From Eledone cirrhosa (Eukaryota), in NCBI GenBank assembly GCA_964016885.1, contig OZ024742.1:97960001-98024000 (forward strand): 64,000 nt of DNA, given 5' to 3'. Below the pieces are notes generated by a model. The model saw nothing but the letters and a program-made list of their open reading frames with translations, searched no databases and was not told where the DNA came from. This document shows positions 1 to 64,000 of this stretch, piece after piece. Numbering within the stretch: position 1 is the stretch's first letter; each line of letters starts with the position of its first letter. The position numbers and the translations under genes were made by a program.

Positions 1-1489
1 GTAAAGTGAGGGGGACAAGTAAACAACATAGAAGGATAAAAGCAAACCAAAGAAAGGAAAAAAACAAGCAACATGGTAGTCCTGGCCAGCATAAGCTGGG
101 TGGATTTCATGAGCGAAAGGTACAGACGTCCGACGTGAGTGAGATGTAAGCAAGAAGATACCCACTGTGAGCCAAACGGGAGGAAGTGAGAAGGGGAGAA
201 ACAGAGAATGAGTGAGTGGAAGTGCGAGGAAGCGGTCAGTCGAGAGAAAGTGTAACTGACAGAGGGGGCGAAAGAAGGTGAGAGAAACAGAGAGAACGGG
301 GAAGCAGTAAGAGAGAAACAGACAAACGCAGCCGAGGTAAATATATATAAAAAACATGAGAAGAAAGAAGAATACCTCGTGGTTGCACATGGGTTACATA
401 TGATAAAAATAGTCCTTCGTCAGTGATTTTCCAACCATCATTGGTATTTCATGGCATTACAAATCATATACCTCAAGTTGGTGCGAGCAATAACTAAAAA
501 ATGTTATTGGGACCAGTAAATCGCGTAAAGCGAGGGGGACAAGTGAACAACATAGAAAGATAAAAGCAAACCAAAGAAAGGAAAAAAAACAAGCAACATG
601 GTAGTCCTGGTCAGCATAAGCTGGGTGGATTTCATGAGCGAAAGGTACAGACGTCCGACGTGAGTGAGATGTAAGCAAGAAGAGACCCACTGTAAGCCAA
701 ACGAGAGGAAGTGAGAAGGGGAGAAACAGAGAGTGAGTGAGTGGATGTGCGAGGAAGCAGTCAGTCGAGAGAAAGTGTAACTGACAGAGGGGGCGAAAGA
801 AGGTGAGAGAAACAGTGAGAACGGGGAAGCAGTAAGAGAGAAACAGACAAACGCAGCCGAGGTAAATATATATAATAAACATGAGAAGAAAGAAGAATAC
901 TGCGTGGTTGCACATGGGTTACATATGATAAAAATAGTCCTTCGTCAGTGATTTTCCAACCATCATTGGTATTACATCGCATTAAAAATCATATACCTCA
1001 GGTCGGTGCGAGCAATAATTAAAAAAAGTTATTGGGACCAGTAAATCGCGTAAAGCGAGGGGGACAAGTAAACAACATAGAAGGATAAAAGCAAACCAAA
1101 GAAAGGAAAAAACAAGCAACATGGTAGTCCTGGTCAGCATAAGCTGGGTCGATTTCATGAGCGAAAGGTACAGATGTCCGACGTGAGTGAGATGTAAGCA
1201 AGAAGAGACCCACTGTGAGCCAAACGGGAGAAAATAGAATGAGTGAGTGTAAGTGCGAAGAAGCGGTCAGTCGAGAGAAAGTGTAACTGACAGAGGGGGC
1301 GAAACAAGGTGAGAGAAACAGAGAGAACGGGGAAGCAGTAAGAGAGAAACAGACAAACGCAGCCGAGGTAAATATATATAAAACACATGAGAAGGAAGAA
1401 GAATACTGCGAGGTTGCACATGGGTTACATATGATAAAAATAGTCCTTCGTCAGTGATTTTCCAACCGTCATTAGTATTTCATGGCATT
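1..1489. repeat. Tandem repeat, ~524-bp unit, ~2.8 copies (truncated by window start)
   Basis: Unit start GTAAAG(T/C)GAGGGGGACAAGT recurs at 1, 525 and 1050. Copies differ by scattered substitutions and indels. Non-coding; directly abuts the PLE fragment at ~1490. Confidence 0.93.
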
Positions 1490-3640
1490 AATAATTGAAT
1501 TTGATAATAATGATAAACTAGCAAATTTCCTTGATATATCCCTTAATCTAGATACCGGCCTATATTACCCATATCATAAGGATAACGTGAACTTAAATTA
1601 CGTTAACTTTAAATCTAACCGCCCTAATAATGTTAAAAGTGCTATAGTCGAAAGAATAATTTCTAATTTATCCTCTAATAGAGATATCTTCGAAGCTAAT
1701 GCCAATTATTATAATAATGCCCTATCTAGGGCTGATATCTAAACAAAATTAGGTATACTAAAGAACCTGACCTTGGCAGAGCTTATCATAACTCTAGTAA
1801 TGTAGCTAGTAATAATCATGCTGCTAACAAAAGGAGGAGACTTAGATATAAAAAATGTCCTTTGGTACAACGCTCCCTTCTCTCTTCGTTATTAATAATA
1901 TCCCTAAATTATTTTTTAGGGCATTACATAACAGCTTCCTTCCTTCACATATATATAGCAATATTTTCAATAGGCATACTATTAAATTCTCGTATTCTAC
2001 TACTTCGAACATTTCTAAAATTATCTCAATTCATAATTCTAAAATATTAAATAATAACTCATATGCATCCAACCATGAGAGTCATAATAACAGTATAATG
2101 TCCGACGTCACTGTAAACTCTAGGCAAAATAACACAAATATAAATACGACGTCAAATCTAACTTTCAGGAATGGATCAAATAGTAATGTAAATCTGGAAA
2201 CTTTGGCACCTCCTTTAGTTAATTCCAGCACTCCAGTTCCTAATATAATCAATCCTAGGCCATTTGCAAATAACTCTGTAAATAATCTTAATCGTAAATG
2301 CAACTGCCCTATTAGCACTAATTGTCCTCTTAGTAATTTATGTCTCGATCAAAACCTAGTATACGAATATAAAGTGGTAACTAGTACCAATACCTATACC
2401 TACATTGGCTCTACTTCTAACTCCTTTAAAGCAAAATTCTATAATCATTTTTCTACATTTATATCTCCACTTAAAAGGACCAGCAACGCACTCTCAGAAC
2501 TTATTTGGTCCTTAAAAGACAAAAACATAAATTACGAAATTTCTTGCCGTAAATTCTACCACGCATCTCCATACGCCAATGCTTTCATATCTAGTGTTTG
2601 TAATTTATGTCTAGTTGAAAAATTTACCATTATCTCGAATTTTAACACAATAATAAATCGAAGAACCGATTTATTTGGACTTTATAATCATAAATCCTAC
2701 ACGTCCTTTCACAATGTATATAGCTGATGTCATATAACATATTCCACGATTCACGGTTATCTTTACACATCTTTCATTATATTCTACAATGTATTAATTT
2801 GATTTTCTCATCATATATTAAGCCTTTGATCTTTTTTTCTATAGCCTTAAATTTTCGCTCAAACCTTCGTAGATTTTGTAAACAAATTATGACGTCATGT
2901 GTTTTTCTACGTTTATAAATCTTTCTAGCAATTTCCTTTATTTACTTGTTGTTTTAAAATAAAAATTAAATAGTATAACCCACATATATAGATTTTCACT
3001 AGAAATTATTAATTTTGACATAGATAGGCTATTTTTATTTTTAATTTATTTTATAAAAATCTTTTTTTTTTCTATATTCATTTTATTTTATTTTATTAAT
3101 ACGTTTTTACACTTCTTAATCCAATTTTCAGTATTAAAACCCAATATAAAATAATATATTTAGACCTCTAATATTTGAATACCGTCTATAATATTCGCAC
3201 ATACACCTCATCATTATACTTTTTAACCGTTATTTACAGCTGTTTTCATTTTAACAGTGTTCCTGATCAAAAGTCGCTCTCTCACTATTCTCTTTATTTT
3301 TTCTTCTTTTTTTTCCTTTCTTCTCTTTCTTTTTCCTTTTTCTCCTCTTCTTTCCTTTTCTTCTATTTTCCTATCTATTTATTACTATAGTATCATATGT
3401 AGACTTAGCACTTTCCTGTAAACAAGTGCTATTATGCCTCATATCATGTTACGTTATTTTATCTGATGAGAACACAATTTTTGTCCCAGGATGATTTTGT
3501 ATTCGAAATGCGCATAATAATATGGAACTCTTTTAACCATCTTTTAATTTCCTCCTTATTATATATATATATATATATAACCCGTATCGAGTCCTCTTCA
3601 CCATCCGTGACACGTTGGGTCAAATTCATTTAAAAGTAAT
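1490..3640 (+). mobile_element. 5'-truncated Penelope-like element (RT C-terminus, GIY-YIG endonuclease, 3' UTR, HHR-bearing pLTR)
   Basis: ORFs 1482-1742 (NFLDISLNL..YYPYHK..LNYVNFKSNRP) and 1855-2727 (CNC..CPL..C, LVYEY..YTYIGSTSNSFK..FYNH, CNLCLVEK) are typical PLE thumb/GIY-YIG. Frameshifted. HHR at 3453-3524, then (TA)n. Confidence 0.85.
3453..3524 (+). ncRNA. Type I hammerhead ribozyme (PLE pLTR)
   Basis: ttattttat-CTGATGA(3463)-gaacacaa...ttgtattc-GAAA(3505)-tgcgca-TA-ataatatg. Palindromic stem III (ATGCGCAT); predicted cleavage after 3516. Confidence 0.75.
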
Positions 3641-3786
3641 TTTCAAATAATTAAAATATACACAGGAATGTATATAATATAAAATGAAATTGGAATTCCC
3701 ACATATATATGTGTGTGTGTAAGTGTGTATATACATATATGTATATATATATATGTGCGTGCGTGTGTGCTTATATATATACATAT

Positions 3787-4770
3787 ATTGTTATACTTTG
3801 GGAGGGTGATGTTGCCAATAAGAAACACATGCACCAGTTGCTTTCACTCCAATTTATTATAAATTAAATTTATAAATTTAAGAAATTTGTAAATTTCTGG
3901 TTGGTTGGTTGGTTCCACAACCGGACGGTTGTTCATATATTGTCAAAGTTCTTTCGTCACACATTCTGTGACCTCTTCAGTGAGTTGGGATTATTTCCTT
4001 TGTTGTGTGCCTCTCCTTTGTTCTGTCCTACGCCATCTTATTTGTGTGTGTGTTGTGTGCTTAGTTTGAGCATGTGTTACATCCGGATGTCTGTGTGTGT
4101 TTTTATTTGTTTATTTATTTGTTTATTTACATGTTACTAGTTGGTTGTTTGTTCTATGTGTGTGTGTTTTTATTTTGTTCTTAATTGTAAGTTGTGATTT
4201 TGCTAGTCCATTCATGTTTTCTATTTAATTTTGGTTAGAGGTCATTTATGTTTATTGGCTCTGTGATTTGTCTAAACATTGCGTCTTCTCTGCGTGTAGA
4301 TTTTATTTTTATTTCTTGCCCTTATGTTCTATTTTCGCATGTTGGTGGAGTACTGATGATTCTTTTCTATCTTGAAGCTCTCGCCAGTGTTCATTTAATC
4401 GTTCTCCTCCACTACGAGCTGTCTCACCTATGTACACTATATTCTTATCTTTACATTCTCTATTTTACACGAAAAGAAGATGGCGTAGGACAGAACAAAG
4501 GAGAGGCACAAAACAAAGAAAATAATCCCCAGTCACTGTAGAGGTCACAGAATGTGTGACGAAAGAACTGTAACAATATATGTACAACCAACCAACCAAC
4601 CAGAAATTTACAAATTACTTAAATTCATAAATTTAATTTATAATAATTTGGAGTGAAAGCATTGGTGCGTGTGTTTCTTATTGGCAACATGTCCCTCCCA
4701 AAGTATAACAATATCGGTTTCACCACACGTCTTCTGATAAAGAATCTTGCTAAACAAATACAGAAACGAA
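3787..4770. mobile_element. Short PLE relic with inverted pLTRs (same family as 33043-36535)
   Basis: 3787-4040 is the reverse complement of 4480-4715. 4040-4430 is the minus-strand 3' UTR and GIY-YIG tail homologous to 35830-36240. HHR-like motifs at 3942-3984 (-) and 4532-4574 (+, core mutated to CTGTAGA). Flanked by (TA)n. Confidence 0.85.
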
Positions 4771-4804
<34 letters not shown>

Positions 4805-4806
<2 letters not shown>

Positions 4807-5232
4807 TTATTAAAATAACAGATTAAAGTTTAAGCAAAGAATCGCTGCTTTCACCCTTAACGGGATCTTCTGAAACTAACAAAGTCAATCTGTAAGTGGA
4901 TATTTCAAAAAACGTTGCAACTGGAGAAATACAGGAAGACGATACTTTGGTTCGTGGAAACGTTCCCTGGCAAAGAACGGGAAAAAACGAATATAATACG
5001 TCATTAATAGGAGCTGTGAAAAACAATTACACGCAAAGACAGAACCACGTTTATGGTATAAAATAAGTTGTAGACTAATGTTCTCTTATGTGGCTCATGG
5101 AGACGTTCTCTGGCAATGAACGAAAAAAACAGTGATAATACGTTTATATGTTGAGCGTGGAGAACCATTGCACGCAAATACAAAACCACGTAAATGGTAT
5201 AGCTGAAGTCGTAGACTAAAATTCTAACTAGG
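4805..5232 (-). mobile_element. Dispersed repeat (probable PLE terminal repeat); other copies at 28819-29165, 37700-37825, 26399-26436
   Basis: Shared sequence GTTAGTTTCAGAAGATCCCGTTAAGGGTGAAAGCAGCGATTC and/or AATAATAAATTTGAAGACTAAAATCCAAA. Each copy adjoins (TA)n; the 28.8-29.2 kb copy is internally inverted. Confidence 0.6.
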
Positions 5233-5265
<33 letters not shown>

Positions 5266-5503
5266 CGTGGGTGTTTGTAACCTATATAAACTGGTCACAG
5301 ATACACACTGTCATACACGCACGCACGCACCTTTAGAAACCCTTCCTATAAAGCAGGAAATATTCTAGAAACATATTCTATCCCAACACAAGTTACATGA
5401 TACAAATGACTTAATATTCAGTCACCAAATTCTAGTTAGATACAGTAATGCTCTATTAGATTCTTAGAAGTCACCTGTAATAATTTCATTAAATAATACC
5501 ACC

Positions 5504-5568
<65 letters not shown>

Positions 5569-5916
5569 ATTTCCTTCTATGTCTGCTTCTCTCTCACTCT
5601 CTCCCTCCCTCTCTCTCCTACTCTCTATGTCTCTCTTTCAATCCACACTCTCACAACCACTATCTCTTCTCTCTAACTTGATATCTCTCCATTTATGAAG
5701 CTGCCCTTAAAAGCCCAGTATCTCAAGAACGCGTGCTCCTATTGACGCGAAACTTGTTTTATTCCATTTGTATTCCCATTTCAGGGACAACTTCCTTTCA
5801 AAGTACTTTCACATTATGCGCCGTTTTGGCTGTATTAAATTAAAGACAAGCACACAATCAACATAGTTTTAGTAGTAGTAGTAGTATATATATATATATC
5901 AATTTTATATATATAT

Positions 5917-5999
<83 letters not shown>

Positions 6000-6609
6000 T
6001 GTGTATATGTGTGTGTGAGTGTAAGTGTGTGTGTGTGTGTGCGTATATGTGGTTTTGCAGTGAATTGCCTATATTAAAAAAAGGAAAACTACATTCACGA
6101 TGCGTGAAAGGATGAACTTGCAAGCACATATTTGATTTTCTGGTTTATTTAATTGAATCTTGACAATGACATGCCTACACACTTTTACTGCAGAGTAAGC
6201 AACAGTAGCAGAATTACGTCAGCCATTTTGCTAGTATGACGATGGTAGACGTCAATTCTTGTTAAAGAATAGATTTTCTGAATGGAAATTCTTTGTTGAT
6301 AGTATTTTGCGATATGGATTCAAATAACCAACGTTTTGAATTGAAAAGTTTCCATACGAATACTGCTACAGAATTCAAGATTATAGAACCGAAATGGTCT
6401 CACCGGCGCTATACTCGAAGATATTTGTCTAAATACTATGCAGTGATATCGAATTTTAAGTATGTCTTCCGATTGTGCTCAGCATTGCGGGGAATGAATA
6501 GTTTTTCCTTATTGTGGTTAAGGGGATTTCATTTAACAAAGAAATGAAGCGGTTATCTTCTTTGAAATAGATTTGTCGACTAGTATCTGAATGAATATAA
6601 AATCAAATA

Positions 6610-6830
6610 TTGGTTTCTAATTTAGGCACACTGCCAAAGATTTTGGGGAAGAGGAAAGCCGATTAAATCTGCACTAGTGCATTACTGTTACTTTATTTTA
6701 TTGACCCCGTAAGGATGAAAGGCAAAGTTCAAAATCAGAATGATTTGAACTCAGATCGAAATGGGACGTAAATCCTTGCCATAAAGCATGTAGTCCGACG
6801 CTCCACTGATACTGCTAATCCAGCACCATA
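6610..6830 (-). mobile_element. tRNA-derived SINE
   Basis: Same family as 52322-52498: TAGGCACA...TACTTTATTTTATTGACCCCGTAAGGATGAAAGGCAAAG...GATTTGAACTCAG. B-box-like GAGTTCAAATC on the minus strand. Confidence 0.75.
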
Positions 6831-7668
6831 TGAAATTAATTATTAAAGGATTTAAAGAATTAACTGTTTTTATTACGTGTCAATAGGTAGATATCACGAA
6901 CGTTTACGTTTTTAAATCATTCATACAATTTTAATGACTTAAAATCAAGGGATTTTAGGATGAGAAAATTTTCTCGGAAGTAAGACCTACTTTCTTTTGA
7001 AATCGTGACAAATCCCATTGTTAAAGATGACTGGTAGTGATTTGTGAATCTCTTTCAAAGCAGTAGTTACCTGGCTTGAAAAGGATTCTACACACACAGA
7101 GACCCCCCCATACACACACACAAACGCACGCACACACATGCACACGTACACACATATACACCCACACGCACACACACACATACACACACATATATATATT
7201 TGTATTAATATTACAATTTTTTAAATATATACGTTTAGAATGAAGGCGCTTGGCTTAACTTGTATGGTGTTAGGCACCTCAGTTCGATTCCTTGACCGGT
7301 TGGTATAGTATATTCTTGAGGAAGATGTTTCATTTTACGTTGCTTTTCATGATATGAGTGGACCCCTAAGATTTAAACACCCATAGAACATCCTACGGAA
7401 TACAAGCTTGAAGGAGTACAACAAATTCGCATGTATCTGTATCTGAAGAGCAAATTGTTTTTATATTTAAATACTAAATTATTGTGTGTAGATAGATACA
7501 TATATGCACACAGAAACACATACACACACTCCCACATAGGGACACATTTTCATATACACTCCCCTCACATATATGTAAACACTCCATTTTCAATACAATG
7601 TGTGCTCTTTAACTTGGCATATGAAGCTTATTTCATCAATTATACATAGATGTATACAAACACCGCAC

Positions 7669-7709
<41 letters not shown>

Positions 7710-7719
7710 TATACATATA

Positions 7720-7784
<65 letters not shown>

Positions 7785-7794
7785 ATTATATATA

Positions 7795-7874
<80 letters not shown>

Positions 7875-8328
7875 CGCCTATAAACGCATACATCATCACA
7901 CAGACACATAGATAGAATGGGAGATATCAATATATACAGAGATAAATTGACAGATATTGATATATAGATATAGATATACAACACGAAAACGGACAATTAA
8001 ACCTAAGCTATGAAATATTTGGTCTGTGAAACCAAAGTTTCTTGTTCATAATAGTTCATGAAAAATCTGCAGCAGTGTAATCTCAGAACTCATTTAGACT
8101 TAATATTTTCTAATCTGCTTGGACAAATTCTATGCATCCGTTTCCATCAATATTTCTTGCATCAGAAGTTTATCAATGTTCTCAGCGGCATATTGGACTG
8201 ACAAACAACGAAAGTAGCTTCAAGAAATTCAAGGGATTATTTTGGCAAAAATCCAGACAAGGCGTCATTCACAAAAGAAACCAATTATAGAGGAATATTA
8301 TTCTATAGAAATGTAGTATTATAAAGTG

Positions 8329-8399
<71 letters not shown>

Positions 8400-8506
8400 A
8401 GCTCACGTGTGCATGATTGTGTGGGTGTGTGGTGTAAATATGTATATCTATACGTATGTATATTTGTTCTACACATATACACACACACACACACACATCT
8501 ATATAT

Positions 8507-8612
<106 letters not shown>

Positions 8613-9103
8613 TATGTTAGTGTGTGTACAGAGCGAACGTTATGTCTATGCTCAAGTGTCTTTGATATTGTATATATGTTGCTAAAGGTGCAAGCATGGC
8701 TGTGTCGTATGGAATTTCACTCTACAAACAAATACTTGTGGCATTGAATTGATTAATATCTTGAAGCTAGTGCCCGAGCATGATCACAGTACAGTAATAT
8801 AAAACAGGAAAAAAAAGACAATAACTATACTGTTAGTTGAAAATTGAACGACATAGTATCACATTATAATTTTGACTTCGTAACATCTTAGTGGATTTGA
8901 AGCAAATCTGTCAACGAAGAGGATCCTTGTCTATTACACTTACGATGGATAGTCTCTAAGGGATATTTACTCATATTTAATCACTGTTAGTTCTATACAT
9001 TGAGTTGCGTTGGTGCCCTAGTGTCATTGTGGGCATTTTAAACCAATTCGTGGTCAGGAGAATGTGAATGAGGGAGTGAGAGCGAGGTTGTCCGAGGGAG
9101 ACA

Positions 9104-9173
<70 letters not shown>

Positions 9174-9515
9174 GAGAGAGAGAGGGGGGAAGAGAATGAG
9201 AGTGTTTGATAGAGAAGTAGTGATAAAGATATATACATATATTTAAGGCGTCTTCGTTTCTCTCTCTTTCACACACGTCCCCTCTCTATCTCTTATCTGG
9301 AAGATATCTGTGTACAGCCCCACTAAGTGTTACGTGTCTATGTAAGACATGGTTAGTTAGTTCCTTAGACCAACTCTACGATTGATGTTGCTAATTCTCA
9401 ACATGAATCTGAAAGACTTCAAGAAATCCATGTCAAGAGAGAGACATCCACGTTGTAGCAGTTCTGATGAAAGCAAAAACGCATTTCATGAAGGATGGAA
9501 AATAATACGCATTAC

Positions 9516-9760
9516 GTTTCATATGACAAAGGGACATATGGGGTTCGATTAGGAATGTGTGGTAGTAGTATGCTGCTGGTTAGTCCAGCGGTTGTTGACG
9601 CTGTAAGAGAAGACGAAGTGTGAGGAGACTCACATGACTGCAATCCAGTGGTTGTTTTGATACTGCCATGATTGATCAGATGAAGGAAAATAAAACCGCA
9701 AATTATTATCGTCCATGTCATATCATTGTATTGACCAGGAAGGAAAACATGGATTCGATT
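9516..9760 (-). CDS. Candidate host exon (hydrophobic stretch followed by Ser/Thr-rich segment)
   Basis: Minus strand: gttgctgtttag|AATCGA...TATGAAAC|gtaatg. Frame open throughout (NRIHVFLPGQYNDMTWTIIICGFIFLHLINHGSIKTTTG...). No recognisable domain. Confidence 0.3.
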
Positions 9761-10169
9761 CTAAACAGCAACTTATATTTTGATTAAATACTTACAACTT
9801 CAAAGCAGCGAATTACCATTGAGGTTAGAATATCGGTTAAAATGAATCATAGTATTCGGTCCTGTCCTCTGCATTCTGATATCAAATCCCACTGACGCCC
9901 TCTTAGCTCTTCATTATTTCAAAGTTTAGTACAGGTAGCGAGTCTTGCCCTATATTTCTATTTTCAATTTCTCTCTCTTATTCTCTCTCTCTCATTTTAT
10001 TTCTCTATTGCTCTCTCTCTCCACTTCTCTGTGATATACCGGAGTGTTTAGACCCCGATAATGATAAGCTTTTCCAGGTTTAAGATGCTCAAGACATGCC
10101 TTATTTCACACCAACTCTCCTACGACTCCATCCAGAAGTTACGGGGCCATACATACAAACATACACACA

Positions 10170-10633
10170 AGGACACACAAACACACACACACACATACAT
10201 ACATACGTACATACATGTCGATTGCTACTTCTAGTCAGAAGAGTGCCATCCCTTCATTGAAAATTACACAAACATGTGCACGCAGGTGATTTTTCAGACG
10301 AGCGTTTGTTTTGCAAGCAAGTTGACATATGTGATACTCGAACTGTCTGTCTCCTGGCATTACCGGCTGGGATGTGTTTTCATGCACTTTACCATGTCTC
10401 GTCAGTCCACCAGTTGACTTACAAATTAAGCCACACCCTTTGAAAATGGACCGTAGAGGGTGTGGTGGTAGGACCATCACCCAAGTCGTTCGATTTCTCC
10501 TTGGCTCATGTGACTTCAGATGATTGACGAATCCAGCTCTTGATAGAAGAAATCGCCCGCATATAATGCACCTCAATTCCTGCTGATTATTTTTAGGAGC
10601 TGCAATTGGGTCTTGCTTGCGGACATCACACAC
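10170..10633 (-). mobile_element. 3' end of a non-LTR retrotransposon (RTE/CR1-like) with C-terminal C2H2 zinc fingers and microsatellite tail
   Basis: ORF 10235-10633 contains CxxCGR..SRAGFVNHLKSH, CGLICKSTGGLTRHGKVH and CQLACKTNARLKNHLRAH. Its stop is followed within ~20 bp by a (TATG)n/(TG)n tail. Confidence 0.55.
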
Positions 10634-11727
10634 CTACTTGATGATCACCCTTCATAATATACGGCCTCCTGCCTTGAAAGCGCTGCCCAGTCACAAAACC
10701 CACCGCCCAAGCCAGTTACTATTCTGAAAACTGCAAACGACGTTAAATAACCCTTAAAACACCAGGGTGTAGATTAGGAACTGTACACCTCCAACTTACT
10801 AGGTGTCACTGCTAGATGTCACTGCTTCCCCATCACCGCAAGAGTTTGAGAGATATCGGCAGAAGGATATCAAAGCACCAAGTGCTACACACATGTATCT
10901 CCCTAAGTATCAACAGCCAGAATCCAATGACTAGCAGATGCAAGATGTTTGACAGCTTTGTCAACCACAAGTTTTCTATATTGTTCTTCTCGTAGGAAAA
11001 AATAAATTCGGTAGCTGTTTCCAACCGCAAGTTTTTACAGATAAATGAATATATAAGATAAATGAATGAGGAATATGAAATTAATTATATAAATCTTTAA
11101 AAGCTTTTTTAAATGTTTTACTTATATATACATGTGCATCTCACAGATGCTCGCGCGCAAGTAATCCCACACCCACACATACATACATATTTAGACACCC
11201 GCATAGTAAGTATATATCTACACATTATTGGATGGTCATTGAATCTCATAAGTTCTTCCACACTTTGTCAAGTTTGGTTTCTCACCCCGCAGGTTGTCTT
11301 AAATATCCCTCCTCGCCAAGCAAGCTTGATGGTGCAGACAGCTCAACCATACGAATGGTTATACTGGGTTAAATGTTACTAGTGGCAATCAAATATATAC
11401 ATGCATACTTACATACATACATACACAAATACATACATATACTCATACTCATAAACGTACACTTGTCACCTGGGTTCAATATTCTAGACATGTACCTTTT
11501 TAACAACCTAACCTTTAAATTACTTAATATCTTAATACATCAAATGCCGCATGTTAACATATTTAGTACATGGATTCTGTTCTGTACATAAACTGTACAA
11601 GATTTAAGGAAATCTGCGAGAAATGTTTATGTACAAACACATATTCATAAATATGCTAACATGTATTTAAATGTATTTGAAAGAACAGTGCTTGAGAGAG
11701 TACATTCCACTACACTTCAACTCCGTT

Positions 11728-12185
11728 TCCTTACGGCTGTGACTCAGCACGTATAGGAGTTACGTCCCTTTGCGACGGGCGTGACTCCCAGCGGCAGATT
11801 CATGTACTAAACGGAGTTGCGTCCCCCTGGGGACTATATAGTCGAGGACAATCAAGGCATAAGACACACTCTACTCCTGAACTTCGAAGGGACAAGAACA
11901 CCTGAGATCTTGTCAAGAGATGACTCCTGTTTCACTTCCTTCGCACCCAAGAAGAAGCACACCAGCAGCCTAAAGAAACACTTGAACCTTACCAAGAGAA
12001 CATTTTCTGTTTTCTTCCACACACTCCAGTCTGGGAGTTGTGACCACCTGAATATCAACATGTGGTAACAATTATTTATATCAATTTATTTGACTTCTGT
12101 GAAGTAAAACCATGTCAAAACTCTCACCTGCATTTATTGTCATGTCTTATAATACATGTATGTAGACTGATACTAATTTCCTAAA
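11728..12185 (+). repeat. 5' LTR (first ~9 bp missing or diverged)
   Basis: Direct repeat of 14907-15362; followed immediately by the PBS. Confidence 0.9.
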
Positions 12186-12186
12186 T

Positions 12187-12202
12187 TGGTGACCCCGACG
12201 TG
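12187..12202 (+). promoter_or_regulatory. Primer-binding site complementary to tRNA-Trp
   Basis: TGGTGACCCCGACGTG is complementary to the 3' end of metazoan tRNA-Trp (...CACGUCGGGGUCACCA). Confidence 0.85.
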
Positions 12203-12225
12203 CTATGGAGATCGACTTTGGTCGT

Positions 12226-12800
12226 TTAGCTGCAGACCAACCTGCACTCCAACGATTGGAGTGCAGGTTGGTCTGCAGCTAAACTACCTAAGTCGATCTC
12301 CTGGGATGACGAGATGGAGCTGATTGGCAAACGTGACAATGCGTCTGCAGCTATTTTATGCGAGCCAGCAATGTGCTGGATATCATTTGTAAATTGTGAA
12401 ACGTAGTCCAGGTGCCTTGTCTCTCTGGGCGAATATCTGTCGGCTTTAGCCCTCAAAGCGAAGGTCAGAGGTTTGTGGTCGGTTAAAACTGTAAAATTTC
12501 TCACCTCAAGAATATGAGAGAAATGTTTCACCGACAGATATATGGATAATAATTCCCGCCCAAACGTGCTGTAACGCGTTTCTGTTGGTTTCAGCTTCCT
12601 CGAGAAAAATGCCAAAGGTTGTTGGTTTCCAGAGTTGAACTGCTGTAAAACTGCTCCCACAGCGGTATCAGATGCATCAACACAAAGCGAAAGTTTGGCC
12701 TCTGGTACCGGGTGGGCGAGCAAAGATGAACTAGCGAGTGCTGTCTTGGCAGTCTGAAAGTCTTGAAGCTGTCCTTGTGTCAAGGAAATTTCCTCATTGT
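12226..12800 (-). pseudogene. Inverted duplicate of the Gypsy RNase H domain
   Basis: ORF 12226-12783 ([41 protein letters not shown]) is nearly identical to the forward copy at 12870-13400. Confidence 0.92.
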
Positions 12801-14654
12801 GCTAATTTGCTATCTTCCCTTACTGACATTTTGAAAAATCATCGAAAGAAGAATGAGGATATTTCCTTGACACAAGGACAGCTTCAAGACTTCTAGACTG
12901 CCAAGACAGCACTCGCTAGTTCATCTTTGCTCGCCCACCCGGTACCAGAGGCCAAGCTTTCGCTTTGTGTTGATGCATCTGATACTGCTGTGGGAGCAGT
13001 TTTACAGCAGTTCAACGCTGGAAACCAACAACCTTTGGCATTTTTCTCGAGGAAGCTGAAACCAGCAGAAACGCGTTACAGCACGTTTGGGCGGGAATTA
13101 TTAGCCATATATCTGTCGGTGAAACATTTCTCTCATATTCTTGAGGGGAGAAATGTTACAGTTTTAACCGACCCCAAACCTCTGACCTTCGCTTTGAGGG
13201 CTAAAGCCGACAGATATTCGCCCAGAGAGACAAGGCACCTGGACTACGTTTCACAATTTACAAATGATATCCAGCACATTGCTGGCTCGCATAACATAGC
13301 TGCAGACGCATTGTCACGTTTGCCAATCAGCTCCATCTCGTCATCCCAGGAGATCGACATAGGTCGTTTAGCTGCAGACCAACCTGCACTCCAATCGTTG
13401 GATATTCTTTCTGCCGAATTTGCGACTTGCATCTTCAAATATCTGCCCTTGTCGACCACCGGCAGGCAGATTCTATGTGATGTATCTACGGATTCACCAC
13501 GACGACTTGTTCCTGAGACTCACCGTCGAATTGTGTTCCTTGCTTTGCACAGCATTTCTCTCCCAGGAATTTCTGCAACAGTAAAGCTTATAACGGCTAG
13601 ATTTTTCTGGCGCAATATGAGGCGAGAAATTACTGTCTGGTGCCGTTCCTGCACACAGTGTCAAAAATCTAAATTGCACAGACACATCCGGACTCCACTT
13701 GGTAGTTTCAGTACTCCAGATGCTCGGACTCAACACATCCACATTGTCATCGTTGGACCTTGGCCATTCAGCAGTGGATATTCCTACATCTTGACCTGTA
13801 TCGATCGTTTTTCGCGATGGCCTGGAGCCATCCCCTTACAAGATATAACTGCCGAGACTGTAGCGCGTACCCTGGTATCAGGGTGGATTACCCACTTTGG
13901 GGTACCAACTACAGTCACCACAGACCGTGGTAGACAATTTGAGTCTCATCTTTTCTCTGAGCTCAACAAGATCATTGGCGCTCAACGGATTCGGACCACA
14001 GCCTATCATCCTGCGTCAATCGGAATGGTGGAACGATTCCACCGCCAATTAAAGGCCGCCTTTCGCGCCTATCCAGACTCTCAACGTTGGATCGAGCACC
14101 TTCCTATTGTGTTTTTAGGAATTCGGTCATCAATAAAGGAGGACCTTGGGTTCTCCCCGGCCGAATTACTGTATGGTGCTCCTCTAGCGTTGCCTGGGCA
14201 ATTGCTTGCCCCTGTTGATCTTGCTTTCCAGGACCCTGTTTCCTACGTATCTCGTTTGCGCTCCTATTTTCAGGACTTACCGCCCATGAATACTAGGAAA
14301 CAAACTATTAAAGCTGCAGTCCCGAGGGATATTGCCTCGTGGACACATGTGTTCGTAAGAAACGATGCCGTGAGAGACCACCTCTCACACAACCGTACTC
14401 TGGACCCTACCGTGTATTAGATCGTTCTGATAAACATTTCACTGTAGACATTAAGGGATCCAGAGAGACCATTGCGGTTGATAGACTTAAACGGGCCCAC
14501 AAAGATGCTCACACACCTTAGCCACATACACCTCTATGTTTCTCTTTTGCACACACATCCGTTCCCCCCCCCATCACCAACATACAAGACCACGACCCGT
14601 TCCGGTAGAAGAGTCCACTGGCCCAAGGAACTCTTCCAAACTTTTATCATATGA
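12795..14654 (+). pseudogene. pol: Gypsy pol fragment: RT connection, RNase H, integrase (HHCC zinc finger, DDE core, GPY-like tail)
   Basis: ORF 12927-14420: [56 protein letters not shown] continues in a shifted frame (14339-14521). In-frame stop near 12894. Confidence 0.93.
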
Positions 14655-14883
14655 ACTGGCCACTGGACTCTTTTTAGAAACAAACGCTGCCAAACTGTTT
14701 TCATGTGAACTGGCAACTGGAGCATTTTTTTTGTTTTTCTATTTATTGTATTACTATGTAACTTTTCTTTACCATTTCAATCCTGATTTCATACATGTAC
14801 CCCTTGCGTTGATATTTCATGCCTGTGCTGGGAGCCCGTGCTTGTGGGTCGCTACAGTTACCTTCGGGCTTTTCGCCTAGCGT

Positions 14884-14897
14884 CTGGAGGAGGGTAC
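14884..14897 (+). promoter_or_regulatory. Polypurine tract
   Basis: CTGGAGGAGGGTAC immediately before the TG of the 3' LTR. Confidence 0.75.
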
Positions 14898-15364
14898 TGT
14901 AGCAGCTCCTTACGGCTGTGACTCAGCACGTATAGGAGTTACGTCCCTTTGCGACGGGCGTGACTCCCAGCGGCAGATTCATGTACTAAACGGAGTTGCG
15001 TCCCCCTGGGGACTATATAGTCGAGGACAATCAAGGCATAAGACACTCTACTCCTGAACTTCGAAGGGACAAGAACACCTGAGACCTTGTCAAGAGATGA
15101 CTCCTGTTTCACTTCCTTCGCACCCAAGAAGAAGAACACCGGCAGCCTATAGAAACACTTGAACCTTACCAAGGGAAGATTTTCTGTTCTCTTCCACACA
15201 CTCCAGTAGGGGAGTTGTGACCACCTGAATATCAACATGTGGTAACAATTATTTATATCAATTTATTTGACTTCTGTGAAGTAAAACCATGTCACAACAC
15301 GCACCTTCATTTATTGTCATTTCTTATAATACATATATGTACACTGATACTAATTTCCTAAACA
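14898..15364 (+). repeat. 3' LTR
   Basis: TGTAGCAG...CCTAAACA (TG...CA termini); direct repeat of the 5' LTR. Confidence 0.92.
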
Positions 15365-15916
15365 TGTAATCGCGACATTAAATGCAGATGCCAACACACT
15401 TTTGCCTCAGTCACTCGTAAATGCATTTCGATTTGGTGAACACATATGTATCATTCAATACACTCGTGGGATTTGTTGCATTTTTACACAATTTCTGTTA
15501 AGAAGAATTGAGGAATAGAAGGTGACGCTAGTAAACCTACCACCAGTAATCAAAATCTCTACAAAAACGCCTAGCTGTCACCTTCCCGGGAGTAATTTGA
15601 ACAAAAGAAGAAATATATACTTATGTATTTTGCTCTCAATTTAAAACGATGCATATATTGACCCATTTTTCGGTTTTTGTTAGAACCAATACTCGAATAT
15701 ATCTATATCCCTCACAGCAAGAAGATCAACCTTTTCAAACTATACTGAAATAGGTGAATAAGACATGTATACAAGATGTTGTATATGTGAGCGTTAAGCT
15801 ATATATTTCTCTCAGCTTTGGTTAAAACTTATACTCTTTTATAGGTCCTAATTTATTGTAATCTTCAGCTGGATACTGCTCCACACACACATACACACAC
15901 GCATACACACACACAG

Positions 15917-15978
<62 letters not shown>

Positions 15979-16247
15979 GTATATAAGTATGAAGAAAGTG
16001 CTCAAGCGTGGACATGCTATACATCTTATATATAAAATGTTGAAGACCCTTAAAGGAGGGAAGAAAGTAGTTGCTTTCAGTAGCTATGAGGATCTAGACG
16101 CTATTACTCATAGCGGCCGATGGCAACTTCTTTGCCATCTTGTAAAAGCTATCTTTATATCATTTCAGCGCTTGAGCGCTCTCTTTACAATTTTATGTAT
16201 ACATATCTTCTCAGCGCTTCAAAATCCAAAAGATTTGACTTCGTACA

Positions 16248-16334
<87 letters not shown>

Positions 16335-16449
16335 CAGAGAAACAAGGCAACAACACACGCACACACACACACACACACATACACACACACGCACGCACAC
16401 ACACACTCAAGCGAGACAACAACACACGCACACACACACAGAGTAACAT

Positions 16450-16710
16450 TTAACAAACAGGCAGAGAATGGACTGACAGCTAGCGCCACCTCACTCCCAC
16501 ATTCGGCCGCTGACCTCTGCCCGACCGACCCCATTTCACGCGCACGCGCGCTCCGCTGAATACCTCAGATATTCAAAACAACAAACAGCGGAGGACGCGT
16601 TTCGCACCTTTCCGACAGATAACCTTTCCCCCACCCCGGAAAAAAACCCCAGTTGATGAATGTGAATCCGAAATATATAGGGACAATTAAATCTCTCCCA
16701 AGGTAACTCT
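16450..16710 (+). promoter_or_regulatory. CpG-rich island with CTCF-like motif and possible first-exon donor
   Basis: Locally GC/CpG-rich, single-copy within the window. TAGCGCCACCTC at 16481 resembles the CTCF core; CCAAG|GTAACT donor-like site at 16703. Confidence 0.35.
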
Positions 16711-17399
16711 CTCGTGTTGTTATTTTTATTTTATCCTTTATACTCTTTCCTTCCTTCCTCTACACGTCTTATACACACCACGCATCTCAACGTACACCCA
16801 CTTACACCTCTCTCCCCACCACCGGATCTTGTTACCCGGAGATTTACCCATTTGCATTGTCGAGGCTTCCAAACGACTTAAAGATATTTACCTTTTATTC
16901 CACAATGCTTCAAGCAAACTTCAATACTCTCTTATATATATATATATATTACATATTTACTTAAAGTTTCATTACTTTTTCTGCAAGTACAGTTTTGTCT
17001 ATTACTTACTGAAGAAGTCAGAATACAACAAATATATTCTGTTTCCCCCCATTCTTATCGACAAAACGAAAATAAAATTTAAGTTATTCCCTAATATCAT
17101 TGTCATTTATCACCACATATTTATTTCTAGCTGGCCTTTTTAGCGTTCCATGCATGGAATATATTAACACTATTCTAACAATGAACTTAATTTGGCTGTC
17201 AAACATATAGATCATAAACTAAACTTTGAATAATTTCCCTTTAAAAACGACCCGAGCGAATGAGACGAGGTGTCACCACTCTCCGCATTATATAAATAAA
17301 AATAAATTTTACAATATATTCATCTAGAAGAAATATCAAAACATACAGGTGAAATTTGATTTTTGTAGGTGGTAAGATTTAAAACGATCTCAGAATCTG

Positions 17400-17990
17400 A
17401 TTATGTTATACTTTTATAGAAATGTTGATGAAGCTGGTAATATGTATTGTACTCGCTGTTCCATCATAGATAAAGCAACAATTGACCAGCATTGTTTCAA
17501 TACCGCCGTGTAAGAGGTTCTGGATTGAAGTAATACCTTTGATGTATGGCAGCTGCAGTCTTTTGTTTTGAACAAGATCAGTGGACCTCATCCATCACCT
17601 AGCACTTTCTTGTCTGGCACTTACACTACACCATGATAGACAAGTCAGTGGGCATGAAAAGAGGATGAGAGTGGGATGTCGACACCACATCATAGATGGA
17701 TGAATTTCTCTGGTTTGTAAACGATGGTGAACGTGTTTCCTAGACAAACACTCAACGAGCATGTGTCGAAAATCAAATGGAAGTATCTAGTTGGAAGATA
17801 TCGGTTATAGTGCAGCCAAGAGACAACATCGTGCATAATACACTGAAAAGCACTGCCAATACGAAGCTAGAGGGTCAAAGGAAAAGTGAAATGAAATAAT
17901 GTATAGTGTGTACAAGGCACACGATAATTCCATTAGCAGTGTAACAATTGTTCGTTGAAATATCAACTGTTAAACACGTCTCTGATAAGA
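17400..17990 (-). mobile_element. Highly degenerate LINE RT fragment (tentative)
   Basis: Minus strand near 17650-17690 resembles a decayed G-V-x-Q-G-x-P-L-S-P-L-L-F motif; no intact ORF. Confidence 0.3.
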
Positions 17991-19514
17991 AACTTCAAGT
18001 AAAAGAATGGTAATCAGATTTAACACTATTATATATTCATCCACACACATATATACATAAGTACACACACACACACACACACAAACACACACATTCACAC
18101 ACACACACACACACACTCACACACACACACATATATATATATGTATATACACATATATACACACATAAGCAAACATACATACTTACATACATAGAGACAT
18201 ATATATAGACAGGCATATTCATACGTAGGTACATATATACATATATAAATACACGCACGTCTATATGATGGAGCTTCTGTCGGTTTCGAATATAATAATT
18301 TGATTAACATCACATACATCGTATGAATTAGCATGTAAGTGGTTGAGTACTCCACAGACACATGTAACCTTAACGCGATTCTCCATTCGAACCAACGTTA
18401 CACAGCATGTTACACGGGTAGATCTTTGAACTGCAGATACAGGCTTCTATAACGTTGAGGTCAAACCAATTTCAATCATGAGGCTTGTGTCAGCATCGAG
18501 CTATGGTGCTGACACATGCTCAAGTTGATACATGGTGTAATCTGTCAATCATCTGTCTTTTTTTCGTATTTAGACACAAGGCCGACAATTGTAGTGTGTG
18601 CAGAAATCTATTAAATTGATCCCAGGACTTAACCAGTGATTTATTTCATCGATAAAAGGCAAAATTGACCTCGTTCCGATTTCAACTTACACACATGCTG
18701 CCCGATAATTATGATCATAATAAGTAAATTAAATTTAAGTATATGAAAGCATATTTATACGTTTGAATATAGTCTAACCTATTTAAATTTGGTTATATAC
18801 GTAGGCTTTTCTCGGCAAGGAATGTGACTGAAGCAAAATCACTTCGATTCAAACTTCTTGCAATTCTGCAGACTTTGGAACATTCACTGAAGTAATCTGT
18901 GAGCCACAGGCGCTAGCGTGGCAAAAATGGGACAAAGGTTTATATAATTTCTACCAAAAACATAGCATGAAGTAAAACTAAAAACGAACAAAAATTCCTT
19001 ACAGAACCTAAAAAAACAATGTGTTAAATATTTAAAAAAGTATATAAATATATTGTGGTTTTAGGAATTAAAAGAAAAAAAAGCATAATTTTAAAATAAA
19101 AATAGTAATGATTTTTAGCTGCGTTTTTTCGTATTTTAAACAGATTTCTGTCAGTGAACAAAATGGTAAAAATTTGTGATTCAGTTCTGGTTAGGAAAAT
19201 AATAAGGAAAACAACTTTTAAAAATGAAAAAGAAAAAAAAACCGAAAAAAGAGGCAAATAGTAATTGTTGGAAAACATTGGTGAATGGACCTGAAAACAC
19301 GATATATTTATTACTAGAATACGAATGAGACAGTTGGAAATATTGATAATGAAAATAAGAAAAGAAAAAAAAAATATCAATAGTAGAAATGTTGAAAATA
19401 AAGAGGAATATTGTTGTGTTGCATTTAAAGAAGAAACACTCTTCCGTTCGGTCTTTCTTTCAACATTTAAACATTCTCTGTCTGTCTGTTTGTTTGTCTG
19501 TCTGTCTGTCTGTG

Positions 19515-19735
19515 TATATCGGGTGACGTGTTGTGTTCTTGAACAAGACACTTTATTTCACATTGCTCCAGTTTACTCAGCTTTAGAAAAGAGTTGCGAC
19601 GTCACTGGTGCCAAGCTGTATAGGTCTTGTCATTTCCTTTGGACAACATCAGTGGCGTGGAGAGATGAGACTAGTATACATGGACGACTGCTGATCTTCA
19701 ATAAAAAAAAAACCTTGCCGGGACATGATGCCGGA
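19515..19735 (+). mobile_element. SINE, second family (partial); related piece at ~7245-7350
   Basis: GTTGTGTTCTTGAACAAGACACTTTATTTCACATTGCTCCAG resembles the conserved GTGTCCTTGAGCAAGGCACTT-type SINE central domain. Confidence 0.5.
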
Positions 19736-19830
19736 AATAACTGATGATGTCACCGGATTCATACTGAAACCGGTCATTGAAATATTCATAGTATAATAAA
19801 CCTTTACACCAGTCCAGTCTACTGTTATTT

Positions 19831-19956
<126 letters not shown>

Positions 19957-20111
19957 CTTATTCCGGGTTGAATCGGGGGTAACCACAGTAAGTAAGGTAC
20001 TCAATACATAGCAGAGTATAAATGTTTTAATATAGAAAAGCTTCTACAGGACTAGAACTGTTTCATTTCTCACGAATGAAACTGTTCTAGACATGCAGAA
20101 GATTTTCTATA

Positions 20112-20210
<99 letters not shown>

Positions 20211-22271
20211 ATACACACATTCATCTAACATTAGACACTCCGAGGTGATAGTAAACGGCACATGCTCAAAGGTGCCGCCTAACCAGCCTGAATCTAGAAC
20301 AACTGGTTGTGAAGCAATCTCCTTGAACACTCAGACATATATTCGAAGAAGTGGACATTCCATAACATGTTTTTTATATAGTAACCCTATGAAACTTCTC
20401 ATATCTAAGATATTTATACGACGTTTTATACGGGACAGGTTCTCTGCTCTTTGTGCCAAATTTGTGCCAAATTTCGCTTAGGCCATCTTTGTCTTGCATT
20501 CTTTCGTGATCGATAAAACAAACGATCAATTTAGATTTGGGTCGAATTCTTCTCCCCGCCTGTATCTCTCTTTGAAAGAAAATTATCTTTTATTGTTAAT
20601 TTGTATTTTTCCTTTGTACACTCCCCAAAATATTGGGCCCTTGTGGCTAATGATGAAATAAAATATCTATTATTGTTGCTGATAATAGAATATGCTTGGA
20701 TTGCTTTTGATTTTGCTAGTTGATATTTCTGTTTTTCCTGTGTTTGTGTATATTTTTAACCGAAAAAAATAACGTTCTTTTTATTGCTATTTCTTTGTGT
20801 GTATTTTTCTCATGCTTCTTAAGAAGCATATTATTATAAAGAAATATAGAAATAAGAAAAAAAGAAAGTACCATAGTCATCATCATACATCTTCTTCATC
20901 ATCATCGTCATATTTCTTTTCTATCAATCGTAAAATTTGATAACAATTTTAGCATTATTATAACAATAACGAACAACACTATAACAATATGGAGAATATT
21001 CTTATTATTAGTAGTTTTATTACTATTTCAGTTGTTGAGATTTTCGTGACGTGGTTCTTCTCGCTCCTGTAAGTTTGTACTATTTTCAGTTATTGAACCT
21101 GTTTTATTGAACTTTTGTTACTGTCTTGTAGTTAAACGAACCAGCATCTGTGTGAGCTGGTTAGATTCTCTCTACCGACAACACTTAGGGGCTAATATGG
21201 TGCGTGCGTGTGTTTATCAAACATTCAAACCAATGTTTGTTTAAAAGAAGAAAGACACTTGCTAAAGAGAAGAAGTGGCCTAACACAGAATGGAACGGAA
21301 AAATTGAAAAACTCTGTGACAGCAGCAGCAACTGTAGCAGTGACAGCTACAAAAACAACAACAAAACAGCAGGAAAAACAATGGAATGAATTACCACCAC
21401 AAGTACAATATATAGAATTATGTGTGTGTGTGTGGTCTCTGTGTATTATCTATAGGGGCCTACATCTTACGACCGATTTTCATGAAACTTTACAGGCTCA
21501 TAGATTAGTCATCGGGGAGTGTTTTCTATATACGGGCGTATCGTTTTCTGTTATTCCGGGGGTCATTAAATATTCAAAAATAAGTCAACCAAATACACAA
21601 AATCTTAGTTAAAACAAATTGAAGGGAAATAAATCTTGATACCTAAGAAGCAGGACAGAAGGAATTATTTCCCGTTGATAGTTACTCTAATCGGTTAAAA
21701 CAATTGCCACACAATGACAAATGACTTCTTGGTCGCTCTACCAGCTAAAAATACATTAAACAAAATATTTAAGTAAAATCATCTTAAGAAACATCAACAC
21801 CATTCTTTCATGAGACACCACTAATGAAAAAGAACGAATGTAGGAGAAATCATCAATCCATATAAACTTTCACCGTTAACTCAGCAGACGACATCACTTA
21901 ATATCTACACTCCTACATTGATCTGTATGTTAATTCTCTCTCTCTATATATATATTATATATATATATATAATCTTTCTCTCTATGTTATATATATCTGT
22001 ATATATATAAAATTATATACGATTTCACTCAACATTTCGCCATTTGCTACACCTTACGACCGATTTTCAAGAAACTCGCCAGCTCAAGAATTTCCAGCCA
22101 GGTTTTATTCCTACTTGGACTCCGTTCATCTCAGTTCACACTATTGAGCTCTACTACAACCGGGTGTCAACGATAATTCATTAACTTTTTAAGTCTGCGA
22201 TAAATGGTTACTTTGCCAGACATTATTGAAATCATAAGAGTAATAACAATTAAATATATATATATATATAT

Positions 22272-25040
22272 GCAAAGTTTTATTTAAATTGTTGGGTTAC
22301 AACGAGTAAATATTTATAACTGATATAAAAGCACTCAACAAGTATTTGGAGTATATTTACGATATTAAATAAATGGAAACTATATTTAAATAATAACTCT
22401 GAACTAAATAGAAAAAGAAAACAAATTACACAATTTTTTAATTACTTTAATCTAAAAATAGAAATTGAGAATAACTATAGAATAGTCAATTTCCTAGATG
22501 TAACATTAAATCTCAACACATGTCTTCACTATCCATTTCACAAGTTGAATGAAAACTTAAACTATGTCAGTTTTAACTCTAACCACCCCAGATCTGTTAA
22601 AAATACTATAGTGAACTCTGTTCAAAAACGTATCTCTAGAATCTCATCTAATAAAAAGATTTTCGACGAAAAAGCCCAGTATTACAATGAAGCGTTAGCT
22701 AGAGCAGGATATAGTGATAAAATTATGTACATAGATAATAATAGACAAACTAACCAAAATAACAACAATTTTAATTATGGCAACAACTTTAACAACTATA
22801 ATAGAAAGCATTACAATAATTCCAAAAGCCAAAAAAGAAATAGAACTAGGAATATAATATGGTTTGCCCCCCCTTGCTCACTAAACATTAAAACCCACAT
22901 CGCTAAACTATTTTTTAATGCTCTTGATAATCGCTTCCCTAGAACACGTAAGTATCACTCAATTTTCAATAGACATACTATAAAATTAACTTACTCATCC
23001 ACCAAAAATTTAGCATAAAATATTAATAGAATAAATAATAGGAATTTAAAACCTAGCCAAAATACCGATAATAGCATAAATAATATCCAAGTAAACAAAT
23101 GTAACTGTAGAGATAGATCTAAATGTCCGTTAAATAACAATTGCTTAGTTAAAAATATAATATACAACTGTAATGTTAAAACGGACTTAAATTCTTTTAA
23201 CTATGTTGGTTCCACCTCGACAGAATTTAAACTTCGCTATAATAACCACAAGAATTCTTTTACAGATCCAAGAAAAAAATCTTCAACATCACTATCAGGC
23301 TTACTCTGGCAACTTAAGCAGGATAACGTTGGGTATTCGACGGCTTGGAATATAGTCTCAAGAGGGATTCCTTTTAATTCATCTTCTGAGACATGTGACC
23401 TCTGCGCGGAGGAGATATTCTTTATACTAAAATCTAAAAATTCCCTTAATTTACGGACAAATTTATTCAGTTGCTGCAGACATAGATTGAACTCAACTTT
23501 TAAATATAAATATAAATTTAAAATGTAGTATATTTACTTATGATTTGTAATTATCTATGAAACTCGCCGATAAATCTTTCGATTTCTTTTTTTTAAACAT
23601 TTTTCATGAATAATTAAACTACCCTAAAAGCTGATGCTCCAAATATATCGAATAAATTTTACACTAGATAAACTTCTATAATAAATATAAGACCATCTGT
23701 AGATCAAATGGGTATCCTAAACTTTTGGAATGATTTCTGCTAGGCAGGATTTGGTAAATAATTTTGGTTTTGTTTGCTTTTGATTCTGATGCTTATAATG
23801 AACTTGGCAATATATTGTCAATTAATTTTGAAGGGTTGATTTCTGTGGTTGATTTGCGGGGCATACTGTGTTTTATTTTTTATTTTTAATATTTTTTAAT
23901 TTTTTAATATTTTTATTGATATATCGATATATGTTGTCTATTTATGCTTGAACGATAATCATGTAGAGTAAAGACAAGAATAGTATTGTTAAAATTAATG
24001 TAGATTCTATATATATGTGTGTGTATGTACACATATATGTATACTAGAATTTTTATAGCACAATGAGAATGTTTTCATGTGAAATAGGAATTTGCAGAGT
24101 TGATCACGTAAATTCACATGGATGTCTATAGTATCGAATCTGGGATAACCTTCTATTTTCTTTTTCTTTTTTCATGAAAGTGCATATATACTTATGTATT
24201 TCAATTTTTTTTGAAGTTTTTTTATCTCAGTTTTTTTATCTCAGTTTTTTTATCTCAGTTTTTTTAACTCAGTTCTGATTATAAACTTAGGAATTTTAAA
24301 CTAGACATATGATCATTATTTTTCACACATTATTGATACGTGTCTCATTCATGAATACTGATATTTACATTATAATACCTAATTCATACGAATTGATATT
24401 TTTAGATTGATGAAACATAATGTTTTAAATCTGCCTCGTTTATCTCTGGATACTTTTCTTTTCTCTCTATGTAACGGCTGTTTTCTCTCCTAACCACATA
24501 TATCTCTCTCTACCTTAATACTAGAACTAAATAAATAAATAAATAAATATATCATTGATACGTCATTCAACTGGTGCCCAACTACCTATTTTCTTTCTCT
24601 CTATCTCTATCTATATCTATCTCTCTCTATTTTTTCTCTCTCTCTCTTATCTCTCTCTCTCTCTCTCTCTATCTATCTCCCTCTGTGTTTTTTTTCTCTC
24701 TCTATCTATCTATCTCTGTTTTTTCTTTACATGAATTTCTTCTCTCTATCTATCTCTCTATATCTATCTCTCTCTCTTTTTCGTTGCATGCATTTCTTCT
24801 TTTTCTTCGCTTTCTTTCTTTCTTTCTTTTTATAACTGTCCCTAACATTTTTCACTACCAAATCAACTTTTTAAATGGAAGTTGAAGTTGTAAGGTATGT
24901 CAAATCTATCTATTTATAAGACTGTTTATATTGTATTTTGCCTGATGAAGGCATACCATATTTTTAATATGATATCCCTGAAATATATATAATGAAATAA
25001 ATATGGTTTTATAAATATAGTTTCCATTTATTTAATATCG
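22272..25040 (+). mobile_element. 5'-truncated PLE with short inverted pLTR at its 5' end
   Basis: NFLDVTLNL, YVSFNSNHP, WFAPP, then CNCRDRSKCPL..C, NIIYNC..NYVGST..RYNNH, CDLCAEE (22450-23528; one stop at 23016). 22360-22388 is the reverse complement of 25013-25040. HHR at 24931-25000. Flanked by (TA)n. Confidence 0.9.
24931..25000 (+). ncRNA. Type I hammerhead ribozyme (family C; mirror copy 26661-26730 on minus strand)
   Basis: tattttgc-CTGATGA(24942)-agg..catatt/aatatg..cct-GAAA(24980)-tatata-TA-atgaaata. Stem I imperfect. Confidence 0.65.
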
Positions 25041-25056
25041 TATATATATATATTTA

Positions 25057-25971
25057 TTTAGAAACACACAGATACATGCGGACACACACATATACATGAA
25101 TGCATCCGCACCCAACCGTGAGTTAAGGGTGCCAACTTCACCGATGTTGTTCAATGAATGACTGGGACAGACCAATCCGGTTGAACCAGACTGAACCAGT
25201 ATCAGAGTTAAAAATACATTATGAAGAGAGAAGAAACATTTAGATATAATTAGTAATAAAATGTATCATACCTAAACTGCTCCTAGATTCTTCGACTACG
25301 TAGTTTCGTGGCATAAACAAAAACAATACATCATAAAGATATAGAGTTCTTGCGAGGTCTGCCGACTTATCAAGAGGATACCTCATTTTACTAGTCTCAA
25401 GAACGCGTCTACACGACGTGAGAAAGAATCCCAAAAGGCGGAGTGGGAGATAGTCACGCGATATAACGGTCGAGAAACAGAGCTAAGCCTCTTATAACCC
25501 CGAAGAAAATACGTCTGTGTCCGCATGTATCTGTGTGTTTCTAAATATATTGTTAATAACTCCCTCTGGTCGAGCAATCTTTGAAGTGTGGGGACTGCTG
25601 GAAAGCTTCCATTACTCATACTTCTCGCCTCCTTCACCACCTCTTCTACGGCTTCGATATAATACCCCCTCCGCCTCCGTGGTATTTTCTTCGGGGTTAT
25701 AAGAGGCTTAGCTCTGTTTCTCGACCGTTATATCGCGTGACTATCTCCCCCTCCGCCTTTTGGGATTCTTTCTCACGTCGTGTAGACGCGTTCTTGAGAC
25801 TAGTAAAATGAGGTATCCTCTTGATAAGTCGGCAGACCTCGCAAGGACTCTATATCTTTATGATGTATTGTTTTTGTTTATGCCACGAAACTACGTAGTC
25901 GAGGAATCTAGGAGCAGTTTAGGTATGATACATTTTATTATTAATTATATCTAAATGTTTCTTCTCTCTTC

Positions 25972-25975
<4 letters not shown>
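25057..25975. mobile_element. Rearranged (inverted) copy of the 591-bp HHR repeat family
   Basis: 25057-25512 matches 46981-47437. 25514-25975 is the same unit in the opposite orientation. HHRs at 25289-25378 (-) and 25816-25905 (+). Flanked by (TA)n. Confidence 0.9.
25816..25905 (+). ncRNA. Type I hammerhead ribozyme, U3:A8 core variant, long stem II
   Basis: tcctc-TTGATAA(25821)-gt(c)ggca...tgccac-GAAA(25887)-ctacgtag-TC-gagga. All three stems pair; stem III palindrome ACTACGTAGT; predicted cleavage after 25900. Confidence 0.8.
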
Positions 25976-26016
<41 letters not shown>

Positions 26017-26247
26017 ATATATATATACATTTATCTATATGCGTCCAAACACGTGCTACCGCGAAAACACACGCCATGCATGAATATACATGCACGTACA
26101 CATAAACACGCGCACACGTACGTGAACCGGCGCGACACATATACCCGCACACATACGAACGTATACACCAAATACGCACTTATATTTATATATATATGTA
26201 TGTGTGTGTGTGTGTGTGTGAGTGTTATATATATATATATATATGTG

Positions 26248-26332
<85 letters not shown>

Positions 26333-26583
26333 ACATATAATTATATATAAATATATATATATATACACGCAAAAAAGCGTATATAACGCACACACCCTCT
26401 TTGGATTTTAGTCTTCACATTTATTATTATTACTATATATATATAATGAAGGAGTAACCAATCGTCCTTGTTATCCTTTCAATATATTACACTCTGTATA
26501 GCTCTACACCTCATCACAGAAGTGAACCTAAACTTCGAGTGCTCTCCCGGATGAACCTGCAGCAACTCCAAGTTACACCCTCT

Positions 26584-26619
<36 letters not shown>

Positions 26620-26621
<2 letters not shown>

Positions 26622-28695
26622 GATATTAAATAAATGGAAACTATATTTATAAAACCATATTTATTACATTATATATATTTCAGGGATATCATATTAAAAA
26701 TATGGTATGCCTTCTTCAGACAAAATACAATATAAACAGTCTTATAAATAGATAGATTTGACATACCTTACAACTTCAACTTCCATTTAAAAAGTTGATT
26801 TGGTATTGAAAAATGTTAGGGACAGTTATAAAAAGAAAGAAAGAAAAAAGCGAAGAAAAAGAAGAAATGCATGCAACTAAACAGAGAGAGATAGATATAG
26901 AGAGATGGATAGAGAGAAGAAATTCATGTAAAGAAACAGAGAGAGATAGATAGAGAGAGAAAAAACACAGAGGGAGATAGATAGATAGAGAGAGAGAGAA
27001 GAGAGAGAGAGAGAGAAAAAATAGAGAGAGATAGATATAGATAGAGATAGAGAGAAAGAAAATAGGTAGTTGGGCACCAGTTGAATGACGTATCAATGAT
27101 ATATTTATTTATTTATTTATTTATTTAGTTCTAGTATTAAGGTAGAGAGAGATATATGTGGTTAGGAGAGAAAACAGCCGTTACATAGAGAGAAAAGAAA
27201 AATATCCAGAGATAAACGAGGCAGATTTAAAACATTATGTTTCATCAATCTAAAAATATCAATTCGTATGAATTAGGTATTATAATGTAAATATCAGTAT
27301 TCATGAATGAGACACGTATCAATAATGTGTGAAAAATAATGATCATATGTCTAGTTTAAAATTCCTAGGTTTATATCAGAACTGAGTTAAAAAACTGAGA
27401 TAAAAAAACTGAGATAAAAACTGAGATAAAAAACTTCAAAAAAAATTGAAATACATAAGTATATATGCACTTTCATGAAAAAAGAAAAAGAAAAAGAAAA
27501 AGAAAAAGAAAAAGAAAAAGAGAAAGAAAAAGAAAAAGAAAAAGAAAAAGAAAAAGAAAAAGAAAAAGAAAATAGAAGGTTATCCCAGATTCGATACTAT
27601 AGACTTCCATGTGAATTTACGTGATCAACTCTGCAAATTCCTATTTCACATGAAAACATTCTCATTGTGCTATAAAAATTCTAGTATACATATATGTGTA
27701 CATACACACAAATATATATAGAATCTACATTAATTTTAACAATACTATTCTTGTCTTTACTCTACATGATTATCGTTCAAGCATAAATAGACAACAGATA
27801 TCAATATATCAATAAAAATATTAAAAAATTAAAAAATATTAAAAATAAAACACAGTATGCCCCGCAAATCAACCACAGAGATCAACCCTTCAAAATTAAT
27901 TGACAATATATTGCCAAGTTCATTATAAGCATCAGAATCAAAAGCAAACAAAACCAAAATTATTTACCAAATCCTGTCTAGCAGAAATCATTCCAAAAGT
28001 TTAGGATACCCATTTGATCTACAGATGGTCTTATATTTATTATAGAAGTTTATCTAGTGTAAAATTTATTCGATATATTTGGAGCATCAGCTTTTAGGCT
28101 AGTTTAAATATTTATGAAGAATGTTAAAAAAAAAAAAGAAATCGAAAGATTTATCGGCGAGTTTCATAAATAATTATAAATAATAAGTAAATATACTACA
28201 TTTTAAATTTATATTTATATTTAAAAGTTGAGTTCAATCTATGTCTGCAGCAACTGAATAAATTTGTCCGTAAATTAAGGGAATTTTTAGATTTTAGTAT
28301 AAAGAATATCTCCTCCGCGCAGAGGTCACATGTCTCAGAGGATGAATTAAAAGGAATCCCTCTTGAGACTATATTCCAAGCCGTCGAATATCCAACGTTA
28401 TCATGCTTAAGTTGCCAGAGTAAGCCTGATAGTGATGTTGAAGATTTTTTGCTTGGATCTGTGAAAGAATTCTTGTGGTTATTATAGCGAAGTTTAAATT
28501 CTGTCGAGGTGGAACCAACATAGTTAAAAGAATTTAAGTCCGTTTTAACATTACAGTTGTATATTATATTTTTAACTAAGCAATTGTTATTTAACGGACA
28601 TTTAGATCTATCTCTACAGTTACATTTGTTTACTTGGATATTATTTATGCTATTATCGGTATTTTGGCTAGGTTTTAAATTCCTATTATTTATTC
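26620..28695 (-). mobile_element. Second copy of the 22272-25040 PLE (GIY-YIG, 3' UTR, pLTR), inverted
   Basis: Near-identical reverse complement of 23027-25040. The C-terminal part of ORF 28196-28852 encodes the GIY-YIG domain. Both ends lie in (TA)n. Confidence 0.92.
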
Positions 28696-28725
28696 TATAT
28701 ATATATATATGTGTGTGTGTGTTTG

Positions 28726-28822
<97 letters not shown>

Positions 28823-29271
28823 ATAATAATAAATTTGAAGACTAAAATCCAAAGAAGGCTCGATAAGGATAAATATATATCAAATATATAAGAACGGTAG
28901 AGCAAATATTTATTAAAATAACATATTAGAGTTTAAGCAAAGAATCGATGCAGAATCTTCTGAAACTAAAAATATCGTATTATCTTCATTTTTTTCCGTT
29001 CTTAGCCAGGGAACGTTTCCACGAACCAAAGTATCGTGTTCCTGTCTTCCCCAGGTTGCAACGTTTTTCGAAATATTTACTTCTGCGTTCACAGATTGAT
29101 ATGTCTAGTTTTACAAGACACCGTTAAGGGTGAAAGCAGCGATTCTTTGTTTAAACTTTAATCTCCTCATTTCGGTACCACCTCCAATAATACAGTGAGT
29201 CACATACACACTATATATATATATATATATGTGTGTGTGCGTGTGGGTGTGCGTGTGTGTGTTTATATATA

Positions 29272-29620
29272 TACCAGCTGACGTACCCAGCTTCGCCCGA
29301 GTAAACAGATGATAAGAGAAGACAAGTAAAAGAGAAAATGACTGTATTGGATGTTTGTCTGGTCACAGTATGAGGTGAGTCCGTGGTGTCTGTGTGATAC
29401 AAAGACCAGTAAAAAAAATCTTCCAGATATACCAGATTCTTCGCTGTACCGTTTGTGCATAGAATATGAACAATTCTAGGTACTCTCACCTAGAATAGTG
29501 ACCTCTAGAAGATGGTTCATCTTCTGTCTGACTGAAAAACGTGTATCATTGCATAGACGTGGTTGTTCCACGTTTCTCAAAAGGATGATGGAAGTTCCAA
29601 TCTTTTATATTATATGTAGA
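29272..29620 (-). mobile_element. Possible non-autonomous Helitron-like element
   Basis: Minus strand ends CTCGGGCGAAGCTGGGTACGTCAGCTGGT: a short GC hairpin followed by a CTAGT-like terminus. Confidence 0.35.
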
Positions 29621-30455
29621 TATAGATATAGATAATTAATATAAAAGATGTCCGTCAATGTAAAAAAGGTCCCTATTTACTCCCTTCACAACTCTGTGTA
29701 TGTTAGACTGACAGACAGTCACACCGACAGATAAAATGCGTTGCGATTGTGGGATACGCACGTACACACACATACACGCATGGTAACGCGCACACGCACG
29801 CAAACTTACACACGCACCCGTGCACTTACACTGATGCACACACTCACACATGTTGATAGTTTTTACTTTCTGTGGTACGCTACACGCACGCACACACACA
29901 CACATAAACATACGTGCACGTACATACACACGCACATATATTAATAGTTATTGCTTTCCTTCCCTCTTATTTCCACACACACATCACACAAACACATGTC
30001 TCTACAGTGACACATATGCATAGTGTATCCAAACACAGCGTTCACTTTGCCTCTCTCTCACCTCTCATTTAAGTTTGGTGTCGTTGAGATGGGTGGAGTC
30101 GTTTGAAACCTATGAACCAATGATAATCGAGAATTATGACACACGGAATAATGACATTGTTGAAATTAATATATAGATATATAAATGAAATATTTCCGTC
30201 GGTCTCCCTTACCTGTTCATAATAATGTTTATATTATTTGATCTCAGTTATACCCCCCTTGTCCTTACTTACCCACTAAGTTTTTTAAGTATATTCACAT
30301 AAGGTTGTATGTGGGCGCATATGCAGACAGGCTTATGTGTACATACATATATACGTCTATTTAGTATATTATATGTATGCGTGTGTGGTGTGTGTGTATG
30401 TGTGTTCTTTATGCGTGTATATCTTTGGTATGTGTATATATATATATATATATAT

Positions 30456-32640
30456 AATGAAAAAAAGATGAAATCGAAAATGCAACTGGAGTCTTATTTA
30501 AAAAAAAATATATACATTTATTTGGTTCCTTTATCGGTTTCGCAGTTCTTCTGCTTTTCAAAAGTAGAGTTGAGATGGAGGGTCTGTGGTTTTTCTCACA
30601 TCTGGTTGGTCTCTGAATGTTACTTGTTTTATATGGAAAAAGTGGCTCGAAATGGCAGGTTTTTAGAGAAGTAATTTGACTGGTTGGTCAATAATTATAA
30701 TAAATTTCGCGCCAGTTCGCGTTACAAAGTTCTTCAAACAAGAGGGGGGGGGGGCACCGGTTGTTTTTTCATATAAGAGTGTTCGAATTTCTTTTTACTT
30801 AAAAAAGGGGCTCACGAAGGCCTAGCAAGACGAATTTGAACAATTGTCTCCAATTATGAAACGCGAAAGAAAATCTTCAAGAATTAAAGGAAAATCTACT
30901 CGAAAGAGAGTACACACCATTACTAATAAATAATGGAATAGAAAGGGCTAAAGCAATAGGCATTGATGAATTACGAAAATAGAAACAAATTCAAGAACAT
31001 CCCACTATTAAAACAAAACCCAAGAATGGAAAAAGCCCTTGAAACACACAAAATAAACAAAAGCAAAAGACAACCGAAATCACTGAAAACATTACTCACC
31101 AATGCTAAATTACCTACCACAAACACACAACCAACTGTCAAAAATGTGGTCGCTCTAATTGTGGAACCTGTACTCACCTCATTGCAGGCAACAAGTATAC
31201 ATTTAAATCAGGACAAAATTTTGTTGTTAAAAATCACTTCACTTGCTCATCAAAAAATCTAGTTTATGCTATTAAATGTAAATGATGCAATGAAGATTAT
31301 ATAGGACAAACTAAACTCACACTCAGAAACACAATGACAGTTCATCGCCAACAATTACGAGATCCAACCACGAGACAGATACCACTAAGGGCACATCTAG
31401 ACATATACGCAAGTAATAAGACCCAAATTCCAAGTCTTCCCATTTTACCTTTGCGCTAACAATACAACAGAACAAATACGAATAAATAAGGAACATATGT
31501 TTATTCAAAAATATAGTCCAGCATTAAATATGGTTTAATATACATTATGTCCAAACCATAACATGCTAACCATCCAAACAGACACTTTAGAAAATAAAAA
31601 CCCGAGCTGAATAAAACTTAACATACGTTTGCGCTGACAATACAACAGAACAAATACGAATAAGTAAGGAAAATATGTTCATTCAAACATATTCCTACTA
31701 AAGGAATACTTTTCCTACATACACACACACACACAATATATATATATATATATTCACTTCATCTTAACATGCTAACCATACTCCCACACACATAACAACC
31801 CCCATCCACACACACACAACTCCCTCCCCCATTTCTACTAATAGAATCACTTTCCTACACACATATATACACACACACAAAATATATATATTCTCTTCAT
31901 CTTAACATACTCCCACACACACACATAACACCCATATACACACACAACTCCCTCCCCCATTTCTACTAATAGAATCATCTTCCAATACACACACACACTC
32001 ACACACACACACGCACACAAATAAACATACACATCTTTACTTTCTTTACTTCAATAGAAAATCTGAATTCTGACACCCTAGCGAACTAACCATATCCATT
32101 GAACCAGAACAATTCTCCCATCCAATTTCTCTTGATCATTATCATTTTCTTGTCATAGAATTCTCTAAAAAGGCTACAGAATACATTTCCAAATAAGGGC
32201 GCAAAAATGTAATGAAAGCTTGTTCACGTAACAGCCATAATTTCATTTATAATCAATCAAATTACGTTTATTTAAAAAAAGCCTTCGTTAGCCCCTTTTT
32301 TTAAATAAAAAGAAATTCAAACACTCATATATGAAAAAAAAAACATGCCCCCCCCCCTGTTTGAAGAACTTTGTAACGCGAAATGGCGCGAAATTTATTA
32401 TAATTATTGACCAACCAATCAAATTACTTCTCTAAAAACCTGGCATTTCGAGCCACTTTTTTTCCATATAAAACAAGTGACATTTAGAGACCTACCAGAT
32501 GTGAGAAAAACCACAGACCCTCCATCTTAACTCTACTTTTAAAAAGCAGAAGAACTGCGAAACCGTTAAAGGAACCAAATAATATATATATATATTTTTA
32601 AATAAGACTCCAGTTGCATTTTCGATTTCATCTTTTCTTC
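30456..32640 (+). mobile_element. 5'-truncated PLE with ~360-bp inverted pLTRs
   Basis: 30456-30822 is the reverse complement of 32280-32640. Decayed coding 30822-31538 (KSKRQPKSLKTLLT, CGRSNCGTC, NLVYAIKC..DYIGQT..H). HHR-like motifs at 30529-30564 (-) and 32536-32571 (+, decayed). Confidence 0.88.
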
Positions 32641-32701
32641 TTTATACTTTCACTCATGTAGGACACCTCGGTTATTTTTCATTTTGTAAAAAAAACCTCA
32701 C

Positions 32702-32733
<32 letters not shown>

Positions 32734-32754
32734 GACCCTCCCAAAGTATAACAC

Positions 32755-32791
<37 letters not shown>

Positions 32792-32988
32792 ATATATACA
32801 TACCAACACACATATATATCCTAAAAATGATGAATTTTTTAGTATAACGAGCTGGTTCTTTGTTTTTATTCCCTGTTTTTATTAATTTATATATATATAT
32901 ATAAATTAATAAAAACAATGAATAAAAACAAGGAACAAGCTCCTTATATTAAAAAATTCATCATTTTTAGGATATATATGTGTGTTGG

Positions 32989-33045
<57 letters not shown>

Positions 33046-33279
33046 TTATACTTTGGGAGGGTCATTGTTGCCAATAAGAAACACACGCATCAGTTGCTTT
33101 CACTTCAATTTATTAAATAAATTTATAAATTTGGGAATTTATAAATTTCCGATTGGTTGGTTTGTTCCACAACCAGATGGTTGTTTATATATTGTCAAAG
33201 TTCTTTCGTCACACATTCTGTGACCTCTTCAGTGACTGGCGATTCTTTTCTTTGTTTTTTGTGCCTCTCCTTTGTTCTG

Positions 33280-36100
33280 ACACAAACAACAATAACAACA
33301 CATACAACAATAATAACATACACGGAGACAACAACATCAACAACACACATCAACAAAAGCACACATCAACAGCAACAACAACAACAACAACACACACACA
33401 TTCAATGCCTCTCACCACCACCACAATCTTAACAAACACACAGACACAGAAAACAGGTAATGACAGTAGCATTGAAATAAGGGAAGGTCATAGGATTGAA
33501 AGGAGAAGGGAGACTATAGACAGAGAAAATAACCAAGACGAACACACAGACACACATTATAGAGTCGATAATAACAATGAGCCAGAGGAAAGAGACAGGA
33601 GTAATAATGAGAGACATAGAAACAACCATGAGGATGTTGGTGGAAATAGAAATAGAAATAGAAACAACATAACTAACAAAAACAAAAGCACTAGTACACA
33701 TAAAGCAGCAACCTGGAACTCTACTTTTTATAATCCCTGCGATAAGTCGTTCGACCTGCGACGTGTCGACGTCACGACTTTAGCTTTTAACAAACGCACG
33801 CAATTGCCGTCGAAGGTCGATGAACAAACAGAAGCACAATTTAGTATAGCTAGATCTAAACTTAGAAATATTATAGAACATTATAGCAAGAAGCATAATA
33901 GAATGGAGGCCCAGCAACTGGGAGAAAAATCTGCAAATGGCTTGCGTAAGCTCATGCAGCACTCGCGTAATGGAGAGATAGCATGCTTTCCAACAGACAA
34001 GTCTGGCAGAATGTCGGTTGAGAGTCTGCCAATCTACATCCAGGCAATGCAACCCCACATCACTAACACAAGAGAAGTAACACCACAAGAGCATGAGGAT
34101 AGAGAAAAAGCCCTCAAATCCCATATGATGATGTGGACAAATATAATGCAAATATAATGCAGCCCAACAAAAGGACTGCCAACAACTTCCAGGCCTGGAA
34201 TAATGACGTGGCAGCGTTGTATGGGCTTCTAAAAGACCATAAAACGAGCAGTGACCCTGTCACAGGACCACCAACACGGCCAATCTGTGGAGCTAACATT
34301 GCTAGAAACTACAGACTGTCCTACTTCCTCTCCCTGATCATACGCCCCATGATTAAAATGTCCCCAGATGTATGTGACAGCACGGAGGACCTCCTCAGCA
34401 GAATCGGCGAGAGTAACCGATCTAGGTACCTAACAAACTGCATAATAGGTAGTATGGATGTTGTGTCCCTGTATCCATCTATTGACGTGGATTTTGCTGT
34501 GGAGAAATGAGTAGAAATGATCAGTGAGAGCAATGTTGAATTCCGTGGGATTGATACCAGTGAGCTGGGACTGCTACTTAAACTTACCTATAGTAATAAT
34601 TATCTAGACACATATGACCCTAGCAACCTGTTCCCTACAAGACCAGCAAGAGGAAGACCACCTACCATTACCTCAATGGCCAAGAAAACCCACACAGATA
34701 GACGGAACCCCGAAAACCACGATGAACTAAAGAAAATGATTGCACATGCGGTGGGGGCCAGCACAAAATTAACCCTTAAGGAACATATGTTCAAATTTAA
34801 TGGAAAAACATATGCCCAAGAGGAGGGAGCAGCCATTTGTGTTAACATTGCAGGCGACATAGCTAACCTATTCATGGTATGGGACAGTAGACTTAAACTT
34901 AAACTTAAAGAACAATTAGAAGACCCCTTAACCCTGATAATGTACTCCCGCTACGTTGATGATATAAACATCGTAGTTAAAACACCCCCACTAGAGAACA
35001 GTCAGGAATTAGAGAAAAACACAATGGAAAGCATCCAGCAAATAGCTAACTCCATCCACCAGAGTATTAGAGTTACTATAGACTACCCAAGAAAACACCC
35101 CAACCATCGATTACCGGTACTAGACACAGAGCTCTGGTTAGATACCATTAATAACAAAAAACAAATCCTCCATTCCCATTATGCCAAACCCATGACTTCC
35201 AAATATCTGATCCACCGAAACTCAGCTGTTTCGGACCATACCAAAATCAACGTACTGATTGCTGATTTGGTACGGGTGATGAGAAACGTGTCCCGCATGT
35301 GCATCCCCGAAGAAATAGAGAGACACATACAACACTTCATCCACCGTATACAGTTCTCTGGTTACAATCAGAGAGATGAAATCAGAGTGTATAGAGGAGC
35401 CAGAACCAAATGGGAAAAAATGGTAAATAATGACACAAATGGAACCTGCCCCGTGTATAGGAGCAAATTTTGGAATAGAATAGAAAGAACTAGGAATAAG
35501 GATAATAGAATAAACTCATGGTATCATAGCAATAAATACCAGAGTGTAATGTTCATCGATACAACCCCGAGAGGTGAATAAGATTACAAATTTAGAAGGG
35601 CCCTAGATTAAACATAAACTCAATATTAAGATAGTAGAAAGACCAGGTACCTCCATAAAAACACTTATTAGCAAGACATACCCTTTTCAAAGACCTCCCT
35701 GTATAAATAAGAAATGTATCATCTGTAAATTAAGCCCCCATATTAACTGTAAAACTAGAAATGTAGTATATAGCATAAGATGTACTGAAGGACAATGTAG
35801 AGATAAAAATATTGTGTACATAGGTGAGACAGCTCGTAGTATAGGGGAACGGATAAATGAACATTGGCGTGACCTTCAAGATAGTAAAGAATCATCTGTA
35901 CTCTACCAACATGCTAAAATAGAACATAAGGGTAAATTAGAGAACATAGAAATAAAAATAGAATCTACACACAGAAAAGACGCAATGTTTAGACAAATCA
36001 CAGAAGCAATAAACATAAAATAATTACAACCAAAATTAAATAGAAAACATGAGTGGAACAGCAACATCACAACTTACAATTAAGGATAAATAAAAACACA
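33280..36100 (+). pseudogene. PLE reverse transcriptase + GIY-YIG endonuclease, disrupted
   Basis: PTDKSGR, YGLLKDHK, PTRPICG, SMDVVSLYPSI, YAQEEGAAI, YSRYVDD, LPVLD, HYAKPM, NVVYSIRC..VYIGETARSIGERINEH, RQITEAINI. Frameshift near 34150; stops at 34508, 35579 and 36021. Confidence 0.93.
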
Positions 36101-36282
36101 CACGCACATAGAACAAACAACCAACCAGTAACATGTAAATAAACAAATAAATAAACGAATATAAACACACACACACCCGGATGTAACACATGCGCAAACT
36201 AAGCACACAACACACACATAAAAACAAGATGGCGTAGGACAGAACAAAGGAGAGGCACAAAAAACAAAGAAAAGAATCCCCA

Positions 36283-36325
36283 GTCACTGAAGAGGTTACA
36301 TAATGTGTGACGAAAGAACTTTGAC
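36283..36325 (+). ncRNA. Minimal hammerhead-like motif (family B)
   Basis: gtca-CTGAAGA-g-gttac...gtgac-GAAA-gaac-TT-tgac. Very short stem III and an extra G before stem II. Four copies, all in pLTR position. Confidence 0.5.
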
Positions 36326-36531
36326 AATATATAAACAACCATCTGGTTGTGGAACAAACCAACCAACCGGAAATTTATAAATTCCTAAATTTATAAATTT
36401 ATTATAATAAATTGAAGTGAAGGCAACTGGTGCGTGTGTTTCTTATTGGCAACATGACCCTCCCAAAGTATAACAATATCGGTTTCAACAGACGTTTTCA
36501 GATAAAGAATCTTGCTAAACAAATTCAGAAG

Positions 36532-36602
<71 letters not shown>

Positions 36603-37109
36603 CTTGCTAAACAAATTCAGAAACAATATATATATATATATATATTGTTTCTGAATTTGTTTAGCAAGATTCTTTATCTGAAAACGTGTGTTGAAACCGA
36701 TATTGTTATACTTTGGGAGGGTCATGTTGCCAATAAGAAACACACGCACCAGATGCTATATATATATTTATATGTGTGTGTGTGTGTGTGTGGGGGTATG
36801 TATATATAACTATATAGTATATATAACTATATAGTAGTATATATAACTATATAGTAGTTATAAATATTTATATTTATAACTGATTCAAAGCACTCGACAA
36901 GCTTCTGGAGTATAATATCATTTTTTCATTTTTTCATTTTTTGGTATCACCCCCTTTTTATACTCCCACCTGCGAGCGTGTGTGTATTTATTGTTTTTCT
37001 GCCTATATGTTTATGCACACACTCACGCACGTGTATGTATGTATGTGTGTGTGTGTGTGTGTATGTAAATGTATAGGTGTGTGTGTGTATATTTATGTAT
37101 ACATGTATG

Positions 37110-37190
<81 letters not shown>

Positions 37191-37504
37191 ACGTATATAT
37201 GTTTATGTATATATGTTTATATATATGTGTGTATGGATTTACGTATATGTTTATTTGTATGCGTGTGTTGATTTTATATTGCATGCGTGCGTACGTATGT
37301 ACTTTGGTTATGTACCTTTGAGATTCATCTATCTAATTTATTGTATGATTTTTTGTATGTGTATGTATATGGATGTGTGTGTATATGTATGTATGTATGT
37401 GTATATATATGTGTGTACATGTATATATATATGTGTGTGTATATGTATATGTATATGTATATGTATTTGTGTGTATATGTATATATATATGGTGTATATG
37501 TATA

Positions 37505-37609
<105 letters not shown>

Positions 37610-37840
37610 GTCTATATATATATTTATATTTATATATATACATATATGTGTGTGTGTTTGTATGTGTGTATGTGTATATATACATATGCATATATATATA
37701 TAGTAATAATAATAAATTTGAAGACTAAAATCCAAATTCGGTTAGTTTCAGAAGATCCCGTTAAGGGTGAAAGCAGCGATTCTTCGTTTAAACTGTAATC
37801 TGTTATTTTAATAAATAAATAAATAAATATATATACATAT

Positions 37841-38006
<166 letters not shown>

Positions 38007-38184
38007 ATATATACTTTAACTTTAATTATATCTCATAAAATAATACAACTGGTTTTTCCACATTATACATATTGTTAGCACCCCAGACACTTAAATTGGG
38101 TTTGTATTTAAATATAACCAAACGTTTGTCGAGTGAGATGGTTACCAGTCAGAGTTTAGCCTTAAACTATCTCTGTTATTGTAT

Positions 38185-38243
<59 letters not shown>

Positions 38244-38420
38244 GTATGTATATATATATATATGTTTAAATAAACGGTTGTTTTTCAATTATTTACATAT
38301 TCATTTGCATATTAACCCACAAGTTTAAAAAATCCCTACTACATTTCCACTATCCAGAGAATATCAAACTGATAAGGTATGATTTTCCTGGGTATGTCTC
38401 TATTTACAAAACAAACGTTG

Positions 38421-38483
38421 TATTTTATCTGAAGAAAGCGTACCAAAGTGTTTTGGTACCCTTGACATATATATAATAAAATA
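38421..38483 (+). ncRNA. Hammerhead relic (family C) in an isolated pLTR fragment (~38370-38620)
   Basis: tattttat-CTGAAGA-aag..gtaccaaa/tttggtac..ctt-GACA(mutated GAAA)-tatata-TA-ataaaata. Perfect 8-bp stem I. Confidence 0.6.
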
Positions 38484-38623
38484 AATATGGTTTTATAAAT
38501 ATATTTTCCATTTATTTAATATCATTGAATATTTACTCCATGAAACAGTTGAGTGCTCTAAATTAGTTATAAACATTTATATTTGTCTGATTTCCCACAA
38601 ATTAAATACCCCTTCTACTTATA

Positions 38624-38670
<47 letters not shown>

Positions 38671-38783
38671 GCATATTGTGTGTATTTGTTTATTTTTAAG
38701 TTGTTTGTATTTATTCCCCAACACACACCTTTCGTTGCCTGCACGTCCCTTTTTGACTTTATTTTGATTTTGTTTTTGATTTT

Positions 38784-38898
<115 letters not shown>

Positions 38899-40460
38899 TT
38901 AAAATATTAACAAATATAGATATTCGTGTGATCAAGTATATTTTATTATACATGTTTCAGAGGTACTGAGCTATCTTCAACAGTACGTCCCCATCAGATC
39001 AAATAAGATGATGCATGACATCCGCTGACTAAGTAGATAGTTAAAATTCAGTCATGGCAGTGAATAAGATATGATAAAACTCAATATTTATATACCTTAA
39101 GATTGAGACCTAAAATAAATACATAAACATACAGCGGGTGCGTGTGAGAGAGCTCATAAAGATACATAATAATAAACAACTACTAATATAATGAAAACTT
39201 ACATAACTGTTAGAGAGTTAAATAATTTAAATTATTGAAGAAAGAAGAAGTGAAAGACAGAGAGAGAAACAGGTGAGGAAAAAGAGAGTCACTAGAAGTA
39301 TAGAAATATCTTATGTACGAAAGCAAAAGAAAATTGATTAAGGATAGTAAGACGAGTAGAACATAATTTTTATAGTATAAAGCATAGGGAGGGAGATTTG
39401 TATTGTCGTGGATAAACAGGGTATAAATAGATGATGCAAAAATATATATTTGGGCATAGCTTTGTGAATGGATAATTTCGAATCTTTATGTTAGTTCAAA
39501 ATAGTGAATTAATCTAAAGGCATAATATTTCAGGCTATAAAATTCATAAGTATGATATTATAGTATAATAACATATTTAAAGTATTTGCAAACATGAGAA
39601 AGAAGAGACTTAATATTTTCTTCTTCCCGAAGGTAATGCAAATTAAGTTATATTAAAAAAATGTTATATTAAAGAGATTTTATATTAAAAAATAATCATT
39701 ATATAATTTAGAAAATAATTACAATTATAACTTTGAACATTTTAAATTAAAAATTAGAATGCCCTTAAGTATACAAAGGCCTTATAAGTATACTTAAAAA
39801 GGATTTTATTAAACAAGCTATACTCATTTGTCTAAAGTTATACAAAGAGTACATTGTTTAAAGTTTAAGACGATATTAGTCAGTTATATATAATATAATA
39901 AATATAATTACTGTTAATAGTGTTAAAAATAAAGTTTTACGTCAATTATTATATTAAAAATATTATTCAACTAGGATCATTTAACAGATATATACTATAA
40001 ATATACAAATCAAACTTCATGAATCATAAAACACAGATTCAAAATAAATAAATGGATGGTTTGCGATCCTATAAGTGTCAAATATATAAGCTATATAATT
40101 TAAAAATACAAGAACATTTTTAAGGATCTATATTATAGTATAATATCATATTTAAAGTGTCTGCAAACATGAGAAAGTAAAGACTTAAGATTTTCATCAA
40201 CCCGAAATAATCCAAATTTAATTATATTAAAAAAGATAAATTAAAAAATAATCATTATATAATTTAGAAAATAATTAACAATTATAACACTAGAATGTCC
40301 TTAAGATTCCAAGGCACTTATAAAGGTACCTAAAAGGATGTTATTAAACTAGATATACACATTTGTCTAAATATATACAGAGTATAATGTTTAAAGTTTA
40401 AGACGATTTAGTCAATTATATACATATAATAAATAATAAATACAATTACTGTTAATAATT

Positions 40461-40624
40461 GTTTCTAAGTTAGGCACAAAGCCAGCAATTACACAGTGTA
40501 TTACTGGTACTTCATTTTATCGACCCCGTACGCATGAAAGGCAAAGTTAACCTCGGTGGGATTTGAACTCAGAATGTGTCAAAGCATGGCGGCCGACGCT
40601 CTACCAATACTGCCAATCCACCAA
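40461..40624 (-). mobile_element. tRNA-derived SINE inserted in the left arm of the inverted PLE pair
   Basis: Family consensus as at 52322-52498; absent from the homologous right arm (~42070-42090). Confidence 0.8.
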
Positions 40625-43600
40625 TGTTATAATTCAAGTTAAGTGGAAAAAGTTTGTCGACTAGGATCGTGTACGACACATATACCAGAAATATATAAAT
40701 CAAACATCTTGAATCTTAAAACAACATATTCAAAATAAATAAATGAATGGTTTACGATTCCTTATAATAGTCAAACAATATAGTTTAAAAATAAAAAAAT
40801 AAATAATAAAAAAAATAAAAAATACAATAAACCTCGAAAAAATTAGATTTGACGATTACACAGCTTTGACCAAGAAATCGAGTATTTTAAATTTTTCTCT
40901 TTTAATGACCATATAAGTTGTGATAAAGAGGTCGAAAGTTAGGATTCGAAAAAGAATATTTGTGATTCGAAAATCTTAATTTAAATGTCGATGAATTTGC
41001 ACCAGTATGTGATGTTATTTGCTTTTACGGTGCATTTATAGACCAGATTGCTATCCAGACAATTATTTTGTAGAGGGCAATTTGATCTATTTCTACAATT
41101 ACATTTCCATTTATTGTTATTACTATAAATTAAACAATTGACATTAACATTGCTAGTACTTGGAAGTGTTCTATTGATAGTGCTTAGATTAATGTTATTG
41201 TTATTCCTAGTATTAATATTGCTAGTGTCATTATATTCATTATCCCTAATTGTTTGTTGGTATGATTTAGAATTCTACTATTTATTTTTGCAATGTTCTG
41301 GGCCATATTCATAGTTGTAGAATAAGAAAGCTTAATTGTGTGTCTGTTAAATATGGAACGGTATTTATGTGTTATGGGGAAGCATTTATCTAAAGCTTTA
41401 AAGAATAGATTTGCGAGTGGTGTTTTGATTGCTACAGATTCGGGAGGAGCAAACCATATAACTTCAAAGCTGTGTAATGGTCAAATCTACTTGAATTCTT
41501 CAATTTCACCTAACTACAATCTTTGTACCCTGAAGACCCTATTAATAATTACTAATTATGATAATTTAATTAACAAAAAAGGTGAATTATTCTCAAATTG
41601 CCTCCATAAAGCTTCTTCTACTTTCCAAGCCTCACAAAAGTCAGGAAAAAACATTGAATAAATAAGTTTTAATTTTTGATGTTTGTTATCAACTGAGTGC
41701 ATAAAACGATACTATAATAGATTATAAAACCTTCTAATAATTTTTATTTATTTACGATATGATTAATGTTGGATTAAGGGTTCTATATAAACATATAGAC
41801 AGTTAACATGATCTTTTGATGAGTATACATATCATTTGATTGTTTAAATACATTTAATTTTTTCGGGGTTTATTGTATTTTTTATTTTTATGTTTTTATT
41901 TTTTAATTATATAGTTTGAGAATTATAAGGAATCGTAAACCATTCATTTATTTATTTTGAATATGTTGTTTTAAGATTCAAGATGTTTGATTTATATATT
42001 TATGGTATATGTGTCGTACACGATCCTAGTCGACAAACTTTTTCCACTTAACTTGATGTAAAACTTCAATTATAACATTATTAACATAATTGTATTTATT
42101 ATTTATTATATGTCTATAATTGACTAATATCGTCTTAAACTTTAAACAGTATACTCTGTATGTATTTAGACCAATGAGTATATCTAGTTTAATAACAGCC
42201 TTTTAGGTACCTTTATAAGTGCCTTGGATACTTAAGTGCATTCTAGTGTTATAATTTAATTATTTTCTAAATTATATAATGATTATTTTTTAATTTATCT
42301 TTTTTAATATAATTAAATTTGGATTAACTTCGGGTTGAAGAAAATCTTAAGTCTTTTCTTTCTCATGTTTGCAGACACTTTAAATATGATATTATACTAT
42401 AATATAGATCTTTAAAAATGTTCTTGTATTTTTAAATTATATAGCTTATATATTTGACACTTATAGGATCGCAAACCATTCATTTATTTATTTTGAATCT
42501 GTGTTTTATGATTCATGAAGTTTGATTTGTATATTTATAGTATATATCTGTTAAATGATCCTAGTTGAATAATCTTTTTTAATATAATAATTGACGTAAA
42601 ACTTTATTTTTAACACTATTAACAGTAATTATATTTATTATATTATATATAAGTGATTAATATCGTCTTAAACTTTAAACAATGTACTCTTTGTATAAAT
42701 TTAGACAAATGCATATATCTAGTTTAATAATATCCTTTTTAAGTATACTTATAAGGCCTTTGTATACTTAAGGGCCTTCTAATTTTAAATTTAACATTTT
42801 TAAATTTATAATTGCAATTATTTTCTAAATTATGTAATGATTATTTTTTAATATAAAATCTCTTTAATATAACATTTTTTTAATATAATTTAATTTGGAT
42901 TACCTTCTGGCTGAAGAAAATATTAAGTCTCTTTTTTCTCATGTTTGCAAATACTTCAAATATGATATTATACTATAATACAATACTTATACATTTTGTA
43001 GCTTGAAATGTTATGCCTTTAGACTAATTCACTATTTTGAACTAACATAAAGATTCGAAATTCAACGGTCATCCGTATACGATGGGATATATATAATTGA
43101 TTAATAGACTATTTCTAATTAACTTAAGGATTCGAAAATAAACCCTCATATAACTACACCCAGATATATTTGATATTTTGATTGATTGATTATTTCTAGA
43201 TAATTTAACGATTCGAAATCATTCATTCACAAAGCTATGCCCAGATATATATTTATTTATATATATATTTTTGCATAATCTAATTATACCCTATTTATCC
43301 ACGACAATACAAATATCCCTCCCTATGCTTTATACTATAAAAATTATTTTCTCCTCGTCTCTCTCTCCTTAATCAATTTTCTTTTGCTTTCGTACATAAG
43401 ATATTTCTATACTTCTAATCACTCTCTTTTTCTTCATCTGTTTCTCTCTCTGTATTCCATTTCTTCTTTCTTCAATAATTTAAATTATTTAAATCTCTAA
43501 CAGTTATGTAAGTTTGTATTATATTAGTAGTTGTTTATTATTATGTAACTTTATAAGCTTTCTCACCCGCACCCTGTGTATTATATGTAATTTTTTCATG

Positions 43601-43701
43601 TCTCAGTCTTATGGTATATAAATATTGTTTTGCCACATCTTATTCACTGCCCGGACTGAATTTTAACCATCTACTTAGTCAGGGTATGTCATGGATCATC
43701 T

Positions 43702-43768
43702 TATTTTATCTGATGACGGCGTACTGTTGAAGATAGCTCAGTACCTCTGAAATATGTATAATAAAATA
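43702..43768 (+). ncRNA. Type I hammerhead ribozyme (mirror copy 38939-39005 on minus strand with core CTGATGG)
   Basis: tattttat-CTGATGA(43710)-cggc-gtactg...cagtac-ctct-GAAA(43749)-tatgta-TA-ataaaata. Perfect stem I. Confidence 0.72.
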
Positions 43769-43950
43769 TACTTGATCACACGAATATCTATTTTTGTCAA
43801 TATTTTGAATTAATATTAATAACTCCGGAAAACCATACTTGTCTAATCTATTGTAAAACTTTATTCTCTGATTTATTCATTGAACCTTGTTTAATCTTTA
43901 ATATATATACAATATATTAACAAATGAAACTATATTTATAAAACCATATT

Positions 43951-44015
43951 TATTTCATTATACATATTTCAAGGGCCACCAGAGCAAACTATGGTGCGCT
44001 TTCATCAGATAAAAT
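43951..44015 (-). ncRNA. Type I hammerhead ribozyme (family C)
   Basis: Minus strand: tattttat-CTGATGA-aag..cacca/tggtg..ctt-GAAA-tatgta-TA-atgaaata. Confidence 0.72.
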
Positions 44016-44021
44016 ATAATG

Positions 44022-44170
44022 ATTTCTACTTTTGACACAAGGCCAGCAATTATCCAGTACATTACTGGTACTTTATTTTATCGACCCCGTAAGGTTGAAA
44101 GGCAAAGTTAACCTCGGCGGGATTTGAACTCAGACTGTAAAGGGACGTAACTATGGTAGAAAGCAAGGCG
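44022..44170 (-). mobile_element. tRNA-derived SINE (partial)
   Basis: Matches 52322-52465. Confidence 0.8.
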
Positions 44171-44252
44171 ATAAAATATAATATAGATTAGTTTTATAAA
44201 TAAATATTGACATTCCCTTAAAAAATGCAACCATTCTTGTTGGAATCTCCTG

Positions 44253-44284
<32 letters not shown>

Positions 44285-44950
44285 CTTTTTTTTAAAAATT
44301 GTTTGATCTTATTTATTTATTTAGTTATTTCTGCTTCTGAACTACTTCCCAATGGCTCGCACATAGTGATATGTGCATGTATATATGTATGTATATGTAT
44401 GTATGTGTATGTATATATATATATATGTGTGTGTGTGTATATATGTATATATATATATATATGTGTATGTATGTGTGTGTGTGTAAGCATGTATATATGT
44501 GTGTATGGGTATGTATGTGTACGTGTGTATGTATATATATATGTGTGTATATACACGTACGCGTATCTATAGAGCTTTTTGTTTCTTTGTTTTTTTGTGT
44601 TTTTGTGTTTGTATGTATATATGTGTGTGTATACCCCATTTTTATATATGTGTGTGTGTGTATTTGTGTGTACATATTTGAGTGCATATATATTTGTGTA
44701 TATGTATGTGTATGTATTTATGTTGCTGTTCGTATTTACATGTAGACGTAAATACGCTTATGTGAAAAAGTATACGTCTACGTATAATTACGTATATGCA
44801 CGTGGTTGAGTGCGTGTATGTTTATGTTCTGGATATTTATTTATATATTTGTTGCCCCTAATTCCGTTTTGCCCGTTTTTTCAGCCTCACTTACATATTT
44901 CCTAAAGTTTGTTTTCAAATCCACATTTAATAAAAACACTATGCTATTTA

Positions 44951-45011
44951 TTCATCCTGACAACTGAAGACAGACATAACATCTGCCTTCAAGAAACCAC
45001 TGGTAAATGAA
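44951..45011 (+). ncRNA. Decayed hammerhead ribozyme
   Basis: ttcatc-CTGACAA-c-tgaagacaga/tctgccttca-a-GAAA-ccactgg-TA-aatgaa. Core position 8 is A, consistent with CpG decay of CTGACGA. Confidence 0.5.
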
Positions 45012-45041
45012 ATAATTATCTTTTGTTGTTTATTACATAAC

Positions 45042-45115
<74 letters not shown>

Positions 45116-45141
45116 GCACACACACACACACACACACACAG

Positions 45142-45189
<48 letters not shown>

Positions 45190-46929
45190 CGAAAGAAATG
45201 TGGTAAGGAACCAGGTGGACCATAACGCACCAAAGTACTCAATACTTGGGGTAGTAGAGTGGGTAATAGGAACCAGTAAGACCCCGACAGCTGAGCTCAA
45301 GCCGTTTCAACGGCTAATTCTGGACTAAATGAAAATTTATCCTGGTATTTAAATAGCCGATCTTCTCAAGGGGTAATTCCATATATGGTCAAAGTGATTG
45401 TCAAAAATCAGTAGTAATTCTGTGATTGCAAATTAGTAGGGGAGATGGTGGCTAAACCTGCCAGTAGGAGAAAGAGGGGAGGGGTGGAGTAGACCCAATC
45501 AAGCGTTGGTAGTGCCAGCTACAGCTGGGCATGAGGTCAAAGAAGATACTGGGGAGGAGGAGGGGGAGGAAGTCGGAACGGTAGGTAGAACAATGGGGGG
45601 TAAAAATATATATGAAAGAAAAAATACTGAGAGTGAAGAAAAGCGAATAAGTGTAAAGAAAAAAAAAAGTAAAGCAAGTTCTACGACCTAGGTCTCTAGC
45701 TATTGTTAGGCTAGAATAAATAAATAAATAAATAAAGAAAGAAAGAAGTAAAGAAAGAAATAAAGAAATAACGAAATAAGTAAAAGAACTAGGTGGGACG
45801 AAATAGGCAAGGACCCTTTTAAGAGGTATAAGTACGTAAATGATACGGTGACGGGTCAACAAAAGGAGCCAAAATACTAAAGAGACTACCACGAAATAAA
45901 TAATAAAGGTTTCTATCCCGGGCACAATGCCAGCAACCACCCAGTGTAGCAAAGTGAACTAGTACGAGATAATAATTCTGAGTCCCGAAAAAAATATATA
46001 CTAATGCTAACTCTAAAAGATCTAAAACAAGCTTTCTATATTTCTTAGTGGCACTTATGCCTTATTTTTTCGTTTCAGTATTTCTTTCTTCGCTTTTCTT
46101 TTGGGCGGGGTGGATTCTGAATTTATTTTTCCGTATTCTACCTTTACTTCGTACGAACTTTCATGTAGCTTGTTTTAGATCTTTTAGAGTTAGCATTATT
46201 ATATATTTTTTTCGGGACTCAGAATTATTATCTCGTACTAGTTCACTTTGCTGCACTGGGTGGTTGCTGGCATTGTGCCCGGGATAGACACCTTTATTAT
46301 TTATTTCGTGGTAGTCTCTTTAGTATTTTGGCCCCTTTTGTTGACCCGTCACCGTATCATTTACGTACTTATACCTCTTAAAAGGGTCCTTACCTAATTC
46401 GGCCCACCTAGTTCTTTTACTTATTTCGTTATTTCTTTATTTCTTTCTTTACTTCTTTCTTTCTTTCTTTATTTATTTATTTATTCTAGCCTAACAATAG
46501 CTAGAGACCTAGGTCGTAGAACTTGCTTTACTTTTTTTTTCTTTACACTTATTCGCTTTTCTTCACTCTCAGTATTTTTTCTTTCATATATATTTTTACC
46601 CCCCATTGTTCTACCTACCGTTCCGACTTCCTCCCCCTCCCCCTCCCCAGTATCTTCTTTGACCTCATGCCCAGCTGTAGCTGGCACTACCAACGCTTGA
46701 TTGGGTCTACTCCACCCCCTCCCCTCTTTCTCCTACTGGCAGGTTTAGCCACCATCTCCCCTGCTAATTTGCAATCACAGAATTACTACCGATTTTTGAC
46801 AATCACTTTGACCATATATGGAATTACCCATTGAGAAGATCGGCTATTTAAATACAAGGATAAATTTTCATTTAGTCCAGAATTAGCCGTCGAAACGGCT
46901 TGAGCTCAGCTGTCGGGGTCTTACTGGTT

Positions 46930-46932
<3 letters not shown>
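45190..46932. mobile_element. Non-coding element with ~765-bp inverted arms, each carrying a U3:A8 hammerhead
   Basis: 45267-46033 is the near-identical reverse complement of 46166-46932. (TA)n on both sides; no RT or endonuclease coding. Confidence 0.88.
45281..45374 (-). ncRNA. Type I hammerhead ribozyme, U3:A8 variant, long stem II (mirror copy 46826-46919 on plus strand)
   Basis: acccc-TTGAGAA-ga(t)cggcta...tagccgt(t/c)-GAAA-cggct-tgagctc-agctg-TC-ggggt. All stems pair. Confidence 0.8.
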
Positions 46933-46977
<45 letters not shown>

Positions 46978-46983
<6 letters not shown>

Positions 46984-48200
46984 TTAGAAACACACAGATA
47001 CATGCGGACACACACATATATACATGAATGCATCCGCACCCAACTGTGAGTTAAGGGTGCCAACTTCACCGATGTTGCTCAATGAATGACTGGGACAGAC
47101 CAATTCAGTTCGAACTAGACTGAACCAGTATCAGAGTTAAAAATACATTATGAAGAGAGAAGAAACATTTAGATATAATTAGTAATAAAATGTATCATAC
47201 CTAAACTGTTCCTAAATTCCTCGACTACGTAGTTTCGTGGCATAAACAAAAACAATATATCAAAGATATAGAGTCCTTGCGAGGTCTGCCGACTTATCAA
47301 GAGGATACCTCATTTTACTAGTCTCAAGAACGCGTCTACACGACGTGAGAAAGAGTCTCAAAAGGCGGAGGGGGAAATAGTCACGCGATATAACGGTCGA
47401 GAAACAGAGCTAAGCCTCTTATAACCACGAAGAAAATACCACGGAGGCGGAGGGGGTATTCATATCGAGGCCGCAGAAGAGGTAGTGAAGAAGGCGAGAA
47501 GTCTGAGTAATGGAAGCTTTCCAGTTGTCCCCACACTTCAAAGATTGCTCGACCGGAGGGAGTTATTAATATATTTAGAAACACACAGATACATGCGGAC
47601 ACACACATATATACATGAATGCATCCGCACCCAACTGTGAGTTAAGGGTGCCAACTTCACCGATGTTGCTCAATGAATGACTGGGACAGACCAATTCAGT
47701 TCGAACTAGACTGAACCAGTATCAGAGTTAAAAATACATTATGAAGAGAGAAGAAACATTTAGATATAATTAGTAATAAAATGTATCATACCTAAACTGT
47801 TCCTAAATTCCTCGACTACGTAGTTTCGTGGCATAAACAAAAACAATATATCAAAGATATAGAGTCCTTGCGAGGTCTGCCGACTTATCAAGAGGATACC
47901 TCATTTTACTAGTCTCAAGAACGCGTCTACACGACGTGAGAAAGAGTCCCAAAAGGCGGAGGGGGAGATAGTCACGCGATATAACGGTCGAGAAACAGAG
48001 CTAAGCCTCTTATAACCACGAAGAAAATACCACGGAGGCGGAGGGGGTATTCATATCGAGGCCGCAGAAGAGGTAGTGAAGAAGGCGAGAAGTCTGAGTA
48101 ATGGAAGCTTTCCAGTTGTCCCCACACTTCAAAGATTGCTCGACCGGAGGGAGTTATTAATATATTTAGAAACACACAGATACATGCGGACACACACATA
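46978..48200 (-). repeat. 591-bp tandem repeat (2.07 copies) with one U3:A8 hammerhead per unit; retrozyme-like
   Basis: TATTTAGAAACACACAGATAC at 46981, 47572 and 48163. HHRs at 47218-47305 and 47809-47896 (-). Units differ at only a couple of visible positions. Confidence 0.9.
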
Positions 48201-48209
48201 TATACATAT

Positions 48210-48240
<31 letters not shown>

Positions 48241-48242
48241 TA

Positions 48243-51200
48243 TTGGAATAAATGCTCTGAAATAGCGATATATATGTGAATATAGACATAGAATATTCGA
48301 AAATATTCTGTATGTTTATAATAAACATTTTGAAGACCTAATCGCTATAGAATAGAATACGTCACGTATTACAATTAGATTCTCGATAAAAGCAATGGAA
48401 GTAATCTACGCGTTTCATTCTTGTTAGAAATCATCAGGACCACATATCCAGTGCTTTTATCGAGAATGACACAGCTAGAGACTTATAGAATACTTAGCTG
48501 TGTACAGGAACTGGTTTGAAAGAGCGGTTGCCGGTCCGGCAGAAATTAGAAATTGGAATAAATGCTCTGAAATAGCGATATATATGTGAATATAGACATA
48601 GAATATTCGAAAATATTCTGTATGTTTATAATAAACATTTTGAAGACCTAATCGCTATAGAATAGAATACGTCACGTATTACAATTAGATTCTCGATAAA
48701 AGCAATGGAAGTAATCTACGCGTTTCATTCTTGTTAGAAATCATCAGGACCACATATCCAGTGCTTTTATCGAGAATGACACAGCTAGAGACTTATAGAA
48801 TACTTAGCTGTGTACAGGAACTGGTTTGAAAGAGCGGTTGCCGGTCCGGCAGAAATTAGAAATTGGAATAAATGCTCTGAAATAGCGATATATATGTGAA
48901 TATAGACATAGAATATTCGAAAATATTCTGTATGTTTATAATAAACATTTTGAAGACCTAATCGCTATAGAATAGAATACGTCACGTATTACAATTAGAT
49001 TCTCGATAAAAGCAATGGAAGTAATCTACGCGTTTCATTCTTGTTAGAAATCATCAGGACCACATATCCAGTGCTTTTATCGAGAATGACACAGCTAGAG
49101 ACTTATAGAATACTTAGCTGTGTACAGGAACTGGTTTGAAAGAGCGGTTGCCGGTCCGGCAGAAATTAGAAATTGGAATAAATGCTCTGAAATAGCGATA
49201 TATATGTGAATATAGACATAGAATATTCGAAAATATTCTGTATGTTTATAATAAACATTTTGAAGACCTAATCGCTATAGAATAGAATACGTCACGTATT
49301 ACAATTAGATTCTCGATAAAAGCAATGGAAGTAATCTACGCGTTTCATTCTTGTTAGAAATCATCAGGACCACATATCCAGTGCTTTTATCGAGAATGAC
49401 ACAGCTAGAGACTTATAGAATACTTAGCTGTGTACAGGAACTGGTTTGAAAGAGCGGTTGCCGGTCCGGCAGAAATTAGAAATTGGAATAAATGCTCTGA
49501 AATAGCGATATATATGTGAATATAGACATAGAATATTCGAAAATATTCTGTATGTTTATAATAAACATTTTGAAGACCTAATCGCTATAGAATAGAATAC
49601 GTCACGTATTACAATTAGATTCTCGATAAAAGCAATGGAAGTAATCTACGCGTTTCATTCTTGTTAGAAATCATCAGGACCACATATCCAGTGCTTTTAT
49701 CGAGAATGACACAGCTAGAGACTTATAGAATACTTAGCTGTGTACAGGAACTGGTTTGAAAGAGCGGTTGCCGGTCCGGCAGAAATTAGAAATTGGAATA
49801 AATGCTCTGAAATAGCGATATATATGTGAATATAGACATAGAATATTCGAAAATATTCTGTATGTTTATAATAAACATTTTGAAGACCTAATCGCTATAG
49901 AATAGAATACGTCACGTATTACAATTAGATTCTCGATAAAAGCAATGGAAGTAATCTACGCGTTTCATTCTTGTTAGAAATCATCAGGACCACATATCCA
50001 GTGCTTTTATCGAGAATGACACAGCTAGAGACTTATAGAATACTTAGCTGTGTACAGGAACTGGTTTGAAAGAGCGGTTGCCGGTCCGGCAGAAATTAGA
50101 AATTGGAATAAATGCTCTGAAATAGCGATATATATGTGAATATAGACATAGAATATTCGAAAATATTCTGTATGTTTATAATAAACATTTTGAAGACCTA
50201 ATCGCTATAGAATAGAATACGTCACGTATTACAATTAGATTCTCGATAAAAGCAATGGAAGTAATCTACGCGTTTCATTCTTGTTAGAAATCATCAGGAC
50301 CACATATCCAGTGCTTTTATCGAGAATGACACAGCTAGAGACTTATAGAATACTTAGCTGTGTACAGGAACTGGTTTGAAAGAGCGGTTGCCGGTCCGGC
50401 AGAAATTAGAAATTGGAATAAATGCTCTGAAATAGCGATATATATGTGAATATAGACATAGAATATTCGAAAATATTCTGTATGTTTATAATAAACATTT
50501 TGAAGACCTAATCGCTATAGAATAGAATACGTCACGTATTACAATTAGATTCTCGATAAAAGCAATGGAAGTAATCTACGCGTTTCATTCTTGTTAGAAA
50601 TCATCAGGACCACATATCCAGTGCTTTTATCGAGAATGACACAGCTAGAGACTTATAGAATACTTAGCTGTGTACAGGAACTGGTTTGAAAGAGCGGTTG
50701 CCGGTCCGGCAGAAATTAGAAATTGGAATAAATGCTCTGAAATAGCGATATATATGTGAATATAGACATAGAATATTCGAAAATATTCTGTATGTTTATA
50801 ATAAACATTTTGAAGACCTAATCGCTATAGAATAGAATACGTCACGTATTACAATTAGATTCTCGATAAAAGCAATGGAAGTAATCTACGCGTTTCATTC
50901 TTGTTAGAAATATTTTCGAATATTCTATGTCTATATTCACATATATATCGCTATTTCAGAGCATTTATTCCAATTTCTAATTTCTGCCGGACCGGCAACC
51001 GCTCTTTCAAACCAGTTCCTGTACACAGCTAAGTATTCTACAAGTCTCTAGCTGTGTCATTCTCGATAAAAGCACTGGATATGTGGTCCTGATGATTTCT
51101 AACAAGAATGAAACGCGTAGATTACTTCCATTGCTTTTATCGAGAATCTAATTGTAATACGTGACGTATTCTATTCTATAGCGATTAGGTCTTCAAAATG

Positions 51201-52177
51201 TTTATTATAAACATACAGAATATTTTCGAATATTCTATGTCTATATTCACATATATATCGCTATTTCAGAGCATTTATTCCAATTTCTAATTTCTGCCGG
51301 ACCGGCAACCGCTCTTTCAAACCAGTTCCTGTACACAGCTAAGTATTCTATAAGTCTCTAGCTGTGTCATTCTCGATAAAAGCACTGGATATGTGGTCCT
51401 GATGATTTCTAACAAGAATGAAACGCGTAGATTACTTCCATTGCTTTTATCGAGAATCTAATTGTAATACGTGACGTATTCTATTCTATAGCGATTAGGT
51501 CTTCAAAATGTTTATTATAAACATACAGAATATTTTCGAATATTCTATGTCTATATTCACATATATATCGCTATTTCAGAGCATTTATTCCAATTTCTAA
51601 TTTCTGCCGGACCGGCAACCGCTCTTTCAAACCAGTTCCTGTACACAGCTAAGTATTCTATAAGTCTCTAGCTGTGTCATTCTCGATAAAAGCACTGGAT
51701 ATGTGGTCCTGATGATTTCTAACAAGAATGAAACGCGTAGATTACTTCCATTGCTTTTATCGAGAATCTAATTGTAATACGTGACGTATTCTATTCTATA
51801 GCGATTAGGTCTTCAAAATGTTTATTATAAACATACAGAATATTTTCGAATATTCTATGTCTATATTCACATATATATCGCTATTTCAGAGCATTTATTC
51901 CAATTTCTAATTTCTGCCGGACCGGCAACCGCTCTTTCAAACCAGTTCCTGTACACAGCTAAGTATTCTATAAGTCTCTAGCTGTGTCATTCTCGATAAA
52001 AGCACTGGATATGTGGTCCTGATGATTTCTAACAAGAATGAAACGCGTAGATTACTTCCATTGCTTTTATCGAGAATCTAATTGTAATACGTGACGTATT
52101 CTATTCTATAGCGATTAGGTCTTCAAAATGTTTATTATAAACATACAGAATATTTTCGAATATTCTATGTCTATATT

Positions 52178-52180
<3 letters not shown>
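48243..52180. repeat. 310-bp tandem array (~8.6 units, then ~4.1 inverted units), one hammerhead per unit; retrozyme-like
   Basis: TTGGAATAAATGCTC at 48243, 48553, 48863 ... 50723. Orientation flips at ~50910. Units essentially identical; (TA)n at both ends. Confidence 0.96.
51059..51147 (+). ncRNA. Type I hammerhead ribozyme of the 310-bp unit (representative of 12 intact copies)
   Basis: attctcgataaaagca-c-tgga-tat-gtggtc-CTGATGA(51089)-t-ttct-aaca-agaa-t-GAAA(51110)-cgcg-TA-gattac-t-tcca-t-tgcttttatcgagaat. Long stem I with internal loop, palindromic stem III (ACGCGT), predicted cleavage after 51119. Confidence 0.9.
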
Positions 52181-52215
<35 letters not shown>

Positions 52216-52321
52216 TTAGTTAAGCAAAGCAAGACCACAAATTTCACAAGGAAGACATTATTAAAAGATTGTCAACATAGTTTTAGTTTAATGTAAGGAA
52301 TGTAGAGAATAATAATAATAA

Positions 52322-52498
52322 TTTTTTCTACTTTAGGCACAAGGCCAGCAATTACCCAGTACATTACTGGTACTTTATTTTATCGACTCCGTAGGGATGA
52401 AAGGCAAAGTTAACCCCGGCGGGATTTGAACTCAGACTGTAAAGGGACGTAACTATGCTAGAAAACATGGCGTCCAACCCTCTACCGATACTGCCAAT
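52322..52498 (-). mobile_element. tRNA-derived SINE
   Basis: Minus strand: A box TGGCAGTATCGG, B box GAGTTCAAATCC, then GCCTTTCATCC..GTCGATAAAATAAAGTACCAG (Deu/Nin-domain-like). Inserted in an (AAT)n run. Confidence 0.85.
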
Positions 52499-52685
52499 AT
52501 AATAATATTAATAATGTCCGTTTACAATTGTTTCGCTACTCCATATAATGTTTCTGGATCAAATGATTATAGATCATTATTGATCTGGTTCAGTTGAAGA
52601 TAATTAACCATAGTGAAATACCAATATATAGAACATTACATTCATGTAACATTCTTTCTTTCTTTTAATTTATATTCCTTTTGAA

Positions 52686-52804
52686 GTTCCGATGAGCTGC
52701 TCCAATTTTACCTAAGTTAATTATCTTCAACTGAACCAGATCATTAGTGATCTATAATCATTTGATCCAGAAACATTATATGGAGTAGCGAAACAATTGT
52801 AAAC
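52686..52804 (+). ncRNA. Hammerhead ribozyme with long stem II insert; core U4C
   Basis: gtt-CCGATGA(52689)-gctgctcca...tggagtagc-GAAA(52790)-caattg-TA-aac. 9-bp stem II base; palindromic stem III (ACAATTGT). Confidence 0.7.
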
Positions 52805-54975
52805 GGACATTATTAATATTATTATTATTATTATTCTCTACATTCCTTACATTAAACTAAAACTATGTTGACAATATTTTAATAATGTCTTCCTTGTGAA
52901 ATTTGTGGTCTTGTTTAGCTTAACTAATGAATATTTCCAGCTCTGTGCACCTAACCTCTGCATGAACCCAGCCACCTAGCTATACAAAAAAAAAACACCC
53001 ACCAAACATGCAATTGGCAGTGGAGATCTAGACACTTATGTTGACCCTTTCCCTTCTACCAAGTAACCATATCTTTTCAGGGAAATCTAAAACAGTAAAT
53101 GTACCAGGGATACAGTAAACCGCAAGCATGCACCTAAAACGCATATGGCCTGAATGAATCATTACATTCTGCAATATCTATGGCTACTGTCTAATTCCAA
53201 GTATCTGGAACCTGGGAAAATATATGTATGTATGAACCCATAACTGTATATAGACTCTTGGATATTTTAAACCTGGCGGAACCTATTCTCTCTCAAGGTT
53301 TTGAACACAACCGATTTCTTCCGGAGAAGGAGAGAGATTGATAGTGAGGAATTGAGAAAGAATTACACAAGCAGAATCAACTTGTGTTGATTTTACCTGA
53401 GTGAATTCTAAACACAGAGCACAATTGTAATGAATGACGCAACGCATTTTATATGACGTTGTTCTGGGTCTTTTAATTAGTTGTCTACCCCAAAACTGAA
53501 AATAGTACTAAAGCCTAAGAAACTTCCAAAGTAAATAACATTATAGAGACTGAGATCACTCTACATTGTACACCCGAAGAAAATCTTGACAAACAAATCT
53601 TTAACAGCCCTCATTTCCACATCACAACAAATCCCAATACGTCGACCTCTCACAAAGATAGTAGATGATGACGTCAATAACAAATATTTTGATATTTATG
53701 TATACAAAAAATACACGGCATCGTTTTAGTAAAACAACAAATATTCACGGCTAGCAAATTACCCGTTGGTTTTATAAACCTCTTTATCGTGCCAGAACAA
53801 CGCTTCCAGAATTTACAGTTTACGGAATGGAAGACCACCGGGATTTCGCTTCTTGTCAACTCATTTCGGCTTATATTCAAACGATCTTCCCTCACCTTAA
53901 ATCAATTATATTCAAAACGTTGTTGTACAACTAATACATCCATAAAGCAACAGACTTAAAATAGACCCTAGCGAATTATCAGCGATATTAAATAACAGAT
54001 AATAAAATGAGCCTTCACATTAAAAAACATGAACATATCATACACACAAAAGGAGAAAAAATACGTGAAATTTTATATAATACATCCACAACACTCACAA
54101 GATATATAGTTAAGTAAGTGAGGCTGCAACACTTCCACTATACTCGCCTAGTCTCTAGTCTTAATTTTATTTGCGCTGATCAATGGAGAAGAAACACTGG
54201 CATACAGTTTTATATTTACATTCTGTGGGTAATGATCATTCTGTTTTGTAATGTCTCTCCCATTTCACATTCGTTTGGGTCTAGAGTTGGACCGATGTCT
54301 AATAATTTTGCCTTATTATATTAACATACGATGAATTGTTGGTGTTTGTTGTGATTTTCTCATTGTCATTTAAGTTTGTATTTTTACAACTTCTCGGTTT
54401 TATGTTTGTCAAATAGCAGCTGGCGATGTTTACAACTGCGTCTATTCGTTTAATTGCCATCTTTTCTGTTTATCTTATTCTAATCTTTTTTTTTTTCTAT
54501 GTATTCAAACATTGGAGTGGTGGTAGGTATTTGCTGCCATCTCCGTTATGGCTAACACCTCATACTGCTACCCTAGAGGAAGCCAGTCATATTGCATCTC
54601 TGATAAACAAATTAAAGTGGATGTTTGCAGAAATATGTGTACACAACGAGAATGTCTAATGTTTGATAGTTATTCGTTGGAAAAAACGAAAATATGAACA
54701 CGTTTTGTCATCAGGTAATCATGGAAGAAAATATCTTCTAAGCAGAGCTCTGTGAAAACGTGACTTTTCATGGCAAACAGCAGCGACAACATCACCCATA
54801 ATATGTTAATAATAATATATGAATATATATATGTATTTCATAATTTTCCACGTATATGTTAGTCTTTCATACACACACACACATAAGTGTATGTATGTAT
54901 GTATATATATATATTTGTTTGTTTAGTTAATCATTTATTCATTTATTTGTGAGTACGCACACTCACAATAGGGTA

Positions 54976-55019
<44 letters not shown>

Positions 55020-55051
55020 TATATATATATAAATCTGTATATATGTATATA

Positions 55052-55136
<85 letters not shown>

Positions 55137-55468
55137 ACATATATATATATATATTATATATATATAATTTATAACACATAATGGAATATGTTTTATAGAT
55201 TGCAAACATTATCTGGTAAACAAATCTCTATACTTATTGCAGGAGGATAATGTATTTTATATCAATTAGTGGGAGTTATTCAGTTTCTTTTAAGACATGA
55301 TTCACGTAATGAATTAACTGCCAGTAATTAATACTCATATACCCATATACATATTCAAACATATTTAAATACTATTTAAATACATACACACACACACGCA
55401 TACACACACATACACGCGCGCGCGCACACACTCACACGAACCCACACACTCACACATAGACACACACA

Positions 55469-55584
<116 letters not shown>

Positions 55585-56063
55585 CATTCATAGTTTTGCA
55601 TATGTCTATCTCCATATATATGTGTGTGTGTGTGGGGGGTGTGGTGTATTTAATATATATTGGTACCTTGATAAAGTTATATGTTGATTGCTTTTTTCGT
55701 ACGACGCATCGAGGCCTTTGCATGATTTGAAATGTTGAAATCTAAACAATTGCTACTATAATAATAGCGATATGAAATGCAATAAAATATCATTAGAGGC
55801 AGAAGAATCCTAATCCGTCTTATGAATGCCGACCATATGTATATATGTATAAATGCATTATATGTAGTTTCTATGAATGAATTATATGTAGTTTCGAACA
55901 GAACCTGTAATGATCTGCTGCATGGCGTAAATGTAATGTACTTGCCTGGAATTCAAGAGATATAGAGTTCGCGGACCTTTAGTCTCTTCCGGCTACTTAT
56001 TTTCTGACCCGATTGTCTAACGTTATTATTATTGTAGCGAATCTGCTCGGAATTAAACTTTAC

Positions 56064-56156
<93 letters not shown>

Positions 56157-56229
56157 TATAGATATATATATATATAATAATAATAACATGTGGAGAGGAG
56201 GCACACGAGTTAGGATATATATATATATA

Positions 56230-57350
56230 TGAAAACAATGAGGTATTCGACACCATCCTCCAGAACATTCCTTTACTAAAAAGAGACCCAAGAATGAACA
56301 ATATCCTCCAAACACACAACATCATACAGAGCAAAGGACAACCCAAATCCATGTAAAAACATCCTCACACAAGCCAAAATCCAACAAACCCTCACAATAA
56401 ACCCTACAGTAACAAAATGCGGAAGGCCCAACTGTGGCATTTTAAACAAGGACAACGTTTCACAGTTAAACACAACTTTACATGTGCATCTGAAAACCTT
56501 ATCTATGTTTTGACATGCTCAGGTTGTCAAGAGCACTACATAGGACAGACAAAAAACAGCCTCCGTCAACGTATGACCGTCCATAAATCACAAATTAAAA
56601 TACAGGAATACAGAAAGATTGCATTTAGTGAACATATCGCCAATTGTACTCTCAACCAACATCCAAACTTTAAAATTTTCCCCATTTACAAATTCATAGA
56701 CAACGCTAGTTTCATCCAACGCACCAATAAGGAAACATATTTCATTAATACATTTCAACCACTACTCAATGCCCTAAAAATCGGACCAATTTAAAACTGC
56801 AACAAACCATCAAACATTTACAAGAGTTACCTCCCTCACACCCTACCTAATCCTTTTTCTTAAATAAATTAAATATCACTAAGCAAGAATTGCTTCCCCC
56901 TGTATATTAACTCTCTAAAAAGGGAAATCATATCAAACCACAATCCAGCATTTACCTCCTTCACGGAACCATGGTTCAACCAAGCATTCTTGCGATATTA
57001 ACACATTTTGAACTGCTTAACTTCAATGACTGCGCTTGTAAATAACATTATTTTTTCTCCCACATTGACTTTTTACGTTCCACATTATGCACGTTTTTTT
57101 TCCTTTTTCTTTTTTCTTTTCACTTCTTAAACCTTATTTGTATATAACATTATTCTTTCTGCACCTTCTGTTTAACATGTGCGACACCACACTAATACAT
57201 TTCACTATCATTTGATAATGCATATAAATGCAGAAACCGGTAATAGACAATAATTAAATATATAAATAGATAAATAAATGCCATTGTTTAATAATAAATA
57301 AATCAACTAATACCTTAACACTTCACACAAAGTAAAACATTTCGTTTTAA
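56230..57350 (+). mobile_element. PLE 3' fragment (GIY-YIG, 3' UTR, HHR)
   Basis: ORF 56417-56794: FTCASENLIYVLTCSGCQEHYIGQTKNSLRQRMTVH..E.YFINTFQPLLN. HHR-like motif at 57205-57246: ctat-cat-TTGATAA-tgcat-ataa-atgca-GAAA-ccgg-TA-atag. Confidence 0.88.
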
Positions 57351-57649
57351 TCATTTTCTAACCCAGAAAAGAGAGAGAGAGAAACAAAAAAAATGAAAAA
57401 AATATATGTTTCTTCCTCATAATCGTCTCTTTCTCCCTGTTTTCATATATATATATATATATACGTATATAGATATAGAAAGAGAAAGAGAGAGCTGTAC
57501 GAGAGCCTCTCGAAAGTAATACAGAGGAGACTGAGGTTAGCTGGACATGGCAGCGATGATGAAGAACAGAGACCACTGGAGAGACTCGTTCACGGGTCTC
57601 AGATAATTTTACCCGCCCTATATATATGTATATATATATATATATATTT

Positions 57650-58683
57650 CAAAAATTTAATTAACGGCATCAATAACACATGCAATTCACAATGGAATAC
57701 AGCCAAGTCAACTCCCATTTCTGGACATCTTAATCATAAAAAACCCACAAATATTGAAATTGACATACACTACAAACCAACAAATTCTAAACAATACCTG
57801 TTATTCACCTCCAAACATCCAAAACACACGAAGACAAACATCCCTTTTAACCTAACAAGAAGAATTTGCTCAATTGTCTCCAATTAGGAAACGCGAAATA
57901 AAAGACTTCAAGAATTAAAGGAAATTCTGCTCGAAAGACAGTACCAGTATTACTAATAAATAATGGAAGAGAAAAGGCTAAAGCAATAAGCATTGATGAA
58001 TTACGAAAAGAGAAACAAATTCAAGGTACGTCCAATATTCTATCATATATCTCAACACATAACCCAAGAAATGCGGAAGCTTACAACATTATTCACAAGA
58101 ACATCCCACTATTGAAACAAGACCAAAAATGAAAAAAAGCCCTTGAAATACACAAGATAATCAAAACCAAAAGACAACCGAAATCACTAAAATCATTACT
58201 CACCAATGCCAAATTAACTACCACAAACCCAAACCAACTGTCAAAAAGTGTGGTCACTCTAATTGTGGAACCTGCACTCACCTCATTGAAGGCAACATTT
58301 CAATCAGGACACAATTTTGTTGTTAAAAATCACTTCATTTGCACATCAAAAAATGTAATTTATGCCATTAAATGTAAAGGATGCAATGAAGATTATATAG
58401 GAAAAACTAAACTCACACTCAGAAACAGAATGATAATTCATCGCCAACAATTACGAGACCCTACCACAAGACAGATACCACTCAGTGCACATCTAGACAT
58501 AGGTTTATTCAAAAATATGTTTATTCAAAAATATGTTTATTCAAAAATATGTTTATTCAAATATATGTTTATTCAAAAATATGTTTATTCAAAAATATGT
58601 TTATTCAAAAATATAGACCAGCATTAAATATAGTTTATTATACATTATGTTAACACCATAACATGCTAACCATCCAAAAAGAC

Positions 58684-58722
<39 letters not shown>

Positions 58723-59345
58723 ACACCTTCTATATTCGAAAATAAAAACCAGAGCTAAATAAACCTTAACATACGTTAATACTCTAACACCTTAACATGC
58801 TAACTATACCCCTCACACACACATAATTCCCTCCTCCATTTCTACTAACGGAATCATTTTCCTACACATGCGCACACAAATATATATTCTCCCCATCTTA
58901 ACATGCTAACAATACTCCCACACACACATATAACACCCATACACACACATACCCCCCCCCACTTCTGCTAATAGAATCAGTTTCCTACACACACACATGC
59001 ACACACACACACCCACACCCACATATATACACACACACACACACACACCAGCACACAAATAAACATACATCTCTCTACTTTTATTTTAATAGAAAGTCTG
59101 AATTTTCACTCCTCTGCACATCCGCCATACTCACTGAACCAGAACAATTCTTCTCATCCCTTTTTTCTTGACAATTATCTTTTGTTTGGCACAAAATTCT
59201 CTAAATGGCTACAAAAAAATTTCCAAATACGGACGCGCAATTTAATGTACTTGTTCACGTGACAGTCATAATTTCATTTATAACCAATCAAATTACATTT
59301 ATAAAAAAAACCTTTGAGGCACTTTTTTAAGTAAAAAGAAACTCA
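57650..59345 (+). mobile_element. PLE fragment, same family as 30456-32640
   Basis: PFLDILI, HYKPTNSKQYLLFTSKHP, IPFNL.RRIC, NVIYAIKCKGCNEDYIGKT. 3' UTR homologous to 31540-32320. Confidence 0.88.
58503..58614 (+). repeat. 16-bp minisatellite x7 (GTTTATTCAAAAATAT)
   Basis: Directly visible; single copy in the paralog at 31499-31514. Confidence 0.9.
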
Positions 59346-60904
59346 AAATATTATTTTATCTTGGATATATTAAGCATAGCTCTCTGTTCAGTACCTGATC
59401 ATGTTTTCTGTTTAAACGTGGGCCTATAGATTTCTGTTCATTGGCTGCTTTAATCTTAAAACACTTGGTCTAATTTAAAACATTGGAAGCAAGAAAAACT
59501 CACATGGTAAGGGGAATAGTCGATACAGATTGATACCAGTGTGGTGGCGGGCGAAGTTCAAATACAAAGGGCTGGAAGGAATACGGCAGGATGCTTTAAA
59601 AGGATGCTGGATGCTTTAATAATTTTGCCCAGCAACTGTTCTGGACATTGTGTGTATATATTTATCGATCCCGAAGACATGATGGTCTAAATGGACTACA
59701 CTGAGATTTTAACTCCAATCGCAGAGACCCAATACATATAGAGTTAAGCATTTAAAACCAATATTCTAATGACGCTACCAGTTTGTCAGTAATAGAATTT
59801 AAAAGAACACTCAACAAATTGTGAATGTTCTTTACCTCAGAGGACACGAATTGTAGCTATGTATGAGATTTCGACAAAAAGATAGTTTGAACTGTTAACA
59901 CTTGAATGTCTGAACTATGACTACAATCATGCATTTGGAAATTATATAAAATATAAAGCTTTTAGCTTGTCAGCATATATTCTATAAACATACAAATCAT
60001 GTCTCAACTTAAGAATATGACAAGTGAGAAAAAACAAATTCAGCTAATCGAGCCTATCATCACAATTTCAAGACGTGTTCAGTTCATGAGCAGCAAGCAA
60101 GAGAAAACCTCGATAACTTGAGCTTATCTAAAACTTTTCGAACAAAGCTTATTTTAGACAAAAGAATGAAGCTTGTCTACAAGCGAAATGGGTGAAAGCA
60201 ACGGACATCCTTCAACCTTATTATATCTCTTCTGTAAAGCATATTTCCATGAAAATTTAACAAAACTAGAGTAGGATCAACTATATGTATAGGAAAGAAA
60301 AAGTCTACACATGGATAACATTGAATCTTGCACAGGAAACTTTATGCGTATGGAAAATCTTATTGATATTTTTAACTAGCTTTGAGAAAATCCACTTACA
60401 ATATACATACACGCATGAGTAACTGACCTAAACCATTGATATTAATGATTCCTACCAAACCTATTACAGACAATGTAATTTTACACGACCCACGAGAGAA
60501 TCCACAGAATTGCAGTATTTCTAAGCTGTCAACAGAACATTTACAACACCCTGTTGAAATATTCGATGAAAGTGTTTCAACAGAAGAAGTTTCAGTGTAT
60601 ATGTATATCAAATACAATCTAATCTAGCGAATGCACTAAAACATGATATAAAACAGACACACAAAAAGAGAAGCAGAAATATGGTTAAAACTGATTAAAA
60701 ATGGTAAAAAGGTCAACAGCAGAATATATAATATGTATGTATAATATCATATATCATATATCGTAGAGTTCTTGGAATGTTATTGATTCTACACTGGAAT
60801 ATCGCTTGTGTTGGGTGCATATAGAGTTTCATTTTCCCACTAATGGCATTAGATAGAGGTGAAAATAATTGCTTGCTATCTCGTTATATTCCTTATGAAA
60901 ACGA

Positions 60905-61125
60905 TGTGATGATTGTGATAATTATGATGGTAATGTTTGTGGTGGTGATGATGGCGTTGATGATGCTGTTCATACTGAGGATAATGGTGATAACGTTGCT
61001 AGTGATAGTGGTGGTTACACTAAATATTATGATAATGATAATGATGATAATAATGATGACGATGATGATGTATATGAGCATTATGGAGATGATGATGACG
61101 ATGATGATGAGGATGATGATAATAT
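60905..61125. repeat. Degenerate (GAT)n trinucleotide tract
   Basis: ATGATG/ATAATG/GTGATG runs; the overlapping ORFs are spurious. Confidence 0.8.
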
Positions 61126-61676
61126 TGGTATATAATCAGACACATGACTTCGTCTATGTATTTCATAGCCATTTATTTCCATTTAAATCATATTGTCAAA
61201 CGGTGTGATACTGTGCAGATCGAGTTAGATATTTTGTTGTTATCGTAATAGACAAGAATAATGTGAAACTCTCCCCATGGTAATATTAGTAATATTATAT
61301 GCTCAACGGAATGAAATGCTGGTAAATTGGTAGATATAGACACTAGTAGAGAATGATTATTCAATCTCTTTTTATATTTCCTCTGTAAGTTCAAAACTGA
61401 CCGACGTACAGTTTTTATCTCACCCCATACAGGTTAATAAAATAAGTAGTTGACTTTTCTCTGAGTATTTGTTGTTATTGCTGTATTTTGTATAAGGTTC
61501 CCACGTTGTATATACTATTGGGTCGTTGCCTTTCAAAATCAAACAAATGCCACTCTGAAACAATATTTATTTCGTATAATATTTAGTGTTGATGGCAAAC
61601 TCAGTTGAATCGTACGTGTTGGTAACGTGCAAAGGTAACATTGGTACATTTCATTATATTTACAAACACATATCTA

Positions 61677-61730
<54 letters not shown>

Positions 61731-63402
61731 CACGCACGCACGCGCGCGCACACGCATACACACATACTTATATATGAGTTGAGATGAGCGGGTGCATGTG
61801 TGTATGTATATACGCTCAAAAATGTTTTCGCTTGTGTAAATTATAATACATCGATACAATTTAAAGCAATAAAGCATTGTTGATCACTTGAATAAAAAAT
61901 ATAAAATTAAAACTTTGTTTATAAATTGATGCTCGCGCTTTCGTCGTTCACAAGACCTATCAAGATGTAAAGATATTTGTTATGTAAACAGCCAAACCGG
62001 ATCTTCACTATGAACATTTTCGCATATTTGTATATACCAATTTATATTAACATATATTTTTTACATTACTAAACGATTTAATGAGCGTTAATGCGCTCAG
62101 CTCAATCAGATACGATCTTTATATTAGGTCGATCAACCCTGTAGTGGTTCTGTCCTTGGCCCGTTTGTTTTTGTTATGAATACAATATATTATCCGCCAG
62201 AACTTCGCCTTTGACCAGTACTTTATTACTGAGCGCCGAAGATATGACCGGACGAATTGATATACATTTTGACTGCAGAATACCGAAAATAGACTATTAC
62301 ATTTCAACCTATGTTTGTACAAATCTGCCAATGATGTTTCTCTCTGGTAGATGGTGTGTTTATATGGAATCGTAAATATGTATTGCGTTGTAGAGGGAAA
62401 TTCATGCTACACAGTCTTGGGAATCTAAACCTGTTGGATCGCATCCCATTTCCAGGTCTGAACACAATCGATTTCTCCCAGGGAAGGAGAAAGATAGAGA
62501 GTGATAGAGAAGGGATTAGAAAGAGATAAGGAGGAAGAATTCACTCAAATACTGTAACCGTACATTTTATCTACTAAGCAAGAAGGGAATCAAAGCCGAC
62601 CTCTGTGGGATTTGATCTCAGAGAGCGCAATGAGCCGGGAATCGTAATACATTTATTCCAGCTCTAACAACTTTGCAAATTCACCACGTCTTTTGCTCTG
62701 TTACTGTTACTGTTCAATAAAAAAAAAATGCCATAGAAACGTAAGCCAGTTCCTACTGGAAAGATATCTGTGATTTAGGTTACATTCTAATTTAAAGTTA
62801 TAGGTATTTTCAGTTCCATCATACCTCAAAAGACTTTGAGGAAATGCATAAATATCATATAATAGAATTTCCTATTATATAAGCACATTAACTATGTGCT
62901 TATGCGTCTATGTGAATATCAATGTGTGTAACTATTTAAAAAAGAGATCAATATTATGTAAATATTGAAAATATAACTGAAAGTATTCAGAGTTTTATGT
63001 TATTCAATAGAATACCCACCACCATGCAAAAAATATCAGAGCGATTTTTAAGGAAAATGTCACACATTTTATTTTATTTTAAACTTATTTCTTTTCAAAA
63101 TTCCCCTATAGATAAATTAGAAAAAGTATAAACTTATATAACGTAAAACCATAGCTATATTTAACTATATACATATATATATATAAATGATGTATAATTA
63201 TATATGTATTTTTATGTTTATAAAATGTATGTCTATGCACATCTATACAAAGTAAGTAATTTTATGAATATCAATATATATGTTTGTTTGTTATATATAC
63301 ATACATATATATGTACACGGCAACACATATATATATATATATATTTCTATGTTTGTGTGCCTCTCTTCCACTTTCTATATCGCTCTTCTTCTCTCATATC
63401 AA

Positions 63403-63489
<87 letters not shown>

Positions 63490-63602
63490 GATATATTCAA
63501 TGTAAGTACAGCTACTGTTTTTGAATTAAACACCTTCGAAGTGAAATGAACGAAGTACAAGCACATTTTTCCCGCTTCCTACTGTACAAAGAAATTCGTA
63601 AG

Positions 63603-63652
63603 ATATTATCTGAGCTCATTTCAGAGATTATTGTCTCCTCATCAGAAAATAC
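63603..63652 (-). ncRNA. Isolated decayed hammerhead
   Basis: Minus strand: gtatttt-CTGATGA-ggaga-caataa-tctct-GAAA-tgagctca-GA-taatat. Palindromic stem III, but the UH site is mutated. Confidence 0.5.
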
Positions 63653-63869
63653 CTTCCAGTATAGTTTCACACACAGAAATAAGTAGTCTCACTGTAATTT
63701 TTATCAAACAACATGTAGTCTAATTTGAATTTCACATACATAGTCAGAGCGTAGATATTGAAAGTTAAGATTCACTGAAAGAGATTGCGTAGCAAAGAAA
63801 GAAGGCGAAAAATATATATATTAGTCTGAAAGGTAAATGGAGAAGAAGCAGAGTGAAAATAAGATATGT

Positions 63870-64000
63870 CAGTATGATGCAAAGTTACGGCATATATTAC
63901 GGCCCTTTACATTCTGAGATCAAATCCTGCTGAGGTTGGATTTGCCTTACGAGGTCGAAAAAGTAAAGCACCAGTAACGCAATGGGGTCGATCTAATCGA
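63870..64000 (+). mobile_element. tRNA-derived SINE (degenerate, runs off window end)
   Basis: TTCTGAGATCAAATCCTGCTGAGG..TTTGCCTT..GGTCGAAAAAGTAAAGCACCAG resembles the family consensus. Confidence 0.55.

What the first reader, a model, noticed from the sequence alone, without database searches (positions are those of the whole stretch)
45150..52940. A 7.8-kb train of four different non-coding ribozyme elements separated only by (TA)n
The order is (TA)n, inverted 765-bp HHR element, (TA)n, 591-bp HHR tandem, (TA)n, 310-bp HHR array, (TA)n, inverted HHR element. The four share no evident sequence similarity beyond the HHR architecture and none encodes protein. Inference: one (TA)n tract acted as a repeated landing pad for several non-autonomous parasites of PLEs. 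Each insertion leaves TA arms that are again targets, giving a self-extending ribozyme cluster.
Basis: partly seen in the sequence, partly recalled or inferred. Interest (0 to 1): 0.75.

Follow-up and report, generated by a model that had tools for sequence, protein, structure and literature searches.

The report
Stacked ribozyme retroelements in TA repeat
Four unrelated mobile elements with hammerhead-ribozyme-like motifs sit side by side in one TA repeat; two are cut-off ends of protein-coding Penelope-type jumping genes and two are non-coding repeats likely copied by such genes, and the pile-up is likely what repeated insertion into TA repeats gives in this crowded genome, not a new system.

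Summary
The train is real: four unrelated elements (A-D), each with a type I hammerhead-like motif, joined by (TA)n. But A and D are not non-autonomous: they are 5'-truncated fold-back copies of protein-coding Penelope-like elements with Hydra-clade motifs; one A copy elsewhere has an open 721-aa RT/GIY-YIG frame. Only B (591 bp) and C (310 bp) are non-coding tandem retrozymes. All four are abundant (1,986-16,637 exact k-mer hits); 140 of 146 defined 3' ends abut (TA)n against 8% background. Internal divergence (D 2.3%, A 1.8%, B 0.34%, C 0.08%) puts the young ones inside, so insertion was likely sequential. Different families directly adjoin at about chance rate (7 of 321, 5.0 expected); the 3-fold excess within 1 kb disappears when TA content is allowed for. 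So the landing pad is likely passive, not a preferred hot spot. The scan reported this system before on other DNA of this genome. Known kinds; the shared insertion footprint is the useful part.

The parts
44750..45044 (+). Fifth, older hammerhead element (decayed core CTGACAA at 44957); its 3' end abuts (TA)n or runs into a tail in other copies
   Evidence: 17 hits in 13 fetched loci, 74-98%; a copy with an intact core in L303
45044..45188 (.). (CA)55 then (TA)17
45189..46033 (-). A left arm: 5'-truncated 3' end of a Hydra-like PLE, with 77-nt tail 45189-45265; hammerhead core starts 45369, predicted cleavage 45286
46034..46934 (+). A right arm, untailed end; mirror hammerhead near 46831-46914 with a private change at 46830 that breaks the closing pair of stem I
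46932..46977 (.). (TA)23 between A and B
46972..48207 (-). B: non-coding 591-bp tandem, 2.1 units, one arm only; U3-A8 hammerheads with cores at 47300 and 47891
48198..48243 (.). (TACATA)n/(TA)11 between B and C
48244..50911 (-). C left arm: 8.6 units of 310 bp, 8 hammerheads, tailed end
50909..52188 (+). C right arm: 4.1 inverted units, 4 hammerheads, untailed end
52181..52212 (.). (TA)16 between C and D
52209..52619 (-). D left arm (untailed end), interrupted by a dispersed repeat
52323..52495 (.). 173-bp abundant dispersed repeat inserted in D (SINE-like: label recalled, not tested)
   Evidence: 175 hits in 109 fetched loci; four more copies in the window
52620..52982 (+). D right arm: 3' end of a second Hydra-like PLE; hammerhead core 52689, predicted cleavage 52801; tail cut after 47 of about 175 nt, no TA beyond
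   Evidence: junction bridged by a 378-nt contig with 0 differences in run X1

Best explanation
The 7.8 kb holds four unrelated retroelement insertions joined by (TA)n, two of them truncated copies of protein-coding Hydra-like Penelope elements and two non-coding hammerhead tandem repeats, which likely arrived one after another because all of them are likely targeted to (TA)n by Penelope-type enzymes. Shown: family identity, TA adjacency, unequal internal divergence, and one footprint shared by all four families (RNA 3' ends face outward, one end with a tail and one without, each ending in a short TA-like overlap). Inferred: a GIY-YIG endonuclease cuts (TA)n; both DNA ends prime reverse transcription at two fixed sites of the RNA; the two cDNAs join head to head; B and C units come from repeated copying of one circular or multimeric RNA. 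Inferred order: D and A first, B next, C last or with B. Inferred: adjacency follows from target supply in a genome with about 3.4 million TA tracts and of the order of 100,000-200,000 hammerhead motifs.
For: Upstream of A in other copies lies an RT + GIY-YIG frame, open for 721 aa in L141, with pLTR and inverted truncated copy; D copies carry a broken related frame, about 30-56% identical by segment. TA at 140 of 146 defined 3' ends (142 of all 163 ends) vs 8.4% of background positions. One tailed plus one untailed end in 101 of 104 fold-backs with both ends classified, of 234 blocks examined. Divergence D 5/219, A 14/767, B 2/591, C 1/1280; A vs C P 1e-5, D vs B P 0.018, A vs B P 0.011. In C, 17 of 17 arm-fixed variant sites are shared by both arms (8 of 22 loci tested had such sites); within-locus distance 0.14% vs 0.93% between position-sampled loci. 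Different-family direct adjacency 7 of 321 vs 5.0 expected, P 0.24; within 1 kb 11 vs 8.7-10.8 expected from TA content.
Against: Under independence a direct train of exactly these four families is expected only 0.0001-0.002 times per genome; it needs the wider pool of hammerhead families (3-42 four-chains expected) plus selection of a striking window. Background rates rest on 20 occupied ends in 400 kb. A crude test with any recurrent terminus gave 41% vs 33%, P 0.002, and same-family plus different-family two-sided tracts were 4 of 137 vs 1.1% expected, P 0.07: mild clustering is not excluded. B vs C (P 0.24) and A vs D (P 0.59) cannot be ordered. B and C share no sequence with A or D, so the helper enzyme is not identified. 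Minimum-energy folds of the A, B and C motifs are not the hammerhead fold. Gene conversion could lower divergence in B and C.
Confidence: 0.75

Rival explanations
1. Active hot spot: fresh TA arms beside an earlier insertion (pure, newly lengthened, or held in a cruciform-prone fold-back) are preferred targets, so clusters grow by positive feedback.
For: Three direct links at one locus are very unlikely for these four families; 3-fold excess per kb within 1 kb and three times more TA in element flanks, 16.7% vs 5.4%; 41% vs 33% in the crude terminus test.
Against: The excess disappears per tract or per TA base (P 0.26, 0.52); direct different-family adjacency 7 of 321 vs 5.0. The flank TA figure includes the element's own arm.
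Confidence: 0.17
2. Single event: one enzyme complex jumped between several RNAs at one break, laying down a chain with TA spacers.
For: Direct TA-only links and a shared end footprint.
Against: Internal divergence differs about 20-fold between A or D and C; 12 A differences are private to one arm; D alone has taken a later insertion and lost part of its tail. B and C alone could be one event (P 0.24).
Confidence: 0.04
3. The train or the C fold-back is an assembly artefact.
For: Inner junctions could not be checked in independent data (skips the repeat at 48186-48251).
Against: The same two fixed ends and fold-back form recur at 30 other C blocks; a variant rare elsewhere marks all 12 C units here; the D right junction is bridged by a contig of run X1, which may be the same sample.
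Confidence: 0.04

Closest known systems
Hydra clade of Penelope-like elements (Craig et al. 2021, PMC8557442; section 11 and passages read)
   Same: A and D: single ORF with RT and C-terminal GIY-YIG, RWR/RWK, DKT, CxCX5C, CxxC and CxH motifs, hammerhead in the pLTR, (TA)n insertion, partial tandem plus inverted truncated copy, tail at one end.
   Different: A repeat unit is about 3.55 kb (paper: generally under 3 kb); tails are 77 and about 175 nt (paper: 30-40 bp for PLEs); hammerheads are core variants with long stem II inserts. No tree was built.
Metazoan non-LTR retrozymes (Cervera and de la Pena 2020, PMC7229834, passages read; Li, Clavereau and Pollet 2026, 10.64898/2026.07.22.740005, parts 1-3 of 5 read)
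   Same: B and C: non-coding tandem units, one type I hammerhead per unit, low GC, proposed PLE dependence.
   Different: Here arrays are dispersed fold-backs with fixed ends in (TA)n. A term search of PMC7229834 found no 'inverted' or 'microsatellite'. Li et al. discuss local tandem growth from a pLTR, whereas B and C match neither A nor D pLTR. B (591 bp) exceeds the 150-450 bp of the 2020 paper, within the 51-972 bp of the 2026 preprint.
PLE hammerhead variants (Cervera and de la Pena 2014, PMC4209133; Perreault et al. 2011, PMC3088659; passages read)
   Same: U3-A8 covariation, palindromic helix III, long helix II, opposite-strand pairs of motifs, U4C and U10.1-U11.1 all have precedent.
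   Different: Stem II spans 53-93 nt in A, B and D; activity untested.
Terminon chains of endonuclease-less PLEs at telomeres (recalled; paper not held)
   Same: Successive hammerhead-bearing retroelements joined by short repeats.
   Different: Internal locus, endonuclease-bearing elements, fold-back insertions, young ones in the middle.

Membership tests
Hydra-clade PLE (A, D) | Single ORF with RT and C-terminal GIY-YIG endonuclease | tested here: met
   721-aa frame with YRDD, NVIY...YIG read by motif; D frame broken in copies seen. Pfam gave no family, PDB nothing under E 1.5.
Hydra-clade PLE (A, D) | DKT and RWK motifs | tested here: met
   A: SDKTG, RLRWR; D: SDKTK, RIRWK
Hydra-clade PLE (A, D) | CxCX5C linker; CxxC and CxH near the C terminus | tested here: met
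   A: CNCPDRSIC, CNLC, CKH; D: CNCRYPNAC, CDLC, CQH; no CX2-5CxxC in A
Hydra-clade PLE (A, D) | Insertion into (TA)n | tested here: met
   A 55 of 55, D 33 of 36 defined 3' ends
Hydra-clade PLE (A, D) | Hammerhead in the pLTR | tested here: met
   variant-core type I motifs
Hydra-clade PLE (A, D) | Generally under 3 kb | tested here: not met
   A unit about 3.55 kb in L141 and L149; a stated tendency, not a strict criterion
Hydra-clade PLE (A, D) | Absence of CCHH and IFD; placement in the RT tree | not tested
   no reference PLE proteins were at hand
Non-LTR retrozyme (B, C) | Tandem units each with a type I hammerhead | tested here: met
   2 in B, 12 in C
Non-LTR retrozyme (B, C) | No protein coding, GC under 50% | tested here: met
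   longest stop-to-stop frames 86 and 59 aa, no tblastn hit to the A protein; GC about 0.42 and 0.34
Non-LTR retrozyme (B, C) | Self-cleavage | not testable with these tools
   motif and conservation only
Non-LTR retrozyme (B, C) | Expression as circular RNA | not testable with these tools
   only indirect: both arms of an array share variants
Non-LTR retrozyme (A, D) | Non-coding element | tested here: not met
   both run upstream into PLE coding sequence in other copies
Rfam hammerhead families | Gathering score | tested here: not met
   0 matches; C scores 16.5 bits vs 52 for HH9

The most novel reading that the evidence does not exclude
Hydra-type Penelope enzymes copy a single circular ribozyme RNA from both ends of a cut in (TA)n, starting at two fixed sites, and each insertion adds or lengthens TA arms, so that TA fields and ribozyme trains build themselves by feedback; this locus would record four or five rounds in order.
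Probability: 0.25. Interest if true: 0.62.

Novelty: new member of a known kind. Interest (0 to 1): 0.36.

Why it matters
The train itself is mostly a by-product. What is useful is that autonomous-type (A, D) and non-coding (B, C) families with no shared sequence show the same insertion footprint side by side. That supports the proposed dependence of animal retrozymes on Penelope-like elements and gives fixed ends to test in a target-primed reverse transcription assay, which Craig et al. name as the missing step. The age-ordered nest also offers a simple population test. It warns that isolated hammerhead fold-backs without an ORF should not be called non-autonomous families before longer copies are checked.

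Tried and rejected
Rfam: no match at gathering score; weak miRNA-like hits are TA repeats. Pfam and PDB gave nothing for the A protein. Sequencing runs: no RNA holder listed; this says nothing on expression. Runs X4, X5 and X7 did not cover the unique right flank, so no orthologous allele was seen; the B-C junction could not be bridged because the repeat was skipped. The B-C junction was not searched in the genome. A genome-wide count of two termini across one TA tract was not obtained; sampled loci were used. The 423 matches count only one form of the C untailed end (most sampled ends lack two letters) and are not a locus count. The recurrent-terminus test includes low-complexity clusters and is weak. 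In one search some neighbour pairs are counted from both sides and one D copy twice, so 11 overstates distinct pairs. Dropped before counts: loci of the window itself and five segmental-duplicate loci. A shared hairpin between B or C and the PLEs was looked for by blastn only and not found. DNA-transposon (MITE/foldback) reading rejected: inverted arms are of unequal length and run into RT coding sequence. Literature: searches listed no paper on TA-linked trains of hammerhead elements; supplements were not read, and Craig's files S1/S2 may list related families.
Full report
Observation. The region reads (CA)55(TA)17, A (45189-46934), (TA)23, B (46972-48207), (TACA)/(TA)11, C (48244-52188), (TA)16, D (52209-52982). 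A, C and D are fold-backs; B has one arm. Rfam finds no hammerhead at gathering score and only C at E 4.9. My own descriptor found a type I motif in each element: A and B with the U3-A8 core, C with the usual core, a U-U pair at 10.1/11.1 and a palindromic stem III, D with U4C. Shuffles gave any hit in 4, 0, 0 and 5 of 200; the core variants were chosen after inspection. Core letters are the majority letter in 23, 37, 16 and 54 distinct copies, though the minimum-energy folds of A, B and C are not the hammerhead fold. All these variants have precedent in passages of PMC4209133 and PMC3088659. Activity is untested.

Families. The window lies in a 3.0-Gb genome. Exact k-mer counts are A 15,899, B 7,672, C 16,637 and D 1,986; 6,698 A ends are directly followed by six TA. 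Longer A copies run upstream into coding sequence. L141 shows an inverted truncated copy, a pLTR, a 721-aa frame and a 3' repeat. The protein has RWR, DKT, YRDD, CxCX5C, a GIY-YIG-type motif, CxxC and CxH, which match the Hydra clade as described in section 11 of PMC8557442; Pfam and PDB gave nothing and no tree was built. D copies carry a related, broken frame with the same motifs. Many A copies are 160-200-nt fold-backs. B and C have no frame over 86 and 59 aa and no similarity to A or D; they fit non-LTR retrozymes.

Targeting and footprint. In loci sampled by position on contig C1, 140 of 146 defined 3' ends (142 of all 163) abut (TA)n, against 8.4% of positions in 400 kb of evenly spaced background. 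Of 234 element blocks, 104 had both outer ends at a defined terminus, and 101 of these had one tailed and one untailed end, in all four families; 20 had an unclassified end and 110 a 5' outer end (single or split arms). Each terminus falls on a short TA-like word of the element, 20-260 nt downstream of the predicted cleavage site and not at it. In C arrays both arms share 17 of 17 arm-fixed variant sites, and units within a locus differ by 0.14% against 0.93% between loci. I infer priming from both ends of a cut in (TA)n on one RNA template, circular or multimeric for B and C. That reading was also in earlier scan notes.

One event or several. The A-B and C-D junctions were matched in full only here (15 of 15 and 40 of 1053 candidates scored). 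Internal divergence is D 2.28%, A 1.83%, B 0.34%, C 0.08%; outer versus inner differences are significant, A vs D and B vs C are not. D also carries a later 173-bp insert and a cut tail. This fits insertion from the outside in. Homogenisation of tandem units could exaggerate the gap.

Is it a hot spot? Among 321 element-flanking tracts outside the background set, 11 had an element on both sides, 7 of a different family, against 5.0 expected (P 0.24). Within 1 kb of 114 ends there were 11 different-family neighbours against 3.5 expected per kb, but 8.7 per tract and 10.8 per TA base (some pairs counted twice). Against this: a crude test with any recurrent terminus gave 41% vs 33%, and this exact four-family train is expected only 0.0001-0.002 times per genome. 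The background holds 29 hammerhead motifs in 400 kb against 0, 0 and 1 in shuffles, so of the order of 200,000 genome-wide, and 3-42 four-chains of any family are expected for 100,000-200,000 insertions. The locus is likely one of these, picked for being striking. Background counts are small and mild feedback is not excluded.

Independent data. A contig of run X1, possibly the same sample, bridges the right end of D without differences. Inner junctions and other alleles could not be seen.

Novelty. Hydra-clade PLEs in (TA)n, fold-back insertions with tails, and PLE-linked retrozymes are in print. Four searches listed no paper on such trains; supplements were not read. The scan has described the same system in other windows of this genome; a word search for trains gave nothing. 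Verdict: real, new members of known kinds, arrangement largely explained by target supply.

Noticed in passing
window 44750-45044: A fifth, decayed hammerhead element adjoins the train on the left across (CA)55(TA)17; other copies end in (TA)n or a tail.
   Followed up: partly
window 43568-44010: Two more hammerhead motifs (cores 43710 +, 44008 -) of further TA-associated repeats, 1.2 kb left of the train.
   Followed up: partly
window 25010-25980: Second B insertion, a fold-back, about 1.4% private changes.
   Followed up: partly
L173-L202 (contig C1): Most sampled A copies are 160-200-nt fold-backs whose arms stop about 45-65 nt from the untailed end, inside the hammerhead's GAAA/stem II-III region: a likely truncation hot spot.
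   Followed up: no
window 1852-2727, 22329-23528, 28196-28879, 40858-41631: Fragments of other PLE frames related to the A protein, 32-51% identical.
   Followed up: no
window 33129-36023: Broken RT + GIY-YIG element of another PLE type, flanked by hammerhead-like motifs at 33232 (-) and 36287 (+).
   Followed up: no
window 12226-14420: Fragments with RNase H- and integrase-like sequence of an LTR retroelement (label recalled).
   Followed up: no
runs X1-X20: The B+C stretch is held in part by runs under 17 organism codes; only X1-X3 and X11 were laid on it, so spread across species is a lead only.
   Followed up: no
L016-L020 (contig C27): Five near-identical loci with A and an adjacent small element: a segmental duplication that copies a partial train.
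   Followed up: no
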